Virus record (IMG/VR): IMGVR_UViG_2737471853_000011
Span: 1-37,206 of that record
From: a virus
Taxonomy: Duplodnaviria; Heunggongvirae; Uroviricota; Caudoviricetes
Length of the DNA stretch: 37,206 nucleotides
Direction: 5' to 3' (one strand)
Of the stretch, positions 1 through 37,206 are shown one piece after another. How positions within the stretch are numbered: position 1 is the stretch's first letter; each line of letters starts with the position of its first letter. The position numbers and the translations under genes were made by a program. The notes beneath the pieces were generated by a model, which was not told the origin of the DNA, did not search any database, and was given only the letters and a program-made list of their open reading frames with translations.

Positions 1-333
1 TTAGACGTAAATATCAATGGTGCCAGCGGTATTTGTATCGTCTTTTTTCTCTTCTTTTTTATCAGGCTGAACTGTCGCGTCTTCATTCTTTTTCTCTGCC
101 TGCTGCCTTAACAACTGCTCCAGTTGAGCCCTGAGGCTTTCAATTTGCTTCTGTACCAATGCAGCCATTTCTTTTTTCTGCTGTGTCGTCATCCCCTCTT
201 CCGATGAGATTTTCCCAAGCTTTTCAGTCAGCACCTGAATTTGTCTTGTGATTTTGGCTATTTCTGATGTTCCTTCCGGGGCGGAGTTGTTTGAAATAAC
301 GGTTGAGGTATTTCCCTGAATTGTGACAGACAT
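1..333 (-). CDS. flxA: FlxA-like coiled-coil protein (110 aa)
   Basis: Complete ORF with AAGGAG-type RBS and a near-consensus sigma28 promoter upstream; length and composition match the prophage-borne FliA-regulated FlxA as I recall it. Confidence 0.55.
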   Translation of the reverse strand: MSVTIQGNTSTVISNNSAPEGTSEIAKITRQIQVLTEKLGKISSEEGMTTQQKKEMAALVQKQIESLRAQLEQLLRQQAEKKNEDATVQPDKKEEKKDDTNTAGTIDIYV

Positions 334-356
334 AGATTTCTCCTTTTAAAAAAGCA

Positions 357-383
357 CTATCGGCATGCACAAAAAAATCTTTA
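357..383 (-). promoter_or_regulatory. sigma28 (FliA) class-3 promoter, TAAAGATT-N11-GCCGATAG
   Basis: Read on minus strand: -35 TAAAGATT (383..376), 11-nt spacer, -10 GCCGATAG (364..357), about 24 nt upstream of the ATG at 333; consensus is TAAAGTTT-N11-GCCGATAA. Confidence 0.6.
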
Positions 384-464
384 ATCGTATTTCTTGTGTC
401 ATTAATTGTTTGATGTTCAGATTGTTTTCCTCGCGGGCTGGCGCGCCTCAGAAAGTAAAGCTTG

Positions 465-492
465 TTGACAGGGGTAAACGTTCGGCAATAAT
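465..492 (+). promoter_or_regulatory. sigma70-like promoter, TTGACA-N16-AATAAT, reading rightward into the 334..1061 leader
   Basis: Perfect -35 hexamer at 465..470 and -10-like AATAAT at 487..492. Confidence 0.4.
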
Positions 493-1016
493 TTTCTGCC
501 GCATGCGGGTGTTGCATAAAACGTGCTACGTTCCTTTATCGACAGGTCAGGTCACCGCTCACCCGCCGACGAGAAAGCAACACTGACATGCTAAAGCAAA
601 AAATAGATGAATAAGTTGAGTTGTGCATATGTAGCCTGACCGTCACAAAGTATATGGTGTCTGTACCAGTAAGATGATGGCCGGACTCTTTAAAAACGAG
701 CTGACCTGCACAATACAGGATGGACTTAGCAATGGCTGCTCCTGGCACATAGCAGACCAGAGACACTGGCGTAAAGCCATGGAGGATCGGTGGGAGGAGG
801 TAAAAATCCTCTCATGCAAAAAATACGCAAAATCGATAACAGTTGGAAATCATTCAATACTCGCACTATCGGAAGTTCACCAGCCAGTCGTAGCACGTTC
901 TTGCATATGACGTGGCTACGGGTTTCGAGACCGACCCGATCATCAAACGAAACATAAAATTAGCTCACATTATGAGGAAAGGTATCTTTTTGCGCTATGT
1001 AAATTCAAAGGGTTAG

Positions 1017-1886
<870 letters not shown>

Positions 1887-1943
1887 GTCTTTAAGTGATA
1901 AGCATAAACCGCAGCACGATCTTGCATACGACGTGCTACGGTT

Positions 1944-2498
1944 TCATTTATCTCCGACCGGAAACTTCTTATACAGTGTCGATATACCAACATCATAGAT
2001 GATCGCCACCTTCTGGCGAGGAACGCCTGATGCAATTAATCGCCCGGCCTGCGCCCATTGTTCTGGTGTAAGTTTGGGACGACGTCCACCAATTCGTCCC
2101 TGTGCGCGAGCAGCTTCCAGTCCAGCTTTTGTTCGTTCAACAATCAGTTCTCGTTCCATTTCAGCCAGGGCACCCATCACATGAAAGAAAAAACGCCCCA
2201 TCGGTGTGCTGGTATCAATAGCATCCGTCAGGCTGCGAAAATTAACGCCACGTTCGCGCAACTCCTCAACCAGAATGACCAGATGCCGCATACTACGCCC
2301 TAGCCGATCCAGCTTCCAGACAACCAGAGTGTCACCTGCCGATAATGTCCTGAGCAGTTTTTTCAGTCCCGGCCTTTCGGACTTTGTACCGCTTATCTTG
2401 TCTTCAAAAATCAGCTCGCATCCTGCACAGTTCAGCGCATTACGTTGTAGATCTGTGTTCTGGTCATTTGTTGACACACGTACATAGCCAATAAGCAT
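1944..2498 (-). CDS. Serine DNA invertase (Gin/Pin/Hin/Cin family)
   Basis: Begins MLIGYVRVSTNDQ with catalytic Ser and a C-terminal HTH; lies beside an inverted-repeat-bounded tail-fibre segment; start chosen at ATG 2498 rather than the ORF-track start 2534. Confidence 0.9.
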   Translation of the reverse strand: MLIGYVRVSTNDQNTDLQRNALNCAGCELIFEDKISGTKSERPGLKKLLRTLSAGDTLVVWKLDRLGRSMRHLVILVEELRERGVNFRSLTDAIDTSTPMGRFFFHVMGALAEMERELIVERTKAGLEAARAQGRIGGRRPKLTPEQWAQAGRLIASGVPRQKVAIIYDVGISTLYKKFPVGDK

Positions 2499-2553
2499 GG
2501 TAGATCTCCCTGACAAAAGCAGGAATGATGCCATTTGCTCGTTATTTCTGCAT

Positions 2554-2579
2554 TTTCATAAACGTTGGTTTGGGAGAGG
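2554..2579. repeat. Invertase crossover site (gix/hix-like 26-bp dyad), invertase-proximal
   Basis: TTTTCATAAACGTTGGTTTGGGAGAG; 20/26 identical to the reverse complement of 4375..4400, sharing a perfect 13-bp core TTGGTTTGGGAGA. Confidence 0.75.
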
Positions 2580-2914
2580 GAGCAAAATTAGGCGCAGCGG
2601 TGTGTGTGACCGGCTCTACAGGCTATATGACTATCCCGGCAATGGTCGCCGGGAAAGAACGGGTGATCATATTGCAGTGGTTTGGTGCTGCTACAACTGA
2701 TTATGTGACACCAGTAACTGCGAATTTCCCTATTGCATTCCCAAATGAGTGCATGATTCCGTTATTTAGTGATGTATCAACTGGGGCAGTTGATTTGAGT
2801 TCTACAGCCGCATATAGCTTAGCGGTGGGCCGATCATACTATACGACGGTAACAAGAACTCAGATTACATGTGCTGGCTACGGTGGCTTTAGAGTTTTCG
2901 CGATTGGATGGTGA
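2566..2914 (+). CDS. Alternative tail-fibre C-terminal segment (promoterless; joined to the constant N-terminus after inversion)
   Basis: ORF in frame through the crossover site (..[12 protein letters not shown]..) with no independent start; followed by its own assembly-chaperone gene. Confidence 0.65.
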
Positions 2915-3339
2915 TTAATATGTTTTATTCTGCAAAAGAAAATGCGTTCTACGCTGATGAGCTAAAAAGTATTTATGAAAATGCAGGTAGCTGGCCTGAC
3001 GATGCCGTTGAAGTAGACTATTCCGTATTCGTTGAGTTTGCCGGAGAAACACCTAACGGAAAATTACGCGCTCCTAATTCTGATGGTTTACCTGAATGGA
3101 TAGATATTCCCGAACCAACTGAAGAGGAAATTATTGCGTTGGCAGAAGCCGAAAAATCGCGACTGCGTGCTTCAGCTGACTCTGAAATAGAATGGCGGCA
3201 GGACGCCGTTGATGCGGGGATCGCGACGGAAGAAGAAACTGTTTCATTAGCCGAATGGAAAAAATACCGGGTGCTGCTGATGCGAGTTGATACAGCAGAC
3301 CCGGACTGGCCTACTCCTCCGGCGACTCAGGCCAGTTGA
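2908..3339 (+). CDS. Tail fibre assembly protein (alternate copy)
   Basis: 143-aa ORF directly after the alternate fibre segment; acidic C-terminus typical of fibre chaperones. Confidence 0.75.
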
Positions 3340-3916
3340 TATCTGGTGCGCTGGATATGTCCACAGATTCCAGCGCATCGAGATAATCCAGCCATAGGTT
3401 ATATTGCTCTTTTTCTGTCTCTGTCAATCGTCCTAATGCGGCCTTGCCGGGCCATTGCTTTTTGTTCATATAGTCATTGGCCTGGTCAGTTCTCGACAGC
3501 TTTTCTCCTTCGGCAGTAGCGACATTGGCTGCGTGCTGAGCTTCTACATCTGTTACCCACTGTTCCCCATTCCATTTATCATATAATGATGTAGGGGCAA
3601 TGGGTGTTGTATGAGTGGGATAATCGCCAAGTGTCGTTACTTGAACTTGTTGCATCGTCTCTGTGCTATAAACGGTTTGGCCTCTTTTGTCGATAATGTA
3701 TATCCATGATGTAAGGTCTGCTGTTCGACAAATAGCAAATCCGTCTTTGCTTTCGCCAGGTGCGTCAGTGCATGAATTCGCAGGAATGCCGACACCAACG
3801 GGTAAGTATTCAACCGTTGAAGAAAGATATTCGCGCGTCTCACAATCATAATTGTAAACAGTAATATCACCTGATTTCGTGGAAATACCATTATTATTCA
3901 GTATCGCTTTAGTCAT
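3311..3916 (-). CDS. Tail fibre assembly protein (expressed orientation)
   Basis: 201-aa ORF directly downstream of the fibre gene with start overlapping the fibre stop. Confidence 0.8.
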
Positions 3917-4677
3917 TATGCAGCCCTCACAATATAATTAAATGCGATATTACGTGGACGGCTAACAATGGAGTTGCCAGAGTCAACATTCAATTTATTC
4001 ATCGCTGTACTACCCGTAATTGTCTGAGACTGTAATGCAGTTGTGGATGGTGATTTATCCCCTTGGAATGGGCTAAGGTCATAAGCAGTTGCTGTTGCTA
4101 ATACTACCGTTGCCTGCGTGTCATTCTTCCAGTCAACCCCGATATAAGTACCTCCCTGCGCAGAAAGCAGCGAACGTCCAGTATCAACCCCGCGTCCGTC
4201 ATCCCATCCACGAATAAACTCCCCCCGCAGGTCTGGAAGTTTCATGTCTGGATAGGCTAGTGCCAGTTTAGGGTACTGGGAGGCAGTGAACGCGGCTCCG
4301 TTGCATTTAAGCCATCCCTTTGGTGGCGTTGCTGACGGCCACGGAATGGGGACGCCAACCGGCAATGCAGAACCTTCTCCCAAACCAAGGTTTTCGAGAG
4401 CCGTTTTCACCGTGCCATCCGATTTGATATCGCCAAACGGATTCTTGCGGCTTAACAGCAGCGCACGAAGCGCTGTAAGTAGCTGGTCATGCCGCCCCTT
4501 CTCCAGGCTGGCACCGGATGCCTCCACAACACTGCAAAGTTCCTCCTGCAACATGTCAAAGTAGTCATCATCCAGATCGGTGGCAGGTGTGCCGGTCTGG
4601 GGGTTACCACGGGTAAAACCGTTCTTACCCGCGCCGAACTTATCCTTCTGCGCGGTTTTCGTATCTATACGATGCAT
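3916..4677 (-). CDS. Tail fibre protein (constant N-terminus 4401..4677, variable C-terminus inside the invertible segment)
   Basis: 253-aa ORF; crossover site lies in frame at residues ~93-101 (ALENLGLGE). Confidence 0.85.
4375..4400. repeat. Invertase crossover site (gix/hix-like), distal, inside the tail fibre gene
   Basis: TTCTCCCAAACCAAGGTTTTCGAGAG; internal dyad symmetry around a central AA; inverted relative to 2554..2579. Confidence 0.75.
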
Positions 4678-4680
4678 GGA

Positions 4681-5265
4681 TTACTCCGGATATTTAAAAA
4701 TTACGTAGGTATGCGACGGGCAGAGTTTGTTAAGCACACACTCGACAACGGTGTCGCCCCAGATACGCAGTGCGGAATCACAGGGATCGCCACATGTCAT
4801 CCAGGTGGTGTTGGTGTCGGCTGGCATGTTGACCTGCCAGTAATACCGCCATTCCGGCGCATTCACCGCGTCAGTACAGGCCGATGAGCAGGTGAACGTG
4901 CTTTTGTCGTATCGCGTGATGGTGGCGTCTGGTCTGCCCAGGGCAGCAAGCTGTGCAAGGTAAAAATCCTCATTGATGCCGCCCGCCAGGTTAACCTTCG
5001 CATCCAGTCGTTGCTGACGCTGGCGAAGGGTCTGTGTCCCTGCGGGAATACATTCATCCGGCAGGCCGCACAGACGCTCCCAGCGATTTATCAGTTCGGT
5101 GGTGGTGCGCGGATCCAGCTCCCGCATCAGGGCATCCGCACGCTGATGAACGCGGGTTAATGACTGTGCCGCACCGGCAATCGCCGGATCGCTGGCTGAC
5201 CACGCCGGACCGGGCGGCAGCAGTGCCGACAACAGACGGATGTAATCATCGTTTGTCACGTCCAT
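4681..5265 (-). CDS. Tail/baseplate protein (Mu gp48-like, DUF2313-like)
   Basis: 194-aa ORF between baseplate J-like gene and tail fibre. Confidence 0.6.
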
Positions 5266-6314
5266 GAAATCGTCCCCAGAACCGCCAGTTCATTTTTTGC
5301 AATGGAGATATTGTCCGCCGGAGCAAGCAACTGATGGCTGTATTCCCCGTTCGCACCGGAAATCGCTTCACTGATACGCGATACCTTCAGCTCTCCCTGC
5401 GGATAACCATCACGCAGCAGGAATGAACGCAACTCTGCGGTAATGGCAGCCCGTATTTCCGGTGTGTCCGGCGTCACGCGGATATGAAAATCCACCGTAT
5501 GCGCCACCGGCCTGAACACATACAAATCAGAGCCTGCCACCGGGGCCAGTGGCTCAATGTGTTGTCTTGCCGCCGTTTCCGTTGATTCTTCCGGAATGGG
5601 ATTAATCAGGTCACTGCTGGCAATCATCACACCGACAGTTCCCGTTCCCATCCAGTGACGGTATGTCCATGCGCGGGTAATGCCGGGCACTTCTTTAGCC
5701 CAGACGACATAGTCCCCGTCAGCCCCGCCCTGCGGCGTCCAGTAATACCGCTCAATGACGCGGGCGCGCCACGTTTCCAGATCTTCAGTATCGAATCCGC
5801 CAGTCAGGGTATCTGCCACACCGGAAGACGGCAGACCATTCACCGGCGTGACCAGGATTAATGCCGTACCGTCGTCAGCGTTACCGACCGCGCCTGCAGT
5901 TGAGCAGGCGATCGGCACGCGCAGGACACCACCGGAGCTGGTTGCATCAGAAGTTGCCGTGTACTGAACCAGGTCATCGCGCTGAATAACACTCCCGGCG
6001 GTCACCTTCAGGCCATCGCTGACACCTTCCCAGCGCATATACCCGCTGGCAGACGTGGCCCCCTTGCGCGGACACCGTTTCATCGCAGCATGTCGCGCCA
6101 GCCAGGACTCATCGCAAAGGTCAGGCAGCATGTTCATTGCCAGATAATCGATGTAACCGTAAACCGTATGCAGCGCCGCCGCATACACCTTTGCCCGCAC
6201 GTCTTCATCCATGCGCCGGAGCGTGTCGCTGACGTCCAGCCTGGCGAATAAATCGTTACGGAGCATACTGATATTTTCTGCCAGCGTCGGGCGTTGAAAT
6301 TCACTGTCCGCCAT
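5256..6314 (-). CDS. Baseplate J-like protein (Mu gp47-like)
   Basis: 352-aa ORF in conserved position within the baseplate cluster. Confidence 0.75.
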
Positions 6315-6729
6315 GCGTTATCGCACTCCACAGATCATCAAAAGAAATCATTACCGGTCCGTCACGACGCCAGAGGGTGATACTGTTACCCAGCTCATTA
6401 ATCCCGGTGCGGCGGATATCCAGATCAATACGGGACACTACGCCGTCATCAATCATCCATTGCAGGCATTCGCGGATATATCCCCTTACCGTCTGCACCA
6501 GCTGATTGGTCAGTTTGCTGCGCTGAAGCAGCCACAGTCGGGAGCCGTAACGGTCATTCTGTACCGCAGGCCAGGTATCCCCCCACCATCCCATCGGGAC
6601 GTCGGCATTGTCATCAGGTTCAGCCCGCCGCCAGGTGAACAGGGAAATCACCACGGCACGGGTCAGCGGATCCAGCGGTGCGCTGGCGCAGGTGCGTTTA
6701 CCGTTCACCGTCAGCCACAGTTCCATCAT
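6301..6729 (-). CDS. Baseplate protein (Mu gp46-like)
   Basis: 142-aa ORF, overlapping starts and stops with neighbours. Confidence 0.65.
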   Translation of the reverse strand: MMELWLTVNGKRTCASAPLDPLTRAVVISLFTWRRAEPDDNADVPMGWWGDTWPAVQNDRYGSRLWLLQRSKLTNQLVQTVRGYIRECLQWMIDDGVVSRIDLDIRRTGINELGNSITLWRRDGPVMISFDDLWSAITHGGQ

Positions 6730-7274
6730 GCCTCCATCGCTTTATCAGGTTTGTCGGTGTTACTGCCCTGACCGTTCTCTCTGTGACGATGCCCGTTATA
6801 GGCAAGCCGCATCGCTGACATGGTGGTGCCGGTGGAGTCGCACAGGTCTTTCACCTGTCCGGTCACTTCCAGGTCCATTTCAAAACGAGCCTTAGGCGCA
6901 TTGCGAAACGTGATCGTTTTACCTGCACCGTCCACCACGATCCCCTCCCGGGTCAGCGTCACGGACTGCCCCTGATCGTCATAGACAGCCACCTCCCCCG
7001 TATGCAGCCCTTTCAGGCGGTAGCGCCGGTCCGACACCGTAACAACCACCGCATGAGAACGGTCGCCATCCGGAAACAACACCACCGCTTCCGCACCGCT
7101 GTTTGCCCTTGCGGTAAAACCGTAGGGTTCAAGATGTTCAACCCCGGCTTTGGGTTCACCGGCAATCAGGGACACATCCACGGTCTGACATTTCGTGGCG
7201 GCACTGATGCTTTTCACCACTGCCCGCCCAATCAGGCCGAGAAGTTGTCGCTGCATGGCTTCAATCGTCCTCAT
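6726..7274 (-). CDS. Baseplate assembly protein V / spike (Mu gp45-like)
   Basis: 182-aa ORF in conserved order. Confidence 0.7.
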   Translation of the reverse strand: MRTIEAMQRQLLGLIGRAVVKSISAATKCQTVDVSLIAGEPKAGVEHLEPYGFTARANSGAEAVVLFPDGDRSHAVVVTVSDRRYRLKGLHTGEVAVYDDQGQSVTLTREGIVVDGAGKTITFRNAPKARFEMDLEVTGQVKDLCDSTGTTMSAMRLAYNGHRHRENGQGSNTDKPDKAMEA

Positions 7275-8353
7275 CAGAACGGGTCCTCCTGTACTCTGGC
7301 TTTTTTCTTTTTCCGCGCGCCGGGGTCTTCAGGTTCAGGCAGATAAGCATCAGGCGGGCCGACACGGATTTCCGTCAGGGTACCGTTCTGGTCCTGAGTA
7401 AACGTGACTTCCGAAACAAGCAGTTCGGTATTGTCAAAACCACAGACCGGATCAAAGACAATCACCCGCTGGTTGGGTTGCCACAGCGTACCGTTACCCT
7501 GTCGCCAGCCCTGCACCACATAGGTGGTTTCATCCGTCCGCGCCGCCCGTTGCCGGGCTTCAAAGTCAGCACGCGCAATACAGCCTGCCCCCGTAGCCTG
7601 CCCTGTCTGCCTGATATACATCGGACGGTAACGGGCAATAAATGCGTCCTCTGTGCGGGCCCGCAGCGCGGTGGTGGTGGCCTCACCGAAATCATCGTCG
7701 TTTCCGGCACGCTGCCCCGCCACCTGGTAAACAGAAAACCGCTCCCGGATACTCTTCTCCGTATCGCAGGAAAGGATGTTTTCCCCAAGTACCAGCGCGG
7801 TATGTGCCCGCGTTGAGCCAATACCGCCAATCACCAGCCTGCCGTGCGGATCGTCGTAAGCCAGTGCCTGCTGCTGACCGAGTATTTTGTTGATTACCTC
7901 AATCACCGTTTCACCGTGATCAGGCTGGACATCAGGAATAACACCCGACGGCGCACCGCTGTTCACCACCTCAATGCCGAAAGGCGCAGCAAGCGCCTGC
8001 GCAATCTGTACCAGCGATCGTCCGTTAAACTGTGTCGGTTCGGCTGCACAGTCAATCAGGTCAGCGGTCAGACTGCGTCCGGCAATACCGGTGCTGACCG
8101 AACGGGCATCGTAACGAACGGGAGTCGCCTCCACCCAGCCGGTGATCACCAGCTCATCACCAATCAGCACTTCCACTTTTGAACCGTTTTTAATGCGCGG
8201 CTGAAGCGTGGTGATACCCTCATCTCCCGGCCACTGGCGGGTGATCTCCACACTGAAATCCCGCGCCAGCCGTTCAATACCGGCACCGATGCGCACCGAA
8301 GTCCAGCCATTCCACTCCCGGCCATTTACCCGTAGCGTGACGTTATCGTTCAT
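7274..8353 (-). CDS. Baseplate hub / tail protein (Mu gp44-like, P2 gpD-like)
   Basis: 359-aa ORF following the DNA circularisation-like gene. Confidence 0.65.
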   Translation of the reverse strand: MNDNVTLRVNGREWNGWTSVRIGAGIERLARDFSVEITRQWPGDEGITTLQPRIKNGSKVEVLIGDELVITGWVEATPVRYDARSVSTGIAGRSLTADLIDCAAEPTQFNGRSLVQIAQALAAPFGIEVVNSGAPSGVIPDVQPDHGETVIEVINKILGQQQALAYDDPHGRLVIGGIGSTRAHTALVLGENILSCDTEKSIRERFSVYQVAGQRAGNDDDFGEATTTALRARTEDAFIARYRPMYIRQTGQATGAGCIARADFEARQRAARTDETTYVVQGWRQGNGTLWQPNQRVIVFDPVCGFDNTELLVSEVTFTQDQNGTLTEIRVGPPDAYLPEPEDPGARKKKKARVQEDPF

Positions 8354-9678
8354 TGCACTGGCACCTTCAGAGGGATCACCGGCACAAAGCCGGGATGCGT
8401 AATGGCATTACGCCGGATAATGTCCGCGTCACGCGTCGCGTTATCAAACCATGTCGCCGCCAGCACCAGCGCGGGTAAAACCTCATCCGGTGTGCGCTGA
8501 ATGATCCGTGCAGACTGTTCAAGGCGCGTGTTGATATCCGCATTCAGATCTGCTTTCACCCGGCGCAGCGCCAGAAACAGCGCATCACTGGTTGTACGGG
8601 ACAACTCCTTATCAATTGCCGTATTCAGTGTGTCGCGAATGTCAGTCAGTTCTTCCCACGTCGGCAGATCAACCATGTTTTTCATCGCCGGTGCATTGTT
8701 CAGTGCCGGATGCGTGACGGAAGGCCAGCCGGTGCTCTGTGCAGCTGTTGTTGCCTGCCCCACTGCGGCATTCTGCATCACCGCGGAAGTTGTTGGCGCA
8801 GGCAATCGGGTGACGGCATACGCCGCTTCGCTGATTGCGGTCGTACGAAGGGTGCTGGCAACCACGTTACGCTGCTGCGTCGCCGTAGCGGTGGTTTTAC
8901 TGTCCGTTTTCCAGACGCCGCGCGGTTGCAGATCACTGCCGAGGCTGACACCGGAAAGCGTTTTGATCATGGTGACCAGGTCGCTGGCGTTACCATAAAG
9001 GCGTTTCCCGGTACGCCACATTTTCTGCACCTGCTCAACGAAATTTTTGCCTGACGATGGCGGCGGCAGAAGTACCGAGATATCCCCCTGCAACAGCCTG
9101 GCGGCATCCGATACGGCAGAATCCACCACTTTCATCGCATCAGAAACATACCCCAGCATTATGCTGGCATTACCAATAACGTCGTTCTGCACGAAATCCG
9201 CCACGCCATCGATACTGAAACCGCTGAAGCTGTCACTGATGCAGTCATCCAGTGCAGAACAGGATGACATCAGCGTCTGCGCCGTCGCCGCACCTGAAGT
9301 GGGGTAAGAGAGTTCTCCCGCTTCGACAAACTTCAGGTCAAAGCGGACAATACGCCCTTCACTCTTCGATGTGCTGACCCGAACCTCTCCGTCAACACAG
9401 ACTTTCAGCTCACCGTAAGTCGGATGGACAAGCGTGCCGGGACCGGGTTTATTCAGCGCGTCAATCAGGCGATCGCGCTGGTCAAAGCAGTCATCTCCCA
9501 CCACATAAGCCGTGATGGACGGGCGGAAAGTGATTTTCCCCAGGTCTTCGGTATAGGGTTTGTCGCGGTTCGGGTATTCGTGCGTTTCCACACGACGACC
9601 GGTTCCCGCACTTTCTTCTTCAACCTTAAACGGCACACCGCGAAATGACGCGTCCTGAAGTCTGTCTTTCCACGTCAT
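8350..9678 (-). CDS. DNA circularisation protein N-like (Mu gp43-like); start set at ATG 9678 with GGAG RBS
   Basis: Large ORF after the tape measure gene; the ORF-track start 9720 would place a hairpin plus T-run inside the CDS and has no RBS. Confidence 0.65.
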   Translation of the reverse strand: MTWKDRLQDASFRGVPFKVEEESAGTGRRVETHEYPNRDKPYTEDLGKITFRPSITAYVVGDDCFDQRDRLIDALNKPGPGTLVHPTYGELKVCVDGEVRVSTSKSEGRIVRFDLKFVEAGELSYPTSGAATAQTLMSSCSALDDCISDSFSGFSIDGVADFVQNDVIGNASIMLGYVSDAMKVVDSAVSDAARLLQGDISVLLPPPSSGKNFVEQVQKMWRTGKRLYGNASDLVTMIKTLSGVSLGSDLQPRGVWKTDSKTTATATQQRNVVASTLRTTAISEAAYAVTRLPAPTTSAVMQNAAVGQATTAAQSTGWPSVTHPALNNAPAMKNMVDLPTWEELTDIRDTLNTAIDKELSRTTSDALFLALRRVKADLNADINTRLEQSARIIQRTPDEVLPALVLAATWFDNATRDADIIRRNAITHPGFVPVIPLKVPVQ

Positions 9679-9693
9679 ATAAACTCCGTACAT

Positions 9694-9715
9694 AAAAAAT
9701 CCCACCGGAGTGGGA
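9694..9715 (-). terminator. Possible weak intrinsic terminator between tape measure and next gene
   Basis: Minus-strand transcript UCCCAC-UCCG-GUGGGA followed by UUUUUU. Confidence 0.3.
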
Positions 9716-9738
9716 CTCATTAACAGATTAATTTTTCA

Positions 9739-11574
9739 TTACCTGCCAAAGCGCGTATAGCCAACATCATGGCTGACATCAAAACCGCTGGATCGCGTTT
9801 CCATAACCCGCATACCCGGAGGCGAATTCACAAAAGAGACCTTGATCTCACCATCAACTTTTGGCGCAGTAGCTTTATTAATCATGAAGGGATTCGGGCC
9901 TGTGGCATCGGAGGCGTTGTTTGACTGAGCCGGATCTACCGCCGGATAAGGTGTGTATCCCCGTGCCGGTATTCCCGTCCCATAAGCATCATAAGCACCC
10001 GCGCCCCACTGCGCAGAGTTAATGGCATCGACCGTGTCTCCGGAACTGTCGGTAAACCACTCAATAATTGGCTTCAGCTTGTCCCACATATCCTGAAACC
10101 ACTTAACAACCGGCCCCCAGTTATTGATCACCATCCCCAGCGGCGACCAGGCAAAAACTTTCTTAAGGAGTTCCCAGCCAGCCTCAAAATAAGGACCAAT
10201 GGTTTCCCAGAGCTTCTTGAAATAAGGTCCGACAACATCCCAGTTAGTGATAATTAATCCCGCAGCCAGGGCTATCGCCGTCGCAATCATGCCAATCGGC
10301 GTCATCGACATGATCCTGCTGACAATACTGATGGCACTGCCCACGCCCATCAATCCCAGCTTCAGAATCGCAAGACCGGCAGCAAGCCCGACGACGCCGC
10401 GAATAACCCGGGGATTTTCATCCGCAAACTTCGTGAATTTTTCCCCCAACTCCCCCAGCCATTGCGTGATATTTTTAGCGTCACCAGAAAATGCGCCGCC
10501 AATAGCTGCAAGACCGTTAGTTGCGGTCCCCGTCATTGCCTCCCACAGGTTGGACAGCGTACCAAGCTGTGCCTGAACACGTTTATTCAGGCTGGCCTGT
10601 TTATTCATCTTCTGCTGGATCTGATCGTAACCATCCTTTCCTTTATCGATCAGAGCATTGACCACCTGAAGGGTTTCAGCATCATCACCAAATATTGCCT
10701 TAAGTACGCCTGTTCGCTTAACGTCGGTCAGTTTTCGCAACTTTGCCAGTTGCCTGAACATGTTATCAAGACCGCCAAAACTTCCTTTGCCGTCAGTAAA
10801 ATCGAGCTGTACCCCGAGTTTCTGGCGGGCCATGACTTTATTGACGTCCCTGATTTTCTTAACACTTAATCCGGACTGGATAACTTTTCGCAGGGCATTA
10901 CCTGCCGACTCCCCGTTCATCCCCATCTGATCCATCATGACGCTGATGGGGGCAAGGCTCTGTGCAGCCTGAAGACCGTCCTTGTTCACCATCTTCAGAA
11001 CAGAACTGGTTTTAGTGAAGAAGGACAACATGTTGGTATCGTCAACGCCCAGATAAAACGCCTTCTGGATAGTGTCGAACAGCCCCATCATGTCTTCTGA
11101 CGCCGTTCCGGTAGCATCCTGCATCTTTGCAGCAAACTCAGCAGCCGCTTCCGGTGTTTTTTTCAGTTGTACCGCAAGATAAGCTGTCGCTTTACCCACA
11201 CCACCAAGAATGTTTTCTGCCGGGATCCCCTGACGCACCAGCATCTGCATCATGTTCTGGAAATCAGCCGTTGTACCGGGTAGCTGGTTACCCAGGCCAA
11301 TAGCCAGTTTATTGATGTCCTGAAAACTCTTTCCAACCTCGCCGTTCGCATCCATCATGGCGACTTTCAGCCCGGTGGCGGCGTTTTCCTGATCGGCATA
11401 AGATTTCAGGGAAAGCGTCAGACCCGCTGCCAGTCCGCCACCAAGCGCCAGCCCACCCTGTGACGCTTCTTCCGCCTGGCGTTTAAATCCCCGGATTTTC
11501 TTTTGCATTTTCGACAGCGCGGGAGAAAGCCTGTCGACACCGGTGATCAACGCCTTAAGCTCAAATTCAGCCAT
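9739..11574 (-). CDS. Tail tape measure protein
   Basis: 611-aa ORF, Ala/Gly-rich with hydrophobic C-terminal region, directly downstream of frameshifted chaperone. Confidence 0.85.
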   Translation of the reverse strand: MAEFELKALITGVDRLSPALSKMQKKIRGFKRQAEEASQGGLALGGGLAAGLTLSLKSYADQENAATGLKVAMMDANGEVGKSFQDINKLAIGLGNQLPGTTADFQNMMQMLVRQGIPAENILGGVGKATAYLAVQLKKTPEAAAEFAAKMQDATGTASEDMMGLFDTIQKAFYLGVDDTNMLSFFTKTSSVLKMVNKDGLQAAQSLAPISVMMDQMGMNGESAGNALRKVIQSGLSVKKIRDVNKVMARQKLGVQLDFTDGKGSFGGLDNMFRQLAKLRKLTDVKRTGVLKAIFGDDAETLQVVNALIDKGKDGYDQIQQKMNKQASLNKRVQAQLGTLSNLWEAMTGTATNGLAAIGGAFSGDAKNITQWLGELGEKFTKFADENPRVIRGVVGLAAGLAILKLGLMGVGSAISIVSRIMSMTPIGMIATAIALAAGLIITNWDVVGPYFKKLWETIGPYFEAGWELLKKVFAWSPLGMVINNWGPVVKWFQDMWDKLKPIIEWFTDSSGDTVDAINSAQWGAGAYDAYGTGIPARGYTPYPAVDPAQSNNASDATGPNPFMINKATAPKVDGEIKVSFVNSPPGMRVMETRSSGFDVSHDVGYTRFGR

Positions 11575-11715
11575 GTGTGCGTTTCTCCTGCTCTATCCTG
11601 TTTGCCTGACTGACCAGCAAGGGAATTTCACTGATCGGCATATTCAGCAATTCGAAGGGATTAATGCGCCAGTAGCTGGCGCAGTCAAAGAAGCGATCAG
11701 TGAGGTATTCAGCCG

Positions 11716-11985
11716 TCAGGCCTGGAGGAAAAAACCAGCCACAAGCCACGCCGCTGCATTCAGGTCTGCCGGAGACATCTGGTCGACAGAGCTTTGCGGC
11801 ACTTTCGCCAGCCGCACAATGTATTTCGACACCACATGCGCCAGAAGTCTGACGGACTCATCCTGATTCATCTGGTAGGGATACCCCAGCTCGCGGACAT
11901 CCTTCCCGGTGGGTTCATCAAACTCCAGTACGGAGAGTGTCTCACCATGAGCGATAATCGGTTTCTTTAACTCAAGCTCTTTCAT
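11716..11985 (-). CDS. Tail assembly chaperone (89 aa) with -1 frameshift extension to 11567
   Basis: Slippery heptamer T_TTT_TTC near the 3' end; the -1 frame (ORF 11567..11749) continues and overlaps the tape measure start. Confidence 0.7.
   Translation of the reverse strand: MKELELKKPIIAHGETLSVLEFDEPTGKDVRELGYPYQMNQDESVRLLAHVVSKYIVRLAKVPQSSVDQMSPADLNAAAWLVAGFFLQA
11727..11734 (-). other. Programmed -1 ribosomal frameshift site (T TTT TTC read on minus strand)
   Basis: Heptamer is in the zero frame of 11716..11985 (codons GGT TTT TTC); -1 frame gives ..WFFPPGLTAEY.. as in ORF 11567..11749. Confidence 0.6.
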
Positions 11986-12341
11986 TACTGGTAATCCCCT
12001 TCTTCACCGTGGAACTCAAGATCAACCGTGCCTTCTTCGGCATTATGGTTCGCTTCTCCGTGCAGCCAGGCGGACGACAATACATAGACCTGACCGTTCG
12101 CCAGCTCGGCAGTGATTGTCATCTCATCAGACGAGGTGATTTTGCTCACCGGAAAATTCTTCGGCACCTTGAAGGTCCCTTTGACATAAGGCGCACGGTG
12201 AGTTTCCTTGCGGTCCACTGAACCGTCCAGGCCGATGATGTCATCATTGACCGTCCTGTTCATGGGCACCTCAATGCCGCCGGTCAGCGATAGCTGCTGA
12301 CCGTCAATTTTGAAATAACAGGTTCCCCCGATACGGGCCAT
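11985..12341 (-). CDS. Tail tube protein
   Basis: 118-aa ORF immediately downstream of the sheath gene. Confidence 0.8.
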   Translation of the reverse strand: MARIGGTCYFKIDGQQLSLTGGIEVPMNRTVNDDIIGLDGSVDRKETHRAPYVKGTFKVPKNFPVSKITSSDEMTITAELANGQVYVLSSAWLHGEANHNAEEGTVDLEFHGEEGDYQ

Positions 12342-13837
12342 TATGCAGACTCCTCTGAATACTGAAGACGGAACTGGTTAACCACGGCAAAAACACGCAA
12401 CTGGTTAACATAGTCAGGCGGGAACAGCGTGTTCAGGCGGTTCGGATCGCTGGCATCACGCTCCACAACCAGGTACTGCTTAAACAGTTCGTAGTTTTCC
12501 ACGATCCCCGCACGCTCAAGCTGACGATAGGTTGCCAGCAGTTCCCCTTTGATTACCGCCGGGGTGACAATCGCCTGAGCGGGACCAAAGCGGGTACCGT
12601 CGCTGGCAAGCTTGTGACGCCCGTACTTACTGGTAATGACGGATTTCAGTTTGCGCAGTACATACGCACTGGTATGCAGCGTCTCGCTGTCGAGGTAGCT
12701 GTTATCCGCAACCCCGTAAGCATTTTTCCTGTACGTGGTGACATCACGCTGAATGCGCAGCACCCCGCTTTCGACATACGCCGTTGCCACGCCATGAGAC
12801 AGCAGGGTCTGCTGCTCGGTCATCGTGAACCGTTTCCCCTTCGGCGCAGGCAGCATACCCACCAGCTCACCGGTCTGCGTGGGACGTGCCGGATCGTTGC
12901 GGATAAACACCGCTGCGCGGGCGGTACGGCTTGCCGCCAGCTCGTCGGCAGGGGTCTGGGTCTCTTTTTCGTACCCCGCCAGGGTGATGTGCTGCTGGTT
13001 AAACTGGTCACCTGCGTTCACCAGTTCTGACAGTGTGCCGGTCTTTGCCGTATACACATGACCATACAGCTGACGCGCATAGCTCCAGCGACCGCTGGTA
13101 TCGTTCATTTCGGTCACCAGCGTGTTAACGGAGGCCGTGTCGTTGAACGGCAGACCGATATAATCAAACGGCTCATCCGCCATTGCAGCCACCGCGCCGG
13201 TGAGAACCGGAGCGCCCGTTCCGGCGGTCCCCGTCGCCACGGCAATCTGTACGCCCGCTGGCAGCACTTCGCCCCCACCGAAGCCGTAGTAATTGAGGCT
13301 GACAGGAATTTCATTCCCGCAAAGCCCCTTATGACGCGCGGTCAGCGTGACAACACCAGCCGAAGATGAAGCTGTAAACGGCAGAGTCGGAACGGCATTG
13401 ATGGCATCTTTGATACTGCTGGCAATCGTCGTGACGTTATCGCCGTTGGTCACCGAAGCCTGCACGCGGGTACGTCCCACATAGACATTCACCGTGCCGC
13501 TTTCGGTTGCTTCCCCGGTCACCGTCAGCGTAACCGTTGCCGCCGCGCCTGTGGCTTCCGGAACGGCAATCACATACAGCTCACCAAACGGGTCGGTCTG
13601 GCGATAAGCCTCGACCATACGCGCCAGCTGACTTCCCGCACCACAAATCTGGCGTGCATAGTCTGCCGACGGCATCAGCACCAGACTGTTGGCAACAATC
13701 TCTGCACCGTTATTGGCATGACCAATCAGCAGCGATGCTCCGCTGTCCTGTGCAGTATTCGCAGCCTGGTTATCCATTTCCGCATAAAACAGCGGAACCA
13801 GCGTATTCGACGGAATGGTGTTAAAGCTTATCGTCAT
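12341..13837 (-). CDS. Tail sheath protein
   Basis: 498-aa ORF in conserved position. Confidence 0.9.
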   Translation of the reverse strand: MTISFNTIPSNTLVPLFYAEMDNQAANTAQDSGASLLIGHANNGAEIVANSLVLMPSADYARQICGAGSQLARMVEAYRQTDPFGELYVIAVPEATGAAATVTLTVTGEATESGTVNVYVGRTRVQASVTNGDNVTTIASSIKDAINAVPTLPFTASSSAGVVTLTARHKGLCGNEIPVSLNYYGFGGGEVLPAGVQIAVATGTAGTGAPVLTGAVAAMADEPFDYIGLPFNDTASVNTLVTEMNDTSGRWSYARQLYGHVYTAKTGTLSELVNAGDQFNQQHITLAGYEKETQTPADELAASRTARAAVFIRNDPARPTQTGELVGMLPAPKGKRFTMTEQQTLLSHGVATAYVESGVLRIQRDVTTYRKNAYGVADNSYLDSETLHTSAYVLRKLKSVITSKYGRHKLASDGTRFGPAQAIVTPAVIKGELLATYRQLERAGIVENYELFKQYLVVERDASDPNRLNTLFPPDYVNQLRVFAVVNQFRLQYSEESA

Positions 13838-13991
13838 CGGTGTTCACCTTTTTATTCACGCGCCGGATATCACCCGCTGCTTCACGGCGCAGCCAGTAGT
13901 TGTTCTCATCAACATTTCGCCCTTCGGCGGGCAAAAGGTCGCCGCGGGCAGGGTCAGGCACTGACCGCCCTTTAACAGGTTTCACAAACAT
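13821..13991 (-). CDS. Small DUF2635-like protein (56 aa) preceding the sheath gene
   Basis: Not in the ORF track (under 60 aa): ATG at 13991, translates MFVKPVKGRSVPDPARGDLLPAEG.., stop overlaps the sheath start. Confidence 0.5.
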   Translation of the reverse strand: MFVKPVKGRSVPDPARGDLLPAEGRNVDENNYWLRREAAGDIRRVNKKVNTDDDKL

Positions 13992-13999
13992 GATGATCC

Positions 14000-14560
14000 T
14001 CAGGAAGGAAGGGGTATTTCGGTGTGATGTTCGATATCGCCGTCAGGCCCGTTACCGGGATCGAGATAATCAACATCAATCGCCAGCGTTCGCAGTTCAT
14101 CCAGACTGTTCAGGTCATCCTGCTGGCGGGTATCGTCTTCGGTCAGCTCGCTGATGACCGAAAAATCGAACTGATAAATCAGCTCATGACGATTCAGATC
14201 CAGCAGCGTGCCGCCGTCATAGGTAATCGGGTTACCGCACGCTTCCGGGTTCCAGCCCAGCAGGGCCTTAAAGAGCATCTGCCGGACATCGTCCACCACA
14301 TCATACGAAGCAAACTGACCGCGCTCATCACGCCCGTTACTCAGTATGACAACCACGGAGAAGCCCTCTTTCAGCTCCTGCCAGTAGTCGGTCTGGCTTT
14401 TGTTTTCTCCCGGAGAGTCATCACCCGGTACCACATACGCCGCCGGGAGTCTCAGCTTTCCGACCTCCGGCAGATTTTTGAACTGTGCCGCGCCTGCCAC
14501 CCGGTTTTCAAAATACGGGCAGCGGGCACGCAGCGCAGCAATAACAGGCGTCAGTTTCAT
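14000..14560 (-). CDS. Tail-associated / virion morphogenesis protein (Mu gp37-like?)
   Basis: 186-aa ORF between head-tail joining genes and sheath; family uncertain. Confidence 0.45.
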   Translation of the reverse strand: MKLTPVIAALRARCPYFENRVAGAAQFKNLPEVGKLRLPAAYVVPGDDSPGENKSQTDYWQELKEGFSVVVILSNGRDERGQFASYDVVDDVRQMLFKALLGWNPEACGNPITYDGGTLLDLNRHELIYQFDFSVISELTEDDTRQQDDLNSLDELRTLAIDVDYLDPGNGPDGDIEHHTEIPLPS

Positions 14561-15063
14561 CTGCGTCGTCGCTCCGGCTTCAGTGATTTACGTAATTCCC
14601 GCGCCAGAAAATAGCGTGTCCAGCTGCGGTTCTTTTCAAGAGTTTCCACCATAAAGTTATTACGTGGAGCCAGCCGCCAGCCGCTGCCACCGGATGCACC
14701 ACGATGATGACTACGACGACGTTTTGCTCCTCCCCGGACACCAAAAAACAGAAACGCCGGATAGAAGTCACCAGAGATCATCCGGTTCCCCTTCCCGTTG
14801 CGCTGGTTAGGGGCAATGCGTGTCATAAAACCGGCTCGCTTTTTACTGGCTCTCGGCACCATGTAACCAATCGAACGAGCCAGGCGTCCGGTCTGATAAC
14901 CGGGGTTTTCACCCGGTGCCGACCGCGCACGGCGCATCACCAGCCGACGGGCATCACGCATATGACGCTGCCCAATCGTGACAAACGCCCGCCGGACACG
15001 GGCGCGGTTAAAGCGCATCTCCGCGGGCTGCTGAACATCAACGTGAAAAAAGGGAGTCGCCAT
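14557..15063 (-). CDS. Tail completion / virion morphogenesis protein (HK97 gp10-like?)
   Basis: 168-aa basic protein in conserved position; family uncertain. Confidence 0.5.
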   Translation of the reverse strand: MATPFFHVDVQQPAEMRFNRARVRRAFVTIGQRHMRDARRLVMRRARSAPGENPGYQTGRLARSIGYMVPRASKKRAGFMTRIAPNQRNGKGNRMISGDFYPAFLFFGVRGGAKRRRSHHRGASGGSGWRLAPRNNFMVETLEKNRSWTRYFLARELRKSLKPERRRR

Positions 15064-15448
15064 TGCTGCCTCCGTGACTCTGCGTAAATTCGCCCAGTTC
15101 CGTACACTCCAGCAGCAGAAAGCGCCGCGCCCCGTTCAGATCGCGCTGACGTTTCACCCGGTACACACTGTCATCACAGACCACCTCATAATCAGCAGTG
15201 ATCCCCCGGCGGTAGCGAATGGTGATGTAATGGGTGATGGCATCTCCGGTCTGCGCGGTTTCCTGCCAGGTGGTGGCACTGGTCTGGATAACCTTCGCCC
15301 ATGCCCGGAACGCAACCGGGTATTGAGGCTCCACGCCAAAGTTATCCGCGGGCATATCCACCCGCTGGCGGATCAGGACGCGTTTATTCAGTTCACCGGG
15401 GTCCGGCAGAATGTAGGTTGCGCTGGTCTGCGCCTGACGAATTTTCAT
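15038..15448 (-). CDS. Head-tail joining (head closure) protein
   Basis: 136-aa ORF with the ITIRYR-type motif. Confidence 0.65.
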   Translation of the reverse strand: MKIRQAQTSATYILPDPGELNKRVLIRQRVDMPADNFGVEPQYPVAFRAWAKVIQTSATTWQETAQTGDAITHYITIRYRRGITADYEVVCDDSVYRVKRQRDLNGARRFLLLECTELGEFTQSHGGSNGDSLFSR

Positions 15449-15768
15449 TGCGGAAAGTACCTGTACGGGCCGACAAGCCAGCCAAAACTCTGCGGCATGT
15501 CGAGTTTCTCCACTTCCGTAACCGACGAGCGGTTTTCGTAAAAATGGCTGATAAGCATCAGCATCCCCAGACGAATATCATCCGGCAGGTGCAGCCCGTC
15601 CGGATCGCTGTCCGGAATGGTTTCATCCGGTGCATAGAGCTTCCGGTTCAGATACGTTTCCGTCCGCTTTTGTGCCGCACAGGCCAGCAGTTGCAGATGG
15701 CGGTCATCAGCATCGAAATCCTCATCCAGCCGGAGTTGGGCTTTAATCTCTTCCATTGTCAGAAGCAT
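15445..15768 (-). CDS. Head-tail connector protein (gp6-like)
   Basis: 107-aa ORF just downstream of capsid gene. Confidence 0.65.
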   Translation of the reverse strand: MLLTMEEIKAQLRLDEDFDADDRHLQLLACAAQKRTETYLNRKLYAPDETIPDSDPDGLHLPDDIRLGMLMLISHFYENRSSVTEVEKLDMPQSFGWLVGPYRYFPQ

Positions 15769-15770
15769 AC

Positions 15771-15971
15771 TCAGCCCTCTTTACTGGTCGTGGCTTTTTT
15801 CTCTTTTGTCGCTTTACTGCTTTTTGCACTGGTTCCGCGCTCTGCTAACCCGGCCTGAAGTGCAATCTCCTGCACCCGGGCAGGAAGCGCCCCGTCGTCA
15901 TACTCACCGGCCCGAATGACCTCAACACGCATACCGTCCGGTGACCATTTCAGATCTTGTTTCAGGATCAT
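15771..15971 (-). CDS. Small hypothetical protein (66 aa)
   Basis: ORF between capsid and connector, Lys-rich tail. Confidence 0.4.
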   Translation of the reverse strand: MILKQDLKWSPDGMRVEVIRAGEYDDGALPARVQEIALQAGLAERGTSAKSSKATKEKKATTSKEG

Positions 15972-15990
15972 GATTCTTCACCCGTCAGAA

Positions 15991-16014
15991 CAGGGGCGCG
16001 GTTCCGCGCCCCTG
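15991..16014 (-). terminator. GC-rich hairpin just downstream of the major capsid gene (possible attenuator)
   Basis: CAGGGGCGCGG-TT-CCGCGCCCCTG perfect inverted repeat; U-tract is weak. Confidence 0.35.
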
Positions 16015-16019
16015 AGTGA

Positions 16020-17225
16020 TTACGCCACTGCAATCTTCAGCAGTTTGATGGCCTGCGAATCGACCAGCATGCCGCCGGTGCGTTTGGTGGTATAAAAACC
16101 GACAAACGGTTTATTGGTGTACGGGTCACGCAGAATGCGGGTGCCGATACGGTCAACGATGGTGTAACCCCGTTTGAAGTTACCAAATGCAATGGCTTTC
16201 GCATCAGCGGCGATATCCGGCATCTGTTCGTTTTCAGCGATACCGTAACCCGCCAGAGAGGACGGCTGCCCCAGCTCCAGCCCCGGACGCCACAGATAGT
16301 TACCCTCGCTGTCTTTCAGCAGACGGATGGCAAACAGGCTATTGTTGTTCATCATGAACTTCGCGCCGGTGCGGTGTGCCTTACGCAGCGTGTAAATCAG
16401 TTTGATAATGGCGTCTGCGGTCGCCGCCGTCGCGTCGCCGGATACAATATGCTGAAGTTTGCCGAACGCCCGGACCTTATCGGTTTCATCCGTGGATTCA
16501 TACGCCAGGAACCCTTTCGGCTTCTTGGTACCATCGCCGGTGGTAAAGGCAATTTCTTCCTGTTCGGCAAATTCGGTTGCCAGCTCGCTGTTGATCCATG
16601 CTTCCACGTTGAAAAAGGCATCATCCAGCATTTTCTGGGTGGCCTGCGGGTTACCGTAGATTTCCCCCATGAAAGGTTCAATCAGGCCCAGTTTTGAGGT
16701 GGCAGTCTGGGAGCGCGCGTCAGTCTCGCCAACCCATCCGGAAGCCGTGCCGCCCAGATTCACCAGTTTTTTGTAGTCGGAACCACCAACGGTGATCACC
16801 GTGGCTTCCTGGCGCATCACCACTTCATCTTTCAGCAGGGTGAGAATGTTGCGATCCAGTGCTTCCGGCACGGCATAGCCGCCGTCTTCATCGGTGCCCA
16901 CCTGTAATGCCTTGCGCTCCAGATCGCGCAGACCATCTTCACGGCCTTTACGCAGGAAGCCCACAAACGCTTCTTTATGCTCGGTGGCCAGTTTATTTTG
17001 CGCACCACCTGCCGGACGTTTCAGCTCAAGCAGCTCTTTTTCAAGATCGCTTTTGAGGTTTTCCAGCTCGCTGAGTTTCCCGTTCAGGGTTTCCACCTGC
17101 CCGGCAAGCTTGCCTTTTTCCTGCTCAATCGCATCCACGCGCTTGTCGTTCTTTGCTTTGAAGTCGTCAAACTTCTGCTGCAGCTCCTGCGCGACCTGTT
17201 CGACATCTTTAATATCTACCGCCAT
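16020..17225 (-). CDS. Major capsid protein, HK97 family, with N-terminal coiled-coil delta domain
   Basis: 401-aa ORF; first ~100 aa coiled-coil; follows the prohead protease. Confidence 0.9.
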   Translation of the reverse strand: MAVDIKDVEQVAQELQQKFDDFKAKNDKRVDAIEQEKGKLAGQVETLNGKLSELENLKSDLEKELLELKRPAGGAQNKLATEHKEAFVGFLRKGREDGLRDLERKALQVGTDEDGGYAVPEALDRNILTLLKDEVVMRQEATVITVGGSDYKKLVNLGGTASGWVGETDARSQTATSKLGLIEPFMGEIYGNPQATQKMLDDAFFNVEAWINSELATEFAEQEEIAFTTGDGTKKPKGFLAYESTDETDKVRAFGKLQHIVSGDATAATADAIIKLIYTLRKAHRTGAKFMMNNNSLFAIRLLKDSEGNYLWRPGLELGQPSSLAGYGIAENEQMPDIAADAKAIAFGNFKRGYTIVDRIGTRILRDPYTNKPFVGFYTTKRTGGMLVDSQAIKLLKIAVA

Positions 17226-17239
17226 CGTATTTCTCCTGA

Positions 17240-17890
17240 TTAGAAGTTCAGATTTTTCAGTGCATTCAGTGCAGAGCTCACATCCTCAGCGTCGCGCAGG
17301 GACAGTGCGCCATAGCCCCCGGCCATGAATGCTTTGGCCTGGGTACGGGAGAGTCCGACATCACGCAGGACTCTTTCGATTTTTTTCTGTTCGGGGATTT
17401 CCCCGCGGGCCAGCGCGTTCTTGACGTCGCTGATCCGCGCCTCGTCGTTAGACGGGAACGTCACCAGACTGACTTCCCAGAGGTCGATTTCTTTCAGCAG
17501 AAAGGCTTCTTTCGTCCGGTCGTATTCCCAGTCTTTCAGGACGTACCCAATAGAAAGGCCGGTTAACGAACCGGCCTTCATGTGTGCATGTGCGCGTTTT
17601 GCGAGGGGATCATCATCAATAAGCAACCGTCCCCTGACGTAAAGCCCGACATCGTCTTCCTTCATTTCGGTGTAAACACCGATGGGTTCATCCATGCGGT
17701 GCTGCCAGAGCAGCGCAGGTAACGCTTTTCTGTCACTCCACGCCCGCAGGGAAGCGGCAAATGCCCCTGACATCACCACATCATCGTGGCTGTCCTTTAC
17801 ACCAAAGACGGAGCCATACCCTTCAAACTCACCGGAGTCACTGACAGATTTCAGACTCAGCGGTACATCAAGACGTTGTTTCGTCTGCAT
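17240..17890 (-). CDS. Prohead protease (HK97 family); start ambiguous (17890 or 17926)
   Basis: ORF between portal and capsid genes. Confidence 0.8.
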   Translation of the reverse strand: MQTKQRLDVPLSLKSVSDSGEFEGYGSVFGVKDSHDDVVMSGAFAASLRAWSDRKALPALLWQHRMDEPIGVYTEMKEDDVGLYVRGRLLIDDDPLAKRAHAHMKAGSLTGLSIGYVLKDWEYDRTKEAFLLKEIDLWEVSLVTFPSNDEARISDVKNALARGEIPEQKKIERVLRDVGLSRTQAKAFMAGGYGALSLRDAEDVSSALNALKNLNF

Positions 17891-19109
17891 TGGCGTTATC
17901 CTTCTGCTTACCGGCTTTACTGCCATCGGAGGGTTTCGTGGTCATGTTCATCGGTGTGAGATAGACATCACCACCGGGACGCGGATTCATATCTTCCAGG
18001 TCGCGGCAGTCATTGGGAGAGTAAATTCCCCAATTGATCCCGGTAGCGTAGGCTTCAAAACGGGACTTCATATCCCCGCGCAGTAAGGCCCCGGCGTTAA
18101 ATTTGGCGTAATAAACGCCCTGCTTACTTTTTCGTACCAGTCCGGTGTTGATCCGCTGCTCAATGCGGGTCAGATACGGCACCAGTGAATAGTTGATAAA
18201 TCCCAGCCCCAGCTCTTCGATATTGTTGAAGGTGGCGCGATCGGTGTTCTGCACCATGTGCAATGGCACCCGGAACAGACGACAGATTTCTTCAAGCTGA
18301 AACTTGCGGGTTTCCAGGAACTGGCTGTCCTCGGCGTTCAGCGCCATCGACTTCCAGTCCAGCCCCATCTCAAGGATCATCGGGCGGTGAGCATTGCCAA
18401 GCCCGGTGTGACGCTCCTCAAAATCTTTCTTCAGGCGCTCATAAGCCTGATCTGACAGCGTCTGCTCTGTACGCAACACACCCGACGTCACCGCGCCATT
18501 GCTGAACAGTCTGGCCCCGTGCTCTTCGGTCGCTGCCGCCAGCGATATTGCCTCGCGGGCATAGGCGATGGGATTCAGCCCCACCAGTCCGTCCAGCGTC
18601 AGCGTGCGCACATGCCAGATATCTTCCTGGCTCAGTACATCCGTGGAGCCATCCGGGAATGTGACCTGATAGACCGGCTCCCAGCTACTGTTAAGCTTCG
18701 GTACCACACAGCCGGGATCGACGGGCAGCAGTTCAGCCACTTCGCCAAATGCTTTCACTTTGTAGGCGTAAAAGTTTCCCCGCAGGCACAGACAGGTGAC
18801 CACCAGCTCCCAGAACTCCTGCGGCGTCATATAGCCATTGGGATGCGTGGAGATCAGCTTATGCAGACGTTCGCCAGTGGCTCTCTGCTTCAGGCTGCCG
18901 TTCAGGTGATACAGGTTGCAGGGCAACATCCCGACCGACTCCGCCAGCACCCTGACACAGGAAAAAACCGCCGTCAGTCGCATGGCCCGCTGGCTGCTGA
19001 TCTGCTTTCCGGTATAGGTGTCGTAGGACAACCCGATAGCATCCGCCAGCTCTGCTGGCGTGGTCACCGGTGCGTCACTTTTTCGTTGAAATAATCCCGA
19101 AAAGAACAC
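17868..19109 (-). CDS. Portal protein
   Basis: 413-aa ORF downstream of terminase. Confidence 0.9.
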   Translation of the reverse strand: MFFSGLFQRKSDAPVTTPAELADAIGLSYDTYTGKQISSQRAMRLTAVFSCVRVLAESVGMLPCNLYHLNGSLKQRATGERLHKLISTHPNGYMTPQEFWELVVTCLCLRGNFYAYKVKAFGEVAELLPVDPGCVVPKLNSSWEPVYQVTFPDGSTDVLSQEDIWHVRTLTLDGLVGLNPIAYAREAISLAAATEEHGARLFSNGAVTSGVLRTEQTLSDQAYERLKKDFEERHTGLGNAHRPMILEMGLDWKSMALNAEDSQFLETRKFQLEEICRLFRVPLHMVQNTDRATFNNIEELGLGFINYSLVPYLTRIEQRINTGLVRKSKQGVYYAKFNAGALLRGDMKSRFEAYATGINWGIYSPNDCRDLEDMNPRPGGDVYLTPMNMTTKPSDGSKAGKQKDNANADETTS

Positions 19110-19291
19110 TATTTACCTCCGCCGACAGACGACTGTGTACGGTCGAGATATCGCGCCACCAGCCACGACCAGAACAGGCACAACGCCCCGGCAACAACAA
19201 ACCCCGCCGGGGGATAAATCAGCCAGGCACCATACGCCAGCAAAAGCCCCCCCAGCACGCCCACCAGAGGCGCGAGAATCAGCATGATCAT
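19109..19291 (-). CDS. Small hydrophobic protein (60 aa)
   Basis: Two predicted membrane helices; between terminase large subunit and portal. Confidence 0.4.
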
Positions 19292-19302
19292 AATTACCTC
19301 AG

Positions 19303-21036
19303 TTAAAGCGAGCGGATCCCGTAGGACTCAATGTGGTCGGACAGCGTGTCTTCTTTCTCATACAGCATGGCTCTGCCAACCGCCATAATCAGCGCAACTG
19401 CACCATCGATTTTGTTTTCCGCCTGCTCTTTGACGGGCTTCACCACATCATCGTTACCCGGAATGGTTTTGCCGACCACGTTGCCGATACACCAGGTCAT
19501 GATGGGATTGCCATCATGATGAAAGCGCCCCGATTCAATTGCCGCTTCCAGCTCTTTCATCGGGTCGGACATGTTGGTGTAGTTCTGAATGATGGTGATG
19601 GGATTCAGGTCTTCATCAGCAAGGTCATGTGACAGCCCGGTCGCCCCGAAGGGGTCGATGGGTGACTCGCTGACCGGGCTGATTTTGTTCGCCGCTTTGG
19701 CCTCTTCGAGGATGTAGCGATAATCCACCTCTGCACCATCGGTAACGGTCAGGACGCCCATTTCCACCCATTTCTGAAAGCGTTCGGCTGTCCGGCGATC
19801 TTCATTTTTCTCGACGCTGTACACCGTGTCATACGGTACCCAGAAACGCGGGGCTACACTGTAGTAATGCGTTTTACCGTCAATCTCGCGGGTATAAAGT
19901 CGCGCCATGCTGTTCATATCCAGCTTACGCGCCAGGTCAAAGGCCAGAATGCACGGCTGCCCCTCGAACTGCTCAAGGGTCAGTGATTTATCCTCGCAGC
20001 TCTGCCAGCTCACCAGGTTGAAATACGCCGAACGCGCCGACACCCAGATATTGAGGTGTTTTGTTTTAAAGACGTTTGCCAGACGGGCGTTATTTTTCGC
20101 ACGCTGCTGCTGACTTAACAAAAATTCGCGATAAACCGACACGCCAATATTTGGATTGGCTTTTTCCAGCACCTGCGGGTCGGTCCAGTCGTCTCCTTCA
20201 TCAACGGTATAGATGATCCCGAACAGTTCATCGTTAGGCACCGAGCCGTTGAGCATCTCGATGACTTCCCGCCGCTTGTCGTAGCACGGCCCCTCAATGT
20301 TGTACCCGGCGGTAGTGATGGCCCACATCAGTGGCTGACGTCGCGCCCCCATCCCGGTAAGCATTGTGGTATAAAGCGCATCGGTGGCATGCTCGTGATA
20401 TTCATCAACCACGGCACAGTGGGGTGATGAACCATCACCGGGGTTGCCGATCAGCGGTTCAAACCGCGCGCCATCCTCCGGACGGTTCATGTTTGAGGCG
20501 TTAACCTCAATCCCGAACGCTTCCGTCAGCATGGGTGTGCGTTTACACATCAGTCGCGCCGGGCGAAAGACTTCCCACGCCTGTTTCTCTGTCGTGGCAC
20601 CGGAATACACTTCCGCGCCAAACTCGTTATCACAGGCAAAACAATACAGGGCAACACCGGCAGAGATTGCCGATTTGCCGTTCTTACGGGGGATTTCGGT
20701 ATACACCTCCCTGAAGCGGCGCAGCCGGGAGCCTTTATTGACCCAGCCAAACGCACAGCAGATCACAAAGAGCTGCCACGGCTCCAGCGTGATGGGCATC
20801 CGTTTGAATGCCCACTCACCCTTGGTGTGCGGCAACAGCTGAATAAATTTCGCGGCCCGTTCAGCCAGGTCCTTGTCGAAGCGGTAACGAAACGACTTAC
20901 TTTTTTCCGCCATCAGGTCATCAAGATGGCGCTGGCAGGCCTGAATCACAAACTGGCAGGCCACAATCTTTCCGCGCACGACATCACGGGCATACTGATT
21001 GGCTGCATTTACATTGGGGTAAGATTTCCGGCTCAT
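19303..21036 (-). CDS. Terminase large subunit
   Basis: 577-aa ORF with ATPase and nuclease-type regions. Confidence 0.9.
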
Positions 21037-21536
21037 GATTCGATAATTTTCAGAAACGGGTTAGTGGCTTTCTTCTGCCCCGCCAGGCCAATCAGACGCT
21101 GGCGGCTGCTGGGGTCGAGTCCGAGCATTGCCCCCGTGCTGCTCATCTCGGACTCCTGTTCTTTCTTGGCGGTCAGCTCCGGATTTTTGACCATACCGCC
21201 CATTGCACCGGTGATGGTGTTGCCCTGGCTGGCAATATTTTTCACGGCACGTCGCCAGAACTCATAGGCCACACACCACCGCTCAAGCACCGCGAGGTCA
21301 GTCACGCACAGCAGGCCCTGACCGCAGAGTTCTTTGGTTGTCAGTTGCCACATGATCGTGGCGAGAGGGAGATCTTCTTCAACGAACCACTCCGGTGGCT
21401 CAACACCTTTGATGGGCGTAAAAACAGGTTCATCTTTGTTCAAGGCTCGCTTGCCGGGGTTTCCGGCCAGCGCCTTGCGCGCCGTTGGATTGGGGCGACG
21501 CCCGGAACGCCCCGCCGTTCCAGCCATATGCGGCAC
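21033..21536 (-). CDS. Terminase small subunit
   Basis: 167-aa ORF overlapping the large subunit start. Confidence 0.75.
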
Positions 21537-21652
21537 TCCTGGTTAAATTTCATTTTTCGCGGGTATAAAAAAACGATGGGGCGGGCAGTCCGGAAGACGT
21601 CAAGTCACAGAGATTTGACCCGCCCCTCCCCACTGGCAGTTGAGAATTATTA

Positions 21653-22003
21653 TCACTTTAGCCGTTCACGGGCCGTCTTCGCCTTATGACACGGCCAGCA
21701 CAGGCTCTGCAGATTGCAGTCTGCATCAGTGCCGCCATGCGCTTTAGGGATGATGTGGTCAACGGTTTTCGCCTCACGCACCACACCGACACGCAGGCAC
21801 AACTGACACAGGCCTTTGTCACGCTTGAGCACACGTTCACGGATAACATCCCATTTCGAACCATAACCGCGCTGGTGTCGGGACTGGCCTGGCTTGTATT
21901 GCTTCCAGCCTTCGCTTTTGTGGCTTTCGCAATAGCCTGACGGGTCAGTCGTCGTATGGTGGCAGCCGCGAACACGGCAGGCTCTAGGTATCAGTGCTGG
22001 CAT
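21653..22003 (-). CDS. HNH endonuclease (terminase-associated)
   Basis: Cys pairs CxxC...CxxC with HxxxH-like motif (DHIIPKAHGG); directly upstream of terminase. Confidence 0.85.
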   Translation of the reverse strand: MPALIPRACRVRGCHHTTTDPSGYCESHKSEGWKQYKPGQSRHQRGYGSKWDVIRERVLKRDKGLCQLCLRVGVVREAKTVDHIIPKAHGGTDADCNLQSLCWPCHKAKTARERLK

Positions 22004-22130
22004 AAAATACTCTCTTTAATCTGATAGACATATTTGACAAAAGAGATTCATTTTTCTCTTTCACTCTTTCCTTTATGAGAAAAATCTGATAACAAGGTTC
22101 TAATAAAAGTAACTAAACACAGGTTATAAC

Positions 22131-22505
22131 ATGAGTGAAAAGAAAACCGTTGCTTATCGCATTGAGGGATGCGAAAACATCAAAATGATTGGAAACAAAT
22201 CATTTGGTGCTGATGTTGGTTATGAAATTATTGATTCAGCTAATACTTTTCTTTCCAACAATATTCATTACTCAGCAGAAACAGTTCGGCTTATAAAAGA
22301 AGCAGAAATCGCCATACAAAATAACTTAAGTGAAATTAACGATAAGCTTGGTGCAGAGAAGCTACAAGAAATATACGACATTTTAAATGATATCAAGTTT
22401 AATCAGTCATCAACACCTCTACAACTGATGGAGCGATTTTACTCAGCTGGTGCAAACACATTAACTTTATGGCCTATTATTCAGAGTCTCCTAAATAGTC
22501 TTTAA
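22131..22505 (+). CDS. Hypothetical protein (124 aa), AT-rich accessory gene on opposite strand
   Basis: Clean ORF in a low-GC island between HNH and the spanin genes; no recognisable motif. Confidence 0.6.
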   Translation: MSEKKTVAYRIEGCENIKMIGNKSFGADVGYEIIDSANTFLSNNIHYSAETVRLIKEAEIAIQNNLSEINDKLGAEKLQEIYDILNDIKFNQSSTPLQLMERFYSAGANTLTLWPIIQSLLNSL

Positions 22506-22583
22506 TATTACAAATCCACTTTGGTTTGAGCATAAATTATAAAGATGTCTAGTAATAGGCATCTTCAATTTAAATTAAAATCT

Positions 22584-22832
22584 TCATCTAGCATTGTTTA
22601 TACTGCGGATAGCCTTTTTATCTCTATTGCACTGCCCTAATGCAGATAACAAACTTGCATTCAGGTCTAGGCTAGCACCATATGTCAGTGGACTAGGTAT
22701 AATTGGAATCGGTGTTTCAGAAGTTAGGGTGGTTGACAGTGGTGCTACTGGGGTGCTCACGTAAACTGTCCGCGTACTTCCGCAACCGGTCAGTAGCGGC
22801 AGCAGGCACAGGATGTGAAGCGCAATCATCAT
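22584..22832 (-). CDS. Outer-membrane spanin Rz1 (lipoprotein), overlapping the 3' end of Rz in another frame
   Basis: Signal peptide MMIALHILCLLPLLTGC with lipobox Cys, Pro-rich mature part; starts inside Rz and extends beyond it. Confidence 0.65.
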   Translation of the reverse strand: MMIALHILCLLPLLTGCGSTRTVYVSTPVAPLSTTLTSETPIPIIPSPLTYGASLDLNASLLSALGQCNRDKKAIRSINNAR

Positions 22833-23109
22833 TCGCAACAGCCACTTTGATATCTTCCTGGGTTCTCTGTGACTCCAGTGCGATTTGTTGTTTTGCATGC
22901 TGGCTAGCCTCCAGTGCTGTATTTACGATTTGTATTGATTGCAGGACGTTATTGGTAATGGCAGTTGCCGATTCAGCATTTCGTACAGCCTCATCAGCAC
23001 GCTCCTTTTCGTGCTGATATTTGCTGTAGTAATGCCCGACAGACCAGATGAAGGAACCAATGACGGTAACAAAGAAGGCAACAATAACCAGCTTATATCT
23101 CAGCTTCAT
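22717..23109 (-). CDS. Inner-membrane spanin Rz
   Basis: N-terminal membrane helix then coiled-coil; follows endolysin. Confidence 0.75.
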   Translation of the reverse strand: MKLRYKLVIVAFFVTVIGSFIWSVGHYYSKYQHEKERADEAVRNAESATAITNNVLQSIQIVNTALEASQHAKQQIALESQRTQEDIKVAVANDDCASHPVPAAATDRLRKYADSLREHPSSTTVNHPNF

Positions 23110-23569
23110 TTACTACCCCACCTGCCTCTTTAAATCGGGCAATCAGGTCGCCGATTTTATGTTCATACTGACCGTAACCTGCACCTGGTAACGACGCCCA
23201 GATATTGCTGCAACGGTCGATTGCCTGACGAATATTGCCGCGGTCAATCATCGGTAAAGCGCCACGCTCTTTAATCTGCTGCAGAGCTACAGCGTCCTGG
23301 CTTTCTGGAGAAAAATCTTTCAGGCCAAGCTGTTTACGGTAAGCATCCCACCAGCGTGAAAGAAGCTGGTAACGTCCGGCGGCTGTTGACTTGAGTTTCG
23401 GGTTTAGCGTGACAACTTTGCGAGGGTGATCGGAGTAATCAGTGAAGAGTTCACCACCGACAATAACGTCATAACCGTGGTTACGTGTCGGTTGTCGTCC
23501 GTTATCCGTTCCTTCTGACCAAGCCACCATATCAAGGAAAGCTTTACGCTGGGAATTTAGTACCTGCAT
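23093..23569 (-). CDS. Endolysin, lambda R-type lytic transglycosylase
   Basis: Near-identical to lambda R over most of its length (..QRKAFLDM.AWSEGTDNGRQ.TRNHGYDVIVGGELFTDYSDHPRK..). Confidence 0.9.
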   Translation of the reverse strand: MQVLNSQRKAFLDMVAWSEGTDNGRQPTRNHGYDVIVGGELFTDYSDHPRKVVTLNPKLKSTAAGRYQLLSRWWDAYRKQLGLKDFSPESQDAVALQQIKERGALPMIDRGNIRQAIDRCSNIWASLPGAGYGQYEHKIGDLIARFKEAGGVVNEAEI

Positions 23570-23572
23570 AAA

Positions 23573-23899
23573 TTACTCCTTAGAGCCACCAAACTTATTA
23601 CCGATTACACTCATTGCAGCCCCACGAATAGCATCGACACCGATCAACCCAACGCCACCACCAATGGCAACAGAAAGAGATTTAGGCCATCCGACATACT
23701 CAAGAGCGGATGCAAAAGTCAGCGTCAGAGCACCACAGAGCAAAATCTCGAGCGTTTTTCGTTTCCAGCCCCCACCACCGCCAAAATATGCAATGCGCAA
23801 GCCAGCCATAACAATCGACATAATCACTGCGCCCAGCGGTGTGTCTCCACGCCACCAGCTCTGGACCAAGTCCAGCCAGGTATTTGGGTTATGAGGCAT
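23573..23899 (-). CDS. Holin (putative)
   Basis: 108-aa protein with hydrophobic helices and charged C-terminus, immediately upstream of endolysin. Confidence 0.65.
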   Translation of the reverse strand: MPHNPNTWLDLVQSWWRGDTPLGAVIMSIVMAGLRIAYFGGGGGWKRKTLEILLCGALTLTFASALEYVGWPKSLSVAIGGGVGLIGVDAIRGAAMSVIGNKFGGSKE

Positions 23900-24117
23900 T
23901 TGTAGTTATCTCTCACCTCGCAATACAGGAGGTGCAAATTGAGGGAACATCATGTACCGCAAATCAGAAGCGGAAACGTAAAAGAAGTCGAGCCAATGGC
24001 TAAGTACCAGATAGACCAAGCCCAACGAATACCAAGGCCTAGAAATGACAAAACCCGCTCGACGGCGGGTTTAAGTTGTGTGGCGAAGTAACCACTCTTA
24101 ACACGATACAATAGTTT

Positions 24118-24146
24118 TTGCGTACGCGTTAGTTTTTTTTTACAAT
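24118..24146 (+). promoter_or_regulatory. sigma70-like promoter for the accessory cassette, TTGCGT-N17-TACAAT
   Basis: Hexamers 24118..24123 and 24141..24146; ATG 24175 preceded by AAGGGA. Confidence 0.4.
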
Positions 24147-24174
24147 AAGGACACACAGCGAATAAGGGAAAACT

Positions 24175-24996
24175 ATGAACTTTTCTAATACCAAAAAAAA
24201 CAATTTAACAAAGAAATGTCAAGTTAGGGCTTTTAATGTGAACCTTGACGGGAAGAGTAATTTATTTCAGCAAATATCAACAAATAATAAATTTGTACAG
24301 GGTTCCATAATCCAGTTATCAACTAACAGGCATTTAAAATTAAAAGAATTTAGCACTAAAGGTAATATCCATTACTTACATTTTTCTTTATACAATCCGA
24401 AAGAAGAAGTGTCGATTACCCCAAATAAACCTAACACTAAAGATTTGTTAGATGTTGAAAATTTTGACAATTTACATGCCTTCTTTATGGTTAAGGATAA
24501 TCAAATTGCTTCACTCCTTCAAATATCCACTAACTGGAGTGAAGTCAAAATAGCAAAAATCTTCAAATGCTATGGCATAGATATTATACCGTCAGCTATC
24601 TTAAAGAAAAATGTAATCCAAAAAGTCAAAGATGATGGTTTGCGCGCTGTACATGTGAATTTCAACGTGCATGAATCAGATTTTGTTAACAAGCCTAGTT
24701 TCTTATCTGTGTTTGTAAAAAAAGAGCCAAAATTAAAACAAACAGGAATAAGTGGCCATTTTACTATCGATGCCAGAGGAAACCCTGCCGTTGCTGCATC
24801 AATTGAAAACAATCCGACGCCTTGGATATCTGATTTAAACAGTGACTTTTACTTTGAAACTAAAAAAGGAGAGAAAATCACTAGCGATGACATGAAACTT
24901 ACAAAGATTTACTACACGTTACCATACGGCTCGCAAACAATTTCCAGCAAATATGCTCATGAAATTTTAGAGCATTTTGTCACAAATGAGTTATAA
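24175..24996 (+). CDS. Hypothetical soluble protein (273 aa), first gene of AT-rich accessory cassette
   Basis: Low-GC ORF on the opposite strand to all flanking phage genes; no recognised catalytic motif. Confidence 0.75.
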   Translation: MNFSNTKKNNLTKKCQVRAFNVNLDGKSNLFQQISTNNKFVQGSIIQLSTNRHLKLKEFSTKGNIHYLHFSLYNPKEEVSITPNKPNTKDLLDVENFDNLHAFFMVKDNQIASLLQISTNWSEVKIAKIFKCYGIDIIPSAILKKNVIQKVKDDGLRAVHVNFNVHESDFVNKPSFLSVFVKKEPKLKQTGISGHFTIDARGNPAVAASIENNPTPWISDLNSDFYFETKKGEKITSDDMKLTKIYYTLPYGSQTISSKYAHEILEHFVTNEL

Positions 24997-25020
24997 TATA
25001 CTTAAAAACGGGGAGGCCAT

Positions 25021-25503
25021 ATGTTTAAAGATTATAACTGGACGGGAATTATAATTACCACAGGAAACTTCCTAGCCTCCTTCTTTTTCTCAAAATATCT
25101 CACAAACAGCTTAACAAATAACAATGACGCATTAAATCTTGTTGCAAATGTTTTCTCAATCCTATCCGGTTTTTTATTGCTAGTTATTACTATGTCTGGT
25201 GAGAACTCCTCAATTTCGAAATCACTTAATGCATTAGACAAAGCCAACCAGAGCACTCGATTTTATATGCGCTTTGTAAAAAGCTATACTCTATTCTTGA
25301 TGTATATAATTACACTTGCATTAATATTTGTATTTTATCTTTTATCCAAGGATAAAACACATTCAGGTATTTATTTTGAATATACAAAAACCACTATTGC
25401 ATATTCAATCTCATTTTTAACATGTTTCTCATTCATACAATCAACTTTCATTCCATTGAAAATAAAGGAATTGTTTGAAGAGAAGAAAAACATGAATACT
25501 TAA
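25021..25503 (+). CDS. Hypothetical membrane protein (160 aa, four predicted transmembrane helices), second gene of cassette
   Basis: GGGGAGG RBS 7 nt upstream; four hydrophobic stretches of 19-25 residues. Confidence 0.75.
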   Translation: MFKDYNWTGIIITTGNFLASFFFSKYLTNSLTNNNDALNLVANVFSILSGFLLLVITMSGENSSISKSLNALDKANQSTRFYMRFVKSYTLFLMYIITLALIFVFYLLSKDKTHSGIYFEYTKTTIAYSISFLTCFSFIQSTFIPLKIKELFEEKKNMNT

Positions 25504-25506
25504 TTA

Positions 25507-25526
25507 GAAGCCGCTGAAGCGGCTTC
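25507..25526. terminator. Hairpin between convergent cassette and Q gene (likely bidirectional terminator)
   Basis: GAAGCCGC-TGAA-GCGGCTTC perfect 8-bp stem between stops at 25503 and 25532. Confidence 0.5.
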
Positions 25527-25531
25527 TGCAA

Positions 25532-25894
25532 TCACCAAAACAAAATTGATATACATCCCTCAACAAATCCCATTGCAGTTTGCAGTTCCTTCCTAATTGT
25601 GCCATCAGAGCATTTTCTCTTCTTCGCAATAGTGCGTAATGAGATACCGATAACAAAGTGGGCGATGATGAGCTCATATTCCTCTGGTTTATACCTTCTC
25701 AACCGAGCCACACAACTGTCTATCATGATGCCTTCGTCATCATCACACTGAATCCGTGACTTTTTGCCATGAGGTAAAAGTCCCTTGAAACCAGCCGCTA
25801 TCGGCTGCCAGTCCACTCCGCTATTGTCTGAAGCAGCCCAAGCTCCCCAACGATCCATTACTTCATACATATCACGCATCAACTTTCTCCACAA
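25532..25894 (-). CDS. Late-gene antiterminator Q-like protein
   Basis: 120-aa protein with C-terminal HTH, last gene of the nin-like block before the lysis region. Confidence 0.55.
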   Translation of the reverse strand: MWRKLMRDMYEVMDRWGAWAASDNSGVDWQPIAAGFKGLLPHGKKSRIQCDDDEGIMIDSCVARLRRYKPEEYELIIAHFVIGISLRTIAKKRKCSDGTIRKELQTAMGFVEGCISILFW

Positions 25895-25896
25895 AA

Positions 25897-26892
25897 TCAG
25901 GCCAGCACACCAATTGCCAGCGCACGATCGATAAAACGAAATATCAACTCCAGCTGGGAGCCATACTTCTCTTCAAATGCCACGGTATCCGCATGCAGCT
26001 CGTCGTGATGCTTTCTGCACAAAGGCAACACAAAGAGGTCATGCGCTTTTGTACCCATTCCACCCTGACCGTGGCCTATCAGGTGGTGGGGATCATCAGC
26101 AGGCTTTCCACAACATGCACACGGCTGTGTCTTAACCCAGCGCGTGTACTTTTCATTAACCCAGCGGCGGCGTTTTGGGCGTAACATAAAAGACTCCGGC
26201 GACTCCGGATCCACTTTCAGCGCCAGCACCTTTTTCGCCTTATCCTGGATGATGCTGGTGGCAGGAACCGAAGGCACAAGGTCACTTTCCCGGGTGACAG
26301 ACGGCACAACAGGCTTCGGTAATCTCAGTGCCTTACGGGCTGCACTTTCCGGTAAGGCATCCGCCAGGTCATTACGAATCAGCCACCAGCACAGTTCCGG
26401 CATTGTCACAACGTGACTGTCATCAAAACCGAGCTCCCGACGCACAACAGACAACACCCAGCGGGCACAGTTATCCGTTGCCATTGATTCCAGCCGTTCC
26501 GTGAACTGATCGCGCAGCTGGTTATCGCAGTGCCAGCACAGACGGATTGCGCCCGGAGCGTGTCGCATTGTTGTCATGTTCTCGCTGTGCCAGTCGGAAT
26601 GAGGCCACTGGCAGCCTTTTTCACGAAGTAACCAGCTTTCAAGACATTCCACGCCACCAGCACGACGGATCACTGCCTCATTGCGGAACACGGCCCGAAC
26701 GGCAGGATCATCCGCCAGCGGTTGTGATGCCACCGGAACGGCACCACTGGCGAAAGATGAATAATGCTCCGGCTCAGGCTCCAGCAGGACACGCCCCTGC
26801 ATAAACAGGGGCATCAGCTCTGAACCGGGCCTGAACAATACGATCCCCATACGCGGGGCAATTTCAGGGGTCAGTAGTGCTCTCACGGTCAC
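25897..26892 (-). CDS. DUF968-like phage protein
   Basis: 331-aa ORF with C-terminal Cys/His cluster (CACCGKPADDPHHL..), common in lambdoid nin regions. Confidence 0.6.
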   Translation of the reverse strand: MTVRALLTPEIAPRMGIVLFRPGSELMPLFMQGRVLLEPEPEHYSSFASGAVPVASQPLADDPAVRAVFRNEAVIRRAGGVECLESWLLREKGCQWPHSDWHSENMTTMRHAPGAIRLCWHCDNQLRDQFTERLESMATDNCARWVLSVVRRELGFDDSHVVTMPELCWWLIRNDLADALPESAARKALRLPKPVVPSVTRESDLVPSVPATSIIQDKAKKVLALKVDPESPESFMLRPKRRRWVNEKYTRWVKTQPCACCGKPADDPHHLIGHGQGGMGTKAHDLFVLPLCRKHHDELHADTVAFEEKYGSQLELIFRFIDRALAIGVLA

Positions 26893-26893
26893 C

Positions 26894-27703
26894 TCAATGA
26901 ACGGTATCGAGCAGCTTTAACAGCTCAGGGAATCGGGATTCGAAGAAATGCGGCTGCGTCTCGCGCGGATTTGCGGGACTGGTGATGTTCTTGCCGAACA
27001 TGCAGCCTTTCGCTGTCAGCGACCAGAATTTTTTGATGTTGTTAATCGCGGTACGACTGTATCGTTCGCGTTGTTCAACGATCCCCAGCTTCGCCATCTG
27101 GTGATATGCCTGATTAGCCGTCAGGCGGATACCATACTGTTTCAGCAGTGCACTCAGTGACAGTGTCGGGCGACTTGAGCCATCGTGTGCATCAGCAGGA
27201 GCATCAATGGCATAGCGCGGTGCCAGATTCGGTAAGCCAACAGCCTCCTGGAGTTTCTGACAGGCACCAAGCACAGATGAGTTAGACAGGTTTAACTCCC
27301 GACGCATAAAGTCCAGCAGAATCACACCAGCCTGCATCTTGTCAGCAGCCTGTCCGGATAATTTTTCCGGTGCGCTGGTTACCATGTCGAAAGTACGGAT
27401 CACCTTCAGATGGAATGACGGGCTGATCCACATTGCATAGGCATACACCAGTTCCTTGCAGACATAAGTTCCCCGTTCATTTCCCCCATGAATCACACTC
27501 ACCGGGTCAACACCCAAATTCTGGGTGTTGGTCAATTCATGAACAAGCTCAACAGTTTGTTGGCTGGAAAGAAACTTTCCCGGCTCCTTGGTTCTGGCAT
27601 TTGCACCAGATGCTACTGCTGCGCGATGCAGATCGTTCAGGCTGTAACGCCCATAAGCATCACGACGAACTTCAATACCATCAATGACCATCAGATTATT
27701 CAT
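26894..27703 (-). CDS. KilA-N domain protein (start set at ATG 27703 with AGGAG RBS)
   Basis: N-terminus MNNLMVIDGIEVRRDAYGRYSLNDLHRA.. is KilA-N-like. Confidence 0.65.
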   Translation of the reverse strand: MNNLMVIDGIEVRRDAYGRYSLNDLHRAAVASGANARTKEPGKFLSSQQTVELVHELTNTQNLGVDPVSVIHGGNERGTYVCKELVYAYAMWISPSFHLKVIRTFDMVTSAPEKLSGQAADKMQAGVILLDFMRRELNLSNSSVLGACQKLQEAVGLPNLAPRYAIDAPADAHDGSSRPTLSLSALLKQYGIRLTANQAYHQMAKLGIVEQRERYSRTAINNIKKFWSLTAKGCMFGKNITSPANPRETQPHFFESRFPELLKLLDTVH

Positions 27704-27722
27704 ACTTCGTTTCTCCTCTTGA

Positions 27723-28112
27723 TCAGGCGGCTGCACCCGCCGTTTTCTCGTACTTACTGATAGTGATCTCGACCTTCCCTTCCGGGATAACCGGTCCCCA
27801 CTCCACCAGCATTCTTTTCACCTGGCTGTCGTCTTCCCACACACCCGCGTGGGTCAGGGCGTCAAACAGCGCCTTGTTATAGTTGTCCAGATCGCGGATC
27901 CGGTTATCCGGAGGAAACAACACGATCTCCACTGAAGCAGGTGCCGACGTTGGTTTTGGCAGACGACGTAACTGCTCAACTATTGCTGCACACGCCGCGC
28001 TCTGGAATTTGCGCCCCGCCGCGCTTATCAGGCTCTTACCTGCAAACGCCCCTTTGTTGGGGTGTCGCCAGTACGTGTTCACGCTGGGCGGAAAAGGCAG
28101 GATCAGCTTCAT
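27723..28112 (-). CDS. rusA: Holliday junction resolvase RusA
   Basis: 129-aa protein beginning MKLILPFPPSVNTYW with conserved Asp residues. Confidence 0.85.
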   Translation of the reverse strand: MKLILPFPPSVNTYWRHPNKGAFAGKSLISAAGRKFQSAACAAIVEQLRRLPKPTSAPASVEIVLFPPDNRIRDLDNYNKALFDALTHAGVWEDDSQVKRMLVEWGPVIPEGKVEITISKYEKTAGAAA

Positions 28113-28435
28113 ACTTTCAGGCCCCTCTCATGTAACCAGTGGGTTGCACGCAGCCTTGCGTTTTCCTCACCGGCAAGCAGTGCGCGGATAATCCCGACCG
28201 CCTCGCTGTCGTCGTCCTTCACCGCGGTATGAAGCGTTATCCCCCGGGCCACGCCACGCTTTATCGTGATGACGCCTTTTTTCTCCAGTGCGCGAAGATG
28301 CTCTACCGCTGCATTCACTGAACGGTATCCCAGCATGGTTGCCACCTCCTGATTGGTTGGCGGAAAGCCACGCTCTTTCTGATAAGAAATCAGCATATCC
28401 AGCACCTGCTGCTGGCATTGAGTTAACGTCGTCAT
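28109..28435 (-). CDS. LexA-like N-terminal DNA-binding domain protein lacking the peptidase domain
   Basis: ..LTQCQQQVLDMLISYQKERGFPPTNQEVATMLGYRSVNAAVEHLRALEKKGVI.. parallels the LexA winged-helix domain; no Ser/Lys protease half; start overlaps upstream stop. Confidence 0.6.
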   Translation of the reverse strand: MTTLTQCQQQVLDMLISYQKERGFPPTNQEVATMLGYRSVNAAVEHLRALEKKGVITIKRGVARGITLHTAVKDDDSEAVGIIRALLAGEENARLRATHWLHERGLKV

Positions 28436-28929
28436 TACGCCCCCACGTAATTCCCTGACAGATACCACTCATCACTCGATACAGCGCGCTTGCTGCTTTT
28501 CCGTAAACACTGCTCACGACGCGCCAGAAAATTGTTTCGTTCTGGCTGGGAGTGGCTTTCACGGAATGCCGCCATCCACACCGTTGCAGCACGACGGTAT
28601 AAGCCCCTGGACTCCAGTTCTTCAGCCTGGCGGGTCAGGCACAAAATCTCCCGCGGGTCGTTAGTGCCGACATAGAAATTGCGCACAGGTCTGGTTTCAC
28701 GAACTGGTTGCGGTTCCGCCTCCTGCGCTCTCTCAGTCAGGCGCGGGAAATGTCTGCGTGTATCCCCTTCACAACGGTGAGCCACACGCCCACTCTGACG
28801 TAACTTGCTTGCTGACTGCAGAACGCGCTGCCGTGAGTAACCTGCAAAAGCATCCGCAATGTCTCCGGAAGTACACCCCGGATGGGCTTCAATGTATTTC
28901 TGAACTTCATTCAAAAGACTCATGATCAC
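28435..28929 (-). CDS. Hypothetical protein (164 aa), downstream of replication initiator
   Basis: ORF translationally coupled to neighbours; function unknown. Confidence 0.5.
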   Translation of the reverse strand: MIMSLLNEVQKYIEAHPGCTSGDIADAFAGYSRQRVLQSASKLRQSGRVAHRCEGDTRRHFPRLTERAQEAEPQPVRETRPVRNFYVGTNDPREILCLTRQAEELESRGLYRRAATVWMAAFRESHSQPERNNFLARREQCLRKSSKRAVSSDEWYLSGNYVGA

Positions 28930-29867
28930 CCCCTGAATCCTGCCGGGATCTGGCTGTAGTCCACGTTGTCGTAACTGGCTTTGAAGTACGGGTCTTCGCG
29001 TTTTTCTGTGTACGTGCTGACGGACGGCGATAAGCGCAGGGAAAGCTCATCCCATTTTTCCCGCAGCTTCGACGGGCTGAGCACGTTACGGCACCAGAAC
29101 GGATCGCGGCTGACGCGGCTGTACATCTCGCAGATTTGTTTGTGAGTACGACCATCCTGCACACACATCAGGCGAATTTCGTTTGCCCAGGCTGTCCAGT
29201 TCGGTTCTTTGGGACGAACCACCTCGCCGTCACATTCGGCGGCCTGCTCGTACAGGGCGATGATTTTTTTCCAGAGCCACTGTGCGCAGGTCAAATCATC
29301 CTGCGTTCCCCACTGGCGCTTTTTAGGGCTGAATACAACCGCATCAGGATGGCGAGTTAAAAACTCCTGTTCAGCCGTCTGCGTGTCCGGTTGCGAAGCG
29401 TCCGGACGAGAAGTTTTTTTATCTGACGGATCATGTTTTGATTTTACTGACGGATCCCCGCCAGATTCTGACGGGTGAAAACCCGCTTTTTTGCCAGATT
29501 TCGACGCATCAAATTTTGACGGGTCAGATTTTGATGCGTCAGATTTTGACGGGTCAGAATCTGACAATTGAGAAAATGCCGCTGCCTGAAGCTTCGCAAC
29601 GTTAAGCTGATAAACATTCGACGCATTGCGGTTACCCTGGCGACGCGCCTTACGCGTTAACCAGCCTTCTGCTTCCAGCCGTGCGATAGCCGTTCTGACG
29701 GTACTCATCCCCGCGCCAATCTGACGGGCAATGGTTTCAATTGATGGCCAGCACACACCTTCGTCATTACTGAAATCAGCCAGGCGGGCCATAATTGCCA
29801 CGCTGGATAATTTCATGCCTGACGCAGCGCAACCATCCCATACATAGCCGGTTAATTTAGTGCTCAT
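28926..29867 (-). CDS. Replication initiation protein (O-like) with internal iteron-encoded repeat
   Basis: N-terminal HTH; central SDPSK/SDASK repeats encoded by tandem 15-bp DNA repeats. Confidence 0.6.
   Translation of the reverse strand: MSTKLTGYVWDGCAASGMKLSSVAIMARLADFSNDEGVCWPSIETIARQIGAGMSTVRTAIARLEAEGWLTRKARRQGNRNASNVYQLNVAKLQAAAFSQLSDSDPSKSDASKSDPSKFDASKSGKKAGFHPSESGGDPSVKSKHDPSDKKTSRPDASQPDTQTAEQEFLTRHPDAVVFSPKKRQWGTQDDLTCAQWLWKKIIALYEQAAECDGEVVRPKEPNWTAWANEIRLMCVQDGRTHKQICEMYSRVSRDPFWCRNVLSPSKLREKWDELSLRLSPSVSTYTEKREDPYFKASYDNVDYSQIPAGFRG
29419..29570. repeat. Iteron array (candidate origin of replication) inside the initiator gene
   Basis: At least five good copies of AGATTTTGACGGGTC-like 15-mer (29463..29477, 29496..29555) plus degenerate copies. 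Confidence 0.6.
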
Positions 29868-29876
29868 GACCGACCT

Positions 29877-30215
29877 CTATTTCCCTGAATTTACGACGAA
29901 ACTGTTCGAGCGGACTGAAGCATTCATGCTCATAGCCTTCGCGGAGGTAGATAACCCGTTGTGTTTCCGGCTCCCAACGAATGACTCTGACGGGTACTCC
30001 GTAGTGATCTTTGAACCAGCGGTTAACTTGTCGCAAAGGACTGTCTCCTTTTGCCGGTTAAAATCACCCACAGCCCACTCTGCAAAGCTGTGGGTTACAA
30101 TTACCCTGCCACCTGGTACATTTACTGCATAGCAATACTCCACCTTCGCTTTTCCACCCGGTACAGGAAGCGCAATCAGTTGCGAGCGACGGTAGTGTGT
30201 TGTTAAACTGTTCAT
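29877..30215 (-). CDS. Hypothetical protein (112 aa)
   Basis: ORF in early-right operon. Confidence 0.45.
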
Positions 30216-30775
30216 GCGTTAGTTTCTCCACAGTCACGACACGCCACGGCGCCCGGAGCTGCACACTCGCGGGCGTCATTACTTTCTGAAATGCAAAAAA
30301 TTTTGTAGACCAGTGCTGCATGCTCCTGCAGCTTCGAAATTGAGAGGTACAGCTCGTCGTTAATTGCTGTCTTCTCATGCGGTTCCACTACACCGTCTTC
30401 AATTGCTGAACGAATCTGTTTTGAATAACTGCCGATCTGTTCAATGACCTCCAGCAGGCGTTGGTTGATATCGGCGTTGTCCACATCCTCGACATCAGGA
30501 AGAGACACAAAGACGCCATTTGCAGACTGCGCCACAGCGTCAGCAATGAAGTGAGTTCCACCAGCACGTTGCAAAATCATTGCCCATCCCAGCGGGAAAA
30601 TCTGATCGCCATCGGCACGAAGGCGGTTAAATAATGCGTTCTCTGTTACATCCAGCCAGTCAGCTGCTTCAGCGTAACCACCCGGCAACTTTGCGATAGT
30701 TTTTCTGACAGCTTTCACGTACCACTCAGGCTGTTTTTCTACTTTCCAGTGATGCTTACCCACGGTTAGCCTCAT
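30212..30775 (-). CDS. Early regulatory protein (CII-like?)
   Basis: 187-aa ORF directly downstream of cro-like gene; family uncertain. Confidence 0.4.
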
Positions 30776-30806
30776 CGTTCTGTGGTTAAAAATTGAAAGT
30801 GTTCTG

Positions 30807-31007
30807 CTAATCTTTCGGATAGATATCCGGTCTTAAGTCAGATTTCGTAATTGCACCTGACGTGCATTGCTCAAGTTTTTTAGCCAGCACAAAACTGGCT
30901 TTTTTATAGCCATTGAAAACCAGCCGTAAGTAGCCAGGTGTTGAGCCAACTTTTCCGGCCAACTCGCCCTGCTGTTCTTTGGTTAAAGAGTCCCAATACG
31001 CTTTCAT
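30807..31007 (-). CDS. cro: Cro-like repressor (66 aa)
   Basis: HTH (QQGELAGKVGSTPGYLRLV), divergent from cI; GGAGG RBS; ORF-track ORF truncated to the internal ATG. Confidence 0.7.
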   Translation of the reverse strand: MKAYWDSLTKEQQGELAGKVGSTPGYLRLVFNGYKKASFVLAKKLEQCTSGAITKSDLRPDIYPKD

Positions 31008-31010
31008 ACA

Positions 31011-31033
31011 ATATGTACCTCCGATGTACATAT
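31011..31033. promoter_or_regulatory. Operator-like inverted repeat ATATGTAC-N7-GTACATAT overlapping the cro promoter
   Basis: Perfect 8-bp arms; ATGTACC-type motif recurs at pL. Confidence 0.45.
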
Positions 31034-31057
31034 TACATGATTGAAATGAACCTTCAA
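31030..31057 (-). promoter_or_regulatory. pR-like promoter for cro, TTGAAG-N16-TAATAT
   Basis: Hexamers read on minus strand, about 23 nt upstream of cro ATG. Confidence 0.4.
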
Positions 31058-31061
31058 GATA

Positions 31062-31082
31062 CTTGTACCTTAACGGTACAAG
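31062..31082. promoter_or_regulatory. Operator-like palindrome CTTGTACC-TTAAC-GGTACAAG
   Basis: Perfect 8-bp arms in the cI-cro intergenic region. Confidence 0.5.
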
Positions 31083-31091
31083 GGTTTTAAT
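31063..31091 (+). promoter_or_regulatory. pRM-like promoter, TTGTAC-N17-TTTAAT, giving a leaderless cI mRNA
   Basis: Predicted start at or next to the cI ATG (31098); no SD upstream of cI. Confidence 0.35.
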
Positions 31092-31097
31092 TTCGTT

Positions 31098-31772
31098 ATG
31101 AAAACAATCCATGACATCCGGCGGTCTAACGCCAGAAAACTGAGAGATGGTGTTGGCGGGAATTCTTCCTTTGCCACTATGATTGATCGCGAGCCAACCC
31201 AGACCAGCAGGTTTATGGGAGATGGTGCTACTAAAAATATCGGTGACAGCATGGCACGACACATCGAAAAATGTTTCGACCTGCCTGTCGGATGGCTCGA
31301 TCAAGAACACCAGACAACGAACATCACAAAAAAACCTGATGTTTCAATCACTAATAAACAAATCACATTAGTCCCTGTCATATCATGGGTACAGGCCGGA
31401 GCATGGAAAGAAGTTGGATATTCTGAGGTTGATTTGAGCACAGCAGAAACGTATCCCTGCCCTGTACCCTGTGGGGAAATGACTTATATCTTGCGGGTGA
31501 TAGGTGATTCAATGATTGATGAGTACCGCCCGGGAGACATGATTTTTGTCGATCCTGAAGTACCTGCCTGCCACGGTGACGACGTTATTGCATTGATGCA
31601 CGATACAGGCGAAACCACCTTCAAAAGGTTGATAGAAGATGGGACACAGCGTTATCTCAAAGCGTTAAACCCAAACTGGCCTGAGCCTTACATTAAGATC
31701 AACGGTAATTGCTCTATAATTGGTACAGTGATTTTCTCAGGAAAACCAAGAAGATACAAAATCAAAGCCTAA
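31098..31772 (+). CDS. cI: CI-type repressor (HTH plus LexA-like S24 autopeptidase domain)
   Basis: 224-aa ORF; C-terminal half has the Ser...Lys autocleavage pattern (GDSM, KR); divergent from cro. Confidence 0.9.
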   Translation: MKTIHDIRRSNARKLRDGVGGNSSFATMIDREPTQTSRFMGDGATKNIGDSMARHIEKCFDLPVGWLDQEHQTTNITKKPDVSITNKQITLVPVISWVQAGAWKEVGYSEVDLSTAETYPCPVPCGEMTYILRVIGDSMIDEYRPGDMIFVDPEVPACHGDDVIALMHDTGETTFKRLIEDGTQRYLKALNPNWPEPYIKINGNCSIIGTVIFSGKPRRYKIKA

Positions 31773-31784
31773 TCAATGTTTATG

Positions 31785-31807
31785 AACCTGCTTCGGCAGG
31801 TTTTTTT
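31785..31807 (+). terminator. Rho-independent terminator after cI
   Basis: AACCTGC-TTCG-GCAGGTT followed by TTTTT. Confidence 0.7.
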
Positions 31808-31811
31808 ATAC

Positions 31812-31839
31812 TTGACAATGTACCTTTGAGATACATAAT
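31812..31839 (+). promoter_or_regulatory. pL-like promoter, TTGACA-N16-CATAAT, with two AATGTACC operator motifs (31817..31824, 31837..31844)
   Basis: Consensus -35; operator motif shared with the cI-cro intergenic region. Confidence 0.5.
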
Positions 31840-31928
31840 GTACCCAACCGAAACAACGAACAGGCAGGACGCCCACGAAGTAGCCGCCTGGGGCATATGA
31901 AGTCCAGGATGATTCGTTAGCAACAAAA

Positions 31929-31948
31929 AAGCGCCCTACAGGACGCTT
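31929..31948 (-). terminator. Possible minus-strand terminator shielding pL/cI from leftward transcription
   Basis: Read on minus strand: AAGCGTCC-TGTA-GGGCGCTT followed by TTTTGTTG. Confidence 0.35.
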
Positions 31949-32006
31949 AGCTCTTTAACAATCTGGTCCCCATCAACAAGTAACTGATAACTTGAGGAGG
32001 TGTGAA

Positions 32007-32213
32007 ATGCACAAAACAGAACCCAAAATCGTCGCGCCTGGCTACACAGATGAGGAAATTTATGAGTGGATGACAAAGAAGCTGGCAGCTATAAACCAGC
32101 TTCGTGAAGTGCTGTCTTATCGACAGGAAACAATAGACTCCTTAAAAAAACTGGATCAGGAAATCACGGTTTTATCACAGGATGTTACTTTAGATATTGT
32201 GCAGACAAATTAG
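32007..32213 (+). CDS. Hypothetical protein (68 aa), first gene after pL
   Basis: GAGGAGG RBS 6 nt upstream of ATG 32007; acidic, not Arg-rich like N. Confidence 0.55.
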   Translation: MHKTEPKIVAPGYTDEEIYEWMTKKLAAINQLREVLSYRQETIDSLKKLDQEITVLSQDVTLDIVQTN

Positions 32214-32619
32214 GATCCCATTCATTTTCGTCAAAATCATCAAAGTGATGAATTTGTGATCTCCAGTCTCGATAATCTAAAAATTTCTGGGCGGTTACGC
32301 TTATTTTATCAAGTGTGAGTTCATCCTGAATTGAAAGAAGAAGTTCATCAAATTTCATCTCATTAATCTGTTTTGGCATCCAGTGATGCTTCATCAGAAT
32401 AAGGTGAACCAGAGCCTTTTTCCCATTCAACTGATTATAGGGAGTGCCGAATTTCTTCCGGTGCTCATGTAAGACAAGGTCCAGAAGAGTAAGTAATGTT
32501 GCCCTTGATTCAACTTTGCTTATTTCGACTGATGACACTACCCCACTGATTTCAATGCCCCGATACTTTCCAACATTTTCACAGTGGGATTTGTACAGCG
32601 TGTAGATATTACCGGACAT
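32185..32619 (-). CDS. Hypothetical protein (144 aa), AT-rich, antisense within the early-left operon
   Basis: AGGA-type RBS; convergent with the 68-aa gene, 3' ends overlapping by 29 nt. Confidence 0.6.
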   Translation of the reverse strand: MSGNIYTLYKSHCENVGKYRGIEISGVVSSVEISKVESRATLLTLLDLVLHEHRKKFGTPYNQLNGKKALVHLILMKHHWMPKQINEMKFDELLLSIQDELTLDKISVTAQKFLDYRDWRSQIHHFDDFDENEWDPNLSAQYLK

Positions 32620-33163
32620 TTCTTTTCCTTTTGCGTTGTTGGGGATAACCAGATTAACCGAATCCTTGTTGTTGGGGAATAACCAGGTCCACCTCGCCTG
32701 ATGTGGCTAAAAGCAGGCACATAACAGCTAAGTATTTTCAACCAGAGAGAATCCTTAGCGTTGTGGTGAATGCGGCTCAGCGCACGCGGGTTAAGGTTGA
32801 GGCTGACAGTCGACCTTCTGTGGATACCCACCCGCCTGGTGTGCAACCTTCGCCAGGCACCGGGAGGCACCCGGCACCACAACTTTATGCTGTGTGTAGT
32901 CCTGGCGGTACCAGTTTGTACCCTTGCTTCCGGCTGGTACCGTCCTTTTTACAAAACAGAGAAGAGCATCACCGGACGACGGGCTCATAACCCAATCCAT
33001 CCGGGCGGCTGCCACCGCAGGTGTTCTTCTCTGTTTTGTGGAGAAACTAACCGCCCCTACGGGGGCATTTATGGAAATGTAATTGACTCAATAATCGCCG
33101 GACGGTGAGGGCTTCCTTTTACCCGAATTCAGCGCGGTGCAGCGCATATACGTGGAGAACAAA

Positions 33164-33700
33164 ATGTCATTTATTAAAACTTTTTCCGGGAAGCATTTTT
33201 ATTATGACAGGATAAATAAAGACGACATCGTTATTAACGATATCGCGGTTTCCCTTTCAAATATCTGTCGCTTTGCAGGACATCTTTCACACTTCTACAG
33301 TGTCGCCCAACATGCGGTGCTTTGCAGCCAGCTGGTGCCGCAGGAATTTGCTTTTGAAGCTTTAATGCATGATGCAACAGAAGCATATTGCCAGGACATC
33401 CCCGCACCACTGAAACGACTTCTTCCTGACTATAAACGGATGGAAGAAAAAATAGACGCCGTAATCCGTGAGAAATACGGGTTACCTCCTGTTATGAGCA
33501 CGCCAGTGAAATATGCCGATCTCATTATGCTGGCAACCGAACGCCGCGATCTCGGGCTTGATGATGGCTCTTTCTGGCCTGTGCTGGAAGGTATCCCGGC
33601 AACAGAGATGTTCAACGTGATTCCACTGGCTCCAGGCCATGCCTACGGGATGTTTATGGAACGCTTTAACGAATTATCGGAGTTACGCAAATGCGCATGA
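33164..33700 (+). CDS. HD-domain phosphohydrolase
   Basis: His..HD..D pattern (..SHFYSVAQHAVL.., ..LMHDATEAY..); GGAG RBS before ATG 33164. Confidence 0.65.
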   Translation: MSFIKTFSGKHFYYDRINKDDIVINDIAVSLSNICRFAGHLSHFYSVAQHAVLCSQLVPQEFAFEALMHDATEAYCQDIPAPLKRLLPDYKRMEEKIDAVIREKYGLPPVMSTPVKYADLIMLATERRDLGLDDGSFWPVLEGIPATEMFNVIPLAPGHAYGMFMERFNELSELRKCA

Positions 33701-34053
33701 ATGTTTTCGAAATGGAAGGGTTTCTTCGTGGGAGATGTGTACCGCGAGATCTGAAAGTGAATGAAACGGATGCTGAATACCTGGTGCGTAAATTCGATGC
33801 GCTTGAAGCTAAATGTGCAGCACAGGAAAACAAAGTAATACCAGTGTCAACTGAACTGCCACCAGCAAATGAAAGTGTTTTGTTATTCGATGCTAACGGA
33901 GAAGGCTGGCTAATTGGCTGGCGTTCTCTCTGGTACACCTGGGGACAAAAAGAAACCGGAGAATGGCAGTGGACATTTCAGGTCGGGGACCTTGAAAACG
34001 TCAATATCACTCACTGGGCAGTAATGCCAAAAGCACCGGAGGCTGGAGCATAA
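33691..34053 (+). CDS. Hypothetical early protein (120 aa)
   Basis: ORF coupled to neighbours in early-left operon. Confidence 0.55.
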   Translation: MRMNVFEMEGFLRGRCVPRDLKVNETDAEYLVRKFDALEAKCAAQENKVIPVSTELPPANESVLLFDANGEGWLIGWRSLWYTWGQKETGEWQWTFQVGDLENVNITHWAVMPKAPEAGA

Positions 34054-34358
34054 TGACCACTTTTACCGACAAAGAACTGATTAAAGAAATTAAAGAGCGT
34101 ATCAGCAGCCTTGACGTGCGAGACGATATTGAGCGCCGTGCTTATGAAATCGCACTCCTATCTCTGGAAGTAGAACCAGATGAACGCGAAGCTTATGAAT
34201 TATTCATGGAAAAGCGTTTTGGTGACTTAGTAGATCGTCGGAGAGCAAAAAACGGCGATAACGAATACATGGCATGGGATATGACTCTCGGTTGGATCGT
34301 CTGGCAGCAACGAGCTGGTATCCATTTCTCAACAATGTCACAGCAAGAGGTGAAATAA
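34053..34358 (+). CDS. Hypothetical early protein (101 aa)
   Basis: ORF coupled to neighbours in early-left operon. Confidence 0.55.
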   Translation: MTTFTDKELIKEIKERISSLDVRDDIERRAYEIALLSLEVEPDEREAYELFMEKRFGDLVDRRRAKNGDNEYMAWDMTLGWIVWQQRAGIHFSTMSQQEVK

Positions 34359-34708
34359 TGGAGCCATACAGCCTCACACTCGATGAGGCCTGTCATTTTC
34401 TCAAGATATCCAGACCGACTGCCATTAACTGGATACGCACAGGGCGTCTTCAGGCAACACGCAAAGATCCCACTAAGAATAAATCTCCTTACCTCACAAC
34501 ACGACAAGCCTGCATTGCGGCTCTTCAGTCTCCGCTGCATACTGTCCAGGTGAGCGCGGGTGATGGCATAACAGAGGAAAGAAAATGTCACTCTTCCGCA
34601 GAGGTGAAATATGGTACGCCAGTTTCACATTGCCGAACGGTAAAAGATTTAAACAGTCTCTTGGAACAAAGGACAAAAGGCAGGCGACAGAACTCCATGA
34701 CAAGCTAA
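34358..34708 (+). CDS. xis: Excisionase (AlpA/Xis-type HTH), 116 aa
   Basis: AAGAGG RBS; HTH ..[26 protein letters not shown]..; 3' end overlaps int in another frame. Confidence 0.7.
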
Positions 34709-35748
34709 AGGCTGAAGCATGGCGGGTCAGCAAACTTGGTGAAATACCTGATATAACGTTCGAGGAAGCGTGTGTCAGGTGGCTTGAAGAGAAAGCACAT
34801 AAAAAATCACTGGACGATGACAAAAGCCGGATCGGATTCTGGCTTCAACATTTCGCAGGAATGCAACTAAGAGACATTACTGAATCAAAAATTTATTCAG
34901 CAATGCAGAAAATGACGAACCGGCGTCATGAGGAAAACTGGAAACTCAGGGCAGAAGCATGCAGAAAAAAAGGGAAACCTGTTCCAGAATACACGCCAAA
35001 ACCAGCGTCCGTTGCAACGAAGGCTACGCATCTTTCATTTATAAAGGCCCTACTAAGAGCCGCAGAGCGTGAATGGAAAATGCTGGATAAGGCACCAATT
35101 ATTAAAGTGCCTCAACCAAAGAATAAACGGATCCGCTGGCTGGAGCCCCATGAAGCACAAAGGCTGATTGATGAATGTCCGGAGCCATTAAAGTCTGTTG
35201 TTGAATTTGCACTGGCAACAGGCTTAAGACGCTCAAACATCATCAACCTTGAATGGCAACAAATAGATATGCAGCGCCGGGTGGCATGGATAAACCCGGA
35301 AGAGAGTAAATCAAACCGCGCAATTGGCGTTGCGCTGAATGATACTGCATGTCGCGTATTGAAAAAACAAATCGGGAATCATCACCGTTGGGTATTTGTG
35401 TACAAGGAAAGCTGTACCAAACCAGACGGAACGAAAGCGCCAACAGTAAGGAAGATGCGGTATGACGCAAACACAGCCTGGAAAGCGGCGCTGAGACGGG
35501 CTGGTATTGATGATTTCAGATTTCACGACTTGAGACACACCTGGGCAAGTTGGCTGGTTCAAGCCGGAGTCCCGTTGTCAGTGTTACAGGAAATGGGAGG
35601 CTGGGAGTCTATCGAAATGGTTCGTCGATATGCTCACCTTGCACCTAATCACCTTACCGAACACGCACGGCAAATAGACTCGATCCTGAACCCATCGGTC
35701 CCAAATTTGTCCCAGTCAAAAAATAAGGAAGGTACTAATGATGTGTAA
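34585..35748 (+). CDS. int: Tyrosine integrase, tRNA-Thr (thrW)-targeting type
   Basis: 387-aa ORF with R...HxxR...Y catalytic pattern (..[17 protein letters not shown]..), ends 14 bp from tRNA 3' end. Confidence 0.95.
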
Positions 35749-35762
35749 CTTATTGATTTAAA

Positions 35763-35838
35763 TGGTGCCGATAATAGGAGTCGAACCTACGACCTTCGCA
35801 TTACGAATGCGCTGCTCTACCAACTGAGCTATATCGGC
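35763..35838 (-). tRNA. thrW: tRNA-Thr (anticodon CGT), thrW-type, with encoded CCA
   Basis: Reverse complement GCCGATATAGCTCAGTTGGTAGAGCAGCGCATTCGTAATGCG..GGTTCGACTCCTATTATCGGCACCA has cloverleaf features and a T-loop. Confidence 0.95.
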
Positions 35839-35952
35839 CCTGAAAGGACATGTTCACGAACGTGAATCACGGTGGACAAGGTTAAAACTAACCGGGCGAT
35901 GCGTCAATGGCCTTGTGAATCAAATGGCTACTTTTGCATCACCCGGTTTTAT

Positions 35953-37206
35953 TTACGCACGAATGGTGTAATCACCAATGCCGATCCACTTGTAAGTGGT
36001 CAGTGCTTCCAGCCCCATTGGGCCACGCGCGTGGAGTTTTTGTGTGCTTACCGCCACTTCCGCACCCAGACCAAACTGGCCGCCGTCGGTAAAACGCGTA
36101 GAGGCGTTAACGTAAACAGCGGACGAATCCACTTCGTTAACAAAACGCTGGGCGTTGCGCATATCGCGGGTCAGGATCGCATCGGAGTGTTGTGTGCCGT
36201 GTTCACGAATATGGGCGATGGCATCGTCAAGATCGCTGACGATTTTGACGTTCAAATCTAATGACAGAAACTCATCGTCATACTCTTCGGCTTTAACAGC
36301 AACCACCTTCGCAGGGCCTGCCTGCAACTGCGCCAGTGCAGCTGCATCTGCGTGTAATGTCACGCCGCTTTCCGCCATTTGTTTGCTTAATGCGGGCAGG
36401 AAGCTATCGGCGATGTTTTTATTCACCAGCAACGTTTCAACCGTATTACATGTGCTCGGACGCTGAGTTTTCGCGTTGACGATCACTTTTAATGCTTCAG
36501 CGATCTCTACACTTTCATCAACGTAAATATGGCATACGCCTATACCACCTGTGATCACCGGGATTGTCGACTGTTCACGGCACAGTTTATGCAAACCAGC
36601 GCCACCACGCGGGATCAGCATGTCGATGTATTTATCCATACGCAGCATTTCACTGACCAGCGCACGGTCAGGATTATCAATCGCCTGCACGGCACCCGCC
36701 GGTAAGCCGCAGGATTTCAGGGCGTCCTGAATCACCGCCACCGTTGCAGCGTTAGTGCGACACGTTTCTTTGCCACCGCGCAGGATCACCGCATTACCGG
36801 TTTTCAGGCACAGCGAAGCGACATCAACCGTCACGTTCGGGCGCGCTTCATAAATCACGCCAATAACCCCCAGCGGTACGCGACGACGCTCAAGACGCAG
36901 GCCGCTGTCCAGTACGCCGCCATCGATTACCTGCCCCACCGGATCGGCGAGGTTGCACACCTGACGTACATCGTCGGCAATGCCTTTCAGCCGTGCGGGC
37001 GTCAGTGCCAGACGGTCAAGCATCGCTTCGCTAAGGCCATTGGCTCGCGCGTCAGCAACATCCTGGGCGTTAGCGTTGAGGATGATTTCGCTTTGTGCTT
37101 CCAGTTCATCGGCGATTTTTTCCAGCACGCGATTTTTTTCGCGGCTGGAGAGTTGCGCTAATTTATACGAGGCTTGCTTCGCGGCAATGCCCATTTGTTC
37201 CAGCAT
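35953..37206 (-). CDS. proA: Gamma-glutamyl phosphate reductase ProA (complete; start codon is the last 3 nt of the window)
   Basis: 417-aa ORF beginning [11 protein letters not shown]..; aldehyde dehydrogenase-family protein. Confidence 0.95.

Follow-up and report, generated by a model that had tools for sequence, protein, structure and literature searches.

The analysed stretch of DNA, hereafter the window (37,206 nucleotides, positions 1 to 37,206 of IMG/VR record IMGVR_UViG_2737471853_000011), very probably contains an active DNA inversion switch of the Din family (Gin/Hin/Cin/Pin), with a rough probability of 0.88. The switch is read as the orthologue of the e14 P segment with its invertase gene pinE, and it belongs to the tail module of what looks like a complete SfV-like prophage. 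The system is a known one: genuine and active, judging by the two orientations in public assemblies, but of an ordinary kind. Textbooks have covered the e14 P segment and the Gin/Hin/Cin/Pin family since the 1980s, and names such as pinE and tail fibre assembly protein are already attached to these genes in RefSeq. The features of the switch, in window coordinates, are as follows.

1906..1944, no strand assigned: strong hairpin, from RNA folding, where the convergent pin and GIY-YIG genes meet.
1944..2498, minus strand: pin, a 184-aa serine DNA invertase and PinE orthologue (Pfam Resolvase, E 9e-52; HTH_7, E 5e-13).
2414..2477, no strand assigned: candidate recombinational enhancer within the 5' end of pin, with two G-N13-C 15-mers (centres 2470 and 2421).
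2525..2565, plus strand: leader of the pin-proximal ORF, outside the invertible DNA, with an in-frame ATG ATG at 2525 and AGGA directly before it.
2553..2578, no strand assigned: pin-proximal (left) crossover site, TTTTCATAAACG TT GGTTTGGGAGAG, 26 bp in a 12-2-12 register.
2566..2914, plus strand: Sv', the alternative fibre C-terminus (Gp53-like_C, E 7e-10), unjoined to the constant part in the window state.
2920..3339, plus strand: tfa', assembly chaperone for Sv' (Caudo_TAP, E 8e-34).
3311..3916, minus strand: tfa, assembly chaperone for Sv (Caudo_TAP, E 2e-32).
3916..4387, minus strand: Sv, the fibre C-terminus expressed in the window state (Collar, E 4e-15, plus a divergent distal part).
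4375..4400, no strand assigned: fibre-gene (right) crossover site, TTCTCCCAAACC AA GGTTTTCGAGAG, 26 bp.
4388..4677, minus strand: Sc, the constant N-terminus of the short tail fibre, with about 97 aa (fibre ORF 3916..4677).

The pin gene abuts the segment, as a first-pass annotation of this DNA had described. A distance of 54 nt separates its start codon from the outer edge of the left crossover site, and the gene is transcribed away from the invertible segment. The translated invertase, with its Resolvase and HTH_7 domains, is identical to K-12 PinE at 175/184 residues (95%) and to Mu-like Gin at 141/184 (77%). Its best PDB matches are the Gin structures 3UJ3 and 4M6F (E about 1e-93). The catalytic residues R7, S9, D64, R65 and R68, as expected of a small serine recombinase, are all kept. 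The same annotation had named an inactivating mutation in the invertase, together with a single orientation in deep long-read data, as a finding that would speak against a switch; the pin ORF is intact. The hairpin beyond the end of pin has a folding energy of -26.9 kcal/mol on the pin strand (z -4.8) and of -20.9 kcal/mol on the other strand (z -4.0). A U-rich stretch follows the stem on either strand, and the hairpin is likely a bidirectional terminator.

The two crossover sites overlap an inverted repeat of 21 nt (2560-2580 / 4373-4393) that is 90% complementary. They share a perfect 13-bp core, TTGGTTTGGGAGA, whose left copy is at 2565..2577, so the inverted sites and perfect core of the first-pass annotation are confirmed. 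The right site had been placed correctly at 4375..4400. The left site had been placed one base too far to the right and is actually at 2553..2578. The internal dyad symmetry claimed for both sites is 9/12 in the right site and 7/12 in the left site in the corrected register; in the earlier register, 2554..2579, the left site has a symmetry of only 3/12. The central dinucleotides, TT in the left site and AA in the right (TT on the other strand), agree, and the two 26-bp sites are inverted with respect to each other. A site consensus, TTNTCNNAAACCNNGGTTTNNGANAA, was built from Mu-like gix sites and the Hin/Gin family pattern. When up to three mismatches are allowed, this consensus has exactly two matches in the 37.2 kb, which are the two sites (expected number 0.01). 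A third crossover site, or a shufflon-like multiple inversion, is ruled out at this threshold.

The constant part of the fibre gene, Sc, lies downstream of the Mu gp48/YmfQ and baseplate J genes, and its immediate neighbour (4681..5265) is Phage_Mu_Gp48 in Pfam. The start of tfa overlaps the stop codon of the fibre gene (TAATG). By their coordinates, tfa and tfa' converge with an overlap of 29 bp. Each variable segment thus has a Caudo_TAP chaperone gene of its own, as had been proposed. The translations given earlier for the sites are also correct, both for the minus-strand reading within the fibre gene and for the plus-strand reading ..INVGLGEG.. on the pin side. At both sites the crossover falls in the codons of G-L-G-E-G, read in one and the same frame, so that either tip is joined in frame to the 97-aa part. 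In a simulated flip at the central dinucleotide, the 97-aa N-terminus is fused in frame to Sv', which yields a fibre of 212 aa compared with 253 aa in the window state. One N-terminus therefore joins in frame to either of two C-terminal parts, each with its own chaperone gene, as in the Mu G segment. The simulated 212-aa fusion is equal in sequence to a translated CDS annotated as WP_000554684.1 in Combat11I9. RefSeq treats the 253-aa fibre inconsistently, as a pseudogene in one record and as an intact protein in another.

Direct evidence that the segment inverts comes from near-identical prophages. Over window positions 1900..4800, KW21 has an identity of 100%, and so does Combat11I9 except for one gap. 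KW21 is 99.4% identical to the window over the first 24 kb and mosaic beyond. In the Combat11I9 record, NZ_CP021726.1, the prophage tail region is 99.6% identical over window positions 1..15570. The first 32,384 nt of this record recur as its last 32.4 kb; between the two copies there are 4 mismatches and some 59 gap openings in total. The sole structural difference between the two copies is an inversion at window positions 2560-2580 / 4376-4393. The copies include 13-14 kb of identical chromosomal flank and are located at the two ends of a circular record. Because of the shared flank, the end positions, and differences that are almost only indels, the repeat is read as an untrimmed overlap of a single locus. 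The junctions of the simulated flip match NZ_CP021726.1 at 400/400 positions. The segment is thus found inverted in other genomes with a near-identical copy, and the window itself shows one orientation. The first-pass annotation had proposed a population of mixed orientation. This holds for the near-identical prophage, in which the two copies are in opposite orientation, and it would extend to the strain of the window; the predicted junction proteins of both states also occur exactly in public assemblies. In cultures of K-12, both orientations of the e14 P segment are found together (PMC4272514; PMC12529663).

Both configurations, for which a check across the segment had been suggested, are present in public assemblies. 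In exact look-ups, the junction proteins of the window state are found on 14 contigs (253 aa) and 13 contigs (129 aa), and those of the flipped state on 65 contigs (212 aa) and 54 contigs (170 aa), counts that clonal sampling may inflate. A homology search had returned almost only the 129-aa form; the strong orientation bias that this implied is overturned by the exact look-up, in which the flipped-state proteins are on more contigs. Counted over complete-genome records, related Collar cassettes are attached to the constant part in 509 and to the pin side in 680. Stand-alone draft contigs of 1.8 kb that correspond to window positions 2579..4374 occur in at least 8 assemblies. These were considered as a sign of mixed cultures and set aside, as several prophages that share flanks are an equally possible source.

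Two other explanations of these data were weighed against an active switch. It is extremely unlikely that the two orientations in public data represent different prophage copies or assembly errors. Many E. coli genomes do have two to four pin-linked loci, and the 1.8-kb draft contigs could be derived from several flank-sharing prophages, but the repeat in NZ_CP021726.1 is a single locus by its long identical flank, both breakpoints map precisely to the 26-bp sites, and every position of the junctions agrees with the simulated crossover. The switch could also be a relic in this strain that no longer inverts, with pin silent or the enhancer defective, and the orientations seen elsewhere could be past events or the work of invertases acting in trans. 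The window contains one orientation, a consensus scan of 2400..2620 gives no pin promoter above shuffled background, and PinQ and PinR of other K-12 prophages can flip the e14 segment in trans (PMC12529663). A relic is nevertheless improbable, given that the pin ORF and both sites are intact and that positions 1900..4800 match not only KW21 but also, save for the one gap, Combat11I9, whose assembly caught both orientations in one culture. An active switch is therefore the preferred reading.

The organisation attributed to the window, that of the Mu G and e14 P segments, is borne out gene for gene in order, strands, sites and invertase identity. In the e14 P segment, the order and strands are as in the window: ymfQ, fibre constant part, Sv, tfa, tfa', Sv', pin. 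K-12 e14 and the window have the same constant-side site, and their pin-side sites differ at a single nucleotide. The distance between the arms is 1797 nt in e14 and 1792 nt in the window. Both elements contain one Collar tip and one gp53-like tip, and the fibre N-terminus of the window matches K-12 StfP save for one residue. The tips are different alleles from those of e14. The Collar fibre has 187 residues identical to the 262-aa StfP2 (simulated) and diverges after the Collar domain. The orientation in the window is "inverted" relative to the MG1655 reference. The defence gene that follows pin is mcrA in e14 and PD-T4-3 in the window. The e14 element is a 15-kb remnant in icd, whereas the prophage of the window is apparently complete, about 34 kb long, and at tRNA-Thr(CGT). 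Identity with e14 itself is ruled out by this end, which is not icd; the window prophage is a relative with the same tail module.

The Mu-like G segment has the same layout (S constant part, Sv, U, U', S'v, gin) on corresponding strands. The 26-bp sites are of the same family, and the tip is swapped together with its chaperone in both. In the Mu-like record, there are 2718 nt between the arms, the repeats are 43 nt long and 86% complementary, and the fibre is about 490 aa. The window differs in its short fibre (253 or 212 aa), its constant part of about 97 aa, and a perfect repeat of only 13 bp. The Salmonella Hin/hix system, compared here by its published description, has a recombinase of the same subfamily and the same 26-bp site design. 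Hin flips a promoter, whereas the switch in the window exchanges coding 3' ends. The SfV, SfI and SfIV-type myoviruses of Shigella and E. coli have a head and tail gene set similar to that of the window, and over positions 4374..4800 their DNA for the baseplate and the constant part of the fibre has an identity of about 96% with the window. In the records of these phages, only the fibre constant part and ymfQ match; there is no match to pin and the invertible segment.

The element as a whole is apparently an intact SfV-like myovirus prophage. The ORFs for structural proteins, lysis, regulation and the integrase all have their full length throughout the window. At the prophage end, the integrase is next to tRNA-Thr(CGT) and a 417-aa aldehyde-dehydrogenase-family gene, which is probably proA. 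A search of the first 3 kb for an att core, as a copy of at least 12 nt from the tRNA-Thr region, finds none, and the far boundary of the prophage is therefore undefined.

The proposed course of inversion follows that of homologous systems. Pin dimers would bind both 26-bp sites, as expected from homology. A tetramer would form, probably with Fis on the enhancer in the 5' end of pin. The tetramer would cut the central TT/AA dinucleotides and rotate, and the DNA from 2566 to 4387 would invert; the position of the exchange is located to within the 13-bp core. The 97-aa baseplate-proximal part is then joined either to the Collar tip (253 aa) or to the gp53-like tip (212 aa), as the simulation and the exact database matches show, and the chaperone gene, as demonstrated here, moves with its own tip into the expressed position. 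Lysogens would hold both orientations, induced virions would carry one of the two tips, and host range would presumably be affected.

The published Hin enhancer is 65 bp long, with a Fis site at each end, and lies about 100 bp from a hix site (PMC3798978). The layout of positions 2414..2477 fits this description, which makes the region a candidate enhancer. Its two 15-mers are 49 bp apart; measured to the centre of the left site, the distances are 95 and 144 bp. Their positions are conserved in the window pin, K-12 pinE and Mu-like gin, but both fall within conserved coding sequence. In scoring against a simple Fis consensus, which is uninformative and gives weak matches, the 15-mer at 2421 reaches 8/12 and that at 2470 is below the listing threshold of 8/12.

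On the pin side of the segment, the ORF at 2525..2914 encodes 129 aa in the window state and is annotated in RefSeq as WP_111975848.1. Its start codon lies outside the segment and it gains a fibre tip by inversion, which is the architecture of StfE2; the leader at 2525..2565 is the equivalent of the first part of K-12 stfE/StfE2. In K-12, StfE2 itself is reportedly produced and active (Kirigo et al. 2025, PMC12529663). The first-pass annotation had called the alternative segment promoterless. This is not established, as there is an in-frame ATG at 2525 and a 129-aa protein in RefSeq, and K-12 StfE2 is reported to be made. The consensus scan of 2400..2620 finds no promoter above shuffled background that reads into this ORF.

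These observations bear on a third explanation, in which the switch is mainly a phage-defence toggle of the host: the free pin-proximal protein would mask outer-membrane receptors and block adsorption, as reported for StfE2. According to Kirigo et al. 2025 (PMC12529663), StfE2 arises when the 1797-bp e14 P segment inverts, and it blocks adsorption of T2. The state of the window is the one called "inverted" in K-12, its 129-aa ORF shares the leader and architecture of StfE2 and has its own ATG preceded by AGGA, and the next gene beyond pin is PD-T4-3. Nevertheless, 54 of about 125 residues are identical between the gp53-like ORF of the window and K-12 StfE2, and equal receptor specificity cannot be assumed at this level. 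There is no promoter-like site above background into the ORF and no PADLOC match, and the defence claim is based on a single study of a cryptic prophage. The prophage in the window looks complete, unlike e14, so the classical role in virion host range is available to it. A switch that acts mainly in defence is thus unlikely. A reading with two outputs, in which inversion would supply both a virion fibre tip and a free leader-fused protein that masks receptors against superinfecting phages, with PD-T4-3 alongside in a small defence cluster, is similarly doubtful. Under such a dual output, the free protein would have a length of 129 aa in the window state and 170 aa in the flipped state.

A virion fibre switch of the Din family is the reading retained here, and its two orientations may give rise to two host-range variants. 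The Collar tip is at most 58% identical to sequenced phage fibres, and the gp53-like tip has no match among 50,697 phage records. A comparison of the tips with fibres of known receptor specificity, which had been suggested as a check, is not informative, as neither tip has a close relative of known specificity. The host-range variants stay inferential because no receptor can be assigned to either tip.

The switch misleads automatic annotation, as in the conflicting RefSeq calls for the 253-aa fibre. The presence of an e14-switch orthologue in a seemingly complete prophage makes its original host-range role testable, which is impossible in the e14 remnant. The second, divergent tip pair also offers a test of the recently claimed role of the pin-proximal chimeric protein in phage defence.

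The switch consists of the following features:
1906..1944, both strands: strong hairpin near the invertase gene (pin)
1944..2498, minus strand: invertase ORF (pin), 184 aa, with Resolvase and HTH_7 domains
2525..2914, plus strand: pin-proximal ORF with a Gp53-like_C domain at its end, convergent with the minus-strand genes
2553..2578: pin-proximal crossover site, 12-2-12, TTTTCATAAACG TT GGTTTGGGAGAG, dyad symmetry 7/12
2920..3339, plus strand: second Caudo_TAP chaperone gene (tfa'), convergent with the minus-strand genes
3311..3916, minus strand: Caudo_TAP chaperone gene, 201 aa, directly behind the fibre gene
3916..4677, minus strand: tail-fibre ORF, 253 aa, with a Collar domain
4375..4400: crossover site in the fibre gene, 12-2-12, TTCTCCCAAACC AA GGTTTTCGAGAG, dyad symmetry 9/12

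Pin is an intact invertase with its catalytic residues present, and among solved structures those of Gin (3UJ3 and 4M6F) match it best. Transcription of pin would end at the hairpin at 1906..1944. The annotations of the fibre gene conflict. PGAP labels it a pseudogene 'missing C-terminus' in Escherichia coli KW21 (L001, the fetched KW21 locus, 8257..8778), whereas the same 253-aa ORF in strain Combat11I9 is an ordinary protein, WP_040091762.1.

A single inverted pair found by the repeat finder brackets the cassettes (2560-2580 and 4373-4393; 21 nt, 90% complementary). The two crossover sites have a perfect 13-bp core in common, at 2565..2577 on the left, and both fall within G-L-G-E-G codons, with the core read in the same frame at each. 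When the window is scanned with the consensus TTNTCNNAAACCNNGGTTTNNGANAA, a family pattern not taken from the window, with up to three mismatches allowed, there are exactly two matches in 37.2 kb (0.01 expected); these are the two sites, and there is no third. The first-pass annotation had the right site correct at 4375..4400. Its left site, 2554..2579, is one base off, with a symmetry of 3/12 there versus 7/12 at 2553..2578. A perfect 15-nt inverted repeat (2548..2562 and 2972..2986; CTGCATTTTCATAAA and TTTATGAAAATGCAG) pairs the outer half of the pin-proximal site with a spot within tfa', where 0.16 matches with up to two mismatches are expected in the window. This repeat is also present in KW21 and Combat11I9. 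The K-12 e14 region contains no exact copy, and its pin-side flank is one base different. The copy inside tfa' is at best a lone half-site.

Inversion at the two family-type sites, which have matching cores, swaps the fibre tip in frame together with its chaperone. With the exchange simulated at the central dinucleotide, the constant part trades its Collar tip for the gp53-like tip, the fibre goes from 253 aa to an in-frame 212 aa, and the other chaperone gene is brought in behind the fibre gene. This agrees with the earlier proposal that each variable segment has its own chaperone and that inversion exchanges the fibre C-terminus.

Inversion may also depend on Fis, through a candidate pair of G-N13-C 15-mers centred at 2470 and 2421, which puts them 49 bp apart and at distances of 95 and 144 bp from the centre of the pin-proximal site. 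The pair fits the published Hin enhancer, a 65-bp element that has Fis sites at both ends and is located roughly 100 bp away from a hix site (PMC3798978). Both 15-mers are kept in pin, pinE and gin, within conserved coding sequence. Their match to the Fis consensus is weak (8/12 at 2421; below the 8/12 listing threshold at 2470).

Among 5,426 complete genomes of E. coli, only two have the exact cassette pair arranged as in the window. In one of these, Combat11I9 (NZ_CP021726.1), both simulated flipped junctions also match 400/400. Both states are matched because of a terminal-overlap assembly artefact: in this circular record the final 32.4 kb reappears as the first 32,384 nt, and 13-14 kb of the repeated stretch is chromosomal flank (the pao genes among others). 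Between the copies at the record ends (L002 1..32384 and L003 12613..45000) there are 4 mismatches and some 59 gap openings, and the sole structural difference is an inversion with ends at window 2560-2580 and 4376-4393. Many genes at both ends carry frameshift annotations. Most simply, this is a single locus whose assembly overlap was left untrimmed, from a culture with both orientations. As deposited in RefSeq, this 'complete' chromosome contains an indel-ridden overlap through which half a prophage and the pao region are present twice and dozens of genes are spuriously frameshifted.

Exact protein look-up is independent support for inversion. The window-state proteins occur on 14 (253 aa) and 13 (129 aa) contigs, and the predicted flipped-state proteins on 65 (212 aa) and 54 (170 aa). 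For related Collar cassettes, the constant-part junction is found in 509 complete-genome records and the pin-side junction in 680. At least eight draft assemblies of E. coli have a separate contig for the segment interior, whose limits coincide exactly with the inner edges of both sites; L009-L012 are contigs of this kind, 1789-1796 nt long, and correspond to window 2579..4374 or 2579..4367. Such contigs could reflect mixed orientation in cultures or several prophages with common flanks. K-12 cultures are reported to contain mixed orientations of the orthologous e14 segment (PMC4272514; PMC12529663). Inversion at these sites is shown in other genomes, whose segment matches window 1900..4800 at 100% identity. 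The expectation that the segment occurs in both orientations holds for the NZ_CP021726.1 copies and the exact junction proteins, that is, for genomes other than the window's strain.

The invertase is identical to K-12 PinE at 175 of 184 residues and to Gin of the Mu-like phage at 141 of 184. Both e14 and the G region of the Mu-like phage have this gene order, on the same strands. The constant-side site of e14 is identical to that of the window and the pin-side site has a 1-nt difference, with an arm spacing in e14 of 1797 nt compared with 1792 nt in the window. The window orientation corresponds to the K-12 'inverted' state of e14. The 253-aa fibre has 187 residues identical to simulated K-12 StfP2, diverging past the Collar domain, and the 129-aa pin-proximal ORF has 54 identical to K-12 StfE2. 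The window element is not e14. Its ORFs for head, tail, baseplate, lysis, regulation and integrase form a full set, and it ends at tRNA-Thr(CGT). This end adjoins a 417-aa aldehyde-dehydrogenase-family gene, probably proA. SfV-type phages have the baseplate and fibre constant part in common with the window, and the SfV-type records searched contain no match to pin or the invertible segment. The first-pass identification of a Gin/Pin-type tail-fibre switch is confirmed, with the one-base site correction, and its interpretation is supported. This is a known system whose genes already carry RefSeq labels.

The neighbouring cargo and prophage edges contain the following features:
1..333: FlxA-like gene, outside the prophage tail end
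about 822..908: short capsid-gene fragment, also beyond the tail end of the prophage (placed by RefSeq annotation of the KW21 locus, which is nearly identical)
1110..1886, plus strand: GIY-YIG gene just beyond pin, LEM-3-like GIY-YIG protein (Pfam E 2e-14)
24175..24996 and 25021..25503, plus strand: two ORFs oriented against the phage late genes, with the lysis genes on one side and the antiterminator on the other

The 1110..1886 product is a full-length match to the PADLOC model of PD-T4-3, a single-gene anti-phage system (E 2e-140). In e14 this slot is held by the restriction gene mcrA. The gene is an open 258-aa frame in the window and is frameshifted by annotation in KW21. It is flanked by two copies of a ~35-nt hairpin-forming element (core GCACGNTCTTGCATANGACGTG; 889..925 and 1910..1945), direct repeats about 1020 bp apart with a chance expectation of 0. 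Both copies are present in KW21 and Combat11I9, and the element has no match in the K-12 e14 or Mu-like regions, the two other fetched loci. The copies may mark the edges of an inserted gene cassette, and the one near pin looks like a bidirectional terminator. The 24175..25503 interval appears to be a variable cargo slot, since its contents differ among the window, Combat11I9 (a KAP NTPase) and KW21 (a DNA methyltransferase). In the window, the first ORF matches phrog_23561 (unknown function, E 1e-98), and neither ORF is matched in Pfam at the curated cut-off or in PADLOC. The two features within 1..910 look like debris of another prophage. The tRNA-Thr att core is not repeated in the first 3 kb, which leaves the prophage boundary on this side undefined.

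The earlier description of the alternative segment as 'promoterless' may be wrong: an in-frame ATG ATG at 2525, preceded by AGGA, lies outside the invertible DNA, and the product is a RefSeq protein. In e14, the StfE2 chimera is reported to be made after inversion and to block phage T2 adsorption (Kirigo et al. 2025). This precedent and the start codons would fit a pin-proximal chimeric protein, here predicted at 129 aa, that is made and acts as StfE2 does, but no promoter-like site above background precedes the ORF and its tip is only a distant relative of the StfE2 tip. On these two grounds an StfE2-like role is kept as an improbable, minority reading beside the tip exchange. No sequenced phage fibre exceeds 58% identity to the Collar tip, and a search of 50,697 phage records gives no match to the gp53-like tip, so no receptor can be named for either. 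With different tips on the same constant part, the two orientations may differ in host range.

Follow-up and report, generated by a model that had tools for sequence, protein, structure and literature searches.

A plus-strand gene for a 124-aa protein, lying between the packaging and lysis modules of an E. coli prophage, is very probably a moron: a horizontally acquired low-GC cassette of ~0.6 kb in which a single CDS is preceded by an upstream region and followed by a hairpin. The stretch that we analyzed, hereafter the window, is the 37,206-nt DNA of IMG/VR record IMGVR_UViG_2737471853_000011. Morons in the bor/iss slot of lambdoid-type prophages are a familiar type of feature. The novelty lies in the cargo, a family with a confidently predicted fold for which Pfam, PHROGs, NCBIfam and PADLOC offer no model, and the PDB and BFVD no structural neighbor.

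The low-GC cassette and its setting

The window holds an SfI/SfII-like E. coli prophage integrated beside tRNA-Thr(CGT) (35763..35838), with proA adjoining; this tRNA was the sole match in an Rfam scan of the window. In the packaging and head genes, it shares 95-98% identity with the induced coliphages vB_EcoM-689R6 and vB_EcoM-720R4 and with Shigella phages SfI, SfII and SfIV. Because the records of the Shigella phages start or stop at window position ~21652, the genome end (cos) would be located between the genes for the HNH endonuclease and the small terminase. In lambdoid phages with a Q antiterminator, late transcription proceeds from the holin gene across the spanin genes into HNH and terminase. 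The features of the region are as follows.

19303..21036, minus strand: large terminase, left of the 124-aa gene
21033..21536, minus strand: P27-type (P27-family) small terminase, left of the 124-aa gene
21653..22003, minus strand: HNH endonuclease of the packaging module, the left flank, outside the cassette (Pfam HNH, E 8.5e-15; phrog_144, E 5.8e-44)
22004..22130, plus strand: upstream intergenic region, 127 bp, AT-rich, with presumed promoter/regulatory signals (sequence reading)
22007..22599, no strand assigned: low-GC cargo cassette, the variable segment of the HNH-spanin slot (blastn against the empty-slot prophage L035)
22073..22092, plus strand: imperfect palindrome TTATGAGA-N4-TCTGATAA, candidate regulator-binding or promoter element (conserved upstream block)
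22121..22123, plus strand: Shine-Dalgarno-like AGG, 7 nt 5' of the ATG (sequence reading)
22131..22505, plus strand: CDS with ATG start for the acidic, predicted cytoplasmic 124-aa protein (ORF, homologues, selection, AlphaFold2)
22533..22572, no strand assigned: stem-loop between the convergent 124-aa gene and lysC, terminator-like and possibly bidirectional (RNA fold)
22584..22898, minus strand: Rz1-like o-spanin LysC, the right flank, embedded in Rz (PF23793 LysC, E 2.4e-14; phrog_456); RefSeq coordinates, taken from L001, are 22584..22832
22717..23109, minus strand: Rz (phrog_214, E 6e-45)

Beyond Rz, the minus strand continues with a GH24 lysozyme and a lambda-family holin. From the HNH and terminase genes to the Rz/Rz1 spanins, the 124-aa gene is the sole gene on the plus strand. 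The first-pass annotation of this DNA had described a plus-strand ORF of 124 aa in a low-GC stretch, preceded by 127 bp of AT-rich sequence and interrupting minus-strand late genes. We confirmed the ORF at the coordinates listed, with a GC content of 31-34% against about 55% in the flanks, as well as the AT-rich region 5' of it and the minus-strand neighbors on both sides.

The change in composition is abrupt. Measured in 200-bp windows, GC was 0.305-0.345 over 22000-22699, 0.555-0.60 over 21100-21999 (HNH/terminase genes) and 0.45-0.51 in the spanin and lysozyme genes; the slot itself has a GC content of 0.31 versus about 0.55-0.56 in the packaging genes. Low GC was found in all members of the protein's family that we examined (0.32-0.39).

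The edges of the cassette were set by comparison with L035, a sister prophage whose slot is empty. Homology stops at window position 22006, at the HNH start codon, and restarts at 22600, within lysC and ~15 nt from its 3' end, so that the window has 593 bp where L035 has 63 bp; the flanks are 92-95% identical. Comparison with L002, L020 and L036 put the breakpoints at similar places.

The right edge of the variable segment thus falls inside the LysC reading frame, with the last ~5 lysC codons (22584..22599) within the segment and right breakpoints at 22600-22627 against L002, L020, L035 and L036. Differing LysC C-termini therefore accompany differing cargos.

The 124-aa ORF and its family

The probability that 124 codons at 32% GC stay free of stops by chance is ~5e-5, and this value, together with the conserved full-length homologues described here, places the ORF beyond chance. 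The exact protein is public as "MULTISPECIES: hypothetical protein [Enterobacteriaceae]" and is a hypothetical protein in RefSeq (WP_040091768.1); its 90%-identity cluster is represented on well over 1000 contigs. We searched for homologues exhaustively with HMMER over 1.84 billion representatives and with three indexed searches, two of them with profiles. The indexed and exhaustive searches returned full-length relatives of 122-145 aa with identities of 72, 71, 70, 69, 57, 51, 40, 34 and ~25-33%; overall, full-length relatives span 25-99% identity. They come from E. coli, Salmonella, Citrobacter, Atlantibacter, Pantoea and metagenomes. The family amounts to only about a dozen clusters in these searches, and none of them has an added domain or a name. 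Three long matches (P0014, P0015 and P0019) are repeat proteins and were rejected as false positives.

Between the window and L003/L004, pN was 0.18 at a saturated pS of 0.78-0.79. The dN/dS ratio was 0.245 for L003 versus L004, 0.19 for L012 versus L017 and 0.18 for the window versus L014. These substitution patterns indicate that the family is under purifying selection and that the 124-aa ORF is a real gene.

Cargo exchange at the HNH-spanin junction

We compared the slot among sister prophages, which match the window in the terminase and HNH genes at about 94-97% identity, and in two induced coliphages. Its contents were as follows.

L035: empty, 63 bp where the window has 593 bp
L021: iss, on the same strand as the 124-aa gene and convergent with Rz
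L020: GrlR-family gene
L002: 169-aa protein of phrog_18591
Phage 689R6: hypothetical protein of ~168 aa
L022 (NZ_CM166355.1), 3744-4719: 1TM-TIR and 2TM-TIR pair (PADLOC PDLC02977/PDLC02978, E 7e-79 and 2.5e-57)
L037: 83-aa hypothetical protein
L038: DUF6979 protein and a 67-aa protein
L036: 418 bp with no annotated gene
Isolated phage vB_EcoM-720R4: apparently empty, assuming the usual HNH gene of 351 bp (the record annotates 186 bp)

The GC content of the sister slot contents is 0.35-0.44, below that of the phage backbone. Comparison showed no homology between the phrog_18591 protein and the 124-aa protein, and it was rejected as a homologue. These comparisons document the HNH-spanin junction of SfI/SfII-like prophages as a cargo hot spot, at which a serum-resistance gene, a regulator, a validated TIR defense system and several unknowns have been exchanged. 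Given this mix, the unknown cargos, the 124-aa gene among them, are reasonable and cheap candidates for phage-defense and lysogenic-conversion screens. Because close sister prophages and an isolated phage have slots that are empty or filled otherwise, the 124-aa gene is dispensable for phage growth.

These data bear on the moron reading that the first-pass annotation had offered, and its structural part stands: a single gene of deviant GC lies on the opposite strand at a module junction, the same slot in sister prophages is empty or holds other cargo, and a hairpin follows the gene. Expression from the prophage and a lysogenic-conversion, anti-defense or exclusion function, which that annotation also proposed, are putative. 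Hendrix and Juhala reportedly described morons as promoter-gene-terminator units of deviant composition that are present in some but not all related phages. The cassette shares with the morons of lambdoid and HK97-like phages the presence/absence polymorphism, sharp edges, deviant GC, 3' hairpin and opposite strand, whereas a promoter and expression in the lysogen are only presumed for the 124-aa gene.

The closest parallel in position is bor of lambda, reportedly characterized by Barondess and Beckwith as a serum-resistance lipoprotein gene that lies downstream of Rz, opposite to the late operon, and is expressed in the lysogen; iss is the homologue of lambda bor. The 124-aa gene resembles lambda bor and E. 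coli iss in its slot and orientation (downstream of Rz/Rz1, on the opposite strand) and in being a single low-GC accessory gene. Its product, in contrast, has no similarity to Bor or Iss in sequence or fold, is acidic and soluble, lacks a lipobox and a signal peptide and has no Pfam match above threshold; neither the protein nor the 16 family members matched the Bor/Iss Pfam family. An acidic, soluble protein of this kind cannot function at the outer membrane in the way that Bor and Iss do.

The TIR pair of L022 belongs to the Rst 2TM-1TM-TIR anti-phage system, which was described from P2/P4 hotspots (PMC9122126) and is found here in an SfI/SfII-like prophage. It occupies the same HNH-lysis slot as the 124-aa gene, and at 0.41 its slot GC is likewise lower than that of the prophage backbone. 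Rst, however, consists of two genes on the late strand whose products have transmembrane and TIR domains, and the 124-aa protein has neither these domains nor a PADLOC match.

Position and orientation across family loci

At all 14 loci examined, the family gene is found where the lysis module meets the packaging module, on the strand opposite to the late genes, and in most of them its 3' end points toward the last gene of the lysis strand. Three kinds of lysis cassette and several types of terminase occur among these loci.

Window: HNH and P27 terminase; lysis by lambda-type holin/GH24/Rz-LysC
L004, L006, L007: HNH and P27 terminase; lysis by two holins/GH19
L003, L005, L031: lambda-like DUF1441/GpA terminase; GH19 lysis cassette
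L008, L009 (Citrobacter): DUF1441/GpA; GH19 lysis
L015: P27 terminase and a glycosyltransferase moron; GH19 lysis
L017, L012 (Pantoea): Terminase_2 fragment, or Mu_F/portal_3 heads; lysis by holin_2/lysozyme/Rz
L028, L029, L030, L033 (IMG/VR): orientation only, a single plus-strand ORF surrounded by minus-strand ORFs
L010 (Atlantibacter): apparently decayed remnant beside fliE, with terminase and Rz fragments only, in an order unlike L017/L018

The window and L004/L007 align without a break from terminase through HNH to the gene, at 76% identity, yet in L003/L005 this allele of the gene is found with a lambda-like terminase, so both flanks of the gene have been reshuffled by recombination. A related trace is seen in E. 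coli IAI39 (L039, NC_011750.1), where a truncated HNH pseudogene at 2455-2604 adjoins a lambda-like DUF1441/large-terminase pair. This pseudogene is a recombination scar of an exchange between two types of packaging module at the junction.

The window has no upstream companion gene. Plus-strand ORFs do precede the gene at distant loci (68, 148 and 172 aa), but they match differing families or none and so point to no shared partner, and on these matches a conserved two-gene system was rejected. The 68-aa protein is a HEAT-repeat protein (Pfam HEAT, E 8e-09) found in Citrobacter/E. coli at L008 7774-7980 and L009 4847-5053, 20 bp upstream of the family gene on the same strand; in that subclade only, it may form a two-gene operon with the distant family member.

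Several other arrangements were observed among the family loci. A 76-aa ORF on the late strand (10418-10648 in L003, L004 and L005; 6473-6703 in L031) lies between the last lysis gene and the family gene at loci with GH19-type lysis; the last lysis gene in L031 is a lipobox o-spanin, and the ORF has no counterpart in the window. In Atlantibacter hermannii (L010/L011, 4835-11142), the apparently decayed remnant lies between tusA and fliE with its family member intact, and the short contig L018 carries a different family member, also beside fliE. Finally, in record IMGVR_UViG_2541047937_000003 (L023/L026), a 2.7-kb block that spans the small terminase, HNH and 124-aa genes as well as the spanins and lysozyme is present as two copies in inverted orientation; the copies are 99.96% identical and separated by a spacer of ~2 kb that includes sequence from the tail-fiber region. 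They represent either an assembly artifact or an inversion/duplication.

Candidate signals around the gene

A strict sigma-70 consensus promoter was not matched in the 127-bp upstream region. Alignment of the family's upstream regions showed that the start codon is kept and that AGG(A/T)T, which contains the Shine-Dalgarno-like AGG, is invariant. The imperfect palindrome lies inside a block, CTTTnCTTTATGAGAAnAATCTGATA, that the window has in common with L003, L004 and L005 (loci of 70%-identity homologues) despite diverged flanks. It occurs once in the window, and since 26 of 100 shuffled sequences gave at least one match, it is not significant alone. We also considered it as a CI operator and rejected this, as the window has no second copy and the palindrome differs from the immunity-region sequence and operators.

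Downstream, folding of the RNA of 22500-22590 gave a hairpin with a 10-bp inner and a 6-bp outer stem (MFE -16.6 kcal/mol, z = -3.24). Its U-tract is weak, and a consensus terminator scan made no call for it. Comparable hairpins lie 3' of the gene in most family loci that were folded, and that of L015 is canonical.

Features and predicted fold of the protein

The window protein has a pI of 4.8, and the family ranges from 4.6 to 6.7. Sequence reading revealed no transmembrane segment, and no signal peptide or lipobox either, the N-terminus (MSEKKTVAYRIEGCEN) being polar and charged with no hydrophobic h-region. The most hydrophobic 19-residue stretch is at the C-terminus in all members; it stays below transmembrane level in 14 of 16 and reaches a hydropathy of 0.86 in the window protein.

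With an alignment of 16 diverse members, AlphaFold2 returned a model with pLDDT 90.9 and pTM 0.77, while an alignment of seven sequences had given a pLDDT of 58. The fold was read from the secondary-structure string of this predicted model, which has strands in two repeats (7-12, 18-20, 23-25 and 29-34, 40-42, 45-47) followed by helices at 49-64, 66-73, 75-90, 96-105 and 114-123. The protein is thus confidently predicted to form a two-turn beta-helix (residues 7-47) and then a helical bundle (49-123). The most conserved part of the sequence is a C-terminal motif, S-x-G-A-N-T-L-T-x-W-P, located at a turn of the model. In an alignment of 13 sequences P115 is invariant and S105, A108, N109, L111 and W114 are near-invariant; in wider alignments, only N109 remains above 90%. 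The conserved loops are at residues 72-77 and 106-115. The conserved G/N/W/P residues could be purely structural, shaping a helix-turn, rather than a binding site.

Remote-homology and structure searches, named as a check by the first-pass annotation, gave full-length relatives and no functional homologue by sequence or fold. Scans of Pfam, PHROGs, NCBIfam and PADLOC gave no family above threshold for the protein or any of the 16 members, these domain libraries detected no DNA-binding or regulatory domain in the protein or its family, and PADLOC-DB v2.0.0 assigned the window protein no defense family at E <= 1. Foldseek against PDB and BFVD returned nothing at E <= 0.001. The four-helix-bundle membrane localization domain MLD (PF11647) of bacterial toxins matched neither in sequence nor in fold. 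WP_040091768.1 was not found in the literature searched, including the supplements of DefensePredictor, a 2026 defense-prediction paper. A paper on orf10 of the APEC prophage phiv142-3 was rejected as a description of the gene, since its primers do not match the window.

The sole recurrent sub-threshold signal was that of a beta-helix, in the N-terminal 60 residues of 2 of the 16 members, and it agrees with the predicted two-turn repeat. The window protein scored against NosD (PF05048) with E 0.03 and 14.2 bits, below the cut-off of 23.6, and member P0020, also below threshold, gave E 5.6e-4 for NosD; for Beta_helix (PF13229), a sub-threshold E of 2.2e-3 was obtained. The best member scores were 19.8 bits versus 23.6 for NosD and 18.1 versus 25.9 for Beta_helix. 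In the model, residues ~7-47 would resemble right-handed beta-helix repeats of these families, with two turns of three short strands each. The 124-aa protein differs from them in having two turns only, capped by a helical bundle, and in lacking a catalytic or carbohydrate-binding context.

Distribution

Among 5426 complete E. coli genomes, 15 (0.28%) carry the 124-aa gene; the strains come from pig, poultry, human, goat, frog and water, and all copies are chromosomal and at least 99% identical. It was absent from 50,697 GenBank phage records and from 72,556 plasmids, and the GTDB species-representative genomes contain no copy. The family is very small and was found only in Enterobacterales prophages, at this single genomic position.

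The start of the HNH gene is matched in 817 genomes, so that the 124-aa gene is missing in most related prophages. The first-pass annotation had held that absence from all of them, together with a lack of transcription in any condition, would mark a random ORF. Diverged homologues, on the other hand, occupy the same position in other backbones, and because these homologues are under purifying selection, the rarity of the gene among its relatives reflects accessory status, not a random ORF.

Possible functions

Its opposite strand, the hairpin, the conserved upstream block and the analogy with bor and iss suggest that the 124-aa gene would have independent transcription in the lysogen. Late transcription antiterminated by Q would cross it in antisense, and the gene would then be shut down while the prophage itself grows lytically. 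As it shows no enzymatic or nucleic-acid-binding signature, the protein probably exerts its effect through binding to another protein, and the conserved C-terminal helical hairpin would be the likeliest contact surface. The likeliest benefit would be that the lysogen is shielded from other phages, through exclusion or abortive infection; this step draws on what is generally seen with small cytoplasmic prophage morons and on the bona fide defense system that the slot carries in L022. Slot position alone does not favor defense, because the slot also carries iss and GrlR-like cargo. By analogy, then, a lysogen-expressed cytoplasmic protein with a defense or exclusion mechanism is a tentative proposal, and the complete explanation, which joins this mechanism to the moron reading, is likewise one that we hold with low confidence. 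We regard it as rather doubtful that the gene represents a new single-protein family of prophage anti-phage exclusion or abortive-infection factors with a previously undescribed fold, in which the C-terminal hairpin engages a host or phage target or the membrane and antisense transcription silences the gene in the lytic cycle. If a defense factor is what it encodes, it would add one more small single-gene system, which is useful but not field-changing.

The protein might instead serve the host, as a cytoplasmic modulator of regulation, envelope stress, motility or virulence expression that raises the fitness of the lysogen in the gut or host. Sister prophages do carry Iss in the same slot and on the same strand, and a GrlR-family regulator in the slot; the variety of sources of the carrier strains, from pig to water, also fits, and the intact copy in the apparently decayed Atlantibacter remnant by flagellar genes is consistent with a phage-independent host benefit. 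Yet no DNA-binding or regulatory domain was detected, the lack of a signal peptide or lipobox makes the Bor/Iss mode impossible, and presence in 0.28% of complete genomes argues against a broadly useful fitness factor, so that we consider such a lysogenic-conversion role somewhat unlikely. An accessory role in the phage life cycle, be it in lysis timing, as a spanin or holin modulator, as a packaging helper or as a lytic-phase counter-defense protein, would account for the constant proximity of the family to a lysis cassette, with the 3' end toward the last lysis-strand gene, and for the small size and acidity of the protein. Many anti-defense proteins are small and acidic. It is improbable all the same: the gene lies opposite to the late operon at every one of the 14 loci, so that late transcription would be antisense to it; the lysis cassettes beside it are of three unrelated kinds and the terminases of several types; the empty or otherwise filled slots of close sister prophages and of an isolated phage show that it is dispensable; and none of the 50,697 GenBank records of sequenced phages has it.

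That the ORF is spurious or decaying, a functionless reading frame in AT-rich junk DNA, would agree with its rarity, its lack of a functional annotation and the lack of a clear consensus promoter. This reading is effectively refuted by the low probability of the open frame (~5e-5), full-length conservation down to ~25% identity at a dN/dS of ~0.2, a confident predicted fold, and the conserved Shine-Dalgarno-like sequence and start codon. Among the functional readings, defense or exclusion by a lysogen-expressed protein is the one that we put forward, at the tentative level stated above.

A second low-GC island

The window contains a second low-GC island on the plus strand (24175-25503, GC 0.29-0.36), between the gene for antiterminator Q and the holin gene. 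The Q-holin interval is the slot of the toxin genes in Stx phages. In the window it encodes two proteins, one of 273 aa (24175..24996; phrog_23561) and one of 160 aa (25021..25503), whose hydrophobic stretches suggest a membrane protein and which has a sub-threshold match to DUF4064; PADLOC gave no match for either of the two. Other prophages carry different cargo in this interval: a TIGR04255 protein in the sister L020, a 'nucleoid-associated anti-phage protein' in the sister L037, and an NA37 protein together with a 411-aa protein in L008, while in L001 an IS5 is inserted just upstream.

Follow-up and report, generated by a model that had tools for sequence, protein, structure and literature searches.

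The window, a 37,206-nucleotide stretch of viral DNA from an E. coli prophage, carries a two-gene cassette between the genes for antiterminator Q and the holin. This cassette is probably a two-component exclusion (abortive-infection) module of the RexAB type, built from a protein family unrelated in sequence to lambda Rex. A RexAB-like pair had been proposed in an earlier note made from the letters of this DNA, and the proposal has held up: RexA is the best fold match to the first protein (A); the second (B) is similar to RexB in size and predicted topology; the pairing is conserved; and a distant pair occupies the rexA-rexB slot. Here we describe the gene structure, conservation, co-divergence, predicted fold and topology, and genomic contexts of the pair, and weigh the explanations that they suggest.

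A two-gene cassette beside Q

The features of the region are as follows.

23573-23899, minus strand: holin gene (lambda S family; Pfam PF05106, E 2e-24; RefSeq annotation), the first late gene past the block and terminator
24051-24072, minus strand: intrinsic terminator (tR'-like) between the block and the holin gene, from a terminator scan
24073-24133, minus strand: late-promoter/qut-like block, conserved phage sequence
24118-24146, plus strand: putative cassette promoter, with −35 TTGCGT (24118-24123), a 17-nt spacer, and −10 TACAAT (24141-24146)
24134-25548, plus strand: cassette-specific DNA (the inserted unit), with borders from comparison to the cassette-less prophage L011
24175-24996, plus strand: gene A, encoding a soluble, basic protein of 273 aa (pI 9.2) with a predicted RexA-like two-domain fold
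25010-25016, plus strand: Shine-Dalgarno sequence GGGGAGG for gene B, 4 nt before the B start codon
25021-25503, plus strand: gene B, encoding a 160-aa membrane protein with four predicted transmembrane helices
25506-25527, either strand: stem-loop between the convergent genes B and Q, from sequence and folding energy
25532-25894, minus strand: antiterminator Q gene, convergent with B (PF06530, E 8e-46; RefSeq annotation at a 99.7%-identical locus)

Much of the layout described in the earlier note is confirmed: two plus-strand genes amid minus-strand neighbours (the holin and Q genes); an AT-rich dip, with GC content of 0.28-0.37 over 24000-25650 versus 0.46-0.59 on either side (about 0.30 in the insert itself); and the GGGGAGG ribosome-binding site that couples B. 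The A-B spacer is 24 nt long, and relatives have 21-27 nt with a purine-rich site. Similarity between the window and L011 stops at 24133 and restarts at about 25549, within the 3' end of Q. Both A and B are real genes, as indicated by low dN/dS ratios (0.077 and 0.066, respectively) against an 88%-identical DNA variant. The perfect hairpin at 25507-25526 also is present (8-bp stem, 4-nt loop; about −17 to −19 kcal/mol), but as a terminator it needs qualification: both strands lack a T-run, and the terminator scan made no call. An Rfam search of 23000-27000 found no relevant match.

The putative late-promoter block and late transcription

On the minus strand, the block contains TATTGT (24113..24108), TGTTAAGAG (24103..24095), and the near-palindrome TTGCGTACGCG. 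By the lambda/82 paradigm, it would correspond to PR'/qut; when set against the phage 82 promoter as published, the presumed late promoter yielded no confident −35, −10, or pause element. Of 137 E. coli genomes with the block, only 10 also have the cassette; in cassette-less prophages, the block directly adjoins the Q stop codon. Among phages, 358 records contain the block, with stx1, stx2, or lysis genes downstream of it. The idea that the block with TTGCGTACGCG is itself part of the cassette was rejected, because it adjoins Q in more than 100 cassette-less genomes and was not found at a stand-alone cassette copy in Serratia. The adjacent terminator has an 8-pair stem with five GC pairs and a T-rich tail; at the corresponding position, relatives have a hairpin that differs in sequence.

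The known stx insertion site lies downstream of the late promoter, and is distinct from the Q/late-promoter junction. In other phages, the block and terminator (24051-24133) precede stx1, stx2, and other toxin genes; in the window, they stand on the holin side of the cassette. The cassette thus lies between Q and the late-promoter/terminator block rather than downstream of the block, and not at the classic moron site to which it had been assigned. As judged from this arrangement, Q-dependent late transcription should start beyond the cassette and so should not cross it antisense. The silencing mechanism proposed in the earlier note, in which late transcription would run antisense through the pair, is not supported.

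Protein A resembles RexA in predicted fold

AlphaFold models A with confidence (pLDDT 80.4), and two methods give lambda RexA as the best structural match to the model. In a Foldseek search of 350,542 chains, nothing passed E<=1e-3 except the two chains of RexA, with E 1e-4 and a probability of 1.00 over about 299 aligned columns; the next match had E 0.04. The global TM-score between A and RexA is only 0.33. The secondary structure elements follow the order of the published RexA layout (PMC11077077): a β-rich domain comes first, then an inserted domain of four strands and four helices, and the chain ends in a return strand followed by a long C-terminal helix. The model therefore displays what characterizes the RexA fold: a split globular domain with an inserted four-strand/four-helix dimerization domain. 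Neither the sequence family of RdgC nor its ring-forming dimer with a finger domain was recognized in A. RdgC is a recombination protein that has the RexA fold in common with RexA, so the fold alone does not imply a role in exclusion.

Sequence comparisons were uniformly negative. A has no match in Pfam, NCBIfam, PADLOC, or PHROGs, and neither A nor 20 diverse family members matched any Pfam family at E<=1, RexA (PF15969) and DUF4747 included. In hhalign, the family profile A3 gave a probability of 0.1% against lambda RexA and 0.4% against a 21-sequence RexA profile; searching PDB sequences with a profile retrieved nothing relevant. These results, together with the null comparisons to RexA and RexB profiles, bear out the suggestion that A may be a new family.

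Protein B is a predicted four-helix membrane protein

The four hydrophobic helices first noticed in B are evident in its AlphaFold model (four long helices plus a C-terminal helix) and in its family, in which all four zones pass the hydropathy cut-off across 33 members (median peaks 1.85, 2.30, 2.75, and 1.61); in the window copy, only two segments pass the strict cut-off. The family alignment reveals an invariant TM2 motif, DALNLVAN.F..L.GFLLLVIT, along with invariant residues Q77, F81, R84, and F85 in the central loop; D36, N39, and N43 also are invariant. This loop is basic, with five K/R residues; the RexB central loop also has five.

B matches nothing in Pfam (including PF15968, RexB), NCBIfam, PADLOC, or PHROGs. 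The hhalign probability for B versus RexB is 0.4%, and lambda RexB scores −0.7 bits with the B-family HMM. A fold search against viral models found no significant neighbour, and lambda RexB fell outside the top 50. The profile and structure searches against RexA and RexB advised in the earlier note thus gave a divided answer: profiles are null for both proteins and the B-RexB fold comparison is null, but the A fold matches RexA.

A conserved pair in varied contexts

B follows A, and a Q homologue follows the pair, in all 51 viral contigs. Distant relatives in which A identity is 19-31% still are followed by a B partner (88-128 bits against the B profile), and the two proteins diverge in step (A/B identities of 92/90, 66/69, and 58/58%). 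In the lambda-like phages 2G7b and PhiR11_1, a 31%-identical pair comes immediately after cI and in the same orientation, with N, sieB, and ral beyond it; this pair occupies the lambda rexA-rexB slot. In the window, by contrast, the pair lies between Q and the holin gene, away from the repressor (31098-31772). Stand-alone pairs also are found among chromosomal housekeeping genes, in Serratia and another bacterium, which indicates that A/B function is independent of the phage Q system.

The family is widespread among Enterobacterales prophages (Escherichia, Enterobacter, Klebsiella, Citrobacter, Serratia, Yersinia, Proteus, Providencia, and others). An exhaustive profile search covering 1.84 billion representative proteins yielded just 23 relatives, with none linking the family to an annotated one. 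No close copy of the cassette turned up when phage records were searched by Megablast, a literature search via protein and phage names found no paper on the A/B family, and PADLOC (version 2.0.0, 2023) had no family for A or B at E<=1.

Comparison with known systems

The resemblance to lambda RexAB is one of plan. In both, a gene for a soluble protein precedes one for a membrane protein, with products of 273/160 aa (A/B) and 279/144 aa (RexA/RexB; RexA PDB 8TWQ). A and RexA both are basic; B is predicted to cross the membrane with four helices and has a basic central loop; and a distant A/B family member sits in the same slot after cI. In lambda, RexA dimerizes, binds DNA non-specifically, and interacts with RexB, and the system excludes phages such as T4 rII mutants with loss of membrane potential. 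However, A and B have no detectable sequence or profile similarity to RexA and RexB, and the window pair lies outside the immunity region, in the interval from Q to the block, where it is encoded on the opposite strand and has its own putative promoter.

According to a 2026 paper, only five Rex-type systems have been described (PMC12894663). RexABpp (PP_5643/PP_5644) comes from Pseudomonas putida prophage P1 (Sci Rep 2026, PMC12894663). As compared by description, RexABpp differs from the window pair in lying near a cI-like repressor; moreover, PP_5643 matches RexA by HHpred (98% probability; PMC12894663), whereas A has no RexA match in profile comparisons. The actinobacterial systems Sbash gp30/gp31 (from a mycobacteriophage) and CarolAnn gp44/gp43 (from a Gordonia phage) likewise combine a soluble protein with a four-transmembrane effector (PMC6426596). 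The effector has a functionally important central cytoplasmic loop (PMC6426596), the region in which B has its invariant loop residues. Among the viral models structurally closest to B, a 165-aa Sbash protein comes seventh, at a non-significant TM of 0.51. Sbash gp30, of about 370 aa, has a DUF4747 motif in common with RexA; A lacks DUF4747.

Kiwa pairs the four-helix KwaA with the soluble, dimeric, non-specific DNA-binding protein KwaB (bioRxiv 10.1101/2023.02.26.530102), much as is proposed for B and A. However, KwaB consists of a Rossmann-like domain plus DUF4868 rather than a RexA fold, and the gene order is the reverse of A/B. The A model is composed mostly of β-strand and helix elements that match RexA. 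A and B have no Kiwa match in PADLOC or Pfam, and no Kiwa structure is among the A fold matches.

The candidate PDC-M53, represented by Shigella phage SfII gp50/gp49, has the same Q/block insertion site, the same orientation, and AT-rich DNA. It also encodes a soluble protein (about 340 aa) and a four-helix membrane protein (194 aa), but these have no sequence similarity to A or B. To our knowledge, PDC-M53 is a computational candidate with no function tested.

An insertion hotspot and a putative hybrid promoter

The Q/late-promoter junction appears to be a previously undescribed insertion hotspot for accessory genes: phages SfII and cdtI and two Stx phages carry unrelated cassettes there. Their products include SfII gp50, cdtI orf54, a 343-aa protein of Stx2a_1447, and three proteins of Stx1_14040. 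These cassettes are AT-rich, and three encode a soluble protein plus a four-helix membrane protein; SfII gp50/gp49, one of the three pairs, is the match to PADLOC candidate PDC-M53.

The putative cassette promoter spans this boundary, with its −35 within the phage block and its −10 in cassette-specific DNA. In 7 of 8 relatives with a cassette, some of them with unrelated cassettes, a −10-like hexamer lies at exactly 17 bp from TTGCGT; one cassette-less relative lacks this hexamer. The conserved spacing provides added support for the promoter. The σ70-like promoter of the earlier note is present in its hexamers and spacing, but is weak: its hexamers match consensus at only 8 of 12 positions, and a promoter scan made no call at 24118-24146. 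Such AT-rich DNA is a typical target of H-NS silencing. The weak consensus and likely H-NS target count against the assumed expression of A and B in lysogens.

It is possible, although doubtful, that in a group of lambdoid phages that includes SfII, cdtI, and many Stx1 and Stx2 phages the junction is dedicated to docking interchangeable exclusion cassettes, most of them encoding a soluble plus a four-helix membrane protein. A hybrid promoter would be completed by each cassette, with its own −10 placed exactly 17 bp from the TTGCGT −35 of the block, and Q binding or polymerase occupancy at late onset would switch the cassette off. If so, the phage would be spared its own abortive-infection module at late onset.

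A model for A and B, and its alternatives

By analogy with lambda RexAB, Sbash gp30/gp31, and RexABpp, A would be a cytoplasmic RexA-fold sensor and activator, probably a dimeric non-specific DNA binder, and B a small four-helix inner-membrane effector. In the lysogen, A and B would be transcribed from their own promoter, with its −35 in the phage late-promoter block and its −10 from the cassette. Upon infection by another phage, A would activate B, which would then damage or depolarize the membrane; growth would stop, and the infection would be aborted.

Alternatively, the pair could be a non-killing superinfection-exclusion or lysogenic-conversion module that acts at the envelope; for example, B might block DNA entry while A regulates B. 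The gene for B occupies a prophage accessory slot, and its product is predicted to be a small inner-membrane protein with several membrane passes; lambdoid phages do carry such exclusion genes, including the sieB that adjoins the distant pair. We think this unlikely: known entry blockers need no co-evolving 273-aa cytoplasmic partner with a RexA fold, and the membrane protein is the growth-arresting effector in Rex-type systems tested so far (PMC12894663, PMC6426596).

The position beside Q raises a different idea, namely that the pair mainly serves the phage life cycle by tuning late-gene onset or lysis timing. There is precedent for functions independent of defence, in that lambda RexA biases the lysis-lysogeny switch and RexB shields phage and host proteins from ClpXP (PMC11077077). 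Moreover, at all 51 viral loci of the close family the pair is joined to this Q type and promoter block, and the cassette −35 overlaps the block. However, some prophages have this Q and block but lack a cassette or contain a very different one, chromosomes carry isolated homologous pairs away from any phage genes, and the distant pair adjoins cI instead of Q. On these contexts we judge the idea improbable.

Finally, IS5 is inserted at TTAG 24129-24132, between the promoter hexamers, in two pig isolates, and an IS5-family insertion or deletion affects the cassette in 3 of 10 cassette-bearing E. coli genomes. These events, the tight coupling of the two genes, and the potential toxicity of a membrane protein would suit an addiction (toxin-antitoxin-like) pair that stabilizes the prophage, with membrane toxin B restrained by A, but this is very unlikely, as near-identical strains account for two of the three IS events and the soluble protein activates rather than neutralizes the membrane protein in characterized Rex-type systems (PMC12894663).

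Implications

The junction hotspot is present in clinically relevant Stx-converting phages, and its cargo is mostly uncharacterized. As for the RexAB-type reading, the mechanism of RexAB is still unresolved decades after its discovery. The A/B pair appears to keep the RexA fold and a four-helix partner without detectable sequence similarity to lambda Rex. Features kept in both Rex families, such as the basic central loop, thereby become candidate requirements for the mechanism, as may the invariant polar TM2 motif of B.

Prophage and Cassette Layout

The window carries a complete lambdoid prophage, with the structural genes farther left than the holin gene. Two open reading frames, A and B, make up an AT-rich cassette between the holin and Q genes:

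34585-35748: integrase
31098-31772: S24-type repressor
25532-25894, minus strand: Q antiterminator, PF06530 type
25507-25526: perfect stem-loop (element given also as 25506-25527)
25021-25503, plus strand: B, open reading frame, 160 aa
25010-25016, plus strand: ribosome-binding site GGGGAGG
24175-24996, plus strand: A, open reading frame, 273 aa
23573-23899, minus strand: lambda-type holin

The earlier note had described a plus-strand pair amid minus-strand surroundings, marked by a sharp drop in GC content. The ORF map bears out this arrangement, and GC content is 0.28-0.37 over A and B versus 0.46-0.59 on both sides; GGGGAGG and the perfect hairpin likewise are as first described. The stem-loop is without a T-run, and a terminator scan made no call there. 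In Escherichia coli NT1F25, which has a near-identical locus, RefSeq lists two hypothetical proteins flanked by 'holin, lambda family' and 'antiterminator Q family protein'. Only 10 of 5,426 complete E. coli genomes contain the cassette.

Elsewhere in the window, a second AT-rich island (21900-22650; GC 0.31-0.40) contains a single ORF on the plus strand (22131-22505; 124 aa) between HNH endonuclease and spanin genes; a family search with this ORF returned nothing significant. In a relative with a 99.7%-identical cassette (L001), another gene takes its place, and therefore the island may be another moron site. A 187-aa ORF (33137-33700) between the repressor and integrase genes weakly matches YfbR-like 5'-deoxynucleotidase (HD domain), just under the Pfam threshold.

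A Conserved Gene Pair

A and B are real genes that form an obligate pair. Comparison with an 88%-identical DNA variant yields dN/dS values of 0.077 (A) and 0.066 (B). Homologues of both are found across the Enterobacterales (48-89% identity), and in many cases their locus tags are consecutive. The two diverge in step (92/90, 66/69, and 58/58% identity for A/B in three comparisons), and the spacer between them is 21-27 nt throughout. In all 51 of 51 IMG/VR viral loci, a B homologue lies 3' of the A homologue on the same strand. An exhaustive profile search found only 23 A relatives among 1.84 billion representative proteins; for each of three distant relatives inspected (19-31% identity), the next gene encodes a clear B homologue (88-128 bits with the B profile).

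Insertion between Q and the Probable Late Promoter

A DNA block upstream of A, at about 24073-24133, stays near-invariant (TTTTGCGTACGCGTTAG) even where the coding sequences are only 52-58% identical. An intrinsic terminator (24072..24051, minus strand), whose stem sequence differs among relatives, lies about 45 nt beyond the block. The first 42-49 query bases, within the block, occur in more than 100 E. coli genomes without the cassette. Two cassette-less genomes were examined; in both, only a few bases separate the Q stop codon from the block, and beyond the block come the terminator, ADP-ribosyltransferase and SubB-like toxin genes, and holins. The block is present in 358 phage records, upstream of stx1AB, a methylase/tRNA/stx2A cluster, or lysis genes, and is missing from the stand-alone Serratia copy. 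In the lambda/82 paradigm, the order is Q; the late promoter, with its Q-binding and pause elements; the terminator; and the late genes. By analogy, the block most likely represents the Q-dependent late promoter region, within which the late-promoter hexamers have no confident assignment.

The cassette-less prophages L011 and L012, with the same Q and block, carry genes (1032-2318) for a scabin-related ADP-ribosyltransferase and a subtilase-family AB5 toxin B subunit. These lie 3' of the block and terminator, the position of stx in Stx phages.

Cassette-specific DNA extends from 24134 to about 25548. Because the block adjoins Q in cassette-less genomes, the insertion separates Q from the presumed late promoter rather than lying downstream of that promoter. 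Two proposals of the earlier note therefore lack support: that the cassette occupies the classic moron site, which lies downstream of the late promoter, and that late transcription from Q runs antisense through it. Q-modified late transcription would be expected to begin left of the cassette, without ever crossing it. Antisense transcription could arise only through early read-through past Q, with the stem-loop (25506-25527) in its path.

The junction between Q and the block is a hotspot. It holds an AT-rich cassette (GC 0.32-0.38) on the strand opposite Q in four of four further phages inspected (by locus number: L027, LC567819; L028, AP012536; L029, KC736978; L030, AB285204):

SfII: gp50 (340 aa) and gp49 (194 aa, four hydrophobic segments); matches to PADLOC candidate system PDC-M53A/B
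cdtI: orf54 (313 aa, DUF6731) and orf53 (147 aa, four segments)
Stx2a_1447: ORFs of 343 aa and 179 aa (four segments)
Stx1_14040 (Stx1a phage): three soluble proteins (350, 130, and 220 aa), right before the block and stx1AB

Three of the four (SfII, cdtI, and Stx2a_1447) encode a soluble protein together with a four-helix membrane protein. By BLAST, none of the four cassettes resembles A, B, or each other; in profile comparisons, matches of the Stx2a_1447 pair to A (probability 14%) and to B (3%) are colinear but weak and fall short of significance.

A Possible Hybrid Promoter

The sigma70-like promoter proposed for the cassette stands in part: both hexamers are present, but only eight of 12 consensus positions match.

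24118-24123, plus strand: -35 hexamer TTGCGT, inside the phage block
24141-24146, plus strand: -10 hexamer TACAAT, in cassette DNA

Seven of eight cassette-bearing loci have a TAnnnT-type hexamer exactly 17 bp from TTGCGT, including those with unrelated cassettes (TATATT in Stx2a_1447 and Stx1_14040; TAAGAT in SfII); the cassette-less locus compared has no such hexamer at this distance. This pattern suggests that each inserted cassette completes a hybrid promoter. Two pig E. coli isolates (L019, NZ_CP062908; L020, NZ_CP061530) carry IS5 at TTAG (24129-24132), between the -35 and -10 elements and also within the presumed late-promoter block. Strain WEM25 has A truncated by an IS5-family element and has lost the entire late region. 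Since the -35 element overlaps the presumed Q-binding region, one might speculate that Q or the late-promoter polymerase shuts the cassette off in the phage's own late phase.

Relationship to RexA and RexB

Neither A nor B matches PADLOC; Pfam and NCBIfam give no match for A and sub-threshold matches only for B. The idea of a possible new family thus holds for these curated collections. PHROG 23561 (function not assigned) spans A end to end.

AlphaFold models A with confidence (pLDDT 80.4, pTM 0.73). The only matches at E<=1e-3 in a Foldseek search of 350,542 chains are the two RexA chains (E 1e-4, probability 1.00, about 299 columns); beyond them, the best match has E 0.04 and probability 0.09. 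The TM-score to RexA is low (0.33), which fits a different angle between the two domains, described as hinged for RexA (PMC11077077). The modeled element order is that of the published RexA topology, with a beta-rich amino-terminal domain, four strands and four helices in the central domain, and finally a return strand plus a long carboxyl-terminal helix. RdgC is already known to resemble RexA in structure.

The B model has four long helices plus a carboxyl-terminal helix. Four hydrophobic helices had been claimed for B; in this copy helices 1 and 4 fall below a strict hydropathy threshold, but all four zones clear it across 33 family members. The loop between helices 2 and 3 has five K/R residues, as in lambda RexB, and the equivalent loop is required for defense by Sbash gp31, a mycobacteriophage membrane protein. 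Helix 2 contains an invariant polar motif, DALNLVAN.F..L.GFLLLVIT, and the central loop also has invariant residues:

25135-25191, plus strand: B TM2 motif (B residues 39-57), invariant in 33 members down to 48% identity

The motif remains recognizable (N/D-A-x-N-L-V/I-A-N-x-F-S-I-L-S/T-G-F-L) in relatives with A identity down to 19%. Polar residues conserved in this way inside a membrane helix suggest a surface that lines a pore or contacts a partner.

Sequence comparisons tell otherwise. By hhalign, A profiles score below 1% probability against lambda RexA and a 21-member RexA profile; Pfam RexA, RexB, and DUF4747 give no match; and B has no sequence or profile match to RexB. Among viral models, B has no significant structural neighbor, with RexB outside the top 50. 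Every sequence-level test for Rex being negative, A and B constitute, by this measure, a family separate from the RexA and RexB sequence families.

Genomic Contexts and Candidate Function

In 51 of 51 viral loci with close family members of the pair (42-100% identity), a convergent Q homologue comes right after B; the same holds for loci in Leminorella and in Enterobacter and its related hosts. In Yersinia the contig stops within B, before any Q position, and matches in the block and holin side. Replication and lysis modules vary around these pairs.

In locus L021 (5001-6381), a 31%-identical A relative (P0182) and its B-like partner immediately follow cI in the same orientation, with N, sieB, ral, cIII, kil, and gam downstream. 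This is exactly the rexA-rexB slot of lambda. This same pair also occurs in the lambda-like coliphages 2G7b (NC_049954) and PhiR11_1 (PV340547), with both genes 'hypothetical'. Stand-alone pairs have chromosomal housekeeping surroundings, with no phage genes nearby: a 66%-identical pair in Serratia marcescens (L016-L018, 6001-7329), between katG/DUF805 and NMO/MFS genes; and a distant pair (L022, 5001-6367) amid anaerobic-respiration and methionine-synthase-like genes. These lack the phage block and have an upstream promoter-like TTTACA, 17-nt spacer, and TATTAT.

A literature search, with newer defense catalogues outside its scope, found no description of this family. Predicted fold and architecture, together with conserved pairing and equivalent position, support the RexAB-like reading of the earlier note, whereas sequence does not; as modeled, A and B appear to share fold and architecture with Rex. 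A role in the phage life cycle, non-abortive exclusion, and an addiction module together make up the smaller share of probability. The rex-slot and stand-alone contexts argue that the pair works on its own, as a positional counterpart of Rex, and a RexAB-type exclusion or abortive-infection module is its somewhat favored candidate function.

Follow-up and report, generated by a model that had tools for sequence, protein, structure and literature searches.

The 37,206-nt window (the whole stretch of viral DNA analysed here) is an SfIV/SfV/e14-like lambdoid prophage. Downstream of its pL promoter lie two convergent genes, encoding proteins of 144 and 68 aa, which judged by their recurrence across phages form a portable two-gene cassette. 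Our leading reading, drawn by analogy with known systems and given a probability of about 40%, is that the lysogen would express the 144-aa protein as an exclusion effector, and the lytic operon the 68-aa protein as its neutralising partner. More tentatively, and with rather more doubt, we suggest that the pair may be an undescribed two-component prophage exclusion system, with effector and neutraliser on opposite strands and an anciently conserved 3′ overlap, in which the arrangement itself would be the lysogeny/lysis switch and could be plugged in behind pL, pR′ or a P2 early promoter. Sequence comparison underlies the architecture and regulation steps of the leading reading; exclusion and self-immunity are inferred from position and analogy.

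Immunity region and pL promoter

Shigella phage SfIV and E. coli prophages are near-identical to the window, and both genes of the pair are annotated in RefSeq. The features from cI to the pL leader are as follows.

31098-31772, + strand: cI (Peptidase_S24)
31784-31803, + strand: cI terminator, a hairpin and T-run; the corresponding SfV site is annotated as a terminator
31812-31839, + strand: pL-type promoter TTGACA-N16-CATAAT, 11/12 positions matching
31818-31836: operator ATGTAC-N7-ATACAT, a 19-bp palindrome in the pL promoter spacer, whose left half is the first AATGTACC copy
31837-31844: second AATGTACC copy in pL, a half-site over the -10
31846-32006, + strand: pL leader, with a block from ~31852 to 31918 common to SfV, SfII, Kati and 689R6

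The terminator, the promoter and the two operator motifs of the preliminary description were all found where it had placed them. TTGACA-N16-CATAAT was the top promoter-like site of 30700-33300 in a consensus scan. The motif AATGTACC has exactly three copies in the window, two of them inside the promoter (at 31817 and 31837). The palindromic operator form occurs twice between cI and cro (31013, no mismatches; 31063, two mismatches) and gives four matches over the whole window versus 0.92 expected. Because the operator form is the same as in the cI/cro interval, the promoter is read as a cI-repressed pL, an assignment that these motifs support. The heteroimmune 689R6 and Kati have another promoter and operator here, and their sequence is common with that of the window from ~31852-31855 onward. 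A structured antitermination RNA was considered for the leader and rejected, its fold being no stabler than shuffled sequence (z = 0.0) and without an Rfam match.

The two genes

31994-32000, + strand: Shine-Dalgarno sequence GAGGAGG of the 68-aa gene, 6 nt before its ATG
32007-32213, + strand: gene for the 68-aa acidic protein (PHROG 1744), the first ORF downstream of pL, from which it would be read
32185-32619, - strand: gene for the 144-aa protein, ECs1072 family (NF033230, PHROG 5286)
32185-32213: 29-nt overlap of both coding 3′ ends
32211-32220: TAGGATCCCA, remnant of the palindrome TGGGATCCCA

The 144-aa gene is AT-rich, as first described (38.4% GC versus 51% in the whole window). Its product matches NCBIfam NF033230 (ECs1072 family phage-associated protein) with 157.8 bits against a cutoff of 70 over residues 4-144, and PHROG 5286 (function unknown) at 1.5e-90 over 1-144; an identical protein carries the ECs1072 family name in RefSeq. 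The family, founded by ECs1072 of E. coli O157:H7 Sakai, has 76 representative clusters, nearly all stand-alone proteins of ~145-155 aa, and R54, L64, G66, A69, H72 and W134 are its near-invariant residues in the 144-aa protein. The protein is predicted to be soluble and all-alpha, its model is a soluble helical bundle, and no membrane segment was found (Kyte-Doolittle maximum over 19 residues, 0.84).

The remote-homology search called for earlier succeeded in placing both proteins in families (NF033230, PHROG 5286 and PHROG 1744) and assigned no function to either, since Pfam, NCBIfam, PHROGs and PADLOC returned families of unknown function only. With the 144-aa protein, Pfam gave zero families at E <= 1, SieB included, and a Pfam search of 58 family members gave none either. 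A profile search of PDB sequences gave 0 matches at E <= 10, and Foldseek against BFVD gave none below E = 0.8; the structure searches as a whole yielded no informative fold. Neither protein of the pair matches any defence-protein model of PADLOC-DB 2.0, and the 58 family members gave noise only in PADLOC (E >= 0.015, one member each). An HD/HDOD fold, to which recurring HD-GYP, HDOD and YfbR matches pointed, was rejected for the 144-aa protein because scores were at noise level and the HD metal-binding motif is missing.

In the literature, the sole mention of ECs1072, and the only transcript or phenotype data found, is one microarray table entry, among genes with changed expression in an uninduced O157 Sakai culture (PMC2241611). 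The RefSeq accession was found in no paper, and the Gifsy GiPD474 and HepS papers were set aside as dealing with proteins unrelated to the pair.

The 68-aa protein is acidic (pI 4.78) and its gene has a strong RBS, both as originally noted. It matches PHROG 1744 at 6e-35 over 1-68 of the 68-position profile, and carries EPxxxxPGYTDEEIxEW as its N-terminal motif, with a helical region after it. Compared with the 80-85-aa partners in Serratia, Salmonella and Klebsiella phages it is shortened (BLASTP E 1e-5 to the Serratia partner). In distant pairs the palindrome TGGGATCCCA encodes W-D-P on both strands; at TAGGATCCCA the Trp codon of the small gene is a TAG stop, by which the E. coli version is shortened. 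Values of dN/dS are 0.09-0.23 for the 144-aa gene and 0.07 for the small gene outside the overlap (ST64B versus a Klebsiella phage). On comparative grounds, both ORFs are real protein-coding genes under purifying selection.

The cassette in other phages

The 29-nt overlap described for the pair is present, and in relatives the coding overlap is 44-95 nt. A related-locus search with a shallow alignment of the family gave three loci only. Of 15 Enterobacterales phage loci examined, about 14 have a small ORF that converges on the large gene and overlaps or abuts its 3′ end, and this ORF bears the motif EP..PG..E(E/Q)(I/L).(E/D)W in L006, L008, L011, L012, L013, L019, L027 and L028. Pairing, convergence and 3′ overlap recur where the large protein is only 35-58% identical, so the arrangement is more than chance. 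Identities of the large and small proteins run in parallel (52/52%, 68/69% and 40/46%, large/small, over three comparisons). More than a mere pL neighbour, the 68-aa gene is a partner dedicated to the large gene, the two diverging side by side.

The cassette is found next to cI, between Q and holin, and in a P2-like early operon, and the large gene is antisense to the lytic operon (pL, pR′ or P2 early operon) in every locus examined. Of 5,426 complete E. coli genomes, 323 (~6%) have the cassette or a close variant. It is also present in the Shigella serotype-converting phage SfIV, with distant relatives in Salmonella ST64B and Klebsiella phages. The small gene is absent from one locus (L007), truncated in another (L021) and frameshifted in a third (L006), with the large gene intact in all three; loss or damage of the small gene alone is consistent with an effector that is not toxic and a partner required during lytic growth only.

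The sieB slot and its upstream platform

32620-32735, - strand: sieB-type upstream platform, from alignment
32720-32689, - strand: conserved platform element GTGCCTG..CCACATCAGGC..GGTGG
32679-32674 and 32656-32651, - strand: candidate promoter of the 144-aa gene, TTCCCC and TAATCT with a 17-nt spacer

The pair had been likened in position to lambda rexAB, which does not hold: rexAB occupies the interval from cI to pL and is transcribed together with cI, whereas the pair sits downstream of pL. From gene order, the pair instead occupies the sieB slot, past pL, with its large gene converging on the first pL gene. The large gene runs antisense to the pL operon, as sieB does in lambda, P22 and Rac, and its 3′ end abuts or overlaps the first pL gene(s): lambda N and sieB converge and abut, and in Rac ydaF and sieB converge and overlap by 4 nt, the KilS sRNA coming after them. 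SfV, SfII, PhiR29_1 and 689R2 have other genes between the same flanks, so the slot is variable and the minus-strand gene is AT-rich swappable cargo. Neither PADLOC nor Pfam assigned the other cargo (that of PhiR29_1 and 689R2, SfV orf33 and SfII_36).

The upstream platform is a further likeness. Over the 110 nt that precede the 144-aa gene, the sequence aligns with the stretches preceding sieB in lambda, Rac and the Hafnia phage; the alignment also took in L008 and the cargo of 689R2 and PhiR29. The platform is common to unrelated cargo, namely sieB, the ECs1072 family and a coiled-coil zinc-ribbon protein family, which argues that the sieB slot is a swappable-cargo hotspot of lambdoid phages, where further exclusion genes could be sought.

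Within the platform we infer promoter activity for TTCCCC-17-TAATCT, which is weak by consensus and was not called by the consensus promoter scan. CCCCAACAAC is repeated, with one copy at the -35 position and another directly ahead of the RBS of the 144-aa gene. A reading of two repeats spaced by 33 nt upstream of this gene as type III toxin-antitoxin-like was rejected, the repeats belonging to the sieB-type platform that lambda and Rac also have.

Probable antisense transcription

31929-31948, - strand: intrinsic terminator of the minus-strand transcript, AAGCGTCCTGTAGGGCGCTT then TTTTTGTTG

This hairpin has no T-run after it on the + strand. It is the only good minus-strand terminator and lies beyond the start of the 68-aa gene, so the transcript of the 144-aa gene is probably antisense across the whole 68-aa gene and the RNA overlap would be ~290 nt, not 29 nt. 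The terminator is kept downstream of the cassette in L008 and downstream of different minus-strand cargo in PhiR29_1.

The earlier proposals that the 144-aa gene is on in the lysogen and inversely coupled to pL have both gained ground. Homology of its upstream region to those of lambda, Rac and Hafnia-phage sieB makes independent, lysogen-type expression likely. Inverse coupling is structurally plausible and would even exceed what was proposed, as the two transcripts would be antisense along the full length of the small gene. A rule that the small gene is off in the lysogen may not be universal, since in Q-holin copies it may sit downstream of constitutive pR′; there, a terminator precedes the small gene in the Klebsiella phage and none was found in ST64B.

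Proposed function and its alternatives

Under the exclusion reading, cI would shut pL in the lysogen and the sieB-type promoter would make the 144-aa protein, a cytosolic exclusion or abortive-infection factor against superinfecting phages. The small protein would not be made, because the 144-aa transcript would be antisense to its whole gene. On induction, strong pL transcription would collide with the 144-aa transcript and be fully complementary to it, leading to transcriptional interference and dsRNA decay. The 68-aa protein would now be made and could bind or neutralise the remaining 144-aa protein, so that the prophage would spare itself. Viewed as a switch, the lysogen would have the effector on and the neutraliser silenced, and induction would reverse this; in relatives, lytic transcription would come from pR′ or the P2 early promoter instead. 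Against this reading stand the negative PADLOC, Pfam and PDB searches, the dissimilarity to SieB in sequence and in membrane segments, and the weak consensus of the candidate promoter.

Should the 144-aa protein prove to be an exclusion factor, prophage-encoded immunity would gain a new, structurally unassigned family. An effector and neutraliser overlapping on opposite strands would be expressed reciprocally and automatically as the phage passes between lysogeny and lytic growth, which would solve self-immunity by genetic means.

A regulatory role in the phage's own development, stabilising lysogeny rather than excluding phages, seems to us unlikely. Here, in the lysogen, the 144-aa protein would damp or block a lytic function, or convergent transcription would insulate the early or late operon from a leaky lytic promoter, and the 68-aa protein, as the first product of the lytic promoter, would lift the block. 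The cassette does lie always close downstream of a lytic promoter, in three operon types and with the same polarity, and all contexts found are prophages, with none in a chromosomal defence island. However, the close relatives SfV, SfII and PhiR29_1 do without it and have unrelated cargo in the slot, so it is not a core regulator, and its slot and upstream platform are those of a known exclusion gene.

We regard as improbable an addiction module in which the 144-aa protein would be a toxin and the 68-aa protein (or antisense mRNA) its antidote, the prophage thereby being retained. A small acidic partner adjoining a larger protein, the joint divergence of the two and an antisense overlap reminiscent of type I systems would fit. 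Yet the genes are convergent and not co-transcribed, the putative antidote lies behind a repressed promoter, and the partner is absent or broken beside an intact large gene in the three loci given above (L007, L021 and L006). The large protein has no toxin-family match and is no small hydrophobic peptide. Type II toxin-antitoxin was rejected on the convergence and the missing or broken partners, and type I because, despite the antisense overlap, neither protein is hydrophobic.

Improbable to a like degree is a host-directed moron, with the 144-aa gene a fitness or virulence factor that would act on the physiology of the host and the 68-aa gene an ordinary early phage gene abutting it. The gene is AT-rich cargo with its own candidate promoter and terminator, the cassette or a close variant occurs in ~6% of complete E. 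coli genomes (the 323 above), and the founding member comes from O157:H7 Sakai. Pairing and overlap nevertheless persist in cassettes at other loci and in other hosts across Enterobacterales, which argues for a functional link of both genes and a phage-centred role.

Very improbable is that only one ORF is real, the 68-aa ORF being a by-product of the pL leader or the minus-strand 3′ UTR: several database copies of the small ORF are frameshifted and a stop at a conserved Trp codon shortens the E. coli version, but the ORF has a strong RBS, it and its N-terminal motif are kept at the 35-58% level of large-protein divergence, and its dN/dS outside the overlap is low (0.07).

Comparison with known systems

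One of the closest known systems is sieB. SieB is said to be expressed in the prophage and to cause abortive infection, and P22 reportedly evades its own SieB via Esc and an antisense RNA, both in work ascribed to Ranade and Poteete in 1993. Self-escape by esc/sas follows the same logic as that proposed for the pair. The 144-aa protein has no sequence similarity to SieB and, unlike it, is predicted to be soluble and free of membrane segments, and the proposed escape factor would be a separate opposite-strand protein, not an internal translation product.

Like the system proposed for the pair, lambda rexAB consists of two exclusion genes that lie in a lambdoid immunity region and are expressed in the lysogen. 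It differs in lying on the cI strand, where the pair has its genes on opposite strands, and has no homology to the pair, which lacks a membrane component. Lambda OOP RNA and cII mRNA are convergent transcripts with a 3′ overlap that is cut by RNase III, a precedent for reciprocal control by a 3′-overlapping convergent pair in a lambdoid phage; OOP is non-coding, whereas the pair encodes conserved proteins on both strands.

BstA consists of one protein of much greater size, and its self-immunity comes from a DNA site instead of a protein. It has no homology to the pair, and the ECs1072 family has no PADLOC match. The preprint on BstA/aba, one of the prophage defences with cognate self-immunity (bioRxiv 10.1101/2020.07.13.199331), describes a defence that is encoded beside the prophage repressor and must spare its own phage. 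In Pseudomonas phage Fc02 (PMC9936078), a lysogen-expressed gene near the repressor reportedly overlaps an early gene of the lytic operon on the opposite strand, and both show superinfection exclusion. Fc02 differs in being Mu-like and in having another host, unrelated proteins and another overlap geometry.

Flanking sRNA locus

32730-32952, + strand: candidate STnc100/KilS/DicF-like prophage sRNA locus, GC-rich, right-hand neighbour of the pair and outside the cassette

Rfam in gathering mode gave no match on this block; STnc100 (RF02076) scores 43.1 bits (E 1.2e-7), where the gathering score is 47, covering model positions 1-206 of 206. On inspection of the sequences, the 3′ part of the block resembles the annotated Rac KilS; Rac sieB has a DicF/KilS-type sRNA next door, which would be a further likeness to the pair.

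Layout of the region

The window belongs to the SfIV/SfV/e14 type of lambdoid prophages. Positions 31700-33200 match Shigella phage SfIV at 98.4% identity over 90% of their length, and one E. coli chromosome is 100% identical across this region; the genes that RefSeq gives there are ymfK (cI), one for a hypothetical protein of 68 aa, one for an "ECs1072 family phage-associated protein", and yfdR. All elements listed in the preliminary description were found: the cI terminator, the promoter, the AATGTACC copies, both ORFs, the ribosome-binding site and a coding overlap of 29 nt between the ORFs.

Elements around the convergent ORFs
31098-31772: cI (Peptidase_S24)
31784-31803: cI terminator
31812-31839: promoter TTGACA-N16-CATAAT, 11/12 positions matching
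32007-32213, +: 68-aa ORF, GAGGAGG 6 nt upstream, pI 4.78
32185-32619, -: 144-aa ORF, 38% GC (51% for the window)

Exact AATGTACC occurs three times in the window, twice at the promoter (31817 and 31837). The operator form ATGTAC-N7-GTACAT lies in the cI-cro interval at 31013 and, with two mismatches, at 31063, and again with one mismatch at 31818-31836, within the promoter spacer; the window holds four matches against 0.92 expected. Because the operator form of the cI-cro interval recurs in its spacer, the promoter is credibly a cI-repressed pL (early-left promoter), in agreement with the repressor control proposed earlier for the 68-aa gene. A segment of the pL leader (31852-31918), common to the heteroimmune phages SfII, Kati and 689R6, begins ~12 nt past the -10; its hairpin at ~31862-31891 has a predicted fold no better than that of shuffled sequence.

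Conservation of the convergent pair

DNA around 15 diverged members of the large-gene (144-aa) family was recovered. At most of these loci the large gene faces a small convergent ORF, which overlaps it at the 3' end.

Overlapping pairs at diverged loci (locus; source; identity of the large protein to that of the window; overlap)
L008; metagenome; 52%; 44 nt
L028; Logan assembly of SRR12267831; 58%; 50 nt
L011; Serratia quinivorans; 35%; 74 nt
L012; Salmonella phage ST64B; about 32% over the C-terminal two-thirds; 71 nt
L013; Klebsiella phage KPP5665-2; about 30% over the C-terminal two-thirds; 95 nt
L019, L020, L027; Pantoea P2-like prophages; 22-26%; 62 nt

The small partners of the pairs listed have a common N-terminal motif, EPxxxxPGxxxE(E/Q)(I/L)x(E/D)W(M/L), and the 68-aa protein matches the Serratia partner by BLASTP (E 1e-5). 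Large and small proteins diverge in parallel in three comparisons (identities 52/52%, 68/69% and 40/46%). The dN/dS ratio is 0.09-0.23 for the large gene and 0.07 for the small gene, the latter from the non-overlapping part only, ST64B versus the Klebsiella phage. Judged from these alignments, both ORFs are genes and form one pair. Exceptions were seen: no small partner was found beside the large gene in L007, the partner is truncated in L021 and frameshifted in E. albertii (L006), and in a branch from Pectobacterium, Lonsdalea and Symbiopectobacterium a different ORF overlaps the large gene.

The overlap of distant pairs contains a palindrome, TGGGATCCCA, that encodes W-D-P on both strands (L011 4391-4400, L012 3247-3256, L013 3247-3256). 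The window has in its place TGGGATCCTA on the large-gene strand (32211-32220), one base different; the change is synonymous for the large gene and turns the Trp codon of the small gene into TAG, so that on codon evidence the 68-aa protein is a shortened version of the 80-85-aa partners. The deposited annotation of ST64B, which lacks the ECs1072-family gene and over-extends sb50 (L012 3209-3568), looks wrong.

The two protein families

The preliminary description recognised no motif in either protein, and Pfam and PADLOC likewise gave no match for them, nor among 58 ECs1072-family members. Remote-homology searching, which it had proposed, placed both proteins in families already catalogued, neither with an assigned function: the 144-aa protein in NCBIfam NF033230 (157.8 bits, cutoff 70) and PHROG 5286, the 68-aa protein in PHROG 1744; a profile search of PDB sequences gave no match. 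An exhaustive profile search with the 144-aa protein yielded 76 clusters (50% identity), almost all of them made up of stand-alone proteins of ~145-155 aa; R54, L64, G66, A69, H72 and W134 are near-invariant in the family. AlphaFold2 (58-sequence alignment) predicts with confidence an all-helical protein (pLDDT 91.9, pTM 0.85), to which the structure libraries searched assigned no fold; the family has neither an HD motif nor a HEPN Rx4-6H motif. Both proteins are predicted from sequence to be soluble. Our literature search found no paper on either family: the single mention of ECs1072 was in a microarray table, and no paper gave the RefSeq accession.

Position of the cassette

The cassette (the two genes together) was found in three kinds of lytic operon. 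In all contexts compared, the large gene is antisense to the lytic operon and the small gene co-directional with it.

Contexts of the cassette
Beside cI and pL: the window, L006, L016, L017, L021, L026, L028
Between the Q antiterminator and holin: L011, L012, L013
In a P2-type early operon, downstream of cox: L019, L020, L027

The pair had been placed at the rexAB site. Lambda has rexAB between cI and the pL operators, whereas the window follows the order of the lambda and Rac sieB regions: cI, pL, small ORF, convergent cargo gene, sRNA. Lambda sieB (34482-35036, +) and N (35037-35438, -) converge and adjoin; in Rac, sieB and ydaF converge with a 4-nt overlap, and the KilS sRNA follows sieB. 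By gene order, the cassette occupies the sieB slot and not the rexAB slot.

In the SfV group the aligned flanks mark this site as a cargo slot. Conservation extends on the left up to 31918 or 31966 and on the right from 32635 or 32689, and the cargo is orf33 in SfV, a 63-aa gene (-) in SfII and a coiled-coil zinc-ribbon protein gene (-) in PhiR29_1. Kati and 689R6 combine the same cassette with another cI and another set of operators; they are homologous to the window from about 12 nt past the -10.

A second cargo family, also with a sieB-type platform, occupies the slot in PhiR29_1 (L005 about 2788-3300, -) and 689R2 (L015 1879-2448, -); its members are coiled-coil proteins that carry a CPxC...CxxC zinc ribbon at the C terminus and for which Pfam and PADLOC gave no assignment. 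A 20-nt inverted repeat, 75% complementary (31960-31979 and 32636-32655), flanks the two-gene cassette and falls exactly at the limits of the cargo exchanged in PhiR29_1. Just upstream of the 144-aa start, GTTGTTGGGGA is directly repeated 33 nt apart (32635-32645 and 32668-32678). Base-pairing across these repeats might occur within either transcript, or the repeats may be junctions of cassette exchange.

Promoter platform and terminators

Upstream of the 144-aa gene, ~110 nt can be aligned with the regions preceding sieB in lambda, Rac and Hafnia phage Pocitis76 (alignment A5), and the alignment also takes in L008 and the cargo genes of 689R2 and PhiR29_1. The features run in the order GTGCCTG..CTTTTA.CCACATCAGGC..GGTGG; T(A/T)CCCC, a 17-nt spacer and TAAnnT; a second copy of the CCCC(T/A)ACA repeat; then the start codon. 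We regard this region as a candidate sieB-type promoter platform; its hexamers (TTCCCC and TAATCT) are weak, and a consensus promoter scan made no call on it.

Genes in the sieB slot are preceded by a conserved element, GCCTG-N8-10-CCAC-N-TCAGGC-N3-4-GTGG, in the window (32689-32720), lambda (about 34390-34420), Rac (L024 about 2575-2610), L011 and L026. Its two interleaved inverted repeats would give a pseudoknot-like topology, and the Rac version, with GCCCGG...CCGGGC, seems to have changed in a compensatory way. The deposited start of Hafnia sieB (L014 1857-2513) falls inside the platform and looks wrong.

Since 31948-31929 is the only good minus-strand terminator, the minus-strand unit probably runs from ~32645 to ~31925, antisense to the entire 68-aa gene. 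This terminator is conserved: it follows the cassette in L008 and, in PhiR29_1, an unrelated cargo gene. In ST64B (L012 3324-3344, +) and KPP5665-2 (L013 3326-3342, +) the large-gene terminator lies inside the small-gene coding sequence, by position in the stretch for the conserved peptide AALEERL.

Proposed mechanism

In the lysogen, with pL repressed, the 144-aa protein would be made from the sieB-type promoter, its transcript lying antisense over the 68-aa gene. On induction, pL transcription would meet and base-pair with that transcript and yield the 68-aa protein, neutralising residual 144-aa protein; in the relatives, transcription from pR' or the P2 early promoter would take the place of pL. 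A classical toxin-antitoxin pair is argued against by loci where the small gene is lost or truncated and the large gene intact, a pattern that fits a partner needed only for lytic growth. Position and platform suggest, tentatively (probability about 0.4), that the 144-aa protein is an exclusion or abortive-infection factor and the small protein confers self-immunity. The comparisons establish the architecture, the conservation and polarity of the pair, the pL operator and the homology of the platform to sieB, and the architectural statement is much more secure than the exclusion-plus-self-immunity reading. For the copies located between Q and holin, a constitutive pR' may drive the small gene if no terminator stands in the way; the Klebsiella phage has such a terminator ahead of the small gene, and none was found in ST64B.

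Lambda ren acting against rex, and OOP against cII, are precedents, as reportedly is P22 sieB with esc and sas (Ranade and Poteete, 1993). Opposite-strand overlapping exclusion genes of phage Fc02 (PMC9936078) and BstA with its self-immunity (bioRxiv 10.1101/2020.07.13.199331) offer further parallels. The new findings are the conservation of the convergent overlapping pair, the movement of that pair among three kinds of lytic operon, and its place in a swappable sieB slot behind a sieB-type platform; we infer that the cassette is prophage exclusion-slot cargo, expressed in the lysogen.

Neighbouring GC-rich block and prophage ends

Positions 32689-33064 are annotated elsewhere as a frameshifted pseudogene or as ORFs SfIV_34 and SfIV_35. 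Rfam STnc100 (RF02076) matches 32730-32952 (+) over the full model at 43.1 bits (gathering score 47, E 1.2e-7), and by this match, which falls below the gathering score, the GC-rich block is probably an STnc100-like prophage sRNA. STnc100 itself is among the known sRNAs of prophages and is related to PasD (bioRxiv 10.64898/2026.05.13.724894). By inspection, the 3' hairpin and terminator of the block resemble those of Rac KilS and DicF. Some part of the 1.5-kb query, most often the GC-rich block as judged by comparison with phage matches, occurs in 3,053/5,426 complete E. coli genomes. The SfIV_35 and SfIV_34 annotations (L001 3339-3683 and 3571-4251), which overlie the block, look wrong.

A tRNA gene (35766-35838, -; 71.8 bits) directly follows the integrase gene (34585-35748) and is presumably the attachment-site tRNA of the prophage. 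Relative to SfV, SfIV and 689R6, the window is missing yfdP and yfdQ; at 33053-33064 the alignment goes from the end of the sRNA block directly to the region upstream of yfdR, and the 12-nt stretch there, present in both pieces, suggests a deletion between short repeats.

What the first reader, a model, noticed from the sequence alone, without database searches (positions are those of the whole stretch)
32880..33075. GC-rich structured non-coding element in the early-left operon, with no N-like antiterminator gene
Seen: a perfect 15-bp inverted repeat (ACAAAACAGAGAAGA at 32951..32965 and TCTTCTCTGTTTTGT at 33025..33039) encloses 59 nt of GC-rich sequence with internal pairing potential, followed by a second hairpin GCCCC-TAC-GGGGGC and an AT-rich tail (33050..33070). 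Just upstream (32907..32941) are GGTACC and TTGTACC motifs resembling the cI operator half-site. The only ORFs here are GC-rich and RBS-less. No small Arg-rich N-like protein is encoded after the pL-like promoter. Established: some lambdoid phages (HK022) use cis-acting RNA stem-loops instead of N to make RNA polymerase termination-resistant. Inference: this may be a put-like antitermination RNA, a processed sRNA, or a regulated terminator.
Basis: partly seen in the sequence, partly recalled or inferred. Interest (0 to 1): 0.55.

Follow-up and report, generated by a model that had tools for sequence, protein, structure and literature searches.

The report
Phage leader RNA with tRNA-like core
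This non-coding stretch of an E. coli prophage's early operon holds the tail of a DicF/STnc100-type small RNA, followed by a conserved folded RNA, absent from Rfam, that copies the anticodon arm of the initiator tRNA; it is probably an RNA-processing signal or a released tRNA mimic, not an HK022-type antiterminator.

Summary
The 15-bp inverted repeat is the core of a 25-bp helix (32946-32970 / 33020-33044) that closes a three-way junction. It folds at -63 kcal/mol (z = -7.4).

The fold is conserved across about 25 Enterobacterales species and many phages. In 40 distinct sequences, 12 of 34 pairs change on both sides. Conserved G-U pairs place it on the + strand as RNA. No reading frame is conserved.

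The "operator-like" GGTACC motifs are the stem of an intrinsic terminator (32904-32950). That terminator ends an STnc100-like / DicF-like small RNA at 32730-32952.

The junction's main arm carries CGGGCUCAUAACCC, which is identical to the anticodon stem-loop of E. coli initiator tRNA. In Klebsiella-type phages the same arm sits in a 70-nt RNA with a 6-bp terminal helix and a CCA end, 6 nt after a real tRNA. Phage P1 carries two copies.

No Rfam family matches the junction. It does not resemble HK022 put in sequence, fold, position or copy number. Better antitermination candidates lie next to pL: a covarying RNA at 31855-31918 and an rrn-type boxA at 31950-31961.

My best reading is an RNase III-type processing element that releases a tRNA-mimic cargo. 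That function is inferred, not shown.

The parts
31812..31839 (+). pL-like promoter (TTGACA, 16 nt, CATAAT) overlapped by ATGTACC operator-like motifs. It is the probable start of the transcript that carries the element.
   Evidence: 11 of 12 consensus positions. Searches show the operator TTGTACC-N5-GGTACAA at OR and related motifs here. cI ends at 31772 and its terminator is at 31784-31803.
31855..31918 (+). Conserved structured RNA just downstream of pL. It is context for the finding and a better candidate for a cis-acting antiterminator than the flagged element.
   Evidence: It occurs in 51 phage records across Escherichia, Salmonella, Yersinia, Pectobacterium, Klebsiella, Providencia and Aeromonas. 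The hairpin CCUGG/CCAGG (31887-91 / 31904-08) appears as CCCGG/CCGGG, CCGGU/ACCGG and CCCCA/UGGGG in relatives. The outer helix AACGAA/UUCGUU alternates with AGCGAA/UUCGCU. There is one copy in the window.
31950..31961 (+). rrn-type boxA-like motif GCTCTTTAACAA, preceded by a hairpin at 31930-31948. Context only.
   Evidence: It is the only match in the window, even allowing one mismatch. It recurs about 80 nt after the pL-proximal element in a subset of related leaders. The recalled rrn leader string containing this motif occurs a median of 7 times per E. coli genome.
32760..32883 (+). Multi-hairpin core of an STnc100-like RNA. The closing helix is GUUGUGGUG (32760-68) with CACCACAAC (32875-83). 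The last hairpin is CCGGG-AGGCA-CCCGG (32860-74).
   Evidence: Rfam STnc100 (RF02076) matches 32730-32952 at 43.1 bits, E = 9e-8, below the gathering score of 47. The fold is and the 9-bp perfect closing helix (I6). The AGGCA hairpin covaries: CCUGG/CCAGG in Qin and GGUGG/CCACC in Kp4866-6.
32884..32950 (+). DicF-like 3' module of that sRNA. A single-stranded, seed-like linker (32884-32903) is followed by an intrinsic terminator: a 13-bp stem (32904-16 / 32932-44) and UUUUU (32946-50).
   Evidence: The fold is. Alignment to K-12 DicF plus its tail scores 63.5 against 35.5 +/- 4.2 for shuffles. The motif UUGCUGUGUGUAGUCUUGGCGG, then a hairpin and a U-tract, recurs upstream of the junction in many species. 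The Rfam DicF model scores only 15.7 bits.
32946..33044 (+). Conserved three-way-junction RNA, the centre of the finding. P1 is a 25-bp helix (32946-70 / 33020-44). P2 is the arm at 32972-33004, with apical GGG-CUCAUAA-CCC at 32981-93. P3 is a variable hairpin at 33005-18.
   Evidence: Fold and z-score are. My covariance model R1 scores 113.7 bits on the + strand and 42.3 on the - strand, with one copy in the window. No Rfam family matches.
32980..32993 (+). CGGGCTCATAACCC: 14 consecutive bases identical to the anticodon stem-loop of E. coli initiator tRNA (three G-C pairs and the CUCAUAA loop).
   Evidence: The tRNA sequence was checked against annotated tRNA-Met genes and is 100% identical in 5426 of 5426 genomes. 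The longest common substring is 14 nt, and it is the only 14-mer of that tRNA present in the window.
33053..33066 (+). Small stable hairpin, GCCCC(UACG)GGGGC, between the junction and the first downstream gene.
   Evidence: Relatives keep a hairpin here with unrelated sequence (CGACC..GGGUCG, GGCGG..CCGCC) and no U-tract.
33164..33700 (+). yfdR (5'-deoxynucleotidase), the first gene after the element in this prophage. Relatives have yfdP or an rdgC-like gene here.
   Evidence: The first ORF after the junction differs between loci: yfdP-type, a 305-aa rdgC-like protein, or yfdR.

Best explanation
The interval is part of a long, modular, non-coding leader of the early-left (pL) operon of an SfV/SfII/ST64B-type prophage inserted at the thrW tRNA gene.

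Its first 70 nt are the 3' end of an STnc100-like / DicF-like small RNA: a single-stranded, seed-like stretch followed by an intrinsic terminator.

Directly after the terminator's U-tract, and partly built from it, lies a conserved three-way-junction RNA derived from a tRNA. Its 25-bp basal helix most likely acts as a double-strand-specific (RNase III-type) processing site in transcripts that read through the terminator. Cleavage there would do three things:
1. Separate the upstream small-RNA module from the downstream mRNA.
2. Release a 50-60-nt cargo (P2 + P3) that carries a copy of the initiator-tRNA anticodon arm.
3. Leave the mRNA starting just before a small stable hairpin.

Shown here: the RNA structure, its strand, its conservation, its fixed position after a terminator and before the first gene, its tRNA relationship, and the lack of any put-like features.

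Inferred: RNase III cleavage, release of the cargo, and any action of the cargo in trans.
For: Structure and conservation:
- Strong fold on the + strand.
- Of 34 pairs, 9 (18 sequences) and 12 (40 distinct sequences) change on both sides.
- 95% of cells are paired, against 53% or less when partners are slid. No shuffle of 500 reaches the observed covariation score.
- The Yersinia copy keeps the helix with an almost entirely different sequence.
- A conserved U-G pair, and a 70-bit advantage for the + strand, argue for RNA rather than DNA.

Position:
- In nearly all long-helix copies the 5' arm begins at the U-tract of a terminator.
- The 3' end lies about 10-150 nt before the first ORF, whichever gene that is. 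This fits a leader or processing role, not a gene-specific operator.

Helix length:
- P1 offers the roughly 24 duplex positions that E. coli RNase III reads, and the enclosed 49 nt is within the reported spacing of paired cleavages (PMC6212723).

Precedent:
- Qin carries the same module types (DicF 76.7 bits, STnc100-like 34.1 bits).

The cargo matters in itself:
- The same P2 arm occurs with a short 6-bp helix and a CCA end, 6 nt after tRNA-Arg, downstream of Q in Klebsiella-type phages.
- It occurs twice in the P1 ban operon.
Against: - There is no expression, end-mapping or nuclease data for this locus.
- I found nothing in the held literature on this element.
- A pure processing role does not explain why the P2 loop and internal loop (ACGGG-N-UCAUA-N-CCCAAUCYA) are nearly invariant.
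- Most relatives carry a conserved mismatch in the middle of P1 (33 of 40 sequences). This could weaken RNase III recognition or tune it.
- K-12 CPS-53 has lost the element while keeping yfdP-yfdT, so it is dispensable for a cryptic prophage.
- It is not shown that pL transcripts reach the element. In this window they would first have to cross a convergent gene (32185-32619, - strand).
Confidence: 0.5

Rival explanations
1. Trans-acting initiator-tRNA mimic. The P2/P3 cargo is the functional product. It acts as a decoy or competitor for a factor that reads the anticodon arm of initiator tRNA. Candidates are VapC-type toxins, which cut tRNA-fMet in that stem-loop, MetRS, or the 30S P site with IF3. 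The long helix, or tRNA-type ends in the short-helix form, only serves to release it. This overlaps with the best explanation and differs in where the function lies.
For: - 14-nt identity to the tRNA-fMet anticodon stem-loop.
- Near-invariance of the P2 apical sequence across genera while P1 and P3 change.
- The same cargo sits in two different 'packages': a long helix, or a 6-bp helix with CCA after a tRNA.
- VapC of Shigella and Salmonella cleaves tRNA-fMet in the anticodon stem-loop (PMC4705866). SfII, SfIV, SfV and ST64B, which carry the element, infect those genera.
Against: - No experimental link exists.
- ST64B and Kp4866-6 have U at the position equivalent to the conserved purine 37. 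The short-helix form has a G-U in place of one of the three G-C pairs.
- The arm below the three G-C pairs differs from the tRNA.
- Neither ARAGORN nor the Rfam tRNA model recognises any form as a tRNA.
- My searches of the held literature returned no phage decoy of this kind.
Confidence: 0.15
2. Cis-acting regulator of the downstream mRNA. The junction and the small hairpin control translation initiation or stability of the first early-left gene. Possible routes are binding a protein, pairing of the CUCAUA loop with the start-codon region, or acting as a protective 5' structure.
For: - It always lies within about 150 nt upstream of the first ORF.
- A structurally conserved small hairpin sits between it and the ribosome-binding site.
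- The P2 loop is complementary to UAUGAG-type sequences at several downstream starts. In phiNP, GCUCAUA faces UAUGAGC at the yfdP start (read by eye).
Against: - The downstream gene differs between loci: yfdP, an rdgC-like gene or yfdR.
- The P1 copies and the short-helix copies are not followed by such genes.
- The loop-to-start complementarity is short (5-7 nt). AUGA-rich starts make it likely by chance, and I did not test it statistically.
Confidence: 0.15
3. One reading: a put-like cis-acting antiterminator RNA that makes RNA polymerase resistant to terminators.
For: - The operon lacks an N-like gene.
- The leader contains at least one intrinsic terminator that must be read through.
- The element is a stable nascent-RNA structure.
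Against: - No sequence similarity to HK022 putL or the HK022 immunity region.
- put is two open stem-loops of about 70 nt, just downstream of pL and about 270 nt downstream of pR (PMC9378689). This is a closed three-way junction about 1.1 kb from pL, downstream of the terminator it would need to suppress, and present once.
- It also occurs after tRNAs in late operons that are already controlled by Q.
Confidence: 0.05
4. A decaying tRNA pseudogene or selfish palindromic repeat with no function of its own.
For: - tRNA-derived sequence.
- Modular shuffling of neighbouring elements between phages.
- Lost from K-12 CPS-53.
Against: - Compensatory changes keep three helices across genera.
- Position relative to the terminator and the first gene is kept.
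- The P2 sequence is near-invariant.
Confidence: 0.07
5. A DNA-level site: a cruciform, a protein-binding palindrome such as a repressor operator, or a recombination site.
For: - A perfect 15-bp palindromic repeat.
- TTGTACC and GGTACC words nearby resemble operator halves.
Against: - Conserved G-U pairs would be A-C mismatches on the other strand. The - strand scores 70 bits lower with the model.
- The GGTACC stem persists in phages with unrelated operators.
- There is no TTGTACC-N5-GGTACAA arrangement here.
Confidence: 0.03

Closest known systems
DicF and the dicBF operon of the Qin prophage (E. coli K-12)
   Same: - A small RNA with its own intrinsic terminator sits inside the early operon downstream of the repressor gene.
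- The stem start UUUGGCGGUAnCAGUUU and the U5 tail are shared.
- An STnc100-like multi-hairpin domain is adjacent.
[quoted passage not shown]
   Different: - The module order is reversed. In Qin it is DicF then the STnc100-like domain; here the domain comes first, then the DicF-like tail.
- The Rfam DicF model scores only 15.7 bits here, against a threshold of 48.
- The 3' half of the DicF alignment is the less well conserved part here. From memory, that half is the part reported to pair with ftsZ.
- Qin has no three-way junction.
STnc100 (Rfam RF02076) and the related PasD prophage sRNAs
   Same: - Full-length match to the model over 32730-32952 (E = 9e-8).
- It has the same closing helix, the CACCGGGAGGCACCCGGCACCA block and a 3' terminator.
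- STnc100 and PasD are prophage-borne (bioRxiv 10.64898/2026.05.13.724894).
   Different: - The score is below the curated threshold (43.1 against 47).
- Canonical copies lie in late regions, near Q or downstream of stx2. This one is in the early-left leader.
- The family's function is unknown.
HK022 put RNAs
   Same: Both are cis-encoded structured RNAs in early operons of lambdoid phages that lack N.
   Different: - No sequence similarity.
- Different topology.
- Different distance from the promoter.
- A single copy.
- It lies downstream of the terminator it would need to suppress.
RNase III processing helices: rRNA precursor stems, the phage lambda N leader, T7 early mRNA sites, and the metY-nusA-infB leader (recalled from my own knowledge)
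   Same: - A long, nearly perfect helix formed by sequences that flank a structured cargo or precede the first cistron of an operon.
- Its length matches the roughly 24 positions read by the enzyme.
   Different: - Cleavage has not been shown here.
- The enclosed cargo is a small tRNA-like junction, not an rRNA or a plain loop.
Initiator tRNA (tRNA-fMet) and tRNA-like small RNAs such as bacterial Y RNA-like YrlA
   Same: - 14-nt identity with the tRNA-fMet anticodon stem-loop.
- The short-helix form is about tRNA-sized, ends in CCA and sits in a tRNA array.
- Like Y RNAs, the long-helix form combines a long terminal helix with a tRNA-like module.
   Different: - It is not recognised as a tRNA.
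- There is no D arm or T-loop consensus.
- There is no YrlA match. E. coli has no rsr gene (from my own knowledge).
- YrlA, as I recall it, mimics the acceptor, T and D parts of a tRNA, not the anticodon arm.

Membership tests
HK022 put RNA | About 70 nt folded as two adjacent stem-loops with no enclosing helix | tested here: not met
   This is a closed three-way junction with a 25-bp basal helix. The put description is from PMC9378689.
HK022 put RNA | Sequence similarity to putL or putR | tested here: not met
   blastn-short of window 31780-33140 against the HK022 immunity region gave only chance words of 9-14 nt.
HK022 put RNA | Lies just downstream of pL, with a second copy downstream of pR | tested here: not met
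   pL is at 31812-31839 and the element starts at 32946. There is one copy in the window.
HK022 put RNA | Suppresses pausing and termination by binding the beta-prime zinc-binding domain | not testable with these tools
   Needs transcription assays and rpoC mutants.
STnc100 (RF02076) | Reaches Rfam's gathering score | tested here: not met
   43.1 bits against 47. E = 9e-8 over all 206 model positions. Not listed in the gathering-threshold scan.
STnc100 (RF02076) | Closing helix, terminal AGGCA hairpin and 3' terminator hairpin with a U-tail | tested here: met
   The AGGCA hairpin covaries in Qin and Kp4866-6.
DicF (RF00039) | Reaches Rfam's gathering score | tested here: not met
   15.7 bits against 48 at 32891-32945. 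Genuine DicF scores 76.7.
DicF (RF00039) | Sequence similarity to K-12 DicF beyond chance | tested here: met
   Global alignment score 63.5, against 35.5 +/- 4.2 (maximum 49.5) for 500 shuffles.
Intrinsic terminator (32904-32950) | Stable stem directly followed by a run of U | tested here: met
   A 13-bp stem followed by C and UUUUU. The consensus scan missed it because the loop exceeds 8 nt.
Intrinsic terminator (second hairpin, 33053-33066) | Stem followed by a run of U on the + strand | tested here: not met
   The tail is AUUUAUGG. Relatives keep the hairpin without a U-tract. The scan reported it only on the - strand.
tRNA | Cloverleaf recognised by ARAGORN or the Rfam tRNA model | tested here: not met
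   No call in the window. No call for the CCA-ended form in phage GZ7, even at E up to 10.
tRNA-derived element | Shares a tRNA-specific sequence block and tRNA-array context | tested here: met
   14-nt identity to the tRNA-fMet anticodon stem-loop. The short-helix form lies 6 nt after tRNA-Arg and ends in ACCA or GCCA.
RNase III substrate | About 24 positions of nearly continuous intramolecular duplex | tested here: met
   P1 is 25 bp in the window and is kept across 40 distinct sequences, of which 33 have one internal mismatch. The rule is from PMC6212723.
RNase III substrate | Cleaved by RNase III in vivo or in vitro | not testable with these tools
   K-12, where cleavage maps exist, lacks the element.
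Y RNA-like (YrlA, RF02553) | Match to the family model | tested here: not met
   No YrlA match at E up to 10 over 32300-33400.
Retron non-coding RNA | Flanking inverted repeats plus an adjacent reverse transcriptase gene | tested here: not met
   No reverse transcriptase among the neighbouring ORFs.
cI operator of this phage | TTGTACC-N5-GGTACAA palindrome as at OR, specific to the immunity type | tested here: not met
   That arrangement is absent at 32907-32941. The GGTACC stem is kept in phiNP and mEp460, which have other operators.

The most novel reading that the evidence does not exclude
The three-way junction is the container for a new class of phage-encoded, trans-acting mimic of the initiator-tRNA anticodon arm. 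Phages release the same 50-70-nt cargo by two routes. In early-left (pL) leaders and the P1 ban operon, RNase III cuts a long flanking helix. In late-operon tRNA arrays, tRNA-type end processing yields a CCA-ended form. The cargo then acts as a decoy for host factors that read tRNA-fMet. The most attractive candidates are VapC-type toxins, which cut the initiator anticodon loop. If so, this would be an RNA-based counter-defence or a tool for taking over translation.
Probability: 0.12. Interest if true: 0.8.

Novelty: new variant of a known kind. Interest (0 to 1): 0.5.

Why it matters
1. It corrects the map of this region. The "operator-like" motifs are a terminator, the flagged hairpin is not an antiterminator, and the annotated hypothetical ORFs over it are probably spurious. 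These include a PGAP frameshifted pseudogene and PHROG families 3651 and 33599.

2. It defines a covarying RNA motif that Rfam 15 does not hold. The motif is present in about half of complete E. coli genomes (2784 of 5426 match the 521-nt region). It also occurs in well-studied phages: SfII, SfIV, SfV, ST64B, mEp460, Stx2 phages and P1.

3. It shows that leaders of temperate-phage operons (pL, the P1 ban operon, late leaders downstream of Q) are built from shuffled RNA modules: DicF-like, STnc100-like, long-helix tRNA-like and true tRNAs. This gives a frame for studying how prophage small RNAs are made.

4. If the tRNA-fMet mimicry is functional, it would be a new kind of RNA-level interaction between phage and host translation or toxin systems.

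Tried and rejected
- Coding. ORFs across the region have no Pfam match. The PHROG matches are to families of unknown function, and they rest on translation of the conserved RNA segments (for example VDWVMSPS on the - strand). Frames and lengths are not conserved in ST64B or phiNP, and element lengths differ by non-multiples of three. Rejected.
- put homology. Direct comparison with HK022 found nothing.
- Own promoter for the STnc100-like RNA. The scan found none between 32620 and 32730, and I saw none by eye. Left open.
- Expression data. K-12 CPS-53 has a deletion that removes the element, so K-12 data sets cannot help. The Salmonella prophage transcriptome paper does not discuss the ST64B leader.
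- King et al. 2011 on put-like RNAs could not be retrieved.
- Retron, Y RNA, riboswitch, ribozyme and known sRNA families. Rfam gave only the sub-threshold STnc100 match, weak DicF hits, and chance-level microRNA-type hits to the long hairpin.
- Attenuator idea, that P1 competes with the terminator. Rejected, because the 3' arm of P1 is transcribed about 75-95 nt after the U-tract, and P1 does not use the terminator stem.
- Whether the sRNA is one of the published Pas sRNAs. This could not be decided because the preprint text gives no sequences.
Full report
**Setting**

The window ends with a P22-type integrase (34585-35748), an excisionase and tRNA-Thr (35766-35838). It is 100% identical, over the 521-nt region queried (32620-33140), to a prophage at thrW in E. 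coli PCN061.
- The repressor gene (31098-31772, + strand) faces cro across operators of the form TTGTACC-N5-GGTACAA.
- Downstream of the repressor's terminator lies a near-consensus promoter, TTGACA-16-CATAAT, at 31812-31839, overlapped by ATGTACC motifs. This is the pL equivalent.
- Between pL and int the ORFs are: a 68-aa protein of unknown function, a convergent 144-aa "ECs1072 family" gene on the - strand, yfdR, a DUF551 protein, yfdT and xis. None resembles N.
- The 517 nt from 32620 to 33136 are non-coding, and the finding lies inside this stretch.

The 15-bp inverted repeat is at the stated coordinates. It extends to a 25-bp helix once G-U pairs are allowed.
- Only three inverted repeats of this size exist in the 37-kb window.
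- The + strand RNA folds at -63 kcal/mol, 7.4 standard deviations below shuffled sequence. The - strand gives -56.9.
- The helix (P1) closes a junction with two hairpins, P2 (32972-33004) and P3 (33005-33018).
- The second hairpin is a 5-bp G+C stem on a UACG loop (33053-33066).

**What precedes it**

A sensitive Rfam scan matches STnc100 (RF02076) over its whole length at 32730-32952. The E-value is 9e-8 and the score 43.1 bits, just under the curated 47.
- The match includes the block CACCGGGAGGCACCCGGCACCA and, at its 3' end, a terminator.
TTGTACC ... GGTACC": a 13-bp stem (32904-16 / 32932-44) followed by UUUUU.
- The same stem is kept in phiNP and mEp460, whose operators are different. 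These motifs are therefore not operator half-sites.
- The 69 nt from 32884 to 32952 also align with K-12 DicF and its tail far better than shuffles do (63.5 against 35.5 +/- 4.2). They share UGGCGGUAnCAGUUU and the U-tail.
- Upstream of the junction in many species the same layout recurs: a conserved single-stranded stretch (UUGCUGUGUGUAGUCUUGGCGG), a hairpin and a U-tract. This is the anatomy of a base-pairing small RNA.
- In K-12 Qin, genuine DicF (76.7 bits) is followed directly by an STnc100-like domain (34.1 bits) before dicB. The two module types travel together, in either order.
- STnc100 and its relative PasD are known prophage sRNAs of unknown function.

**The junction is a conserved RNA**

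BLAST and a motif scan found it in:
- SfII, SfIV, SfV, mEp460, Stx2 phages, ST64B, phiNP and Klebsiella phages;
- 120 or more viral contigs;
- about 25 Enterobacterales species among species-representative genomes. The remaining hits of that scan are at the number expected by chance, by my arithmetic, and gave no model match.

Covariation was counted on two alignments:
- On a hand-checked alignment of 18 diverse copies, 95% of cells pair, against 50% or less when partners are slid. Nine of 34 pairs change on both sides.
- On 40 distinct copies aligned with my covariance model, 12 of 34 pairs do, and no shuffle of 500 reaches the observed score.

Further points:
- A Yersinia copy keeps P1 and the base of P2 with almost entirely different sequence.
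- A U-G pair is conserved in 35 of 40 sequences, and the model scores about 70 bits higher on the + strand. The structure is therefore RNA, read in the direction of the early-left operon.
- Element lengths (101-128 nt) do not differ by multiples of three. The ORFs called across it differ between relatives.
- The PGAP "frameshifted hypothetical protein" and the PHROG matches therefore reflect conserved RNA, not protein.

**Its position is fixed**

- In nearly every long-helix copy the 5' arm starts at the U-tract of a terminator.
- The 3' end lies within about 150 nt of the first ORF of the early-left operon.
- That ORF varies: yfdP-type, a 305-aa rdgC-like protein, or yfdR as here.
- Between the junction and the start codon, relatives keep a small hairpin of unrelated sequence with no U-tract.

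**It is derived from a tRNA**

- The apical part of P2, CGGGCUCAUAACCC (32980-32993), is identical to the anticodon stem-loop of E. coli initiator tRNA. This includes the three G-C pairs and the CUCAUAA loop.
- I checked the tRNA sequence against annotated genes in 5426 genomes. This is the only 14-mer of that tRNA present in the window.
- In Klebsiella-type phages the same P2 arm sits in a 70-nt RNA with a 6-bp terminal helix (GGCCUG/CAGGCC) followed by ACCA or GCCA. It starts 6 nt after tRNA-Arg, in an array downstream of Q. My model finds it with positions 20-82 only.
- ARAGORN and the Rfam tRNA model do not call it a tRNA.
- Phage P1 has two copies in the C1-controlled ban operon, among true tRNAs. 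Each is followed by an STnc100-like domain.
- Other long-helix elements in the same leaders carry canonical T-arm sequences.
- The cargo is therefore conserved while its packaging differs.

**Not put-like**

- put RNAs are about 70 nt, consist of two open stem-loops, and sit just downstream of pL and about 270 nt downstream of pR.
- The junction has no sequence in common with HK022 and has a different topology.
- It lies about 1.1 kb from pL and after the terminator it would need to suppress. It is present once.

Two better candidates for terminator read-through lie next to pL:
1. A 64-nt RNA at 31855-31918. It is conserved in 51 phage records from seven or more genera. One of its hairpins appears in four mutually complementary versions, and its outer helix covaries. 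Its fold is not that of put.
2. A perfect rrn-type boxA core, GCTCTTTAACAA, at 31950-31961, preceded by a hairpin. It recurs at the same distance in a subset of related leaders.

**How it most likely works**

- P1 offers the roughly 24 duplex positions that E. coli RNase III reads, with the two strands 49 nt apart.
- In the related dicBF operon, RNase III and RNase E cut DicF out of the polycistronic early transcript.
- I therefore read P1 as a processing helix for transcripts that pass the terminator.
- Cleavage would trim the upstream small RNA back to its terminator hairpin, free the P2/P3 cargo, and leave the mRNA starting just before the small hairpin.
- The near-invariance of the P2 loop and internal loop, and the existence of a CCA-ended form, suggest the cargo itself has a function. 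The most interesting possibility is mimicry of the initiator-tRNA anticodon arm toward a factor such as VapC, which cleaves tRNA-fMet there in Shigella and Salmonella.
- None of these functional steps has been tested. My searches of the held literature found nothing on this element.

**Verdict**

- The put-like and operator readings are not supported.
- The first part of the interval belongs to a known kind of prophage sRNA.
- The junction is a covarying motif that Rfam does not hold. I class it as a new variant among phage leader and tRNA-like RNAs.

Noticed in passing
window 31855-31918 (+): A conserved structured RNA lies immediately downstream of pL. One hairpin appears in four mutually complementary versions and the outer helix covaries. 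It occurs in phages of at least seven genera and has no Rfam match. It is a candidate cis-acting antiterminator or protein-binding site. Its fold differs from HK022 put.
   Followed up: partly
window 31930-31961 (+): A hairpin is followed by GCTCTTTAACAA, a perfect rrn-type boxA core, about 105 nt downstream of the pL start. It is the only match in the window, and it recurs at the same offset in a subset of related leaders. The same hairpin reads as a terminator on the - strand.
   Followed up: partly
L134 2947-3087 (K-12 Qin prophage, between dicF and dicB): An STnc100-like multi-hairpin domain (34.1 bits, E = 1e-5) directly follows DicF. Its closing helix is long and starts right after the DicF U-tract. 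It is not annotated in the record.
   Followed up: partly
L004 1480-2630 (phage P1 ban operon; AF234172 about 69056-70206): The leader is packed with RNA modules: a dicF-like region, long-helix elements (one with a canonical T-arm at 1927-2010), two tRNAs, two copies of the three-way junction, and two STnc100-like domains. In each pair, the 3' arm of the junction helix overlaps the 5' strand of the next domain's closing helix. The annotated - strand ORFs plp and upl overlap these RNAs.
   Followed up: partly
L006 2140-2282 and L007 about 2150-2290: phiNP and Kp4866-6 carry a further long-helix element that encloses two T-arm-like hairpins (GGTTCGATTCC, GTTCAATTCGG). It lies directly upstream of their STnc100-like domain.
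   Followed up: no
window 32690-32720 (+): The motif CCACCUCGCCUGAUGUGGCUAAAAGCAGGC can form an H-type pseudoknot (CCAC/GUGG interleaved with GCCUG/CAGGC). It recurs upstream of the DicF-like module in several species.
   Followed up: no
window 32636-32652 and 32672-32689: Direct repeat TTGTTGGGGATAACCAG / TTGTTGGGGAATAACCAG, just upstream of the - strand ECs1072-family gene. It may be a regulatory site for that inserted gene.
   Followed up: no
window 29462-29563: These are the only other sizeable inverted repeats in the window. They are GACGGGTCAGA-type iterons inside the replication-gene region, typical of a lambdoid origin. The same repeats survive in K-12 CPS-53.
   Followed up: no
window 32763-33082; L001 4144-4463: RefSeq annotates a frameshifted hypothetical pseudogene here, and PHROG families 3651 and 33599 match ORFs on either strand. 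These appear to be artefacts of calling ORFs on a conserved G+C-rich RNA region.
   Followed up: partly
window 33045-33163: Relatives have yfdP and yfdQ after the small hairpin. This prophage goes straight to yfdR. The leftover ATGGAAATGTAA mini-ORF (33071-33082) suggests a deletion or replacement of the yfdP-yfdQ segment.
   Followed up: no
L147 (contig labelled Chryseobacterium sp. 18061): The contig carries a full-scoring copy of the junction (102.7 bits) and the enterobacterial pL-proximal motif. It is probably contamination or a mixed culture in that assembly.
   Followed up: no
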